The notes under the pieces are model-generated. The model was not told where the DNA came from. It was given only the letters and a program-made list of their open reading frames with translations, and searched no databases. Below are positions 1 to 64,000 of a DNA stretch of 64,000 nucleotides, one piece after another. Origin of the DNA: Saccostrea echinata (taxonomy: Eukaryota). The stretch is from NCBI RefSeq assembly GCF_033153115.1, contig NW_026889797.1, forward strand, positions 2,666,001-2,730,000. Direction: 5' to 3'. Numbering within the stretch: the stretch's first letter is position 1; each line of letters starts with the position of its first letter. The position numbers and the translations under genes are program-made.

Positions 1-14600: not shown

Positions 14601-17600
14601 TTTTTAACCCCCCCCCTTGAAACTGACGCTTTGACAAAATTAACACTCCTCAAAAAGCCTTCAGTTAAAATTGTCAAATTCTCCACTCGGCATATATACC
14701 ACGTTTACATTATGTGATGATAGTTATGATAAGTTTTCTTTATTAGTTAGCTGTAATAAAAAAAAAAAAAAAATAATTCTATATCAATTTCTTTAGTTGA
14801 TGTATGTAACAGTCATAATTGTACGAATGGAATATGTGTGCCAGACCAGACCAATAGTCGCGGTTACACGTGCAACTGTTCCGCTGGTTTTGTCGGAGAA
14901 AATTGTGAAGGTGACTAGCTAGTTCTTAAAATACAACAGGGTTTCGATTGAACCTTCAGTAACATTCAAAATATTTATTTATCAATACATTATGAATCAA
15001 GTTATTTTTTTATGATTTGGTAATGTAATTAAAGGCCATCCCCTAGAGCAAATTTATCATTGCCGAATGTGTGCTATTATATATTGATGCATAACTTTTC
15101 TGGAATCAAAAAAAGGAAGAAGTGAATTAATTTATTACATATAACAACCAATCAATATTATATTATAACATTAAAAAATATATATATTATTATTACAAAA
15201 TATTACTCATTTTTAAATATGTATTTATTTACGAAATTCCTTTTATCAATGTAAAAAATAATAAACCAAATATAGCGTTTTGATTCGCTACAGTCCCAAG
15301 ATATAAAGACCTTAACGAAAGTATATCAACCTCGCACTTCATACGTTATCGATATGTTTCTCTAGTCAGTCTGCATATCAAGGGATTGATCTCATCAAAA
15401 GGCTATATTTGTATTTTATTTATGTTGTTCAATGATATTTTGAATTACATTTTACATGTATTTAAATTATTACTGACCTCGGAACAACCTCTTGTGGGGA
15501 TCTTCGGCGTTGTAAAATCGTTACACAGTTAGTATGTTACCTAATACGGAGTCATCAGAGTGTGAAATGGAAATCTGAATTTGGATTTTGCTTCGCCTAG
15601 CCCAGTACTGATTTCCCATTTCACACCTTGGATGACTCCGTATTAGGTTGCAAACTAACCGTGTAACTAAAAGTAACTTGTCAATTAAATATAGTATTTT
15701 CAAAATGAATTCTCTTTACTTGTTAAAGGTCTAGCTATGGATTGTAAGGACCTTTTTGAAAATGGTCAAAGTAATTCTGGTGTGTACGAAATTTTTCCCT
15801 CTGTGGGCCTTTCCAGTCCTGTCCGTGTTCTCTGTGATATGGAAACAATGGGCGGAGGATGGACGGTATGTAGTTTACAAAGCTTAATTTTTCTTATGTA
15901 TGGCATGAATATAGGATATATACCTGTTAATATTGCGTATAACATAAACGTAGGATATAAACGTGTATATATCATGTGGTTTTATATTTTCTTTATTTCA
16001 TTTATCAGAGTGGAAATATTACCCTTTTACCAATTCAGAAAAAAAAAAAACAAATATGGAGAAATAATATATATAATGAATAATATTCTCTTAAAGTCAT
16101 GTATGGCGTATTTTTTATAAGTTCAGACTAACTAAAATCAGAAAGATCTTTCTATTTGTTTTATTACTTTATATAAAGTCTTTCCTGTAAATTACACAGT
16201 TTAAATCAATCACGTTTCAAAGATATTAGAAATTCAAAACAATAACCTATTTATTTACTGACTCCGCATTTAATTAGGGACATGGTTTAATCAATTTAAC
16301 TATGAAATCATGAGATTTTTCAAATTCAAAATCGGTGAAAATTTTAATTTGAACGTAAATAACATATATCATGTTAATCTACACTGATTCTCGTATTTTT
16401 ATTTTTTAGCTAAGATACGGCATATAGAGCTTTTACAAAGACAAATCCCTGTATCTAAACGCTGAGACAATCTCTTTAAATACCCCGAGCCGAACAGTGT
16501 TGTGTTCAACACATTTGTATGGGCTGATTCTGTACTCCTGTATGAAATAGTTGATTTTTTTTCCCATTTTTAGAGGATATTTACTGACTGTCTCCTTTCA
16601 TACTATTTGTTAGGACATTATTTACACACTGAATTGTCGACGAATTTTTCCATTATTTCCCGATCATGACAAAGGGAACACGGCGGGTGTGACCGGTCGG
16701 CAAGGGATGCTCACTCCTCCATTCCACCTGATCCCACCTCCAACGTGTTAGAGGTCCGTGTTTGCTCTGTTCTTATTTTGTAATGTTTAATGGACTATTG
16801 AGCTCGAATACCGGTCGTTATCTCAACATATTTCACTAAAATATTCATTTACTGCAAAATAACGCACCTTATACTTATGATGTGTTTCTTCATGTTTTGT
16901 ATCGATTATTAATGGAAAATAATGTCAGTAGACGGTCAACATTGTCAGTTTACAGTATATAGCTTTTTTAGCTTGACGAAAGTATTTAATGATATAGTTA
17001 TGAAATATCAAGAATGAATTCAATTTCATCTTTCGAAATAGGTGTCAAAAATCTTTGATAAGTTATAGTATACAAACTAGATCACTAAAAGTTATTATTA
17101 TAAATTGTTATACATGTATTCTTGATAATCCGAGCAAAGTATTATTTATATTGAAAAAAAAATCTGGATAAACATGCGTTTCATTCGAGTACAGTTGTAT
17201 AGCGCTGTATATTTGGTAAGGTATATGTTTTTGTAATAGTTTTTACGAAGACAGAAGTATACCTTTATAGATCTAAATTTAAAGATCTTCATCGGCATAC
17301 GGTGACGTCTCTATATGAGTGAACAATTCTCGAATGGGACGTTAAAGCTCTAACACAACTCGTAAATAGACATACGCCATTTGCGATAATACTATCTACG
17401 ATATCAGCAGCGGCGTGTACCCTTCACTATCGTTATACCTGACTGTTTTATTGTCACGGGTATCGGCGTGGAATGGTGACACGTGTTCGTGCAGGTTATC
17501 TTACATTACCTTTGTTTACATTTTATTGCAGTTATGTGTGTTTGTTTGTATACTGTGCTGACCTGTGCAACTGTTGTAAGTTTCTTTGGTATCTTTCTGT

Positions 17601-20600
17601 CCTGCATTAGAAGTACATATATACTACGTAGTTTTTTTTTTTTTTTTTTTTTTGGTCAGCACCGGGTGTTGTATATCATAGGTCCGTCTGCACTTGTGAC
17701 GACTGTGACTAAGTGAGCGGCTTTATACAGTTCCGACCGAAGTCTTTGGCTAAGCATTATTTGCTTTCCTTTTTTTTACCTAACAAAAAAAATCAGCAAC
17801 ACGTATATCAAAAATTGGAGCTGTGTTTTTTAGTGGTTCAAAAGATGTAGATGCATTTGAATGCAGTAAACATTTAAAAAATCGTCATAAAACATTAAAA
17901 CATCTGTCAGAATAAGAATAATTGTGTATTAGTGTTGTTATATGTGTGTACTACCGATATAATCCCCAGGGATTGAAGAGGTGCACGAGCCAGACGGAAA
18001 TGCACGTCAATTCTCGACTACTATTTCGGTATAGTGCATCCAAATGATAACACTATTATTGTTATTATGCTTGTTATTATGCTTACTGTTTTTCATGTAG
18101 GGTCGGACACCCTTGCACTTCAACAAGTTCTAGCGATATTGCTAGCGACCGAATATTATCAAAATGGAACTTAACATGTAGTATGTGGTTAAAATATAAA
18201 TTTTTGACACAATCGTGCCCTATTTATTGAGAAAATATCATTAAAAACCGATTTTTTTCGAAATAAGTCAGAATTCACCATGGATCGGACAATATTCACC
18301 ACGCATCGGACATACGATATTTAAACCAGAAAAAATTACATACCTTGATCGTGGTGCTTTAAAATTAGTGATATCGGAACATTTTTATCTTTTATTTAAA
18401 AATTAACCTTCTAATTAAATTTGAATGACTGTTTCGATCCACAAATATGAAGAGATTTTAGTTGCATCACATTGCCTTAGAAAGGCTTTACAATGCTAGT
18501 AATATGGCAACTCGCCATTTTGTCATTTGGGTTTTACATGAAAATGGAAGTGATTACCCGTGCATCGGAAAGTGTCCGATGCATGGTTAATTTGTGTCCG
18601 ATGTACGGTGAAATAAACATACAAGTTAAAAACAACTCTTAAATATATTATACAAACATTGAAGTAAAATTTTTGAAAAGTTTCTGTAATATTATCAATC
18701 ATTGGCAAATTTTACCAAGGTCCGACCCTTTCCGTTGACGTCTATTTAAAAGAATGACAACTCTAAAAATTGCAAAATCGTAAAATTCTGGTTACTCCCC
18801 TTTGATGATGCAAAATATGACGTAATTTCAAGGCCATATTTGTGGTATTTTTATCACAACATGAAAATAAAAATCGACATAATTAAAGAGTTCAATTCTT
18901 CATCTTTAAGAGAGAAACAAGTAAAAACATGTGGAGACTCAGATTCAATGAAAGTTTATTGCTTGAAGTTGTCCGAAGCAAGGTCCGATGCATGGTTAAT
19001 TCACCCTATACGACGATTTAATTATAAATTTGCAATCTTAAACCTACATGCAGAGGTTAAATTTCAAATGATTTTATGAACATTCTTTACGCAAGCATTC
19101 TATCAAAAAGCATTTTCATGACTCCTATGTATCGGATCATGTTAGGATGCAATTTTGGTTATTTATTCTAATATTTGATAGATTTTTTCCCTCCAAGTTC
19201 CTTGTCAATGATATCAGAGATATTCAATTTTATCTTGTTTAGTGTCAAATATACGATAATTATGATCATACGCTTGAAATTAGATTGTAAATGTAAAAGT
19301 GTCTATGGCGCAGTCGGTAAGGTGTTGGACTGACGTTCTCTGAATCGTGAGTTTGAATACATTTTCAAAAAAAAAAAAAAAAAAAAAAAAAAAGTCGTGC
19401 ACTGTTAAGGCATAGTATGCTTAACTTTGTTAATTTTTCTGCATACTTTGCAGAAGTAGCTGGGTATTGATATTATACATACAAACTAACAAAGCAAAAT
19501 AATAATTTATGAATATTTATTTTTCATAGGTAATACAGAAACGTATTGATGGATCTGTGGGCTTTGAGAAACCATGGGAGGGATATAAGGCTGGGTTTGG
19601 GATTCCGGGACAAGAGGATTTCTGGATCGGTAAGTACAGCCGAGTCTCGTTATTCAAACGCCAATAATCCGATCGCTTTGCCTTCTGGATGAAGCTTATT
19701 AGGAACAATTCATATGTTTTAGTAATTCTGATCCTTCATTAGTGCAAACAACTTGCTCAGAAATACATATATCCGGATAAACGAGATCTGACTATATAAT
19801 ATTGAGTAAAATCAGATCATTACTGTACCCCTACATTTGTTATAAGGCCAAATGTTCGCAAAATGTCTAATCCTGGATCAAATCAAATGTATGGTATAAA
19901 GTTTTAGTCATATGCATTCGGAGATATCCCTCTCATTTGTATCGATTACTGTTGTTTTTTTTTTTATTGAATTCATTAAAACATAAATCTGAACAAGAAA
20001 AGAAAGTAAACTAAGGGGAAAGAACGTATAGTATGTTCTGCATGTGTGCATCCATCTCACTTTTAAAATACATATTATATCTTAAAGCGTCTTGAAGCAG
20101 AATAACATTACATGTTGTCATCATTTCGAAACATTGTTTAAATTAGATACAATATATAGAACTTGAATCCAAAATATATGACACAATTTATCAAAGTCTA
20201 CGGAATTTTTTTTTTTTTTTATGTCAATACAGGCCATTGCTGTCATGCGCACAATGAAGTTTACGTACTTAATCAGCCTTTTTTTTTTAAATATGGAAAC
20301 GAAGTTGCTTCAAAAAGTAGGAAAATCCATATGCTTTAGTAGTAATTCGGACACTTCATTAGTGCGAACTATTTGCTTAGAAATACGTTCGTCTGGATAT
20401 ATATAAAACATATTAATGGTATTGAACTACATTTATCAATTATATCAAATATACAACCAAACAGGAAATGACGTGATCCACCAATTGACAAAGGGGGACG
20501 ACTCATCTCTCTATATTTCAATCACTCTGGTGAATGGCACAACACTGTATGAGCTGTACGAGAGAATCTCAGTAGCAAATGAAACAGAAAAATATCAACT

Positions 20601-20996
20601 ATTACTGGCTGGGAATGCAACAGGAACCTTAGGTAAGAGTAAAAAAAATAATAAAAAATAAAACCAAATCACAAACAAGGGAAAGTGCGAGAGAAAGAGA
20701 AGGAGAGAAAAATTTCAATTGTATTTTTCTTTAAATCTGTAGGTGATAGGATGTTAGACACGGGTATCTCCAATTTTGATTTGTCTGGGATGTTCTTTTC
20801 TACCCGAGACCGTGACAACGACAAAGGTGTGTTTAACTGTGCTGATTTGTTCAGGGGAGGCTGGTGGTTTAACAATTGTTACGGAGGCTTCCTCAATGGA
20901 CCCTGGGCCTCATCAAGGTGGAGTGCCCCTTGGTATCTCCTAATCCCGTCTGGGACAGATGTGAGTGGCACTGTGATGATGGTGAAACGTTCATAG
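596..20996 (+). CDS. Secreted EGF(x4)-fibrinogen-related domain (FReD) protein, 10 exons, 402 aa
   Basis: Exons 596-610, 3382-3457, 8845-8961, 9297-9410, 13920-14033, 14797-14910, 15729-15865, 19530-19629, 20465-20632, 20743-20996. All introns are GT-AG with compatible phases; total 1209 nt with no internal stop. Signal peptide MHTSKIFLASLFVYFSSVPAVST, four EGF repeats, FReD motifs DCKDL..SGVY, CDMETMGGGWTVIQKR, FWIGN, FSTRDRDND, GGWWFNNC..LNG. Confidence 0.9.
1321..1756. repeat. Non-autonomous element with a hairpin at each end
   Basis: TTCTATCGTTAAA...TTTAACGATAGAA (1331-1379) and TCTAACTGTG...CACAGTTAGA (~1706-1743). Confidence 0.5.
1768..2125 (-). mobile_element. tRNA-derived SINE, long form (two central conserved blocks)
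   Basis: A box GGTAGCTCAGTCGGTAGAG, B box GTTCGAATC, central CCTTCGCCA..CGCTCGGCA and TTCGGA.GAGACCTTAAAA blocks, (ATCA)n tail. The blocks resemble the Meta and Deu/Nin domains of metazoan SINEs (recalled, not searched). Confidence 0.88.
2275..2628 (+). mobile_element. tRNA-derived SINE, long form
   Basis: Same family as 1768-2125, opposite orientation. Confidence 0.85.
2640..3125 (+). repeat. Degenerate ~150-bp tandem repeat array
   Basis: Recurrent TTTAGCAGATAAACTAC.TGCATAGTTACTATGAGCA units near 2641, 2815, 2952, 3083; probably a HINE-type satellite remnant. Confidence 0.6.
3382..3457 (+). CDS. FReD gene exon 2 (signal peptide)
   Basis: ttttcag|ATT...CAT T|gtaagt; encodes IFLASLFVYFSSVPAVSTRLLSFRH. 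Confidence 0.8.
3475..3664. mobile_element. Tc1/mariner (pogo-like) MITE
   Basis: TA|CAGTTGAACTTCGATATCGCGAAC ... GTTCAAGATAATGAAGTTTGACTG imperfect TIRs. Confidence 0.7.
7406..7568. repeat. Long palindrome with CGCCC-TTC-GGGCG apex
   Basis: ~80-bp arms, including a perfect AGAGTTTCATTGGGATATGACATGAAGTCGGT inverted match. Confidence 0.9.
7571..7700. repeat. Long palindrome with GTGC-TTC-GTAC apex
   Basis: TAGATGAATATGGAA.TTATTTCA ... TGAAATAAATTCCATATTCATCTA. Confidence 0.85.
8630..8830. mobile_element. TA-flanked MITE (CTGT..ACAG termini)
   Basis: TA|CTGTGAACATATTACATTT ... AAATGTAATACACTTACAG|TA. Confidence 0.7.
8845..8961 (+). CDS. FReD gene exon 3 (EGF1)
   Basis: [38 protein letters not shown], phase 1-1. 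Confidence 0.9.
9297..9410 (+). CDS. FReD gene exon 4 (EGF2)
   Basis: [37 protein letters not shown], phase 1-1. Confidence 0.9.
10127..10483 (+). mobile_element. tRNA-derived SINE, long form
   Basis: A/B boxes, both central blocks, (ATCA)n tail, possible ATCTTG TSD. Confidence 0.9.
10962..11190 (+). mobile_element. End of a non-autonomous DNA transposon with AAACGTT subterminal repeats (CMC/EnSpm-like)
   Basis: CCAATTAGCACA terminus followed by more than 10 AAAC(G/A)TT motifs; the other end is not resolved. Confidence 0.5.
11800..11958. mobile_element. Short MITE with G-tracts
   Basis: GCGTCGGAAGC ... GCTTCCAATGC imperfect TIRs. Confidence 0.45.
13920..14033 (+). CDS. FReD gene exon 5 (EGF3)
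   Basis: GVCDGHNCMDGSCVPDQSSRRGYTCNCSAGFVGENCE, phase 1-1. Confidence 0.88.
14797..14910 (+). CDS. FReD gene exon 6 (EGF4)
   Basis: DVCNSHNCTNGICVPDQTNSRGYTCNCSAGFVGENCE, phase 1-1. Confidence 0.88.
15729..15865 (+). CDS. FReD gene exon 7 (FReD N-terminal part)
   Basis: LAMDCKDLFENGQSNSGVYEIFP...CDMETMGGGWT|gtatgt. Confidence 0.92.
16665..16835 (+). repeat. Dispersed ~170-bp repeat (probably a retroelement 3' end)
   Basis: GGGATGCT.ACTCCTCC..CACCTGATCCCACCT..GGTCCGTGTTTGC; other copies at ~3840-3950, 25270-25332 (-), 29485-29650, 35125-35260. Confidence 0.75.
17287..17346 (+). mobile_element. SINE 3' fragment
   Basis: GGTGACGTCTCTATATGAGTGAA..ATTCTCGAATGGGACGTTAAA; another fragment at ~30590-30640 (-). 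Confidence 0.75.
17357..17735 (-). repeat. Dispersed ~380-bp repeat, inverted relative to the copy at 50380-50745
   Basis: Long colinear matches such as TGTTTACATTTTATTGCAGTTATGT and CTGACCTGTGCAACTGTT. Confidence 0.85.
17917..18066. repeat. Imperfect long palindrome
   Basis: AATAATTG..TAGTGTTGTTAT..TACCGA ... TCGGTATAG..ATGATAACACTATTATT. Confidence 0.6.
18099..18729. mobile_element. MITE with AGGGTCGGAC TIRs and internal GTCCGATGC repeats
   Basis: 10-bp perfect TIR; CATCGGAC/GTCCGATG motifs in opposite orientation in the two halves; TSD unclear. Confidence 0.6.
19530..19629 (+). CDS. FReD gene exon 8
   Basis: VIQKRIDGSVGFEKPWEGYKAGFGIPGQEDFWI G|gtaagt. Confidence 0.92.
20465..20632 (+). 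CDS. FReD gene exon 9
   Basis: NDVIHQLTKGDDSSLYISITLVNG...YQLLLAGNATGTL G|gtaaga. Confidence 0.9.
20743..20996 (+). CDS. FReD gene exon 10 (terminal)
   Basis: DRMLDTG...FSTRDRDNDKGVFNCADLFRGGWWFNNCYGGFLNG...TVMMVKRS*; AATAAA near 21514 and 21533. Confidence 0.92.
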
Positions 20997-21879
20997 GGAC
21001 TGTACTACATTACTGTATAGATACTGGGAAAATGTGAAGTGAAGGGGGGGGGGGGTAATGATGAAGGCTTAATGTCCCCAGGAATATTACTTATTCACTA
21101 TAGAAACTGGGGTAATGTGAGGGGGTCAATAAGGGGACACAAATGAGTTAATGTCTCTAGAATTATTACTTATTCTGTATACAAACAAGGACAGATGTGA
21201 TGGGGACAATTTCCTTGGGGACATCATTCATTTTCTTTTATCGATATATATTTTTTTTTAAATAATGATTTAAGCATTCTTTTTAATTTCTGTTTTGAAG
21301 GTTACATCAACATCTGTTTTAAAAGACGGTCAGCTATATATATTAATAATTTTTCCTACCTTTTTTTTTTTCAAACTTGTCCATACGAAAAAAAGAAGAG
21401 CAATGACGGAAAAGTTGTCAATTCAGTTGAAGTTTTTAAAACACGCCACATTGAAGAAAGAAACACTTCATTTCACTTTACAGAAATTTTTCCGTTCATA
21501 TTTTTCCAAGTAAAATAAATGCAATTAAATGAAATAAAAATACTTGTAAACAGCTATGGTTTTGTTTGTTTTTTTTTTCTCTGTTAAAAGACTTCCTAGA
21601 GATGTTAAATTCAATGTCGATTTTTTATATTTTTGTGAATTCTGAAAATGTAATGTATATGCTATAAAGAAACTGGAAGCTACAATTATTTTATAACTAT
21701 TGCCTCTTTGAGATAAATGTGTTTATCAGAAAAAAATCGTTTAAAACTGGTATTGACATGAAGTTAACATTTATTGCTTAATATGCCAATAAAGAACTTT
21801 TTTTTTATAAAGTATTAACGTACATTCAATATTCATCATTGGTTGAAGAAGTCTAATATGTCCATATGACTGCAAGACA

Positions 21880-22175
21880 TTTAAACGGATTTTACAATTC
21901 GTTATATCGAATTCATTTATATTTTTCTCTAGACCTAATTGTCGAATTTGATTAAACGATTTTAATTCGTTACGAAAAAAATAGAATTTGTTTAAACGAA
22001 TTTAATTCGTTAAAACAAATTTTAGAGTTATTTTAATGGAATTTAGTCTGTTATAACAATTTTTTGAATTTGCTATAACGAATTCAACTGTTATGACATA
22101 TTTAGTTCGTTATTACGATTTAAAAACAATTGTTCTAAAGAATAAAATTCGTAATAACTTATTCCGCAATTCGTC
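21880..22175. repeat. Degenerate ~22-bp minisatellite (AATTCGTTA.AACGAATT)
   Basis: More than 10 self-complementary units; related motifs flank the gap at 24400-24760. Confidence 0.75.
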
Positions 22176-22893
22176 ATATTAAATTCATGTATATTTGAAG
22201 GGGTGAGAAGCTAAACTCCGATGATTTTAAATAAATAATGAACATGATAAATACGTATGATAAAACTGTAGATTTTTTTTATTTCTTATTAAAAACATTA
22301 ACTCTGATCTCTCTGATAGGAGAGATGCAAACATTAATTAGAATAATGTGCAAGGACTAAAACTGAAGTCATGCATTGGTGAAAGATGGATTATGCATAA
22401 TTTACTACATTTTACAATGTAAAAGTTTAAAAACGATGTTAGAACTGATGTCGGACGATTCTGAAGTCATAAAGGTTGTTTTTCCCTGAAACAGCAGACG
22501 GATCAGACTGTCAATCTTTGGGGAGACTATAAGATTTTAGCGTGACCATCGGATTTCGAGTCTTAAAAATATAACTAAAGGCAATACTTTTTAATATATA
22601 AAAGACTAATTTGTGTTTTGAATTTTTGTAAATAATTTTAAAATAAACGTCATTTACAAGGTGTTCTGACATTTTTCCATTCACCTTCAGTTTTAAATAA
22701 CTTAATTTTAGTTGTAACACGTCATTTGATTGGATAAAAGATTTCGTTTATATCGTATAACATAAGTTGCCTACGTCACAATGAGTTACGTCAAAAACGT
22801 ATTATTCCGCTTGACGCTACTTTTAAAATATGCTCACTTTGAAGCCATTTTTGGAGGAAAAACTGTCTTATTGTCTACACTGAAATTAAATTA

Positions 22894-23026
22894 TAAGGAA
22901 TGAAGCTTATTTTAACCTATGTTGTACGATATAACATAACTTGGGGCAGCTTACGCTTTTTTATAAACCGCTTCGCCCCAAGTTGTTATATCATATAACA
23001 TAGGTAAAAATAAGCTTCATATCTTA
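22894..23026. repeat. Long palindrome
   Basis: ATGAAGCTTATTTT.ACCTATGTT.TA.GATATAACA..TTGGGGC ... GCCCCAA..TGTTATATCATATAACATAGGTAAAAATAAGCTTCAT. Confidence 0.85.
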
Positions 23027-23195
23027 AATATAAAAAAAAAAACAAACCAAACAAAACAAAAAAAAAAAAAAAAACAAAAAAACAAAAAAAAAAAAAAAAA
23101 AAAAAAAAAAAACACCTTATGGGTTTACTGAACTTCTTTTGATTTGAAATTTGTACAGTAGATCCTCACATTATATGTTTTTCACTACTGTTTGT

Positions 23196-23472
23196 GGTTT
23201 GCGGGGCAGCGGTTTGAGAGTTTGCTCTAGAGTAGCGAAGTAAGGATGTGGTCCTTAAGTCGGGGGTCGAATCCACTGTGTGACGCGAAGATCGGTCCTT
23301 TGGATGAGACCGTCTAAACCGAGGTCCCGTGTTCCAGTAGAAGCTGGCAGGAAAATGTTCCCTAACTGCTCAAAGGCCGTAAGTGCCGAGTACAGATCTA
23401 AAATTGCAACCCTCCACCCGCAAGTGTTGGTGTCTCAAAATGAGTGAAAAATTTTCGTAGGGTCGTTAAATA
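23196..23472 (+). mobile_element. tRNA-derived SINE, short form (single central block)
   Basis: B box GTCGAATCC joined directly to GGTCCTTTGGATGAGAC..AAACCGAGGTCCCGTG; shares its 3' half with the long form. Confidence 0.8.
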
Positions 23473-24558
23473 AAAAAAAAAATAAATAAACATCACTGTT
23501 TGATTCCAGAGGCAAGACCCATGTAGAATCGTCCCATATCTTGCAATTATCAACCTCAAAACCATTTGATTCTTTGATTATGGGTATTTCTACCGTTTGG
23601 AATATCTAATCCGCTGAATGTTTTTTCGTTGTCATTTCTTTCTAGGAATCTCTGCGTCTGTTCCCTATGTGTAGTTTTCGTCCCAAGGTTAGCGTTGCTT
23701 CTCTGTAGACAGCCATTTATTCGTCGAAGAACCTTTCTTAAAATAATTTGCAATGATTCCTGGATCAGTTTGTGATGTCTGTTCCTAACATCTTTATTTC
23801 AGTTTATTTATTGAAGACTATTAAATATTAAAAATTCTAGAATTAACTATGAAGTGAGTAATAAACCTTAGATTTCATATCATAAAATTTTTTATCATAG
23901 GGATGATTACTATATATTAAGAGAGCTCTTGAATGTGCAGTGTATAGAAGGTTCTAAGGTGAGATTTTTTTCTCTAATAACAAATGCATTGTGTCTCTGA
24001 ATCAGTGTACATTTCCAGATTCTCTATACAACTGTACTTCAAATGCAACTAGCAATAACCATGTTGCCTTCCAGATGCTTACAAGGAACAATGCAACGTC
24101 TAGCAAATCCTTGTATTTTTTGCAAAATAATCGAACACTTTTTAATTTTTCCTTTGAGGTCGCCTTCTGATTAAGATGAAATCATTTATAGTGAGACAAT
24201 ATTTTTCGTCACTAATGAAAGCCTAAAAAAATATTAAAATAAATTTGTAAAAATTATGTAATCTTATCTGGTAATTACAATTTTGTACGTAAACCGGGCC
24301 TCCCTATGAGACTTTTAACATCACAACAAGATAAATGTTTATTTTTTTTTTCATGTTAAAGCGAAAGTAAAAGACTTAGAGTCGTACCTAAATGCCTTTA
24401 ACTATAAGAATTAAAGTAAAAGACTTAAAATTGTACGTACATGTACTAAATAAGCGGAGATAGAGAGATCATAATTATTAGACAAGGTCATGCAATGTAA
24501 TAACGAAATAAAAACTCGGTAATAAGTCTTACAAATGACATAATAAGTTGTGATAATC

Positions 24559-24693
24559 NNNNNNNNNNNNNNNNNNNNNNNNNNNNNNNNNNNNNNNNNN
24601 NNNNNNNNNNNNNNNNNNNNNNNNNNNNNNNNNNNNNNNNNNNNNNNNNNNNNNNNNNNNNNNNNNNNNNNNNNNNNNNNNNNNNNNNNNNNN
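24559..24693. other. Assembly gap (135 N)
   Basis: N run. Confidence 1.
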
Positions 24694-26994
24694 TTACATA
24701 CCGTATATAATGAGATCATCCTTCCCGAATTACGAAAGATTTTCTCGTTATAACGCTTTTATTTTCTTGATATGGTGAATTTATTTCGGCTTTTTCAAAG
24801 TTAAATTAGATTCCCTTGATTTTTTTTTTCCTGTATATTTATTGTTATTTACCTTTTATATATTTTTTTTTATTAATTTCATTTTATTCTTTTTTATTTA
24901 TTTTCTTTCTTCCCTTCTTTCTTTTTTTATTTATTGTTTGCTGGTATAAATTAATAAAACATTTGTCTTGACTGCTTACCTTACCCTTTATTTATATCTG
25001 TTTAGGATAAAGAAAACATTGTTTACGGAGAAATTCAGGAATTATATTTCCTGTCACATGATACATTGTTTACTCTTATTCTAAGATAAATAGACAAGCC
25101 AAGCATGAAATTTCCAATTTACTTTCGACATTGTTTCCTTCAACTTTACCTTAAATGAGTGGAGATAACCCGCCTCAGAATCCTCCACAAGCTCCAAGAA
25201 TTCGACCACAGCAGCCGAACCATCCACATCCACCAACGAACAGTATTCAAGCACAAAAGTATATTTAACAATACAAATTTTGGAGCAGGGCAAATACGGA
25301 CCTTTAAGACATTAGAGGTGGGATCAGGTGTATATATTATAAATTTCCTCTATTTCAAAAGACTTTTGATTTTACTTCTATCACCTTTTTCTAAAAGTTG
25401 ATTTGACTAAATTATATCAAACTTTGTTCAAAGAAATGAAATGAGATATTGGTCTCAAGTATATTGAAAATAGATTGACGAAAATAATGATTGTATATTC
25501 TCGAAAACAGGGAGTCATTTATATGTACTAGTAAAAACGAGGAATGTCCCCAAATTCCGGAGACGTAGTTTTGAATGATTGCAGAGTCAAATATAAAGGA
25601 AATTTTATACATAGGTATAACCATAAATAATCAATGAATTTATGGACAAAACATTAAATAATTACACAGGTTAATCTTACCAAAAGAAAAGTATTTCATG
25701 GTCTTGTGTATGAAGAAGGCGGAGTATCCAGTATGTATCTAAATCATACAGAAAAGTATTTACCTCTCAGGGGCGTGGTCATAGAAATGAAAAATAAACA
25801 ACTTAGTTTTTAGTATTTCTTTTTACTATCTTTCCCCAAATATAAGTAAACACTGGATGAAACTTTGCCGTTTAGTCGACTAAATGTTCATTGAAATGTC
25901 AAAAAATGTGACTGAATGGCAGAGCTCTGCCATTATGTGACCCTCCGGTAATCTTTCAAACACCTTACAGTTAACTGAATAGCAGACTTTCATCCTGTGG
26001 AATAAGCTTTAATCAAAAATACTTTATCACATTTTACTTGTTAGAAAAATACGTAATTGCGACTGCATTAACACGTGCACAGGCGGTGCACGGGAATGTG
26101 AAAAAAAATGCTCTACGGCGCTTTTCACAAAAAATGAATATCACGACTAGGATAAAAATTTGGCAACCCTGTATATATTTGTTTGATAATGATTTTTTTA
26201 ACAAGATATTAGCTATGTAATCCGATGTAATAGAGATATATGATTCTTTGTGACATACTATCGCAATAATGATTAGAAGACTAGGGAAAAAATCGCCTAG
26301 TCGTAAAAATTTTACGCAAAGGACGATTTACCATGATTTAACTTTATTTCATCTTGATTCTGTACATGTTTGGTATACTTGGAAGTATTCTCTGATTCTT
26401 ATTAGATAGAAATGACAAAAGCAATTTTAAGTATGTGAAGAAAGACACCTTAAAGGGATAACGGCTAAGGAATCGGGCATGAGTGATACTATGCAGCAAC
26501 ATTAGAGAAGACAGACAAAGAAGCTATAGAAGCAGTGTTTTGTTTTTTTTTTCCAAAGTATTTTCGTTCGATACATGTACATGTGCTTGCTTTGTTTGTG
26601 TGTCTTATAAATCAGTATATAATGAATTAGCGTTTTCACATTTATAATTATAATCTTTATGGGTAATTTAAAAAAGAAGATTCTGGCAATTAGTGTATTT
26701 ATAAAACAATTCCGAACAGGTGACTTTTATATTTTTGGACATTGGAGAATGTCCCAGTTGTTAGGAAATGATAACGCTGCACTTCTTATTATTCAAATCA
26801 TTTTCATGTTATCATGAAGACTTCATAATTTTTTGGGCAAACAACACACTGTGTGTATCTAGGAAATTTATTAAATATATACTAATTTCTGTAAAAGATA
26901 TAAACTCAGACTATTATATATAAACAAGAACTCTACTACCTTGAAACGATTTTTTCAGCCAGACACACTAATTTAATATATTTTACTTTTTTTA

Positions 26995-27037
<43 letters not shown>

Positions 27038-27534
27038 AAGCAAACAAAAAAACAAAAACAAAAACAAACAAACAAACAATAACCCCACATTTTAGTCTTA
27101 TGGTATATTTAAAATCATTTGAGGTCTTTTAAATGCTTTGACATCAAATTTCTTTACAACAAGAATATACACATATGCATCCTTCCTCCATTTTAACGTA
27201 CACACATTCATCTACAAACACGATGCTTATTTTTATGGTGTTCCAGGAAGATATAAAACGAGAACATATTTGTAAAGATAGGATTAATGCTGTTCTAGGA
27301 TGCTCAAACTATTTCAAAATCGAGAAATAAGAGATTCTGTAATTACTGAGCAATTATGTTATAAATGTTGAATCAAAATATTATACCAATTCAAGACATA
27401 TCCATTTCATAGAGTATATGGATTTAGCAGCTTATTTTAGATAAAATGATTCCTCCCATATTTATTAAAATTTAAAGGATAAAATAATCGAAAAAAAAAA
27501 AAAAGAGAATGAATTTATGACACATTTTTTTAAA

Positions 27535-28176
27535 GCTCCAGATGCATACATCAGACTTAGTAAATGTATCTACAGACACTGAATAACGTATCCCTGTTCT
27601 TACAGAGAGAAAGAATGACACTAGTTGTCCAGATTTGGTTTCATACTTCAAACAAATTTCTTTAACATACACAAGTAGTTTATAGTAGAGTTGTATAAAG
27701 ATTCCCGTCTCTGTGTTATTTACTTGAGCGATGTAAGGAATGACAGAATTAATGTATTTTATTGCTACCATAAACAAACTTAATGTATATGTAGTTGCAT
27801 ATTTCCATTGGGAGTTCGTCGATTCCATCTTCATCCTTTCCTATTTGTACCACCAAGAGTCTCTCCTGAGGAAAATATACCTATATGTTTTTGTATGTTT
27901 ATTTCAGACATGTTCTGAAAAGTTTCGTCGCCACAGAATTTTCCCTTGAACAGAATTCATTTATTATCGGTGGAAAACAAACTTTGGGTAAAGAGTTGTC
28001 TGAAGCTTTGAATTCAGCTTTGAAAAATCAAATAACTGGTTTGTCAAAACAATCTGCAGTTAAATTGACTCTTGTGTTTATGTACGTGAGTAAACTATGG
28101 TTGCCAGAGGCTACAACTCTAAAACCGTTTGTATAAATATACTCAGGAGAAACTAATGAGTTATCTTTTATGATTA
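27535..28176 (-). pseudogene. Possible decayed coding segment, product unknown
   Basis: About 210 codons readable (MMHIIIKDNSLVSPEYIYTNGFRVVASG...KDEDGIDELPMEICNYIYIKF...YINSVIPYIAQVNN...) with 3 stops and 1 frameshift inside otherwise AT-rich DNA; no domain recognised. Confidence 0.35.
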
Positions 28177-29684
28177 TATGCATCATAATATAGACTAAAT
28201 ATTGGAAAAGTATATTTTATATATTTCTTCTAACAAATTTTACATATTTACAACTTTTAATGTGAAAGAAATTTCTTAAAGACGTGTCATTAAAGAATCA
28301 GGATCAGTACCTGGCGGACCCTCAAATACCTACCTAAAACAGTTATCTAGAACCAAACTTGAAGAAATGTTAGTGCAGAACTGTTTACGTCAAGTCGTGT
28401 TTAGTCCATGACCATCAAAATTCTTTTTTTTTTTTTTTTTTTTTATCAAATTCTTACACATATATTTTTTTTTTTACTGTTTTATTATATTAGTTTATTT
28501 ATCGGTTTCATTTATTAATTTGTTTATTAATTCATTATATTTTTTAATTTGATTTTCTGTTGATTATTTCCTTTAATTTTGTCACTGAATTTTCTTAATA
28601 TCTTATTTGTCTGTTTCCTTTGAACTTTCAAAAGGGTTTCTTAACCATATCCTCATTCTGTAATGCAAATCTATTCTTGACGAACACTATAATTCAAAAC
28701 TGAAAATATTAACAAAACAAAGAAAAGAAAGCATTGTTTTATCGTTTATGAAACGAAAGCTGATATAATAAGATAAATACGTAAAAAAAGAAACAAAAAC
28801 ACCTATTATAGATTAGGAAAAAAATAAATTCAAAATAATAAAATTTAAAAAAAAGGGGAGGGGGAGAAATGCCACATTTTCAACAAAAACATATAATTAG
28901 AAACAAACAACTGTTATAAAACACAAAGCAAAATAATAAAAATTAAAAGGAAATTGCATTTAAATTTAAAGATAGACCCTTCCTCCACAACCACACAAAC
29001 TGAACATTTAAAAAGGTGGTAAATATTAAAATTGTCTAAGACTAAACTAATATTTGACAAAATGGTGTTCTTGCTTAGTTTCCAATACGAGGTAAAGTAT
29101 TATTTTGTACGTCTTTCATACACATTATAATCTCGTAGATGAAAAGAAAAAAAAGCATATGCAATTTTTCAATGCGAGAAAATGTGTAATGAGAAGTATA
29201 GGCTAAACTTAAAAAAAAGGTTTACTTTACGTGATTATAGGATGTCTATAACCGTTTGAGTCGACCTTACCCTAAGTGGACATTAACTTCCATAAAAGCA
29301 CTTCATGTAAAATGATTTTTCAATTTACACAGCATGCAGTTTGGAAAAGTAGATCAGAAACAATGATTATCCATCAAATAGCATTATAGCAAGGTATATG
29401 CTCAAATACCTGTCTACTATCAGTTTTAATGATTATCAATCTCAGAGGCAAGAGGTTTATTTCGACTTTTCAGGCAGGATTTTGATGACAGGGAGCACAC
29501 GGCGGGAGTGGTTTCTCGACAGGGGATGCTTAGTACTCCAAGGCACCTGATCTCATCTTTGATATTTTTTTAAGGTCCAAGTTTACGTTGCTCCAAATTT
29601 GTATTGTATCCATGGAAGTTTGAGCTTGATTACTATTTGTTATCTTCGTATTTAAAACTTATTTTAAATGCTTAAAACATGCAA

Positions 29685-29970
29685 ACAATCCCGGCAAGGT
29701 CGAACTCAATATGGGACAAGATATCCTCTAAGAGTTGTTATGAGCTGGTATTAAACCAGATATGCCAACTACGTCACCAACGTGTAATAAAACGAAATAT
29801 TCCAAATAAAGCAATGTAAGAAGCTATAGAAATGTTAAGGAAACTGAAAACAGTGATATCGGAACGAAAAAGGGAATGTAAATTTTGTGCAGCAAAGATC
29901 CCTTTTAAGACCAGTGGAATGACCGTTGGTTTTTCTTTCTGATAAATATGTATTTCAAGTTGAATCTTGT
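29685..29970 (+). repeat. Dispersed repeat, second copy at ~32545-32930
   Basis: Shared GG.CGA.CTC.A..TGGGACA.GAT.TCC.CT.AGAG..GTT..GAGCTGGTATT and CA.GTGATATCGG blocks. Confidence 0.65.
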
Positions 29971-30388
29971 TGTTTTTTAAACTGAACCCGAAATGTACCC
30001 TCAAACCATAGAAACAAATAAGTACTGATTACAATTGTCTTAAACATTTTTAGATTAAAATTGTGCTTTAGAATTGATATCTATGAAATCTAAAGACAAT
30101 TTTAAGAGAACACTATCACGTTCATAAATACAGATACGAAGTGTAAATCTAAAATATATGTTTGGTTAATTTTTTTTTTTTTTTAAATCCAGCTAATGAA
30201 AACAAAAGGTGTTTGTACTGTAGCTGGTAAAAAATTAAGTAGGTAGTGATATGTATAGACGATATTTTAGTACATGAAATTCAACTAAAGAGGTTGGGAA
30301 AAGGAAGGGAATTCTTGAGTATATTTACGTCGATTTCTGCATATACATTAGATACCAATATAATTAAAATAAGAGGAGTTTTTTGTTC

Positions 30389-30436
<48 letters not shown>

Positions 30437-30841
30437 TGGATATTTTATCATTTACATTTAAGCATACATTCCTGATGGCAACATTTTACTATTTTCAAAA
30501 GTGTAATTTAAATCATTCAAAGAGCTGTAGTATATGTAAACAGAAAAACTATGAAGAACAGGACAGATTTGATTTTGTTCAAACTAAAGACGAGCATTTT
30601 TCACTCATAAAGAGAAATCACCGTATACCAGTGAAGGGATGACGGGTCATTTTTCTCTAAAACCATTACTCTACTGGGCTTTTTCTTTCCAGTACCTTTT
30701 TCGGTGAGTCATATTACGGCAGGTCATTTCACTCTCCTACCTATGTCATTTCATTCAATGTCTGTATGCGATCTTAAACTCGCATATTTCCAATTATTTT
30801 TTTTTAACACTTATGAAAATTGAACGTGAGAAAGTCTGCTG

Positions 30842-31022
30842 NNNNNNNNNNNNNNNNNNNNNNNNNNNNNNNNNNNNNNNNNNNNNNNNNNNNNNNNNNN
30901 NNNNNNNNNNNNNNNNNNNNNNNNNNNNNNNNNNNNNNNNNNNNNNNNNNNNNNNNNNNNNNNNNNNNNNNNNNNNNNNNNNNNNNNNNNNNNNNNNNNN
31001 NNNNNNNNNNNNNNNNNNNNNN
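30842..31022. other. Assembly gap (181 N)
   Basis: N run. Confidence 1.
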
Positions 31023-31310
31023 AAAAAAAATACATATCGTTTACCAACCCTTCCCATGTGGCTGTCATCACCGGTAATAAGAAATTATTTTAAATCCAGG
31101 GTTAATAAATTTAATGAAAATATTCATTTTAACCATGATGAAATTTTATGTTCAAGCAGCACTGAGATTCATAAGTCATTATCATTAAATTTTCTATAAA
31201 ATAAATCAAGTTTTGTGCCAGATAAAAAAAAAGTGAGAAATATGTGGAACAAATATAGAGTAGTTGCAATTTTTTGGACATTCATACAATATCTTACGAC
31301 AGAATTATAT

Positions 31311-31592
31311 GTCGCCTGCGTCGAACAGCGCTTAGAGCTAAAGTCGCGGTGTAAGGAGTTGATCCTTACGGGTTCGAATCCCGCTGTTGGACGTTAAGAC
31401 CGGTCCTTCGGATGAAATTGTATAAACCGAGGTCCCGTGTTGCAGTAGGTGCTGGCACGAAATAGATTCCTCACTGCTCAAAAATGGCCCTGAGTGCCGA
31501 GTATAGGTCAAAATTCGCAGCTCTCCACCGGCAAGTGGTGACGTCTCCATATGAGTGAAAATTTTGGAGAGAGACGTTAAACAACAAACAAA
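31311..31592 (+). mobile_element. tRNA-derived SINE, short form
   Basis: GGGTTCGAATCCCG, GGTCCTTCGGATGA..AAACCGAGGTCCCGTG, (ACAA)n tail. Confidence 0.85.
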
Positions 31593-33237
31593 CAGACCAG
31601 AAAAAAAAACATGATTATAAAAACAGAAAAAAAAAAAACTCCCGTGAATATAAATATGATTGTTCGGAAAAGGTATCCATGTATAAAAAAAATTGGAAAT
31701 GGATTTTGTTTTTGTTTGTTTGTGTTAAGTTATCATGCACAATAATAACATTTTTGCAATAGAAAAAGAAGACAATTGAAATACAAAAACAAAATTTAAG
31801 AAAAGTTTGTACCTTAATATCATGGGTGGACAGAATAAAAGGGTATCCCCCTTTTATTTTACTCAACAAATAAAAATACAAGGGTGATTCTATAGAAGAA
31901 CGGTGTGTTAAAGTAACAATAACACAAATCAAAGAAATAGCATTTAAAATTAACATCTTGGTTGAGGGTCACGATCCTCCTTCTACCCAGCCGAAATTGT
32001 ACATCTCCAAAGGAGGTGAATTTTGATATCGGAAGGACTTTACATCTATTTAAAGATGGATATTTGTAAATTCTTCAGTTTGCACTATAGTTTTATTCCA
32101 TACCCCTAGTTGCAAACCAGTCTTCATTTTCATATTTTCGCAACATACAATATAACAATTAAGCAACACTAAAAAAAGAGAACTTAATCCAATACTTGAT
32201 TGATCTATGCCTATCTCTTGCCAAAAGCCACATGAAATTATACACGACAACGATTCTAAAATCGCCATTAACGATGATTCCACTGGAAGTGACAATTACC
32301 TTTTCAATAAAGTATCTCATGTAATGGGGTCATTCAATTTGAGTCGCACTCAATTTGGTACAGTAGATTCGGAAACACTTAATGATTATCTGATGACGTA
32401 TGTCCATAGAGAGGTGTATACATTAATAATAAAATTCTTCACTTGCTATCTGTTCAGTATTAACTGAAGGAAAGATCGGACCTCTGATCAACACCTTTCA
32501 TGCAGAGGTTTTACTGATAAAAATGGCTGATAACCTACAGATATACCCAGCCAGGTTCGAGCTCTACGTGGGACATGATGTCCGCTGAGAGCGGTTTAGA
32601 GCTGGTATTTATACAGGACTACTAACTGCACAGTAAAATTGTAGTAACGCAAAAAATGGTGGAAGTGTCAAAGGAAACTAAGCACGGTGATATCGGGATG
32701 GAAATTAAACGGAAATGTATTTGTTTGCAACAAGGAACCATGTTAAAGGCAGGTGACTCATTTATGGATTTTTTTTTCCGGATATTCACGTTTGTTATTT
32801 ATCATGTAGCGTGTTTTCCGACTTTGCCCAGAAACGCTAGATTTTCCCTAAAACAAAATAATGAATTTAACTTCCATGATATTCTCTGATCATTCCTGGA
32901 CTTTATGTGTTTATATTTCAAGTGTTCAAGTGTTCCATGGTAAAATGCAGTTATTACAAGGCAGCTGTGATAAATTTATGTTAAGGCTATTGAATTGCAA
33001 GCTCAGTTTAGATTAGTTTTTTTTTTTTTTTTTTTTATCTAAGTTCGGCCAATTTATATAGAGATTCTCTCGTCTTCATATCAATTCATTTCTTGAATAT
33101 GTTGATCACCTGAGACAAATCTTATAAACGGCATACCGTTAAATACATGTTTTTAATTTAACAATCTCCAAATTCTAGGATATAAATAGAACACAACCAA
33201 GATGTATAAAGTGGAATTCGTTGACATATACATGTAT

Positions 33238-34010
33238 ACTAGTTGAAATCCCGCGCAAGCGCGGGGAATTGAATTTATACCACTACCGACAGAAAATATA
33301 TTGTAGTTTCTACTGACAGCCAGCCTACAGGGTTATAGCAGGAAGAAATACTTTATTCAAAATCCCGCATGTGTGTCTCCACCCCCTCTCACCCAACCCC
33401 TTTTGTAAAAAATTGAAAAAATAACGATTTCATTAATTGATGTTTATTAGTGAAACCTGTTATACTACGTTATGGATATGTTGTATGCTCTTATTTCATT
33501 TCCGTCAAGGATAAATTAAAAGCAGCGAATATGCACATTTTACTGATAAATTAATTTTTTCGGGGGGGGGGGGGGGGGGGGGGTAAAAATTCACAGGTAC
33601 TCGTGTCTTGGTTTATAAATATGTATGTACCTTATTGATATGTAAAAAATGTACTTAACCTTTTTTACATATCAATAAGGTTCATATATATATATATATA
33701 TATATATATCAGTAAGCAAAGACGCAAGTATCTGTGTAAAAATTAGCTTTTAACGCCCTATGAATAAGCCGAGTATTTGATACAAAAGACTGTATAAAAA
33801 AAAAAAATAAAAAAATAAACTGAAATGTATTGATTAAAGCACAACATTTTACAGCTTTAATTGTATTTGAACAATATCTTATTCATTAATTTATAAGTAT
33901 AGATGTATAAAAGTTTCATATCTTTTTGACATTTCAAGAGATCAAAATCATCAAATTCAGATTTCTTTCAGTTAGACTTATGATGTTGTTAATTACCAAT
34001 TATCAAAATA

Positions 34011-34094
<84 letters not shown>

Positions 34095-34465
34095 ATAAAT
34101 ATAAATACGGTTAAGTCTTGGTGAGAAATTTGGCAAAATGTGGAACCTAAATACGCGCAAAATCCAAAATGTATGACTGGTTTTCTTACTTTTTCATTGA
34201 AAATAACAATCTTAATTATGTTTTTATTAAGGTTTCCAAAACAGTATGCCCGAACCAATATACTAGGTCGGGTTGTGCCTATAAAACATCATTTTAATAT
34301 TTTTCTCAGCTGTGAGGCACCTTTCATTTTCTTAATTTAAAAATCTCCTTTCATACATTTTTTTGAAGTGTTAAATTAGTTGTACTGGGGAAACGGAACA
34401 AACATAAAACATACAATAAAAACGGATATTAAGATTCATCTTATCCACTCTAATATATAAATGAA
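33238..34465 (+). mobile_element. Possible non-autonomous Helitron/Helentron
   Basis: ACTAG followed by CCCGCGC-AA-GCGCGGG hairpin at 33238-33266; far end approximate. Confidence 0.4.
34017..34091. repeat. (TA)n microsatellite
   Basis: ~37 TA units. Confidence 0.98.
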
Positions 34466-35169
34466 TATCAATGAGTATAACGATGCGATTTTTTTTTACT
34501 TTGTCACAATGTTCATGGTTCATTATTAATGTAGCAATAAAACATAATGACCTGCATACGAGGTTTTTATATATCAGTTGAATTATGTCCTATATACGAG
34601 CACTTGTAGTATATCAACATCAGGTTGATTCATGATAGGTTTTCTACATGTTAAGGCACTCGGAAGTGCCTTTTGTAAGCAAAAATTACATGAATTAGCC
34701 CGAAGTCAGGAAGATTTATTAGTGGATTTATTTCAAACTGAAATCTATTTACAGTGACTCTAATCACTCGATTCAATGCGTTTTGTTGAAGAGATGGTAA
34801 AATGTTGGATTGTTTACTTTCTGCATAGCAACGGCAAGAGAAATAACTGCTCGTCCTTAGATGCGTGATTCTTGGGACCACCATACTTGATACTCTTCCA
34901 ATTTTTAAAATGAGAAAAGTTACTGAAAAATAAGTTGCTGGTACAGAAATATGAACGGTTTCTTTAAGGAGAATATTTCGCAAATTCTATAATGGATACA
35001 CTGACCTTGTTTGCAATTACAATCTATTATTAAGTCGAATGTTGACTACCGTCTTACCTACTGGTTGTTTGGTCGACTCTTTCTCACATAATTTTCTTCA
35101 GAATGTTTCCATTTACCCAATCTCGATAAGGGACACACAGAAGGTGTGCCCGTTCGACATAGGGTGGTA

Positions 35170-35249
35170 ACTTTCCCTGGTTCAACCTTTGTTTATCGAG
35201 ACCCAATTCACTTTCCCTGGTTCAACCTTTGTTTTTAGAGACTCAATTC
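35170..35249 (+). repeat. 40-bp tandem duplication
   Basis: ACTTTCCCTGGTTCAACCTTTGTTT.T.GAGAC.CAATTC x2. Confidence 0.9.
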
Positions 35250-35574
35250 ACTCTGCTTACAATGCACCTCTCGGATAAAAAGAGAAGCAGCATCTTATAA
35301 CACTGCACATTAGAAAACAGCTGTTAATTTGATATTGAATGCTAAATTGGATCAGAATAGGGGAATTTTAATCATAGACACTGATGACTAAGTGGAAACA
35401 CTTCAAATGCAACATGTACTGTCAATGCATTTGCAGTTGCAGAGTAACAAAATTCCTTACATCATGGATAAGCTTGTCAGGCTTTTATTTATCACTGGAG
35501 TAAGTTAAAAATCTATATTTAACACATCTTTAAGAAATCTTATGTAAACTCAAGTAAAATATAAACTTTGCAAA

Positions 35575-35857
35575 TATAGCGTTTCTCTCTACTATATGCT
35601 ACTTATTACCTAAGCACGGTGACGGCGGAATAGAGACAACACTATGATAAAATACGCGATTTATTAGTGCCCGCTATATACTATATAATAACTACAAATA
35701 CAACAATGACGGAGCCGACAGAGACACATCTGCACTCTGCAGCAGACAACAGAAAAAGAGAGCGAGGATAGGTACACGTCACGGCAGGTGCGTGTCGTGT
35801 ACCACGTGGTTGGAAGTAGCAGGGCAATTCGTGCCCAGTACCTACAAGACCACCACA
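35575..35857 (-). repeat. 3' LTR (283 bp, TG..TA)
   Basis: Preceded on the minus strand by PPT AAAATGGGGAGGAG (35858-35871). Confidence 0.97.
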
Positions 35858-36450
35858 CTCCTCCCCATTTTGAAAAACGGCGTCCCAGCCCGTTACAATG
35901 GAACAAATTATAATGTACATAATAAAATATAATTAAATCGTAGCAGGGCCTAACACATTAAAACAATTATACATAATCAATTACACATTAATGTCCATAA
36001 TAACACTATAATATTAATAAAAATTAACAGTTAATATCACAGTTCACAGGATACATCACGTCAGTCTGGTCCTGGGCATCCCTCTTCCGAGTCCGCTCGG
36101 GTCCACCACTGGGTCCATCGTTGTCTCCCTCATCAGGTGGTCCTCCGGTGACATCTTCGGTCGGCACTTCCGGATCCGGATATCCGAGCCCAGGACAGAC
36201 ATGATATCTAACGTGATATCACGTTCGCGACTCCGTCGCGAACGACCTATCCTGGAACTGGCTCCAATACATCGTCCCTGGAACATCGGGGTAAATAAAT
36301 CGTCAGGAACATCACAAGTGGATCGATCATAAGATCAGGGCAATATCCCTTTATAATTAAAAAGATCTGCTTCCCTAGCAGTAAGAACAAACATATATAC
36401 AATCACGCTAGCAAACAGCTACACATGCTTCCGCACCCTTGCGGAATCCT

Positions 36451-37001
36451 AACCTAGGGATTGCTAACACTGACGGGACTGCATTCGGGGCAAGTATACT
36501 GAGGTACTGATTTAGCATAATCCTCACTTATACCCACACACCTGGGATGAAACTAGTCCCGGCAACTGTCGCACTGAACCATCAAACCTTTAGGGTTGGA
36601 TTGTAAGCATAAACAATACTGTCGGGTCTTAGCCCCCTTAGTGGCTCTAGGTCGTTTGGGCGATTTGGGTTTTTCTGACCTTTCCCTTACCCGTTTCCGG
36701 GTACTCAGATATGGACCTACTGTTTCTGATGGTTTAGGGCTGACTTTTGACTTAACCCTACTCCCCGGGTCCCCAGGACTTGACCCTGAGTCCGCGGTCA
36801 CCAGCGGTCTAACCACATCGCGCACAAGGGAACTATCCCCATCTCGGCTTACTGACTGTCCTGGCAACTTACTCTGATAAGTAACTAACCACTTGGGAAG
36901 TTGCCTGGCCTCACACCTCTTAAGCTTGTCAAGGTGCATGACTTTAACATCGCAACGAGATTTGACGACAAATATTGTATCAGATTTGGCTTCAATAATT
37001 A
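36451..37001 (-). pseudogene. Frameshifted integrase C-terminal extension ending in a PHD finger
   Basis: Removing one G from GGGGG at ~37002-37006 gives WKGPGVIIEAKSDTIFVVK..MHLDKLK..YCLCLQSNPKGLMVQCDSCRD*FHPRCVGISEDYAKSVPQYTCPEC (C4HC3; TAG at 36553 replaces Trp). Confidence 0.88.
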
Positions 37002-40000
37002 CCCCCAGGACCCTTCCAGATAGATTCTACCTTTTTTCCCGCATTGCGGCGCCAATACACCAAATCTCCGACCTTGAACCTATGGGTACGGATCTTAATG
37101 TCGTGCGACCTTTTCATTGCCTTCTGCGCGACCTTCAGTTTCTTGCGGGCAATGTCATGCGCGCTCTGCACATTCTGTTCCAGATCACGCACATACCTGT
37201 CAACCTCACCCTCCTCCCCATTTTGAAAAGACTGCGAAGGGGGTGGGGAAAACATTAAGGTTGCTAGTATGTTGACTTCTCTACCCAGCATTAGACGATT
37301 TGGAGTATATCCGGTGTGGCGATTCACCGCCGACCGCAATGCCCCAGCCAGTGGGCCCAAAAACCTATCCCATGTCTTGGGCTGACCATCGATATAGCAA
37401 CGGACCGCATCCATTAAGGTGCGGTTGTACCGTTCTACTTGGCCATTCCCGGAAGGTCTGTATGGCGTGGTCCGGGCCTTATGAATACCTAACATTGTAC
37501 AGATTTTACAGAAAAGCTCACTTTCAAAATTACGGCCCTGATCTGTAAAAATTTCATAAGGATAGCCCAATCGCGAAAAGAAATCATTGATGGCTGACCT
37601 GGTCGTAACCTCTGCTGTCCGAGATGGAAGCGGAATGCACTCGACCCACTTGGTAAAGTTATCTACCATCATGAGTATATACTCATTCCCGCTATCTGTT
37701 CGGGGTAGCGGCCCAAGGAAGTCTAAGTGCACTCTCTCCATCGGACTTCCGGCCTGGTAGCTTTTCATTTCCGATTTATTCGGCAGAGAACCCCTCTTAT
37801 TCCGTGCACAAATGTCGCATGTCTTGACATATAACTTAATGTCCTTGACCATCCGCCACCAATAGAACTGTTGTTTAAGTCTCTCTTTAGTTCTCTGTAT
37901 ACCTTGGTGACCGGACGACGGAATGTCATGACAAAAGTGCATGACCTCGGACCTGAGACTTCTCGGGACTAACAGTCTACGAGGCATGTCCGAGTCTTCC
38001 GGTTCTCGCCAAATAACACCTGTCTCGTCCAGTGTAAAACAGTCTCTCTCAAGAAGGTAACATTTCTCTTCCGGACTACAGATAATCAGGTCATTTTCAG
38101 TAGGTAAATCCCCAGACTCTAAGTACTGTCTCAGGTAAACCATGGCCTCATCTGAGTTCTGTTTACGAGCCATCTCTGCGGGACTGTAAGAGCATAGAGA
38201 AATTCCCGCAGTGTCACCCTGAGATACCTGACAAACTTGAGGCTTTACTTCCTCAATCTCGGGACTCAAACTCGACACCCCATTGACAGCGATTTCAAAA
38301 CTCGGAAGTTCAGGGGCACCTGCTGCCAACGGAACATCTTCCCAAGTATTTGTCACAATAGCCTGACGGAGAGTAGGATCTAACATCTCATAATTACCCC
38401 CTTCAGCGGACTGACCCTCCGCTCTAACAGGCGATTCCTCAAAGAGCTGGGAAAGAGGAATTACATCGTCAATTTCGGTATTAAAGTCATGCCAGCGCCC
38501 ATGTGCTCGGCGGCAGTACCTACATCCGCCACATGGCAAATCTTCGACTCTGATTTTAGTAGAGTAACTCTGGCATGTGTCTGGTATGTCTTTAGACAGC
38601 GCATCGGCATTCACGTGCTTCTTGCCTGGGCGATGGACTATCCGCATATTGTACTGGCTAAGCTCTTCTAACCAGCGAGCACTCTGATTCTGCGGATGCT
38701 TAAAGTTCATCAGCCAGACCAGGCTATGGTGGTCTGTCCGGACTGTGAACTCTCTGCCCAGCAGGTAATGGCGGAATTGTCTGGTAAACTTGATCACCGC
38801 CAATAATTCCTTTCTAGTAGTGCAATACCTGCGCTGTTCGGATGACAGCACGGCGCTGCCATACCCAATGGTTCGCTCCCTTCCATTCTGGACTTGGCTA
38901 AGTTCCCCGCCTACGGCATGATCCGAGGCGTCAGTATCCAGAATGAAATGACCTGTACTGTTTGGAATAGCAAGTACTGGGGGTTTGATCATTAATTGGA
39001 TGAGTTCCTCGAAGGCGCTTTGTTGTTCAGCCCCCCACCGGAAACCACTCTTTCCCGTAACCGCGTACAGCGGAGCCGCAATTCTCGAGAACTGGGGAAT
39101 GAAACTACGGTGATAGTTAGCGAAGCCTAAGAAACGCTCAACGCCCTTCACATCGCAAGGAACAGGCCAGTCACGTACTGCCTCAATGTACTGATCCCCC
39201 ATCTCAACTCCGTGCTCGCTCACGGTTCTACCTAGGAACTCAACTTTAGGTTTAAATAGCTCGCATTTCCGAGGCTTAAACTTAAGACCATATGCTCGGA
39301 ATCGCTCAAACACTTGTCTCAGATTATCAAGGTGAGCATGTGCTGAAGCCCCCAATACTAAGACATCATCGAGAAAAGCTAATGCAATTTTCCAGTTAAG
39401 TCTGTGCAATACCAGATTGATGGCCCTAGCGAAGGTCGCGGGGGCATTACACAGACCGAACCCCATTCTTGTGAATTCGAATAGTCCGTATTTGGTAATA
39501 AAGGCTGTCTTTTTCCGGTCTTCCGGAGCTATTTTAATTTGCCAATAGGCCGCATTGGCGTCCAGTTTAGAAAACCAGCGGTTTCCCGCTAGCGTGTCCA
39601 TGCACTCTTCGATGAGCGGTAGGGGGTACGTGTCCTTGACTGTCACCTTATTCAGGGCTCTGTAGTCCACGCACCAGCGGACACTACCATCCTTCTTCCT
39701 AACTAGGACCGGGGCAGACGCCCAGTCTGAAGAAGATGGCTGGATAACTCCGGCCTCTAACATTCTGTCTAGATGACCCTCTTCCTCCCCCTGGAACACA
39801 GAAGGAGTGCGGCGCATCCGCTGATTTACGGGAAGTGCATCGCCAGTATCTATACGATGCTCTATCTCGGAAAAATTTCCGAGGTCAAGGTCATCTACAG
39901 CAAAGACATCAGCAAATTCTTTAACTAGCTCTACAGCCTGAGTCTTCACTTCCACAGGCGCACTCTTACCTAACTGATCTAGGAGTGGGGCTATGTGTTT

Positions 40001-40282
40001 ATAACTAGTCTCCCCCTCCGCTGACATGCGGCGCACTGTGGGATCAGTATTCTTAACAGCCATAGCAGGAGCAGCTTCCCCTACTGTAGTACCAGTCTTG
40101 ATTATATGACTTCTATCAGTCAGGTTTAAGATACATAGCTTAGCTTTGTTTCCTGCGGCATTGTATGTCCGCGAAGCTACTATACCAGGCGGAAATATGC
40201 TAGCTGGTTCCAGCATAAATTCTGGCATATCGGAACTAAGGGTGCACTCGATAACTTGAGCAGTGTGCGGAGGGACCCGCAC
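36992..40282 (-). CDS. pol: Gypsy Pol (RT, RNase H, integrase)
   Basis: RT (WASAPVLVRKKDG..CVDYR, FGLCNAPATF, FLDD), RNase H (DTDASD, KELLAV, TDH), integrase HHCC and DDE (HLDFLGP, TDQG, VERYN). Confidence 0.96.
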   Translation of the reverse strand: MRVPPHTAQVIECTLSSDMPEFMLEPASIFPPGIVASRTYNAAGNKAKLCILNLTDRSHIIKTGTTVGEAAPAMAVKNTDPTVRRMSAEGETSYKHIAPLLDQLGKSAPVEVKTQAVELVKEFADVFAVDDLDLGNFSEIEHRIDTGDALPVNQRMRRTPSVFQGEEEGHLDRMLEAGVIQPSSSDWASAPVLVRKKDGSVRWCVDYRALNKVTVKDTYPLPLIEECMDTLAGNRWFSKLDANAAYWQIKIAPEDRKKTAFITKYGLFEFTRMGFGLCNAPATFARAINLVLHRLNWKIALAFLDDVLVLGASAHAHLDNLRQVFERFRAYGLKFKPRKCELFKPKVEFLGRTVSEHGVEMGDQYIEAVRDWPVPCDVKGVERFLGFANYHRSFIPQFSRIAAPLYAVTGKSGFRWGAEQQSAFEELIQLMIKPPVLAIPNSTGHFILDTDASDHAVGGELSQVQNGRERTIGYGSAVLSSEQRRYCTTRKELLAVIKFTRQFRHYLLGREFTVRTDHHSLVWLMNFKHPQNQSARWLEELSQYNMRIVHRPGKKHVNADALSKDIPDTCQSYSTKIRVEDLPCGGCRYCRRAHGRWHDFNTEIDDVIPLSQLFEESPVRAEGQSAEGGNYEMLDPTLRQAIVTNTWEDVPLAAGAPELPSFEIAVNGVSSLSPEIEEVKPQVCQVSQGDTAGISLCSYSPAEMARKQNSDEAMVYLRQYLESGDLPTENDLIICSPEEKCYLLERDCFTLDETGVIWREPEDSDMPRRLLVPRSLRSEVMHFCHDIPSSGHQGIQRTKERLKQQFYWWRMVKDIKLYVKTCDICARNKRGSLPNKSEMKSYQAGSPMERVHLDFLGPLPRTDSGNEYILMMVDNFTKWVECIPLPSRTAEVTTRSAINDFFSRLGYPYEIFTDQGRNFESELFCKICTMLGIHKARTTPYRPSGNGQVERYNRTLMDAVRCYIDGQPKTWDRFLGPLAGALRSAVNRHTGYTPNRLMLGREVNILATLMFSPPPSQSFQNGEEGEVDRYVRDLEQNVQSAHDIARKKLKVAQKAMKRSHDIKIRTHRFKVGDLVYWRRNAGKKVESIWKGPGGNY

Positions 40283-40467
40283 TCTGCGGACTGAACCGCA
40301 TCGAGTACTGGCACTGTCTCATCAGCACTTAGGGCGAAAATCGTATCTATGCCCTTGACCCTTAATGTACCGGCTTCACAGGAAACATCTGCACCGTGTG
40401 CACGCAGGAAGTCAATTCCCAAAAGCATTTCGTCTTGTAAGGGGCCAAAAAAATCGGGTGAACAAAA

Positions 40468-42894
40468 TCATAATCCCCGATGCGAAGATTTAAACTTCCG
40501 AGGTACTGGGCGGTCATACCAGCCCCCTCGCCTGACATTAGTGTCCCTAACAATATCGGGCTGCGGCCTCAATGACTTGTACACCTCCCCCGATATTATC
40601 GTGATGTCAGCTGCAGTATCTATTGTCGCTTTAATTTGCTGGCCTCCTATTTGTATAGGGATTCGCCACGCACCTGGGCCTATACTTTGACTACCTGACC
40701 TTATAGAGGGAATAACATAAGTGGCCTTGACATTTGGAGTAACAGAAAAGGTCACCCTATTAGCACTTGACGAACGCTCCCTAGACTTAGTCTCGGTAGA
40801 TTTTTTCAGACACGAGCACAGGGACTCTGGGTTGCTCCTACGCGGACAATTCCGCCGTATGTGTCCCGGTTCTTTGCATTCATAACAAACTACTGTCCCT
40901 GAACTCTTTGAGCGTCCTTGACTCGCTGATTTCCCCCTTACAGGTTTACGAGTTGGGCTTCGGCCCCTACTTCTCTCCCTAGAGTCGTGAGTGGTACCAG
41001 TTTTCCGGTCCTCTGACTTATCTCGGCATTCGGAGTCCGAGACCTTACGTCGGTGAGCAGGGGGCGAGCGAGAATCTCTCCGCCCTTCACGGTCCCGCTC
41101 TGAGGAAACGGACCTCACAGCACGTGGGCGACGAACCACTGCCCGGCGGCTTAACTGGTAATGTTTTACTCTTTTTATTGCCTCCGCTAGAGTACATGGG
41201 GGATTGTTGATCAACTGTTGACCCGCCTCACCATCACTGCAGCCAAGAGCAAATCTAACAATGAGCTGCTCCTGGAATATTTCTGGCGAGGTTCCGCCAC
41301 CAAAGGCCTTCTGGGCAGTGTCCATGACTCTATCTGCCCATTGTTCCATGGTTTCTTCTGGCTTTTGGACAATCGAGCTGAATTCCAGCTGTGAGGCTGC
41401 TCTTAAGGAACTTTTCCCAAACCTCTCCTCCATTCGGACGACAACTTCTCGGAAACTTAACAGGGCCCCCCTGCGACGCAGGATATCGAAGTACTTGAGC
41501 GCTGCCCCCTCTAATGTCAAACTTAGGGCAAACAGACGATCGGGGTCACCCCACTGATGGTATTCAGCGATAGTAGAGAACTTTGAATAGAATGGTCCCC
41601 ACTCTACATCCCCATTGTACTTCATCCACTTTATTTCAGCTGGAATATTCCTGCTCACGCTACTCCGAGTACCAGGAGGAATTAAACTCGGAAATTGGGA
41701 TGTATCCGCAGTAGTCATTAAAGTGTGACCTTGAGGTACCCAAGACCAACCCCCTATTCCAGGTACAAATGACTGTCCTCCCTCTAGTGCCGCCGACTGC
41801 CCAACCAACCCACCATAGTAGCCAGAGCCCTGACTACCCAAGTTAGCTGCACTAGAATACACAGATGCAGTGGGTGCGGTAACTGGCATGCCCATACCCC
41901 CAGCAACATGACCCGGGACGGGTGGGCCCATGCTGGGATGTATAGGATACCCCCCACTCATTGTGTTCCCTGATATGAACGAGCCAAATGTAATAGTACT
42001 CGGCAAGGCCGAGCCAAGACTACTGTAGCCTATTGAAGAAAGTGGCTGACCTTGAGATGCGGAAACAGACGTGACCTCAGAATTATGGATAGAAACGGGT
42101 CCGGGACTCGACAAACTAGCTACGGGCTGCTCAACGGAAAGGCACTGCTCTGGCAATGAGCTAGGAACCCAGGGACTCCCCTGGCTACTAGTCATTACAG
42201 ACGGACTGGCAGTGACCTTGAGATCCTGCGGTTTAGCTACTGACTGCGGTTTATCAAATTTCATCATTCCCGCAAGCATTTGAGTTATTTCGCTTAACTG
42301 AGTCCCCATATTTGATTCCATAGAACCCATTTGAGACGTCATGTCGGTTTTCAATGTCCCCATCTGAGATGTCACATCGGTTCTAAGAGTCCCCATCTGA
42401 GATGTAACATTGGCTTCTAATGAGCCTATATCGCCTCGCAGAGCTCCTACATCCCGACCAAGGCTATCTACTCTGCTATTAACCGCACCAAGGTCGCCCT
42501 TAACTTGTATAATATTTCCTTGAATTTGACCCATTTCCCCTTGAATTCGGTCAACGACCCCCTCCAGAATAGTCTGTCGTTCCTGGAGCAGGGAATAAAA
42601 CTGCTGGAAACCGGGCGTCTCCAAAGACCCATCAGAATCAGCCCCCCGTGTAAGCGACATGTCTCCGCCCCCATACCGGGTGACATCCGGGGCACCCTCC
42701 CCCTGGGGCATCGGTGTGCTACACACACCCGGAGCAAACCTCACGGTTCCGGAAGGCGGGACTTCCCGCGGCCTGCGCCCTCCCGGGGTACTCCCCAGAC
42801 CCTCGTGGTCATTTCCCCCAACACGAGCGTCCCAGTCCCCACTAGGCCTCACAGTCCCCCTCCCCAAACCAAAGGAACTGAAATCACGGTCCAT
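40468..42894 (-). CDS. gag: Gypsy Gag plus N-terminal half of aspartic protease
   Basis: Coiled-coil region, capsid-like region (KYNGDVEWGPFYSKF...QKPEETMEQWADRV), CCHC knuckle CYECKEPGHIRRNC, protease motif IDTAADITII; frameshifts after ~40530. Confidence 0.9.
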   Translation of the reverse strand: MDRDFSSFGLGRGTVRPSGDWDARVGGNDHEGLGSTPGGRRPREVPPSGTVRFAPGVCSTPMPQGEGAPDVTRYGGGDMSLTRGADSDGSLETPGFQQFYSLLQERQTILEGVVDRIQGEMGQIQGNIIQVKGDLGAVNSRVDSLGRDVGALRGDIGSLEANVTSQMGTLRTDVTSQMGTLKTDMTSQMGSMESNMGTQLSEITQMLAGMMKFDKPQSVAKPQDLKVTASPSVMTSSQGSPWVPSSLPEQCLSVEQPVASLSSPGPVSIHNSEVTSVSASQGQPLSSIGYSSLGSALPSTITFGSFISGNTMSGGYPIHPSMGPPVPGHVAGGMGMPVTAPTASVYSSAANLGSQGSGYYGGLVGQSAALEGGQSFVPGIGGWSWVPQGHTLMTTADTSQFPSLIPPGTRSSVSRNIPAEIKWMKYNGDVEWGPFYSKFSTIAEYHQWGDPDRLFALSLTLEGAALKYFDILRRRGALLSFREVVVRMEERFGKSSLRAASQLEFSSIVQKPEETMEQWADRVMDTAQKAFGGGTSPEIFQEQLIVRFALGCSDGEAGQQLINNPPCTLAEAIKRVKHYQLSRRAVVRRPRAVRSVSSERDREGRRDSRSPPAHRRKVSDSECRDKSEDRKTGTTHDSRERSRGRSPTRKPVRGKSASQGRSKSSGTVVCYECKEPGHIRRNCPRRSNPESLCSCLKKSTETKSRERSSSANRVTFSVTPNVKATYVIPSIRSGSQSIGPGAWRIPIQIGGQQIKATIDTAADITIISGEVYKSLRPQPDIVRDTNVRRGGWYDRPVPRKFKSSHRGL

Positions 42895-43093
42895 TATGCC
42901 CGGCAACCAATAACACGGCAAAATATAAATTTACAGGAAGCGGTTAATCCGCTAAGCAACAAACGCAAGTATAAACGTATATACAAAATAAAATAAAACA
43001 AATACTGCTGTCCTACATCTCGGAAAATATCCAAGATGGCGACGTGCACTTACACGTGCGGGCTAGGTATTACCCCGCAGTTTAAACTAAAAT

Positions 43094-43111
43094 ACCCTGC
43101 TCGCAGAGCCA
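43094..43111 (-). promoter_or_regulatory. Primer-binding site, probably tRNA-Ser(UGA)
   Basis: TGGCTCTGCGAGCAGGGT one nt inside the 5' LTR; its complement ACCCTGCTCGC..GCCA resembles the 3' end of metazoan tRNA-Ser(UGA). Confidence 0.75.
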
Positions 43112-43112
43112 A

Positions 43113-43405
43113 TATAGCGTTTCTCTCTACTATATGCTACTTATTACCTAAGCACAGTGACGGCGGAATAGAGACAACACTATGATAAAATACGCGATTT
43201 ATTAGTGCCCGCTATATACTATATAATAACTACAAATACAACAATGACGGAGCCGACAGAGACACGTCTGCACTCGTCTGCACTTTGCAGCAGACAACAG
43301 AAAAAGAGAGCGAGGATAGGTACACGTCACGGCAGGTGCGTGTCGTGTACCACGTGGTTGGAGGTAGCAGGGCAATTCTTGCCCAGTACCTTCAAGACCA
43401 CCACA
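43113..43405 (-). repeat. 5' LTR (293 bp, TG..TA)
   Basis: Direct repeat of 35575-35857 with an extra 10-bp tandem duplication GTCTGCACT(C/T). Confidence 0.97.
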
Positions 43406-44095
43406 CAAATGTCTTTAATAACATTTTTTCTGGAATTTTAAGCGCGTGTCACTATGAATTCATTCGGTTATTTTCCTTAATTTTGAACCACTATAGTCAT
43501 TTGTATATGAAATCATATTTGCTTGATCACACAATAAAATAGCAAGCACTTATAACATATTAATTTATAATTTATTAATTTATTATTTAATTTCTTTCTC
43601 TCGGCATGGCAGCTTACAGCATTCAGCCCACTCATAATTTACCTGCATTGTTACTATATAGCTAAGTCAAAACAAATGACACCATTCAGATAAAATTAAT
43701 CAACGAACATAACATGAAGAATTTCTAGATCTGACATTTCCTCTAAATGCAGATAAAATAAACAACTCCTCCATAATTACCTGGTCTAGGGATACCCATC
43801 ATTCTAAAGTATAAAGGTTCAGGACTGGTTGCTAGAAATTGATTGGCATTTAATTCATAGTATACGTGCATACCTTGTATATCTCTAGATACCTTGTCTC
43901 TATCTCGTGTCCATCGTCAAATGAACGTTCGGTCTTTTGGTGATTACCGCATATACCAGTTCGACAAAGACACTTTTTCATTCGAAACATTTTGGCAAGG
44001 TAAAATAAAACTAAATGTATTATTTAAAAATATTTTCTTTAAGGACTGGTGATACATGAACAAACAAAATTTGATAAAAAATTTTTGAAAATAAC

Positions 44096-44191
44096 CAAAT
44101 CTTTGTCGCTTAAAATCACATTACCGCATAGATTTTAATTTTTTTTTATTCTAAGTATCAAAATAATGTGATTTTAAGCGACAAAGATTTG
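44096..44191. repeat. Perfect 28-bp inverted repeat with 40-nt spacer
   Basis: CAAATCTTTGTCGCTTAAAATCACATTA / TAATGTGATTTTAAGCGACAAAGATTTG. Confidence 0.92.
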
Positions 44192-45154
44192 AGTAGATTA
44201 ATAAGGAGGGTTGCAAAAAGGTAGATTTTTGAACATCATAGAAAGTTTACGATATCTTAATATTTTAGAAATTTATAATTTGAATCATTTACAACCCAAA
44301 TTGGTCCAAAAATATATACCAATCCAGGCATTCATTTTTTTTTTTGGGGGGGGGGGGTCATCTGTCCTTAATTATGAAAATATTGATGATTAATCATGCA
44401 TAGGTAATAATTCATATTTTTTTCAAGTCAATTAATTGAATTTTATGGAGTGTATACAACAAGTTTACTTGTATATCGAGTTTAAGCTAAGTGAAAGTGC
44501 TTATCATCATTGAAATTCGTTATTATATGTCATTTTTTTAATTCATCATTATTTAATTTAAATGTTATTCGCTTGAAAATTTATATGCGTCCATTTCGAG
44601 ATATCGTGACGAACTTGCGACTAACTCATAGGCGGCAATGACCACTACATGTACAATATGCTTCCGATATAGAATGTTTGATTCAGTATGCAAGTATACG
44701 AGAACGTCAAGGACGAACCAATTTTTTTTTTTTTTTTTTTTTTTGGTCAGAGAATCCCTACATTTCTGCATTGTCAGCAGAAAAAATAATTAAAACTAGA
44801 TAAAGTTTCTAAAGGAGTTTTGGAAAATGGCCATGCACTTCTGTGAAGAAAATATTGTTTAAATTTAGATTAGGTACATGGAATACAAAAACACAGGTGA
44901 TCTAATCATAAGATCAAATTTAAAATCAAAATAAGTTTAAATATAATGATACATGAATAAAGTGGATCCCTGCTGTGGCGGGCCTTATTGCACAATATAA
45001 ATGAATGCTATCCGTACCACTAAAAATTAAAAACATTTTTTTAAAGCAATATCTGTAATATATGCAAGCAATTGACAAATGCTTCATTAAGAGTGTCAGG
45101 TTCACACATTACACATAATACTTTAGACTGATAATGAAATGCAATTCTTACTTT

Positions 45155-48100
45155 TATAGCGTTTCTCGCTATAATGGCCGTGATGGCAATCAGAAAAATC
45201 ACCATGATTATAAAATTTGTGGTCCCGATGAATAACTGTGGGGCTCTGCTCTGCTATGCAAATATACCATCCCAGCCCAAGAAGGCTCTCCTTCTACTGA
45301 AACTCCTCTCCCGGCGGGAGGAAACTCTCCTGTCATATCCGGTCTCTACCTCTGCTTTCCACAAGAACAGAATTCCCTTCCGAAAGTCCCAGCCGAAACC
45401 TCCGGTTCCACTTCACTCTTATCCCTGATTTCTTCTCCTGCGGATCTTCCGCCCTCGAATACAAATTCACCTATTTCCTTAGACATGATCTGTAACCTTG
45501 AAAAACAGGTAAAATATCAGACATGCGCTTTTTAATATATTCATGTGCAAATACAATCTAACCAGATGCAAACCTTATCTTATACTTGCACATGCTCCCG
45601 CATCATTGCAGGACCCTTATCCAATAATCTAATGACGGCTGGCACTGATGGGAATGCATTCGGGGCAAGTATAGTGAAGAAACGACTTAGCATAGGCCTC
45701 ACTTATACCCAAACACCCAGGATGAAACCAGTCCCGGCAGCTGTCGCACTGTAACATCCACTTTTTAAGGTTAGACTTTAAACAAACACAATCATCTCTA
45801 GCCTTAGTGGCTGTAAGTCTCTTGGGCGTACTGAGAGTATCTGGCTTACTTCACCTTTCCCTCACTCGTTTTCGGGTACCCACGTTAGGACCCACTTGTT
45901 CTGCTGGCTGCGGGTCTCCTCTAGTTTTCCACATTCTCCCCGGGTCCCCAGGACCCGACCCTGAACTTGTAGCACCCAGCGGCTTAGCTATGTCGTATAC
46001 AGAAGAATTACTGTAAACCGATTTTTATTCGAGTGCGAAAAATATCCGGTTTCGCGGCCTACTTTAACTCCAAATATTAATCGCCGCGAACCATTTATTT
46101 GTATTTGTAGAGAATGTTTCCTTTGTCGCGCAAGAAATAAGAGATTATGCGAATAATAGTTGGTTTACAGTACCCCGGTCGCTGTATGCGGATTCTCCCG
46201 ACAACTTACTCTTAAACGATACTAGCCTTTTCGGGACTTGCATCTTTTTAGCTGGGGAAGAAAACTGCGATTTAGTTAGCGAAGCCAAGAAAAAGTTCAA
46301 CACCCTTCACCTAGCAAGGTACAGACCAGTCATGCACTGCCTCAATGTACTGGGCCTCCACCTCGACTCCGTGCTCTCTAAGGGTTCTGCCTAAGAACCC
46401 AACTTCAGTTTTGAACAGCTCACAATTCAGAAGTTTTGAATTTGAGAACATACGCTCGGAATCGCAGGTTATCAAGGTGAGCATGTGATAAAGCCACTAG
46501 CACTAAAACATCGTCGAGGAATGCCAAAGCAATCTTCCAGTTTAGCATGTGTAATACCAGATTGATGGCTCAAACAAAGGTCACGGAGGCATTACATAGA
46601 CTAACCCCATTCTCGTTAATTCGAAGGCCGTATTTTGTAATGGAGGCCGTTTTTTTTTCGGTCTACCGGAGCTATCTTAATTTGCCAATAAACCGCATTG
46701 GCATTTGCATCGGCATCCAGCTTGGAGAACGTACAGCTATTCCCCGCTAGAGTAGCCATGCACTCTTCGATGATCAGTAGGGGGTATGCTATTTAACGGG
46801 AAATGCGTCGCTAGTATTTATCCGATGCTCGATCTCGGAGAATTTTCCGAAGTCAAGGTCCTCTACAGTAAAGCTGTCTGGAAATTATTTAACTAGCACG
46901 AAAGTCTGAGTTTTGACCTCTACAGGCACATTCTTCCCTAATTGATAGAGAAGTAGGGTTATATGCTTATTACTCCTCTCCCCCTCTATGACATTCGGCG
47001 CACTGTGGGGTCGGTACACTTAACAGACACAGCAGCTTGGCCTACTTTAGTACTAGACTTGATGACTCCTATCAGCCATGTTTAGAATACACAGTTTGGC
47101 CTTCTCTCCTGTGGCAGTTTACATGTATGTCTGCGAAGGCATTATCCCAGACCTCAAAACACCGGCAGGTTCCAGCATAAACGCTAGCATTTCCGCACTA
47201 AGGGCGCACACGATAACGTGGGCAGTGTGCGGAGGGACCTGCACTATGCGGACTGAAACCACATCGAGTACTGGCACTGTCGCTTCAGCGCTCAGGGAAA
47301 AGTTGTCTATGCCCTTGATCCCTAGCATTCCCGCTACACATGAAACTTCGGCACCATATGCATGCAAGAAATCAATCCCTGATAGAAGTCTTGTAAAGTT
47401 CAACATAAATTGGGTGTATAAAATCGTAATCACCGATACGTAGTTTAGTTTTCCGAGGTACTAGGCGGTTATTCCTGCCCCCTTGCCAGCTATCCTAACA
47501 GTGGTGCTCTAAGACCTCGGGCTGAGGCCTCAATGGCTTATATACCACCCCAAGATTATCGTAATGTCGGCTGCAGTGTCCATTGTTGCTTTACCTGGCT
47601 GACCACCTATCTGTATAGGGATACGCCACGCACCTGAACTCATGCCTTGACTACTTGACCTGACTGATGTTTTACTTTAGTCGCATTTACATTCGGTTCA
47701 TAAAACTTGACTCTGGTGTCGGAGTCTGACGCACGACGTTCAAATTTTGCATTACTGTCAGTACTGTGTCCTGACATTTGTAACGGTCTACTGACCTTGA
47801 AACACGAGAATGTCTTCGACTCAATGACTTGTCCCGTACGGGACTGCGTATGTGACTGTAGCCCCTACTGCTGTCACCCGAGTCACTGCAGTAGTGATAC
47901 TGCCTGTCTGAGGCCCGATCCCGTGACTTGACACGGGACCTCTATCTTAGGGCACACAGGATCGCTCAGGTTTCCTCGGATCAGTGCATTCCCTACGATC
48001 ATTACGTTCCCTTTGCTCAACGTAAAATTTTTGAGAATCAAAATCCAAGTTCTGTCTGTAAGGACTTTGAGACAGAGATATACTGTAGTCATCTCCGCGA

Positions 48101-48460
48101 TATCTAGACACGGATCTTATGCCCCTGGGAGGACGGGTAACAGCTCGGCGACAAAGCTGATAGGCCAATCATCGCTTAATCGCCTCTTCCAGTTTACCAG
48201 GAGGATTATTAATTACCTGCTGCCCTGCCCCGCCCCGCCATCACTCCACCCAAGAGCAGAAAGAACTATTTCCTGCTCTTGAAAAATCTCTGGTGAGGTC
48301 TTTATGGCCACTGTCCATAACTCTGTCCCCCCATTGCTCTATGGCCTTGTCGGCTCCCTGGCAAATGGAATTAAATTCCAGCTATAAGGCGGTTCTCAGA
48401 GAAGTCTTACCAATCCTCTCCTCCATCCGGAGAACTACCTCCCGAAATCTTAACAGAACC
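45155..48460 (-). mobile_element. Decayed, internally deleted and 5'-truncated sister Gypsy element
   Basis: Same LTR terminus TATAGCGTTTCTC; colinear homology to PHD (45650-45770), RT (46270-46790), protease (47050-47660) and gag (48050-48460); RNase H and integrase deleted. Confidence 0.92.
46011..46170. mobile_element. TA-flanked MITE nested in the decayed Gypsy
   Basis: TA|CTGTAAACC ... GGTTTACAG|TA; Gypsy homology resumes across it. Confidence 0.85.
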
Positions 48461-48499
48461 GCAGCTAGGTTAAGGACTTCCATGAGGTTGAGCTCATGA

Positions 48500-48880
48500 A
48501 TATCACGTGACTTAGCTCCGCCCATTTTCATAATTATTCATGTGAAAACTTTATTCCGTGTTGAATTTTTATTTATTTATTTATCTATACTTTAAAGATT
48601 TGTTTTTGTGTTGTTTCTAATAAATTTTATTTGTTTATTTCGTTTTCATCGCTAAATCAGCTCTATAAACGTATTTTCTATGAAATTACCGAATGTCGTT
48701 TGGAGCTGATCTACGTCGGCTCGGCGCTTTCACCCTCTCGATACGATTGTCAACCCCGTGGCTGGCAGGTGCGTGGGAAAAGTTTGTCTGTTCCAGTGTC
48801 TTGATGGAATTTACAACAAAATTGTTGCCTGGCTTGATGGCAGATGCCGAGAATTTGCTGGACAGAGTGTTATTGTAAGT
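48500..48880 (+). promoter_or_regulatory. Putative promoter and first exon of a + strand transcript
   Basis: E-box CACGTG, GC-box CCGCCC, TATAAA at ~48664, GC-richer segment ending in donor ATT|GTAAGT at 48874/48875; coding status unclear. Confidence 0.4.
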
Positions 48881-49743
48881 TTACACTTTCATTTAGACTG
48901 TTTTAGCGTAATTAAATGCGTAATTTTAAGAAAATTCGCTGACTTGTTTCAGACCACGTGGTTCATATTCTTTTCTACGTTTCTTCTTTTTAAAAAGAAA
49001 TTGTATGATTTCTTTATAGTCTGTTAGCATATACTGTACATTTTAGTAATTGCATAAATGAATATGCAGTTGATATTTTGTGATACTGTAATACAACACT
49101 CAAGTTTATCATCAAGGAAAAAGTTTTAAATACAGGGGCCCCATATGGGAAGTCTAATTGTGTTGGATTCTTTATTCTGATCTGCACAACATTAATAGCA
49201 TTTATTTTTGCACTTTAAATGAAATATCCCATGGCAGTCTTTGATCCCACTGTGCTGATGATGCACAAATGTGACACAAAGAAGCACAGATGCTCTAAAC
49301 TCCGAAAAAAAATTGAAATTTCAATTGAAGCACTGTTTTATATATTTGCATTTGAGATACTTTAATTTTCGCCATAAGCTGACATACGGGGGAATCAGTG
49401 TTTCACAAACACATCTTGTTTTTCATCGGGTTGTGCAGTCAATCAAGTTGTAAAAGTGTACAAATTAGAAAGCAGGTTAGTTGTTTTACGTTTATGATAT
49501 CACGGCATGATTAAGATAGAGTGAGTATTAAAATGTCCGACTAATTATGATGCTCATTATAATTTTACCTTTTATATAGAAATTTTCATTTTTTCAAAAA
49601 AATTTAATTAAGGTTTAAATCAAAGTACATTCAAGAAATACATAGTTAAAATAAACTAATATTTTACTTGTTGGGGGAAAGGGGTTCTCCTATAATAAGC
49701 TAGCTTCAGCTGGGTGTATGAAAATTTATTTTTACCCCAACTC

Positions 49744-50142
49744 CAGTGTTTGAATTTACCTTAAGCCCGACCGCCCGAGATGCACAAATTTGGCTGCGGA
49801 CTAACAGATTTGCATGTATCAACCCCTGGCTGGACTTGTTCAAATTTTTCATTAATTAAAATTCATTAATTTGATTACTCTCTTCCAAATCAACTAAATA
49901 AATGGTATTGGTATTGGTGTCAAAGTGTTAAAAGCAAAAAGGTAGAATTCTTCAGCCTATAGATTCAAGATCAAAGTTTTGATGATCTGACCCCCATTCA
50001 CATTATTTCAAAAAAAAAAATAATAAAAGACAATTATTTTCTCGGGCTGGTAGATTTTTGGCAGGGCTGAATACCGGCTGATAGTTTTGACTAGCAGCCA
50101 GCCCTGCATTTCTAGCTAAATTTACAGCGAGTTTAAACACTG
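49744..50142. mobile_element. hAT/P-type MITE, 8-bp TSD
   Basis: CCCAACTC|CAGTGTTTGAA ... TTTAAACACTG|CCCAACTC. Confidence 0.88.
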
Positions 50143-50379
50143 CCCAACTCTATTTTTTTTTTTTTTTTTGTTTAATAAAATCCTGGTTTACGATTGGTTG
50201 ACATCTGTAACATAAAGGGGGTGTAATTACTTATACATGGTTACTTGAAAATCAATACATTGTCATGATATATAAATATATCATGATCATTCTTTTATAA
50301 CAGTTTTAATTAAAGCTAAACAGGAATTGTAAAAGGAATTTGTCCACCATATTCGATTGTTCATGTTCACGTTCTGAGG

Positions 50380-50745
50380 GCCCCTATATAAAGCTGCTTA
50401 GTCACTATTCAGTGTAATCAGTCGTCACCAGTGTAGATGGACATATGCTACACAGCACCGGGTAGGAAAAAAAAAAAACTATGTACTTCTTCTAATGCAG
50501 GAGAGTAAGATAACAAAGAAACTTTAAACAGTTGCACAGGTCAGTGCAGTATACAAACACAAATACATAACTGCAATAAAATGTAAACATAGGTAAGATA
50601 ACCGGCACGCACATGTGTTGCCATTCCACACCGATACCTGTGACAATAAAGCAGTCAGGTGTTACAGTAACGAATGCGTAGGGTATATCCCAGTACTGAT
50701 ATTGTAGATAGTATTATCAAAAATCTATTTACGAGTCTTGTTTAG
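50380..50745 (+). repeat. Dispersed repeat (copy of 17357-17735)
   Basis: See partner copy; begins CCCCTATATAAAGC and contains AG|GTAAGA. Confidence 0.85.
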
Positions 50746-50814
50746 TTTTAATCTTTTTAATTAAAAATATTATTATTAATTTCTGTTGACAATTAAAAGA
50801 TTAACTGTCATTAT

Positions 50815-51645
50815 CAGTCAGGGGTGAGACTGAAATCCGTCATTTTTAAAATGACGATTTTAAGCCATAAAATAAAATTTTTATTATGACTTAAACTCGT
50901 CATTTTTAAGAAAATGACGAAAAACAGTCATAAAAATTTAGAGTGTTTCTAAAATACCGAGTTACCTCTCTTTGAAAAATGTTAGATCCACCAACCGAAA
51001 AAAGGACAAAAAACATCGTAAACGAACTTCATTTCTCTAATACAGTTGAGTACAATACTGGTTATGTTGACAGTATAAATTTCCCAAGCAAAAATAAGAG
51101 TGGAAGAGTTATTTGTCAATTTATTTGCATTAAATAGGAAAGAAGACGAAAATGACGATATTCCGTCTTTTTTCAAAATGGAGGGTCTGGGCGCACTGAA
51201 ATATCTCGCTTGTTTTACGGGGCGCACTACTTTTTTATGGCTTTAACTTTTTGTCGAGACTTTTCTCTACAAGTACGTATTCTTCCAGACGGTGTACTAT
51301 ATGTTTTTATAGGGCTAAAAGCCATGTAAAAATGGCGAATTAGTTCTACCAAAATTCGACATTTTACCGCTAAATAATAACTTTCACCTTCCATGTTGAT
51401 GTTCTAACGCATGTGGTCGGCAGTAATTAGTGACCCGGATGAAATGAAACTTGCGTAAACACTCTTCTTTCAGCGGTGAATTCAAAGTTCGCTTTTATGT
51501 AACCAGGATAGAAGAATTAAGTTGAAAAAGAAAATATGACGATAGTAAGTCATATTGACAAAAATGACGAAAATACGTACTTAGTAAATATGACGATTAT
51601 CCATCATTTTTCAAAAATGACGGATTTCAGTCTCACCCCTGACTG
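50815..51645. mobile_element. Non-autonomous DNA transposon, 33-bp perfect TIRs, 5-bp TSD
   Basis: ATTAT|CAGTCAGGGGTGAGACTGAAATCCGTCATTTTT ... AAAAATGACGGATTTCAGTCTCACCCCTGACTG|ATTAT; subterminal AAATGACGA repeats. Confidence 0.9.
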
Positions 51646-51738
51646 ATTATGGAATTTTTTTGTTCTCCCTTTACCGATTTTTTTCAAAATTGTCTGTACC
51701 TTAATTATTACTGCATGAAACACTCCGACAATACAAAA

Positions 51739-52223
51739 TAGGGCTGTCATGGTTCCAAAATTTTTCGGGACAGGTTTCGGTTCGGTTCTGTGTTTTTCGG
51801 TTCAGTTCTTTACATCTATTTTATTCCTTAAATTCATGAAATTAACTTGAAAAATCTTTATTTGTTATGTTACATTCACCTTGAAAACTAATCTTTACCA
51901 TATTAATATCTTGACATTGGTGTTCAGGACTACTAGGCCAACTTGTAATTACCTACAACCTATCATTCTTGCTGATTTTGATAATTATCTAACCCTTTCG
52001 TGACAAGTGTTTTGTCATAGAATGAAGTAGAATTCAGCTGTGATGTTATGTTTATCACTTTTATCGTCATCATTCTTGTGATTTTTGACTCCATTTTTTG
52101 TATAAAAACAGATTCTAACATATAAACAAGACCCAAACCGAAATCCGGAAAAATGGAACCGAAACCGAACTGAACAACTTGGACTGCAGTTTTTGGTTAT
52201 TTCGGGGAACTGTGACAGCCCTA
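51739..52223. mobile_element. hAT MITE, 8-bp TSD
   Basis: ATACAAAA|TAGGGCTGTCA..GTTCC ... GGAAC.GTGACAGCCCTA|ATACAAAA; subterminal AACCG repeats. Confidence 0.92.
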
Positions 52224-52344
52224 ATACAAAACAGTATTAGCAACACAGAGTGATGTCATAATTAGACATTTTAAGAGGGTAATGTAGGGGGAAGAAACAA
52301 TTTTACAAACCAAAGCCACCTGAATGGTGAATTAGTTACTCAGT

Positions 52345-52470
52345 TTTGTTGTGAATGGGTATGGGATGACACCTGGTTAGTAAATTGTTTATCTGGCTCG
52401 ACTTCGCCCTGCCAAGCAGAAAATATTATATACTAACCAGATACCATCCTGTACCCAATCACTTCAAAAG
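52345..52470. repeat. Imperfect long palindrome
   Basis: GTGA.TGGGTA.GGGATG..ACCTGGTTAGTA ... TACTAACCAGAT.CCATCCTGTACCCAATCAC. Confidence 0.7.
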
Positions 52471-53789
52471 AATGTATACCTGATAACATCTGGCTTGCTT
52501 ATCATGCTTATGAAGCAAATCTCCTGCTCCAAGCTGCATCATGTGCATGGCAATAAGATTAAAAGAGAGTATTTTAAAAAAAAAAAAAAAAAATATTTAC
52601 ATTTGCTGTGTTTTTCTACAAAGCCAACTATAAAATTGATTTGAATGCCATTTTCGTGTATACTCACCGAGGGGTATAATTTGAACTAGTAAAATATTAT
52701 GAAATTCTAAGCCCACAGTTGTTTAATGATTTTAAAATTAAATTATAAGGGAATTGGATTATAAAACAGTGTAAACTGACCAAAACCAGGTTATACTCAA
52801 ATAATTTGGCCACGAATTTGAGTCGTTCCTTAAATATATTGAATTTATCAAATATCTTAACAAAATACATACATGACTAGGGCACAGATTGCAAAGCAGA
52901 TCATCCCCCCCCCCCCCAAGAAAAAGCTCATCCATCTGATATAAATTATTATTTACTTGTGTAACTACTGATACACACACAGACTCACTCAACTACACAC
53001 AACATGCACAAGTGGATTAATTACCATGCCTTTCCAACTTTATTGCGAGGGGAGAAAAACTAACCATGACAAATAGCAAAGAAGCAAAACATTTTATTGA
53101 ATCGCTGTGTTTCGGGCAACATTGATTATGTTAGCTTCCTTGCTCCGCGTTGGGCAATATTTCATCCCTTGTTTTTCTATTGTGACGTTATGTTTTATGG
53201 AAGTCGTAACAGTATCAATCAATCTTCTAATCAGAATCCAAATCAATTAAAATGTGGGAAAACTCTCTTTGCTGGTCAATAGTGAAAATTAAATGACCGT
53301 CAATATTTTTCGGAGGAGCTTATATCAATATGTTGAATGCTTCTCCATATAGAGAATATAAGGAGTATTCTTTACTGAATATAACAAACATTTTATTGAA
53401 TCTCTATATTACATCTTTAAAAATTGCATACTTGCATCTCTTGTCATGATGTGATGCATTCATACCAAAAATATATTTGTGTTTAAAAGCTGGAATAATC
53501 ATTTTTACAACTTTATATAAAACCTAATAATTTACACATGCCAAACAGTTGCAATTCAATGCATGAATACAGAAACTGTGATTCTTCCTTTCAGTTTGTT
53601 AAATGTAGTAAGAAGTAATTCGTGTTTTGATTATATACATACATATATATATATATATATATATTCAGATCAATCAAGAAAAAAAACATACTTTAAAAAT
53701 CAGCAATTACAAGGTAATGCAAGACATGTTTATTAGCGTTCAAGTCTGCTTCCGAGTTCAAACTTTGTGTATCGTGTAATGAAATATGT

Positions 53790-56700
53790 CTAAAAGTGAT
53801 AAATATTCCAGTGAACTAAGAGTTTTTCTGCAATTTTAATGAGCGGCACTGTTCCCTTGTCTTTGTTTTCCATTAGCTCTCTGTGTTTTTTAATTATGGC
53901 TGTCTGTAGTTTAGCCAATGCTGCATCATAGGAGTTTCTAAAAAATGAGTCATTTGTGCTTTTCAGAATCCTCCGATACTTTAAAAACTCTTTGAAAGTT
54001 GGATCATCGCATGGCAGAAGTGCTGTAACCATGGAGACAGTTGATTCTGTATCTAGTAATGTATAAAAAAAAAAATTCTTAAAAAAAATATTTTAAATTT
54101 TGAAAACTGATAAATGAAAAAATATAATCTGTATTTCATAAATAAACTTTGCGATATATACCTTTTACTTCTGTAAAGAGCTTTCTTTTGCATGTCTTTT
54201 TTGTGCAAGAGTCATCTGAAATGTTGCACACTTTAATAGTTATTGCCATTATTTGTCAAATTTGTTATTAAAGATGTCTTTATAATCATAATAATTGGTC
54301 CTGCTATTTACTGGCAGTATCACAAGCCTTGGGATTCAAGGGGTAAAAAAAATACTCCAGTTTGTTGGTCTGATTTAAGTGATATAAATACCTGTTGACA
54401 GTATAAAAATGGCTATACTTATTCAAATACTTTCAGACAGGAATATTGTGTACTCCAGCTGTTGTCCTTATCTTACCTGCTGTGGAATTTTTGACTTTTT
54501 CCAGACCACATGTGTTTCTTACAGCGAGAAATCCAGCTTGATGACTCTCTACAAAAAAGTAAGCTATCATTAGTTTTTAGCTCACCTGAGCCAAAGGCTT
54601 CTGATGGAAGAGTGTCTGTCGTTCGTCGTCTGTAAACTCTTCACATTGACAACTTTTCCTCAAGAACCGCTGGGTCAATTTCAACCAAACTTGCCATAAA
54701 GCATCCATGGGTAACAACAACCAGGGGTAAGGCGGGGTCAAAATATTGGGTCAGTGTTTCATAGAAACATATACAGGGTTCGAAATTCACTATATACCAC
54801 TCGCAAAACGCGAATTAGAATATCAAAATTGCGAGTTGAAAATGTAACTCGCAAAAACTTGCGAGTTGATTTTTTAACTAGATTTTACAAGATTAAACCA
54901 AGAAAAACTTTGGAAAAAACATGCATTTAAAGTGACCCAAAATTATATAATAAAATTGGTATTTTACAGAACAAAATGCTTTTGATTTAACTCAATATAA
55001 TATAAATAAAACACAGTGAGACTAATGCAGTTTTATTTTGTTTATTTAACAGCAGCTACTTTATCCTTAAGTTACATGTATTTAATTTTAGATTTAAAAA
55101 AGCTTTTATTTTAAAATTGCGAGTAGTCTTGTGAAATTGCGAGTTCACTTTTTTGTTACTCGCAATTATTTGCGAGTTGTATTTTTAGGGAGTTTCTATC
55201 CCTGCATATAGGTGTAATGGTTAAGGGGCATTTGAGTAAAACGCATTGAAGACTACAGATAATGGAATGACCTGACAACCCTTGGAATGGACTAGCCAAA
55301 CCAAAGGGTATATAAGGAAAAGCTTTGGGAAAATCAGGCATTTAGAAACTAGCTGAAGAAGTAGGATGTTGAATCAGCAATGAAGAAGTTAGGTATTCCA
55401 TCCCTAACAGCAATAAATTCAATGAAATTGAATACATAACAGATGTGTAAGTATTGAATACTCAGTATATTTAGACATAATTCCCATTTATAAGTATTTA
55501 TTGATATTCTGGGGGTAGGTGGGGCCACAATAGGGAATCAAATTTACTAAATACAAGAATATATATGAAAAAAAATATTTTAAAATCTCAAGCACAGTAA
55601 GGCCATGATAAGCCATATTTAAAACATGGAAGCATCCTATAATAGTGTAAAATCAAGTTTGTTCAAATCATGGCCTCTCAGGGGTAGGGTGGGTCCAAAA
55701 TGCTTTATGTAGGAATATATAAGGAAGAGTCCTTAGATCCATATTTGCTGAAACCTTGAACCCCAGGGTTAGGGTGGGGCCACAATAGATGATCCAGGGT
55801 TGGAAATTATAGCCTGCCTGACCATCTGGCAGTCTGTTTCTCAGGCGGGCCGGGATGAAACCTCAGATGACAGCCCAGTGATCGAGCTAATTTTAATAGC
55901 CAGTTCCTTAGTGTACTTGACATGAATTAATCTTTTTTTTTATTCATCTGAATTATTTTCATCTTATTCCTACCTGTAAACTTTACAATATTTTTAATAT
56001 AGGCAGATTAAAATCAGCAGTGCTTTGCATTTTTCTACTTTCGTTTTTAAAAACGATCTATATATATAGCCAGAGACATTTATATGTCTCTGATATGGCT
56101 TCTGATTTTATTGCTTGTTTATCATTTCATTTTATTTAATCTTGCTTTTTAATGAAATGATAATTTACCCTAAATCTATGTGTTCATCTTGCATACCCCT
56201 TCAGGTTGTCAATAAATAGTTTAAATCCCTTTAACTGCTCCAGGCTAAGATACCTGTACCTGGACAGCTGTGTGCGTCCAAGCGAGAAGTGATTTTCATG
56301 TTTCAATTAACACCTGCATGCATTAAACAACCTATATGTATTATTTATTCAAATAAACAAACCTGATATTCTTATCCCGATTGACAAAATATGACAGTCG
56401 GGAAACTCAGAAAAATCTGAAATTTCAGGGTGAAAATTTTAGGTCAATTTTGCTTTCCCGATCGGGAACAGCTGTTTTACAAAATTTATAATACATTCAT
56501 AATAATGAACATTTTTATCAGGACTGGCAGATTTTGAGCAGAGCTGGTAATTTTTAAACGAAGCCAGTCCTGTAGCTAGCTGCTATTTTCAGTGAGTTTC
56601 CAACCCTGGATGATCACAGTTTTACATTGTATATTATATGTATTTTTTTTTGAAGACCTTCTTCTCTGAAGAACATCAAAGCTATGATTATTATATGGAA

Positions 56701-59700
56701 GTATCCTCTGGTAGTTTAAATTCAATTTTATTCAAATCATATAAAGGATATGCAGTGTCACGCTCATATTTAATCAGAAGTATTTCATGTGATAAACAGT
56801 TGAGATTGTGTTAAGTTTGAAAAAATACTTTCATGGATTAACTGCATAAATAGATTTAGAAAAACTATTAACCTGTTTTCTTAACTTCACTTTTCAGTTT
56901 TGTGTCTATATCAGGAGTTGGAGCTGATTCCTGTTTTTCTGATACACACCCCTTGATCCGTGCTTCCCCCGTGCCATGTGGAGCATCTTGAAGGCACACT
57001 TAAGAAATCATCCAAAAAAAATCAATGAGTATATGTTTGATATAAAAGAAAAACAGAAGTGTTCAGTAGATGTATGGGATATTTTAGGGGGAAATAAATT
57101 GCAAAATATTTTACAAGTACAGTGTGATCTCACAATTTCAAATCAACTTTTGGTAAGAAAATGGGAAGACCTTATCTTTAACATCAGTTGTTGTTTTAAA
57201 GACTTTCAGAAAGGTTTATTTTTTTGGTTGGTTTTTATTCATTTCATATTAACTTTGTAGAACTACCTGAATTCTGAGTGTCACTTGTGCTTTGAACTAC
57301 ATTTGGATATGAAATCAGCTCCTGCTGCAGTGATCCTGCATCAATGGATGGACCACCTTCATCAGTATGTGTCTCCATTATGATTTTAGAAATCTCTGCA
57401 ATGTATATAAATAGTTCATACATAAACATGTACCTGTGGAAATGGTATATACTTTAGGAGTCATACTCATACTTGTCACAAAAATGGCATTTGGGCAAGT
57501 TCAAGGTAACTGACAGAAAAAAATGCTAATTTTGTATAATTACTTTAGATGTAGTTTACTTATAAAGTGTGTGGTAAGCTACGGCATTCAACTGAGCAAT
57601 GAATCATTAGTATTTAAAAATATAGTATCGTAAATGCAACAGTGTGTGTAATCAAATTGAATATCGTGCATTAGCGTGTTATGAAAATTTGTTTCATGAA
57701 CCATTGCAGTTACAAGACTATATCTTTCAAAAAGTAATGATTCATTGCTAATATTTACTTTTTTTTTAATTCTCTGCCTTGACTGCAAATGTGATTTATA
57801 TTTCAAAACTATGTATTATCCTTTGTGTAAGCTACTATTAATGGAAGAACCAATGTAACAGTTTCTGGTCAATGTGAGCGTGAATTTTGATTTCCGTTTT
57901 TGACGTTCTACTTCCTCGGTATTCAAGGTTTGTGATGTCAAAATAAAATGCATGCTTAAACCTTTTGACCCCTTTACATGAATGCCATATATTTTCACAC
58001 ACTTTATATGCAAAATTACAAGGGGGAAATCTGGTGAAGAACAGCAGGGCCAAAGCAACTCTGGTAAGGCACATGGGCTTCTTGCTTCATGAACTAACAT
58101 GGATGAGCATGAATATCTCCATTGTTAAGTCATAATTACCGTACTTGATGTCAAAACTGTAGTGCAAACTTTTTTGCTTTGAAAATGACAGTTGAATGGT
58201 GTAATTTGTGGCAACTCATCAGAATAATGTAGATATAAAAATTGAATTGAATTTTTGAAAATTCATTAGGTACATGAACTACGACGCTTCTCGCTGGCAA
58301 ATTTACCATTAAGCGCTAACACACTTCACGAAATATGCCGATGTGAAGCACCATAGTTCATGTCCTCATGAATCTTCAAAAATTAAATTAATTTCTTAAA
58401 TAACTGCAACATTGTGTGCAAATAAATTGAATAATGCATGTAGGGCTTTATGAATTTTCAATATTCATTGATTCATTGCTTAGGTCAGATTCATGTTTGT
58501 AAGAGAGGAACTTTGAGAATATGTTGATGTAAAGTTGTTGCTTTTGTAGAAATACCTGTTTCCTGATCTGCTTCTGCATGGAGAGCTCCAGCCGAATTGC
58601 CCAAGGACACTGCTTCTTTTCTTCTGTCTGGTGCACACTCTTGGATTGCTCTTGTGGGGGAAACTCCAGTGGAATGACCCAAAGCCATTTCTCCATTGCT
58701 TCTGCCTGATGCCCACTCCTGGTTTTGTGATTTTTCTGAGACAGTTGATGCGATTCGAATGAATGCTGAAAAAAGATTGAAATATTTAATGAAGTCAAGT
58801 TACTTCCAGGCAAAGGATATTCACAGTATACATGTATTCAAGTAAAGTCATAAAGGGGTAAAAATTAACAGTAATTAAGCAATAACATTTCAGTGAAAAT
58901 TGCCTAAGTTTTACTGTAAAATATGTAGTAATGCAGAATTTATCTTTTTTTTTTTTTTTAATTTTATGTTAATTGATTTTTTCTTGTATTGAAAAAATTT
59001 AAGTATATGTACCTTCATTCTTATAAGTCCTACATAGTTGTCCCTCCTCATGTATTTTGATTTTGTTCAGTGGTAAGCTGAGTTTTGATGCTTCACAATC
59101 CTGAACACACTTCTTCCAATCTTCTGCCAGGAGTCTTTGCTGGTCCTTGTCTGACAAAGACCGAAAGTGGCGTAAGGGAGGGTATGTATGAAAATCTGGC
59201 TCTTCAGGCCCATCATGGAACATAACTGCACCCTCATGTAAGGACCACCACATGTTCTCTCCACCATACATAAAATCCGAGATTCTCTGGTAGTGGACTT
59301 GAAAGAGGGTTGGTCTCTTCATTATGAAATCAAGATCAAATTTTGTATTTTCTGACTTAGGCAAGAGTTTTGCCTGGTGACTGACAATGGATTCTTGATG
59401 TTTAAGGTAGTCTTTCTTGGTCTCGTCCATCTGTTGAGCATTGTACCGTAAAACTGCGTTGTCAATAACCTTTCCACATTGTCTGTTAGCTGTATTTAAT
59501 GAGATACTCCTTAAGTCGCCAAATGATCTTTCCTCTTGCTCAGGGACTAAGGATCTAAGGCAGAACAATCTATATGTTTCAGGACAATGGACTGTTAAAC
59601 TGTGAAAGTGGCTGCCAAAGAACTTTCTGGTGGTCATCTTCTTTGGTATTCCAATGACAGTTTTTGAAAGGATGGAGAATTTAAAGCAAAGGTTGTATAA

Positions 59701-62158
59701 TCGCAGTACTTTCTTTGTTGTTCTCTGCTGGTATTCACTGTAACATATAGAAATGATTTCCACTAAAGTCATACAGAGTTCAGAAATTTCTTTGCTGATT
59801 TTTTTCTCTAAAAATTTTAGATGGGTAAACATGGCTAGCTTGACTGCAAACAGACGGGCATCGGATCCCTTGAGCTGATTTTTGTCCCCAATGGTTGAAG
59901 TAGCAAATTTTTCAAATTCTTTTTGTGTTGTTAAATTACCAATATGGCAGGGTAGTTCCAATATCAAATTTTGTACAATGTTGGTGATGTCGTGAAGAGG
60001 CTCGCAGGGTGGTATCTCATATAGGTGGAGCAAATCAGAAATATTGTTGTCGGTTGTCAGTAGTGCTGGTGGTCTCTGGATACCTCTAAGAATTGTTGTA
60101 AGTTCTTCCTGCATCTCACTTTTGCTTTTATTATGGATGTCATGGCCTCTTGCTTTTAATTCTACTTCAAGGTCTGACTTTTTGAGATTAGAAAAAGGGG
60201 ATGGGTTTATGACTGAAAATCTTCTCCATAGTTCTCCTTCTTTGAATATCTGCACCCGATCATCTAAGGAAGGATTCCCAATACTGTAAACATATTCTAA
60301 ATTTTGATGTTCTTTTGACCTTACTCCACACAGGCAGCTGTAATTCCCACCCCTTTGATGCCCTGCTTCAAATTGTCTAGCAGGGCCATCCCCACTAAAA
60401 ACTCTTGGCATATAACTGATTTCCCCTTTCTGCATTCTTAAATTTTGAAGGTCTCCAACCCTAGCCTGCATATATGAAAGCTGGTCAATATCCGAACTTG
60501 ATGATTGTCCAAGTATATATAGATATGGCCTCTCCACCTTTCCTTGTATGTCCACAGGGGGGCGCTCGGGAAACCTTTTCATGTACTCTTCATCAGTTAG
60601 GAAATTGGCATTATCATAGAGGGTACTGATCATAACGGTGAAGTAGCTGTGATTTAGTATGTCGGAGTGATCATGCCAAATTTTTAGATGTCTTGATTTC
60701 TCCAACTTGAGCAGCTTTTCCTTTGCTTCTTCATCTGAGCCTGGCATTTCTTCTCCAAGATTCTTAAAAATTGTCTTCAGATCATTCGATGTTAAAGTAG
60801 CTACTTCGGTATTTCTCTGATAGTCTTGATGATTGTCTAGCATGGCATCCATAATATTTTTTAAAGGAATCATTCTACCATACACTGTCATCTCCTTGTC
60901 AATAAGTCTTCCATTTTCATCTATTTTGTTTGTTTTGTAGATTTTAGGAGCAATTCTCTCTCCAATGTACAGTTCCTTTCTCCCTAGTTTGCTGTGAATT
61001 TCTTCTCTCAGTGCTCTAGCAGGTCTGGGGGTGGGTACAGAAACTTTACGAAAAACTTTTTGCCTTGCCCTGCGAACTCTCTGGAGAAAGTCCCGACCAC
61101 TTACCCGTCGATCTGTATTAAATTGTTTACAGTTGACACCATTTAATTTTGCAAAAATCTGAAGAACCTGACCTGCATTCTTTGGAATTATCCCTCGTTT
61201 GTTTTTTACCTGAAACTTGAGGGCAAGATACCTCCAGATGACCCTAGACCCTGGTGCCAAATTTCTAATAAATTTGAGGAATTTTTCTCTGTCGAACTGG
61301 TAATTATCTATGTTTCCAATATGCCTCTTGGCCTTCTTTGTCCCTTGTAAAATTTTTTTAGAATTGTCTGTTATTCTCTTTCTGGCAACATTTGGTGCTT
61401 CAAAGAAGGTAGATAACCTGTCTCGGTCAGCTTGGCTATATGATTTTCCAGAGGCAAGAAAATTTTGAATTTCATTTTCGTTGTTTCCTATAAGCTGACT
61501 TATAGATTTTGTGCTTTCTCTTGTGATTTTGATTTTATGTTTTCGTTTTTGTTCACTTGTGTTCTTCTCAATCAAGTTAAATTTTTTTGATACTGTTGAC
61601 TTCAAATCTGTGTTGAATTTTTTTTTCATGATAGGTTCTAACACATTGAGAAGTTGTTCTGCTCCATTACTGTTATTATGAGTCATTTCACTAACAAGTT
61701 CATTTGTTTTTTTAACCAAATTTTCTGCATTTTCTGAGGTAGAATTGTGTAATACTGAGTAATTGATCAGTGAGGTTTCACAAGGCATACAGTCATGTAC
61801 AGTATGCCTCTGTTTGTCATGGTGAGAAAGGGCATCCCATTGTTGGAGTGAAAATTTTGCTATGAAATCTTTTTTTTTCACTACCTTTATTGTTGTTTTT
61901 CCAGTACTTATTTTGTGTGATATAATTTTGAACTCGTGGTAATTGACGTACAAATTTGTCATAGGGCAAATGCATCTTTGGGTATTTGTTCATTACACTA
62001 TTGTAGAAATGAAATCTAAATGATGCAGATACATTTGACGATTTCTTATTGGTATCAGAATCAAGCAGTGTAGCATCTTTTGAAGACCACCAATGAATAC
62101 TTTCAGGATCTTTACTGCTACGCCCAATGATGACTTTGGCAAAATTGCAAAAATTCAT
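53790..62158 (-). CDS. RAG1/Transib-like DDE transposase-derived gene, 7 coding exons, ~1332 aa (one frameshift)
   Basis: Exons 62158-59013, 58765-58556, 57395-57267, 56998-56873, 54548-54477, 54215-54162, 54052-53790. All introns are GT-AG and phase 1, internal exons are multiples of 3 and stop-free. One extra A in the A9 run at 61870-61878 separates the 113-aa and 987-aa ORFs. Confidence 0.75.
54774..55204. mobile_element. CAGGG-terminus MITE with ACTCGCAA/TTGCGAGT subterminal repeats
   Basis: CATATA|CAGGGTTCGAAAT ... GTTTCTATCCCTG|CATATA (6-bp flanking direct repeat). Confidence 0.78.
55795..56608. mobile_element. CAGGG-terminus MITE, 7-bp TSD (P-element-like)
   Basis: GATGATC|CAGGGTTGGAAA ... 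TTTCCAACCCTG|GATGATC. Confidence 0.88.
58242..58392. repeat. Imperfect long palindrome
   Basis: AATTTTTGAA.ATTCAT.AGG.ACATGAACTA..GCTTC ... GAAGC..TAGTTCATGTCCTCATGAAT.TTCAAAAATT. Confidence 0.8.
59013..62158 (-). CDS. Giant exon encoding the RAG1/Transib-like catalytic core with SAP-like helices
   Basis: KIWHDHS (D 60672), FSGDGPARQFEAG..GGNYSCLC (D 60390), CEPLHD, HFHSLTVHCPE, PEQEERSF (E 59532); SAP-like FSNLKKSDLEVELKARG..KSEMQEEL; N-terminal HxxxxCxxC. Confidence 0.8.
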
Positions 62159-62264
62159 GACTAATGTTACTCAAACGTTGATGTATTATTGTTGACTGGA
62201 TTTATACATTTTTGCTATTTAACAACAAGTGTCCAATGGGGCAATGATGCACGATTTTTGTTTT

Positions 62265-62532
62265 GTTGAAACATTTTGTTGGCTCTTATGTTTGAACATT
62301 GAGGCTTGATCCTTGATTGATTTAAAACATTTTGGTTGGTTGCTACTAATTACACATTGAGGCTTGATCTTTGTTTGCATAAAAACATTTTGTTTGGCTG
62401 CTAATGTTGGAGTATTGGTTGACTACTACTAATGGAATTCTGAGGCTTGATTCTTGATTGAAATAAAAAATTCTGTTGGTTGCTATTAACAAAATGTTGA
62501 GGCTTGTTCCTTAATTGAAATGGCTGCTACTA
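62265..62532. repeat. Degenerate ~57-bp tandem repeat (about 4 units) in the putative 5' UTR
   Basis: AAACATTTTG..GG.TGCTA..TGAGGCTTGAT.CTT recurring at ~62270, 62325, 62383, 62467. Confidence 0.85.
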
Positions 62533-64000
62533 AATCAATTTCTTATACTCACAGACTATTATTTTTTACGAATACTGCTTGTTGTTATTCAAGGTCAATG
62601 TTGTTGTCAGCCATATTATAAAATTGTCTATAATAATCTCTAAATAAATAGTTTATTAAAAAAAATATAGCATGAAATTTTTTTTTAAAAATTAAAAACT
62701 AAAAAAAGGTTAATTTTTTAGTACTTCAGTTCCTGATTATTTTTTTTTTTTAATTTTTCCAGCAGTTTTATTTTTTTTCATTATTTTATTAAATAAATTT
62801 GTAGCTTGTTCTTGACTTTAAAATTGATTGAAAGTTTTAATATTGAATATTTTACATAATTTGAAACACCTTTGATATTGTTTTATGTTTATTTTATATT
62901 TTACTTGTTTAACTGTCTTTTGTTTTGAGATTTTTTTTCAGGACACAGTATATATGTACATGTAATTAATTTCTTAATTGAAAATAAAACATGCTGAAAT
63001 ATATTTTATATGTGTTTTTTTTATATGTCTGAATTTTATTAAATTATTCAAAGGTCTGATTGTTGCATACCAGTCTGTTGAATGCTCTATTCCAAAGACT
63101 AAGCAGTGGCACACAAAAATTTTATCGAGGGAAAAAGAGGCATAGATCCCTTCTTTTAAGTGTTGAAAATATGCACATAATATATATATCTATACTTATA
63201 AATTAATAAATTTTGCAAATAAACTCCGAAACGGATGCACCAGAGTTCTTACTTACTCCTCTGACAATACACTATATACAAGATGATGTCCGTAAACTAT
63301 ATTTAGATTTCACTCGCATAGTAAGTGTCGCACATTAAATAAAAAGTCTACTTTTATTTTCTATAAACAGCCATGAAATAGCAAAAACGTGAGTACGGTG
63401 GCGTTTCCGGTTGGCGGATCTAAGTTACTGGCAGTTTTTAATGAAACTGACAACAAGCAATCGTTTATTTATTTCATAAAACGTCATCACTTTATTATTC
63501 AATCAAAACTTGATTTAAATGATATAAAAGAAATAAGTTGTGATAACCGATTAAAAAAGGGAAATGTGCAAATTATTTTCGTCATTCGCCAATCTTGATA
63601 TTGACGGAAGCTTCTAGAACATCATATAGCATCGAGCCCGATGTTAAAAAGAAAAACGAAGCGATTGTACATGTAGCTGCATGAACATAAAAAAAGCTTT
63701 TGTGTGAATGGTCATTGAAGTAATGGTAAATCATTGATAACACTATAAGTTGTGAAAATATTTATATATCGAAAGACTATTACATATATGTAGTAGGTTT
63801 TTCTAATAAATTTATCGGTAAAATTTGTAAATTTATCGGTAAAATTTGTATTTTCCTTACTGAGAGCATCGTGGCAACAAACCCGAAGTACAATTTGTAC
63901 TTCGTAATAAACTTGCTTACATGAAAAGAGAAAATTAATGAATAAGGTATTGTTCAAATATAATTTAAAGATGTAAAATTTTGTGCTTTAATCAATACAT

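Follow-up and report, generated by a model that had tools for sequence, protein, structure and literature searches.

The locus considered here raises the question of why a retrotransposon should carry a histone reader at the end of its integrase. In a stretch of 64,000 nucleotides from the oyster Saccostrea echinata (hereafter the window), a preliminary description recognized a Gypsy integrase ending in a PHD finger, and proposed that the finger reads H3K4me3 and steers insertion to active chromatin. Few mechanisms are known by which retrotransposons select their insertion sites, and a histone reader encoded by the element itself is one of them. The tested case, that of chromodomains, points to silent chromatin, and a clade whose H3K4me3-type reader is conserved allows the opposite strategy to be tested in a natural setting.

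The host is a full-length Gypsy LTR element running on the minus strand from 43405 to 35575 (Table 1). Gag (with one zinc knuckle), protease, RT, RNase H and integrase follow one another in the Ty3/Gypsy order, and the two LTRs, primer-binding site (PBS), polypurine tract (PPT) and target-site duplication (TSD) of that structural type are all present. The LTRs are 283–293 bases long with a mutual identity of 95–97%, and their termini are TG...TA, not the canonical TG...CA: 28 of 30 LTR matches of the window family (family A) end in CTATA. Those of family B are likewise TG...TA, and those of families C, E and F end in CA; TG...CA termini are a common trait of Gypsy elements, not a strictly defining one. 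A 5-bp TSD was rejected, as solo LTRs show 4 bp. The 4-bp TSDs of family B lean to RTAN, with T at position 2 in 12 of 15. Of the named relatives among the matches listed, the nearest comes from Saccostrea cucullata (93% identity over RT/RNase H). The same insertion, with its flanks and its stop codon, lies on contig C32 (there with the tail frame unbroken), and the region is therefore present twice in the assembly; element, flanks and sister copy recur at G000:C32:7314519-7324923, as a haplotype duplicate or a segmental duplication. Cysteines are conserved between RNase H and integrase (about 38480–38590, minus strand) in the motif C-x~12-LPCGGCxYCxRAH, which probably binds zinc as an additional site in the wider lineage; its CxxCxxC is found in 76 of 78 PHD-bearing relatives and 27 of 47 relatives without a PHD, and this spacer matches no Pfam family. 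Elsewhere in the window, an intronless ORF of 996 residues (58999–61989, minus strand) gives no Pfam match and by eye is of transposase type.

Table 1. Features of the PHD-bearing Gypsy element and its sister copy (positions in the window).
Feature	Position	Strand	Evidence or remark
Target-site duplication, left copy, 4 bp	35571–35574	.	identical 4 bases at 43406–43409; 4-bp TSDs also flank family solo LTRs
3' LTR, TG...TA ends	35575–35857	-	95–97% identity to 5' LTR
Polypurine tract	35858–35873	-	sequence; also adjoins 3' LTRs of other family copies
PHD finger (C4HC3), stop at 36553–36555	36481–36618	-	PF00628 E=7.2e-10; PDB matches of sister copy's finger
Low-complexity linker including basic stretch 36646–36699, family-specific	36619–36885	-	
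Integrase C-terminal domain end, frame unlike Pol's in window copy	36886–37026	-	
Pol ORF: RT, RNase H, Cys-rich spacer, integrase H2C2 and core	36992–40318	-	PF00078, PF17917, PF17919, PF17921, PF00665
Gag (one CCHC knuckle) and protease start	40468–42930	-	PF00098 E=1.7e-5; weak sub-cut-off PF03732, PF13975
Primer-binding site, begins TGG	43094–43111	-	sequence; kept behind 5' LTRs of other copies
5' LTR	43113–43405	-	LTR comparison
Target-site duplication, right copy, 4 bp	43406–43409	.	matches left copy
PHD finger of decayed, internally deleted sister element (about 45600–48500)	45635–45790	-	PF00628 E=1.3e-10; blocks 72–82% identical

Six-frame translation yields the finger as YCLC-x8-MVQCDSCRD-stop-FHPRCVG-x11-YTCPEC on the minus strand, preceded by the basic stretch. 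Both fingers in the window carry the C4HC3 ligands and exceed the PF00628 cut-off of 24 bits, at 39.2 bits in the full-length copy (stop read as X) and 41.5 bits in the sister; the profile search that had been proposed thus confirms a PHD behind the integrase C-terminal domain and a basic linker. It also stands in place of a chromodomain, as described, since no chromodomain family, the mark of chromoviruses, is matched in the window tail or in the Pfam lists of relatives. The Trp written in brackets in the originally quoted motif fares differently: a TAG codon (36553–36555) interrupts the finger and the cage Trp is not encoded, so that this residue was a guess for the window copy, and it holds in other copies, with Trp at this position in 23 of 30 loci of the same genome. 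In the sister element, Trp is retained as had been claimed and Met is also present, and the Tyr before the first Cys is absent. The frame of the tail (36457–37026) differs from that of Pol (36992–40318), with the break located within 36992–37026. The window copy of this Gypsy LTR-retrotransposon is dead.

Sister copies in the same genome show that the PHD finger is fused to the integrase. The search of this genome gave at least 42 DNA matches; 40 of 61 candidates were scored and 30 loci were fetched. A single open frame from the integrase core through a complete finger is found at six of the 30; a seventh is in frame, yet carries the same stop, and the remainder are broken or without the motif. 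Open frames of more than 2,000 residues span this region in copies of the window family and of a second family. The earlier concern that finger and Pol might not share a frame is answered by these natural copies. Two more PHD-bearing families reside in the genome, namely B (finger in 19 of 20 loci) and C. Loci L012–L019 differ from the reference copy at silent sites by about 0.5 in the PHD and by about 0.1 in the integrase, which suggests recombination of the 3' end between subfamilies.

The finger is also widespread beyond this genome. A query of integrase plus finger finds PF00628 in 116 of the 120 matches listed; this ranking favours PHDs, and relatives were therefore re-ranked by RT/RNase H alone. 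Among the 120 matches listed in that ranking, 49 stop short of the integrase tail and 71 reach it; 65 of these 71 carry a PHD, and two of the other six break off at the PHD start. The PHD, first proposed as a clade feature from two copies, is by this RT-based comparison a feature far beyond them, and its named hosts are bivalves, abalone and sea urchin (Saccostrea, Pinctada, Mytilus, Haliotis, Lytechinus). The trait is confined to a sub-branch, because only 19 of the best 150 representatives at 50% identity carry a PHD (106 reach the tail without one and 25 are cut).

In an integrase tree (FastTree, 244 rows), a single branch of 150 rows (support 0.998) unites 141 of the 142 PHD rows with nine rows without a scored PHD; at least four of the nine (P0115, P0126, P0286, P0330) end at the PHD start. 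In an IQ-TREE run of 68 rows, the core group has 99% support, and P0142 and P0219 are placed apart. Strict monophyly of all PHD rows, as read from an initial tree, was discarded as unstable, P0219 lying outside in the tree that followed. An AU test on a subset of 32 rows does not reject a single PHD clade (p=0.63); seven rows were left out of this subset, namely five from within the clade that are non-PHD, one on a long branch, and the sister of P0142, whose placement is weak. One old capture of the PHD is the simplest reading of these phylogenies, not a proven one. P0219, a single record, ends in an ING-type PHD (E=2e-14 to ING3) at the same integrase-end position, which would represent either a replacement or a second capture. 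In P0023, a Tpt1/KptA RNA 2'-phosphotransferase domain (residues 1065–1234, E=4e-43) is present between integrase and PHD, and P0300 also lists PF01885. Many of the sister integrases without a PHD end in an acidic tail bearing a motif that resembles TRxGRxxxxP (10 of 27 by pattern, compared with 1 of 148 PHD linkers); the PHD may have taken the place of this tail, possibly another kind of chromatin anchor.

PHD fingers and histone H3 are a textbook pair. The best PDB matches of the sister finger (E 6e-13 to 1e-8) are EBS/SHL, PHF8/PHF2, CXXC1, BPTF, DIDO and Spp1, all of which are taken here to be H3K4me3-type readers, and the finger of a second family has PDB matches to E=6e-16. When aligned to BPTF, PHF2, PHF8, CXXC1 and EBS, the finger has fitting residues at the aromatic, Met and Trp positions, the columns that presumably form the cage of these proteins. 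Among 148 fingers, Tyr or Phe precedes the first Cys in 142, Met is found in 146 and Trp in 147, with the zinc ligands in 146–148 and Asp after the third Cys in 123; the Tyr/Met/Trp cage claimed for the window copy is thus kept across the clade and is incomplete in that copy itself, where no Trp is encoded. Passages on PHF13 describe binding of K4me3 through an aromatic/Met/Trp cage (PMC4915813). The profile score and the nearest PDB matches support the assignment to C4HC3 PHDs of the H3K4me3-reader type, and on homology and conservation the finger very probably binds methylated H3K4 tails (H3K4me2/3). A single-sequence fold of the finger gives a low-confidence model (pLDDT 56), which was set aside. 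In the window family, Asn occupies a site near the cage where most fingers have Asp, Trp or Tyr, and Pro follows the His ligand; affinity in this family may differ, because the surroundings of the cage depart from the clade pattern.

Pairwise codon counts against a single natural sister copy as reference (pairs not independent) give pN/pS values of 0.11 for the PHD (28 pairs), 0.22 for the integrase (29) and 0.54 for the linker (27), and one subfamily has 11–15 silent vs 2–3 replacement changes in the finger. The finger is under purifying selection and, judged from its codons, was functional while the family replicated. The linker before it has a clade median of 20 aa and a net charge of −1, vs 92 aa and +12 in the window family, so that the basic linker is specific to this family and is no trait of the clade. 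The linker of family B (L091–L110) contains RKRGRPRK, presumably an AT-hook-like motif, which is absent from 148 database linkers.

According to the proposed mechanism, the PHD finger at the integrase end would bind methylated H3K4 tails, the bound finger would tether the integration complex to nucleosomes in chromatin of the active, promoter type, and the tether would bias the landing sites of new copies. Binding together with tethering is the best explanation at hand, with about an even chance of being right, and the bias in landing sites would follow by analogy with chromoviruses, RAG2 and the retargeting by ING2-PHD-LEDGF. In the last case, passages of the source report that an ING2 PHD fused to the integrase-binding domain of LEDGF redirected HIV-1 integration to TSSs (PMC8149907). 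The ING-type PHD of P0219 is likewise counted in favour of this explanation, as it would put another type of H3K4me3 reader in the same position. A bolder version, held tentatively and somewhat doubtful, is that molluscs and echinoderms share an old, undescribed Gypsy clade that mirrors the chromoviruses and whose integrase would read H3K4me3 directly and insert at active promoters, a related lineage having adopted an ING-type reader for the same job. If true, this would be the first natural retroelement to target H3K4me3 by its own reader and not by a host cofactor.

CpG content can stand in only weakly for H3K4me3 in oysters. Flank sequence (CpG o/e, promoter motifs and tRNA genes) served as the proxy for targeting at 28 family A sites, 18 family B sites and 40 random 10-kb regions (200 windows); seven internal or duplicated flanks, three duplicated loci (families C and E) and LTR matches below 85% identity had been dropped beforehand, and one duplicate pair (L161/L163) remained among the 28. 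Within 500 bases, CpG o/e is 0.77 in family A, 0.93 in family B and 0.68 in random regions. In family B, which is young and PHD-bearing, the value of 0.93 at 0–500 bp compares with 0.65 at 3–4.5 kb (n=18, paired p=2e-5), a result drawn from a scan of seven windows by four features. Family A has no local CpG rise (0.77 proximal vs 0.76 at 1–1.5 kb, n=28), and in a pre-set test the flanks of the PHD-bearing family C (0.69, n=6) are near the random value, which does not replicate the signal of family B. Non-PHD families together give 0.71 (n=22; E 0.48, n=8; F 0.83, n=10; G 0.84, n=4), and flank CpG o/e does not differ between PHD and non-PHD families (p=0.27). With family B alone positive and the replication failed, flank CpG o/e was rejected as a sign of promoter targeting. 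The flanks are not enriched in promoter motifs (a set taken from general knowledge) or in tRNA genes (three in 324 kb vs six in 400 kb of control), and clustering at contig ends is not significant (13 of 58 sites within 1 Mb vs 7.1 expected, KS p=0.11). A repeat of about 160 bases, arranged in tandem, surrounds one family C copy (L241/L242) and is also present in the flank of the family B copy L107.

Steering to active chromatin, the central proposal of the preliminary description, finds no consistent support in the flank proxy, which is positive in family B and negative in A and C. What the flanks show speaks against strict promoter targeting by family A, yet would be compatible with a modest bias; the tests are limited because numbers are small, surviving insertions have been filtered by selection and CpG is a weak proxy. 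Any bias in the window family is likely to be modest, or blurred by selection after insertion.

A conserved cage alongside the lack of a consistent flank signal would also fit a finger that binds H3K4me but serves as a gate or general chromatin anchor, holding the complex on chromatin or relieving self-inhibition of strand transfer with no marked site preference. Such a role has a parallel in RAG2, whose PHD, in passages of PMC12337333, inhibits target capture until a long H3K4me3 peptide relieves the inhibition 22-fold. However, the PHD of RAG2 is a different, non-transposon addition and family B does have a local CpG rise, and this role is considered unlikely. It is distinctly improbable that the finger acts outside target choice, by reading chromatin on its own LTR or on unintegrated DNA, or by recognizing a host cofactor by its methyl-lysine or H3-like motif, and so aids nuclear retention or avoids silencing. 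The window family has no targeting signature in its flanks, and PHDs of other retroelements have been proposed, in passages of PMC9940879, to act in chromatin remodelling, but the finger lies at the integrase C-terminus, a median of five residues from the protein end, which is the position of the chromovirus targeting domain in the relevant passage of PMC6673714. That the finger is a captured host fragment riding along without function, as damage to both window copies and the nine rows without a scored PHD inside the clade might suggest, is highly improbable and largely refuted by a near-invariant cage in 148 proteins and a pN/pS below that of the integrase itself, and at least four of those nine rows break off where the PHD starts.

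Tethering of the integration complex through methylated H3K4 thus remains the preferred reading, and PHD-bearing and PHD-less sister families are found side by side in one oyster genome. The clade further accounts for gene models like the one named 'COMPASS component SPP1' in Mytilus; that protein is an integrase carrying a PHD. Other additions occur in this genome. In the PHD-bearing family C, pol and the 3' LTR are separated by an additional ORF (L244:486-2066, plus strand) with a metallo-beta-lactamase fold (PF00753, E=3e-14), which LTR elements do not usually carry as cargo, and in the non-PHD family F an extra ORF after pol (L250:655-1863, plus strand; also L247/L248) has a TatD DNase domain (PF01026, E=9e-12).

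No account of this PHD-bearing Gypsy clade of animals came up in the literature search, which did not extend to subscription journals or Repbase reports. The main text of the KnitGypsy-Dnmt3 paper (PMC5890265) is without 'PHD', and PMC3286476, PMC4255032 and PMC5408684 have PHD only in a gene name or in references. That a PHD lineage might be the counterpart of chromoviruses is a less novel idea, already voiced for other transposons in passages of PMC6673714, where chromodomain targeting and PHDs in retrotransposons are mentioned together, and of PMC9940879. The finger is real, selected and clade-wide, and apparently undescribed in animals; it is a variant of a known theme. Mollusc Gypsy clades from the same hosts (C-clade, MolGy1-16) were defined by RT/RNase H (Thomas-Bulle et al., 2018; PMC6238403), and the PHD clade is probably one of them; the main text of that paper is without 'PHD' and its supplement 1 holds names only, without sequences.

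Among known systems, Gypsy-7a_cRei of Chlamydomonas reinhardtii likewise has a Gypsy Gag-Pol with a PHD finger, and passages of its description suggest targeted insertion (intergenic, 2.6-fold; PMC9940879); it belongs to a green alga, and a figure legend lists the PHD before the integrase, whereas in the oyster clade the PHD is the last domain. In Hydra, Ginger1-9_HM likewise combines an animal Gypsy-like integrase with a C-terminal PHD, but in the relevant excerpt it is a DNA transposon with TIRs, one family of a table, with the PHD behind a Ulp1 domain (PMC2836005); the oyster elements form a clade of LTR retrotransposons, with the PHD directly after the integrase. In the RAG2 PHD and ING2-PHD-LEDGF, as passages of the sources indicate, an H3K4me3-reading PHD joined to a DDE enzyme changes where or whether the enzyme acts (PMC12337333; PMC8149907); the former is on a separate subunit and the latter is an artificial fusion, and neither is encoded by a retrotransposon. 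There is also a likeness in architecture to chromoviruses, which in passages of PMC6673714 share the Gypsy domain order and a small histone-reader domain behind the integrase C-terminal domain. Targeting is demonstrated in chromoviruses and proposed by analogy in the oyster clade, and the reader is a chromodomain in the former and a PHD in the latter, of a type that would point to an active mark instead of heterochromatin.

Follow-up and report, generated by a model that had tools for sequence, protein, structure and literature searches.

A 17-kb DNA transposon of Saccostrea echinata with a RAG1-like transposase, a probable separate branch of the CMCT clade

In a window of 64,000 nucleotides from Saccostrea echinata (contig NW_026889797.1, positions 2,666,001 to 2,730,000), a long minus-strand gene encodes a protein with the motifs of the RAG1 recombinase. 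This locus raises the question of whether such a protein is a specific relative of RAG1 and Transib, and whether it belongs to a mobile element or to the host. A first-pass annotation had read it as a separate RAG1/Transib-related lineage, either an active intron-containing transposon or a domesticated recombinase. The evidence given below makes it likely that positions 48460 to 65459 (in window-equivalent numbering) are one copy of a giant cut-and-paste DNA transposon, that 58999-62158 (minus strand) is its transposase gene, and that the family is a separate branch, devoid of a Pfam model, of the CACTA/Mirage/Chapaev/Transib (CMCT) clade.

The main transposase ORF (58999-61962, minus strand) encodes 987 amino acids, the RAG1-type core corresponding to residues ~157-850. 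A second ORF of 113 amino acids (61817-62158, minus strand), starting with MNFCNFAK, matches the N-terminus of intact family members, both in the alignment consensus and in a sister ORF, and holds the true N-terminus of the transposase. The two frames are divided by a +1 frameshift in an A9 homopolymer (61870-61878, minus strand), which contains one extra base when aligned with the intact 1,051-aa coding sequence of a sister copy. This shift may be genuine or may stem from the assembly. The gene, for which an intron-containing transposon had been one of the readings offered, is thus not intact in this copy, and its coding sequence has no intron. This copy is a solitary member of its family, probably disabled by the N-terminal frameshift. 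The N-terminal piece gave no Pfam match and displays only an H-x4-C-x2-C-x10-H pattern, in agreement with the earlier description of a distinct N-terminus lacking a RING.

Conservation of the core was counted in an alignment of 40 family sequences, some columns of which cover 39 or 34 sequences; all the positions that follow are on the minus strand. The first catalytic Asp, D431 (WHDHS, 60670-60672, codon checked), and the second, D525 (GDGP, 60388-60390), are both conserved in 40/40 sequences; in the structural model described below, D431 lies in strand beta-1 (423-435) and D525 just where strand 516-524 ends. The putative zinc ligands C543-L-C545 (60328-60336), conserved in 39/40 and 39/39 sequences respectively, form a CxC where the clade has CxxC. 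E654-P-L-H657 (59992-60003), with E654 and H657 both present in 40/40, stands in the place of the D/C-x2-H motif found in RAG1 (D792/H795) and CMC enzymes. A second pair of putative zinc ligands, H787-x4-H792 (59587-59604; 34/34 and 33/34), corresponds to ZnH2 of RAG1. Finally, both Glu residues of E808-Q-E-E811 (59530-59541) are found in 34/34 sequences; E811, located in model helix 807-822, is likely the catalytic Glu, and the E-x2-E pattern parallels E934/E937 conserved in RAG1-like proteins. RAG1, RAG1-like proteins and Transib have in common the order D, D, C..C, (D/E)..H, H-x4-H, E-x2-E. The same order is observed here, as first proposed, and every residue previously picked for the DDE triad and the zinc site, including the unusual CxC, is conserved in the alignment (33/34 at the lowest). 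The spacing is likewise similar to that of this group, with 18 versus 19 residues from D to C and 19 versus 23 from H to E.

The insertion domain of the transposase contains a SAP-like helix-extended-helix motif (60082-60198, minus strand; residues 589-627), inserted after the CxC. Pfam SAP matched 6/40 family members, with a best value of 3.7e-6, and the family profile reached E 0.012 against a SAP domain of known structure. The same region gave a weak structural match to the SAP region of 3'hExo (Z 4.7). These matches support the annotation of a SAP-like helix pair at this position. A second such pair, which had been placed before the first Asp, is seen in the model only as two helices (392-402 and 410-421) and has no sequence support.

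An AlphaFold2 model of the 987-aa protein (pLDDT 77, pTM 0.70) was compared with the RAG1/RAG1-like/Transib group, for which solved structures exist (4wwx, 6xnz, 6b40, 6pqn). The model matched the RAG1 core over RAG1 residues 459-1004, which comprise the DDBD, pre-RNase H, RNase H, ZnC2 and ZnH2 regions, with Z 15.3-16.3 over ~456 residues and a Foldseek E of 5e-8; the match to RAG1 was also obtained without Foldseek preselection. Z reached 16.3 for RAG1, 13.3 for BbRAGL and 11.4 for HzTransib. The transposase is thus predicted to be RAG1-like in three dimensions, with a zinc-binding insertion domain that interrupts a DDE core of RNase H fold, as had been anticipated. As a control, we used a typical CMC transposase of a bivalve, one with the Pfam Transposase_21 domain. 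Its Foldseek value against RAG1 was 1.8e-8, and its Z scores were 15.7 for RAG1, 14.2 for BbRAGL and 12.3 for HzTransib. As RAG1 is matched just as well by the CMC control, the RAG1-like fold does not discriminate between the two relationships. The RAG1-type architecture is shared throughout the CMCT clade.

We then considered sequence similarity. None of the Pfam RAG1 models matched the transposase or 40 family members at E<=1, and no RAG1 chain in the PDB was matched by phmmer or by the family profile. Genuine RAG1-like genes are present elsewhere in the same genome; a BLASTP comparison of the transposase with one RAG1-like protein of this genome revealed no similarity (E>1). Profile comparison by hhalign gave an E of 0.01 (probability 4%) against RAG1-like proteins and of 0.06 and 0.19 against CMC, none of which is significant. 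Within these non-significant alignments, D525 was placed on the D708 equivalent of RAG1-like proteins and the CxC on their CxxC, reproducing the pairing formerly made by eye, while against CMC D525 fell on the second Asp and E654-P-L-H657 on DGMH. Pfam Transposase_21 did not match any of 40 family members, and none of the 62 Transposase_21 loci of the genome coincides with a locus of this family. In sequence, the family is about as distant from Transposase_21-type CMC enzymes as from RAG1/Transib.

The limits of the element were identified from its termini. The left terminal inverted repeat (TIR), which starts with CGCAGCTAGGTTAAGGAC, occupies 48460-48485 on the plus strand, and 24/26 of its first nucleotides pair with the right end. 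An exact 18-nt terminal motif is found at 48460 (plus strand), and its inverted copy, with one mismatch, at L033:2442-2459 (minus strand), so that the 17.0-kb transposon body runs from 48460 to the window end at 64000 and on to window-equivalent 65459 (L033:2459), 1,459 bp past the window end. Both ends read CGCAGCTAGG..., starting with CGCAGC, and form an inverted repeat of about 26 bp with the outline CGC..GCG, i.e. 5'-CG..CG-3'. The same terminus bounds all four copies of a sister subfamily. The element is flanked by AC on both sides (AC|element|AC), which corresponds to a target-site duplication (TSD) of 2 bp; such a duplication was observed in 4/4 insertions examined, as AC here and as AA, AA and TT in sister copies. 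It might be argued that the repeated 17-kb units are segmental duplications rather than products of transposition, as they are large and have a low copy number per subfamily. This is most improbable: on either side, the different copies lose homology at one identical base and continue into unrelated flanks, and next to its inverted termini every copy shows a 2-bp direct repeat of its own.

The four sister loci are 96-99% identical over 17.1 kb, and intact 1,051-aa ORFs are present in 2/4 of them. Between sister copies dS is 0.006-0.07 and dN/dS about 0.5, suggesting that this subfamily is young and probably still mobile. Between subfamilies dN is 0.24 and dS is saturated, a pattern that points to long-term purifying selection. 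Strong selection of this kind between paralogues, together with the long open frames at many loci, would also be expected of a domesticated host recombinase. However, the gene is enclosed by TIRs and a TSD and is frameshifted in this copy; it belongs to a multi-copy family with many decayed copies containing stops, and young, near-identical copies sit at unrelated loci. Domestication is therefore very improbable. Of the two origins proposed in the first-pass annotation, the TIRs, the TSD and the near-identical sister copies with intact ORFs argue for the transposon. In its own genome the transposase has 65 protein matches at 29-74% identity, many of them open. The family is found in bivalves and Branchiostoma, being widespread in bivalves and amphioxus, and comprises 2,643 clusters at 50% identity (E<=1e-3).

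The termini and the TSD also bear on a specific kinship with RAG1 and Transib. A sister relationship, in which the family would be nearer to RAG1/Transib than to CMC, agrees with RAG1 being the best structural match, with a hhalign E slightly better for RAG1-like proteins (0.01) than for CMC (0.06), with an H-x4-H as in RAG1 and with the same E-x2-E at the catalytic Glu; RAG1 fragment clusters also appeared in an Atlas feature search at 0.83, as a lead only. We consider this relationship unlikely, as the CMC control is equal against RAG1, BbRAGL and HzTransib and all hhalign values are non-significant. RAG1/Transib elements have a 5-bp TSD and CAC(A/T)GTG (CACAGTG) termini instead of 2 bp and CGCAGC, although some Transib relatives vary in TSD length. 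In addition, the family has no detectable sequence homology to RAG1/Transib and no RAG1 Pfam match, the transposase has no NBD-type nonamer-binding domain, RING or Chapa domain, and no RAG2-like partner was found among the ORFs of the 17-kb element, in contrast to RAG-like transposons. What stands of the earlier proposal is a distinct lineage; its specific attachment to RAG1/Transib does not.

Placement of the family within the CMCT clade, our preferred reading, rests on fold, motif order and TSD, as none of the CMCT lineages is significantly similar to it in sequence. The clade comprises EnSpm/CACTA, Mirage, Chapaev, Transib, Plavaka, ESTA, as well as Lanisha, and its signature is a DDE triad with a C(2)C and an H(3-4)H that lie after the second D and before the E, and a third conserved H (PMC12730594). 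In our family D431, D525, E811, H657 and H787-x4-H792 are invariant (H792 in 33/34), whereas the Cys pair is C-x-C in 39/39 sequences. CMCT elements have a TSD of 2-5 bp and in most cases 5'-CA..TG-3' termini (PMC12730594); the 2-bp TSD observed here is within this range, but the 5'-CG..CG-3' termini differ. Animal CACTA/EnSpm CMC elements (Transposase_21 + DUF4218; TRC, e.g. SmTRC1) have equal RAG1-fold similarity and the same motif order D, D, C..C, D/E..H, H..H, E. CMC TSDs range from 2 to 4 bp. In the CACTA-related TRC elements of animals, the TSD is 2 bp long and the termini are C-rich and not of the CACTA type (PMC1636069). TRC/CMC elements are, like this one, large and with a further gene product. 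The family differs from animal CMC by CxC instead of CxxC, H-x4-H instead of H-x3-H, CGC termini instead of CCC or CAC, the SAP insertion and the lack of a BAH-like C-terminal domain. Chapaev/Chapaev3 are CMCT members occurring in amphioxus and molluscs. Chapaev has a TSD of 3-4 bp, its termini are invariably CAC..GTG, and its transposase bears a Chapa zinc-finger domain at the N-terminus, in some cases along with a RING; none of these features is found here. ESTA, Plavaka and Lanisha provide precedents of very divergent CMCT lineages that are RAG1-like by HHpred, with a 2-bp TSD and non-CAC termini; by their descriptions, however, they have fungal or plant hosts and C(2)C, and ESTA is TA-specific.

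Whether this branch already bears a name is a separate question. Mirage has a 2-bp TSD in the Repbase classification and, compared by description only, shares an animal host with our family, though it has C(2)C instead of CxC. Oyster and amphioxus repeats are heavily curated, and a family of this size is unlikely to have been overlooked. It is thus conceivable, though we would not expect it, that the family belongs to a named group such as Mirage or the Repbase-curated animal CACTA/EnSpm and simply lacks a Pfam model; its 2-bp TSD would fit TRC elements and Mirage. Against this, every CMCT lineage in the published comparison, Mirage among them, has C(2)C by description and most have CA..TG termini (PMC12730594), at variance with the CxC and the CGC ends found here. 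Database names of family proteins are always 'uncharacterised', and full-text literature searches gave no description of this family. A genome search for DUF1280, another Atlas lead, gave no match. We only tentatively suggest that the family is an unnamed CMCT branch of superfamily rank in bivalves, amphioxus and perhaps cnidarians, defined by a CxC zinc site, an internal SAP motif, CGCAGC termini, a TSD of 2 bp and giant elements with two genes, and including members that can probably still move. If so, it would offer, beside Transib and CMC proper, a third independent view of the diversification of the RAG1-type cleavage machine.

Tempting as it is to read them so, a RAG1-like fold and motif order are no mark of a RAG ancestor, since both are common to the whole CMC/Transib clade, as directly shown by the CMC control analysed side by side. 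A large animal transposase family, with neither a Pfam model nor a functional name in protein databases, is now documented with full element boundaries, its TSD, intact copies that appear young and an accessory exon that is conserved, which can be used to annotate repeats in the genomes of bivalves and amphioxus. Its CxC zinc site, internal SAP motif and CGC ends provide a further natural variant for comparing RAG-type DNA cleavage.

By its predicted layout, the enzyme would consist of helical DNA-binding and dimerisation modules and an RNase H-like catalytic domain (D431, D525, E811), split by a large helical insertion that holds the putative zinc site (C543, C545, H787, H792) and the E..H motif. 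Binding to the CGCAGC... termini may fall to the N-terminal region and to the SAP motif of the insertion domain, and two subunits would pair the element ends. The DDE site would then nick and transfer strands, with integration staggered by 2 bp producing the duplication seen. Judging from RAG/Transib, the flanking DNA would probably end in hairpins once the element is excised.

Two further parts of the element are conserved. The left subterminal region (48460-49245) is conserved at the DNA level with the sister subfamily: tblastx matches occur in all six frames at ~75-90% identity, compared with only ~68-69% for the DNA of the transposase coding sequence. This region is probably cis-acting; a repeat array was sought in it and none was found. 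The other part is an open exon of a second gene (53793-54092, minus strand), 100 codons long, without a start codon and ending in a stop. A Pfam RNase_T hint for this exon (E 0.019) did not recur in its counterpart from the sister element, and this exon shows no Kelch signal. The ORF search revealed no further ORF of >=130 aa in this element, although a multi-exon gene could escape such a search, and in the sister element the only long extra frames are low-complexity, His-rich ones. The exon is 67% identical to its counterpart in the sister element. Of its 28 genomic matches, at least 19 sit 5-15 kb downstream of a transposase match on the same strand. The second-gene exon therefore co-travels with the transposase.

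The transposase gene of the window lies on the minus strand, where an ORF scan returned a main frame of 987 amino acids (58999-61962, used below for residue numbering) and, in a different frame, an N-terminal piece of 113 amino acids (61817-62158). In the family consensus, the sequence of the short frame opens the proteins of the relatives, which then run into that of the long frame. We compared the window copy with an intact 1,051-amino-acid gene of a sister subfamily from the same genome, and found one surplus base in a run of nine A residues (61870-61878). This alignment indicates that the transposase coding sequence is intron-less and was broken once, near the N-terminus, in the window copy. 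The first-pass annotation had offered an intron-containing transposon as one option, a feature contradicted by both the family consensus and the intact sister gene. The additional base is either a real mutation or a homopolymer assembly error.

We then aligned 40 family sequences, with identities down to 24%. D431, D525, E654 and H657 were invariant, C543 was present in 39 of 40 sequences and C545 in 39 of 39, while H787, E808 and E811 were found in 34 of 34 and H792 in 33 of 34. The catalytic and ligand motifs initially picked out by eye are thus all real and conserved. In the AlphaFold2 model of the window protein (pLDDT 77, pTM 0.70), D431 is located on a strand, D525 at a strand end and E811 in a helix, and this core is interrupted by a helical insertion of about 280 residues. 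The SAP-like motif reported at residues 589-627 (60082-60198), inside the insertion domain, was supported by Pfam SAP matches in six relatives and by a match of the family profile to a solved SAP domain in the PDB. A second SAP-like pair, proposed before the first Asp, corresponded in the model to two helices and nothing more. SAP was the only domain returned by Pfam for the window protein (its two frameshifted pieces being searched separately) and the 40 relatives, and PDB sequence and profile searches with the protein or the family gave SAP-type matches only. DUF1280, raised as a lead by the Atlas, was looked for in the oyster's own genome and was absent.

The same sequence had initially looked like a separate RAG1/Transib-related lineage. 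None of the Pfam RAG1 models matched the window protein or the 40 relatives, and no RAG1 chain was retrieved by PDB sequence or profile searches. Genuine RAG1-like genes are present in the same genome, with scores of 306 bits to PF12940 (Pfam RAG1). One of them has a 1,008-amino-acid open frame on the plus strand of a separate locus (L034:394-3420; C5:333805-335655 in genome coordinates) and a twin at C8:9399179-9401029. RAG1-like fragments also occur on contig C33 near 22.79-22.83 Mb. The relatives of these genes bear a RING and all RAG1 core domains, the closest named ones being from Pinctada, Mercenaria and echinoderms. BLASTP of the window protein against one of the RAG1-like proteins of the genome gave no match. 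Against a profile of aligned RAG1-like proteins, the probability reached 4% (E 0.01), in a short alignment that set D525 on the equivalent of D708 and the Cys pair on C727/C730. Judged from sequence, the window protein has no detectable relationship to RAG1.

Structural comparison did reveal the anticipated RAG1-type fold. RAG1 cores were the sole confident PDB matches of the model in Foldseek (E 5e-8), and VIA-align superposed residues 157-850 on RAG1 459-1004 (Z 16.3, rmsd 5.1, 456 residues). The amphioxus RAG1-like protein (BbRAGL) and HzTransib followed with Z of 13.3 and 11.4, and lower values were obtained for the P element (10.5), ISCth4 (9.6) and Hermes (7.3). The same ranking emerged when 48,161 representative chains were searched without Foldseek preselection; retroviral integrase cores came next (Z about 8), aligned over residues 424-851. 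The alignment of integrase cores across this span confirms that the modelled protein has a split RNase H-like core.

A DDE triad accompanied by C(2)C and H(3-4)H motifs, target site duplications (TSDs) of 2-5 bp and ends that are mostly CA..TG are reported as common to EnSpm/CACTA, Mirage, Chapaev, Transib and newer lineages, and divergent members of this clade tie to RAG1 by HHpred (PMC12730594). As a control for the RAG1 likeness, an ordinary bivalve CMC transposase (P0246, with Pfam Transposase_21 and DUF4218) was folded and searched identically. Its model (pLDDT 81) matched RAG1 in Foldseek at 1.8e-8 and gave Z of 15.7 for RAG1 (469 residues), 14.2 for BbRAGL and 12.3 for HzTransib, which puts it level with the window protein. 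Profile comparisons among the window family, RAG1-like proteins and CMC transposases gave E values of 0.01, 0.06 and 0.12, all at the noise limit, with the correct register (second Asp, Cys pair, conserved His) in both comparisons involving the window family. Together, the tied control scores and the noise-limit profile comparisons indicate that the family belongs, by its predicted fold, to the CMCT clade (CACTA/Mirage/Chapaev/Transib), with no special tie to RAG1 or Transib. The narrower RAG1/Transib assignment is therefore not supported, as the control matches these structures equally well and no sequence kinship is detectable.

The control protein also carries a C-terminal beta-rich domain (residues 717-870) resembling BAH domains (ORC1 BAH, Z 9.9; DNMT1 BAH1, Z 9.8), which suggests that this CMC transposase carries a module for reading chromatin. 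CACTA-type loci recognised by Transposase_21 number at least 62 in the oyster genome itself, and in many of these the frame stays open for 800-960 codons; their closest named protein is 90% identical and comes from Saccostrea cucullata.

The ends of the element were located with an 18-nt end motif of the sister subfamily, which occurs exactly at 48460 (+) and, in inverted orientation with a single mismatch, 1,459 bp beyond the right end of the window (positions 2442-2459 of the adjoining DNA, L033). An earlier candidate for the right end, at about 63432, was ruled out as it has no terminal inverted repeat (TIR). The element is 17.0 kb long, 24 of the first 26 nt of its ends pair, and it is flanked by AC on either side. 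The sister transposase is 70% identical to that of the window in protein and about 68-69% in DNA. Its unit of about 17.1 kb was found at four unrelated loci, 96-99% identical, with homology stopping at the same bases. The three sister copies with both ends showed 2-bp duplications (AA, AA and TT), and two copies retain the intact 1,051-amino-acid ORF. Pairwise dS among sister copies was 0.006-0.07, with a dN/dS of about 0.5, whereas comparison with the window copy gave a dN of 0.24 and a saturated dS. The genome yielded at least 65 matches to the window protein (29-74% identity), of which some stay open for more than 1,000 codons and some are riddled with stops; for the window's own subfamily, a second near-identical copy did not turn up. 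This pattern is typical of a transposon family that is old and has diversified, part of it still being young. Of the two readings offered at first, transposon or domesticated recombinase, the multiple copies, TIRs and 2-bp duplications uphold the transposon, and the domesticated gene is dismissed.

Two sister copies on contig C5 depart from the others: one (about 16.40-16.42 Mb) has an insertion of about 2.2 kb near one end compared with the other three, and one (13.33 Mb) is more diverged (96%) and misses the outermost bases of both ends.

By precedent from RAG/Transib and hAT transposases, the protein would dimerise and hold the two ends in a paired-end complex, its SAP motif and N-terminal H-x4-C-x2-C-x10-H region binding DNA and C543/C545/H787/H792 holding zinc. 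Metal-dependent nicking would leave hairpins on the flanking DNA, and strand transfer would be staggered by 2 bp.

Relatives, all of them annotated as 'uncharacterised' proteins, were found in Mytilus, Magallana, Saccostrea, Argopecten and three Branchiostoma species. An exhaustive search gave 2,643 clusters at E<=1e-3; the best Atlas cluster, a cnidarian one with SAP, is a lead only. Like the window family, animal CACTA-related TRC elements duplicate 2 bp of target and end in C-rich sequence other than CACTA (PMC1636069). Chapaev is characterised by TSDs of 3-4 bp, CAC ends and a Chapa zinc finger, and canonical Transib by a 5-bp TSD. Compared by description, the window family differs from every described lineage in its strictly conserved C-x-C, its CGC..GCG termini, its internal SAP motif and its lack of recognition by Transposase_21. 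Full-text literature searches returned no description or name for this transposase family; it possibly has a name in Repbase or Dfam, for instance under Mirage or EnSpm.

The remainder of the element contains no further long ORF. We found no subterminal repeat arrays or notable tandem repeats in it, and an Rfam scan of 48000-64000 gave no RNA family. The left 800 bp or so (48460-49245) are about 75-90% conserved between the two subfamilies, as against about 68-69% for the transposase coding sequence in DNA, which could reflect either cis-acting sequence or recombination between subfamilies. An open exon of 100 codons on the minus strand (53793-54092) shares 67% identity with the sister element. 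It has 28 genomic matches, and in at least 19 cases the match sits 5-15 kb downstream of a transposase match and on its strand. The exon probably closes a second gene of the element, one that is spliced. This gene shares the strand of the transposase and is not convergent with it. A weak exonuclease hint (RNase_T, E 0.019) was discarded, since the sister exon did not show it, and an Atlas search with the exon alone retrieved nothing.

One sister element (C33:7782571-7799679) contains long low-complexity frames at element positions of about 7600-8400 and 10800-11300, rich in His/Asp when read on one strand and in Val/Met on the opposite one; they are repeated twice and absent from the window copy. 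Directly left of the window element, positions 36001-48000 have a G+C content of 0.45-0.50, compared with about 0.32, and the 17-kb transposon may have inserted at the edge of this high-G+C block.
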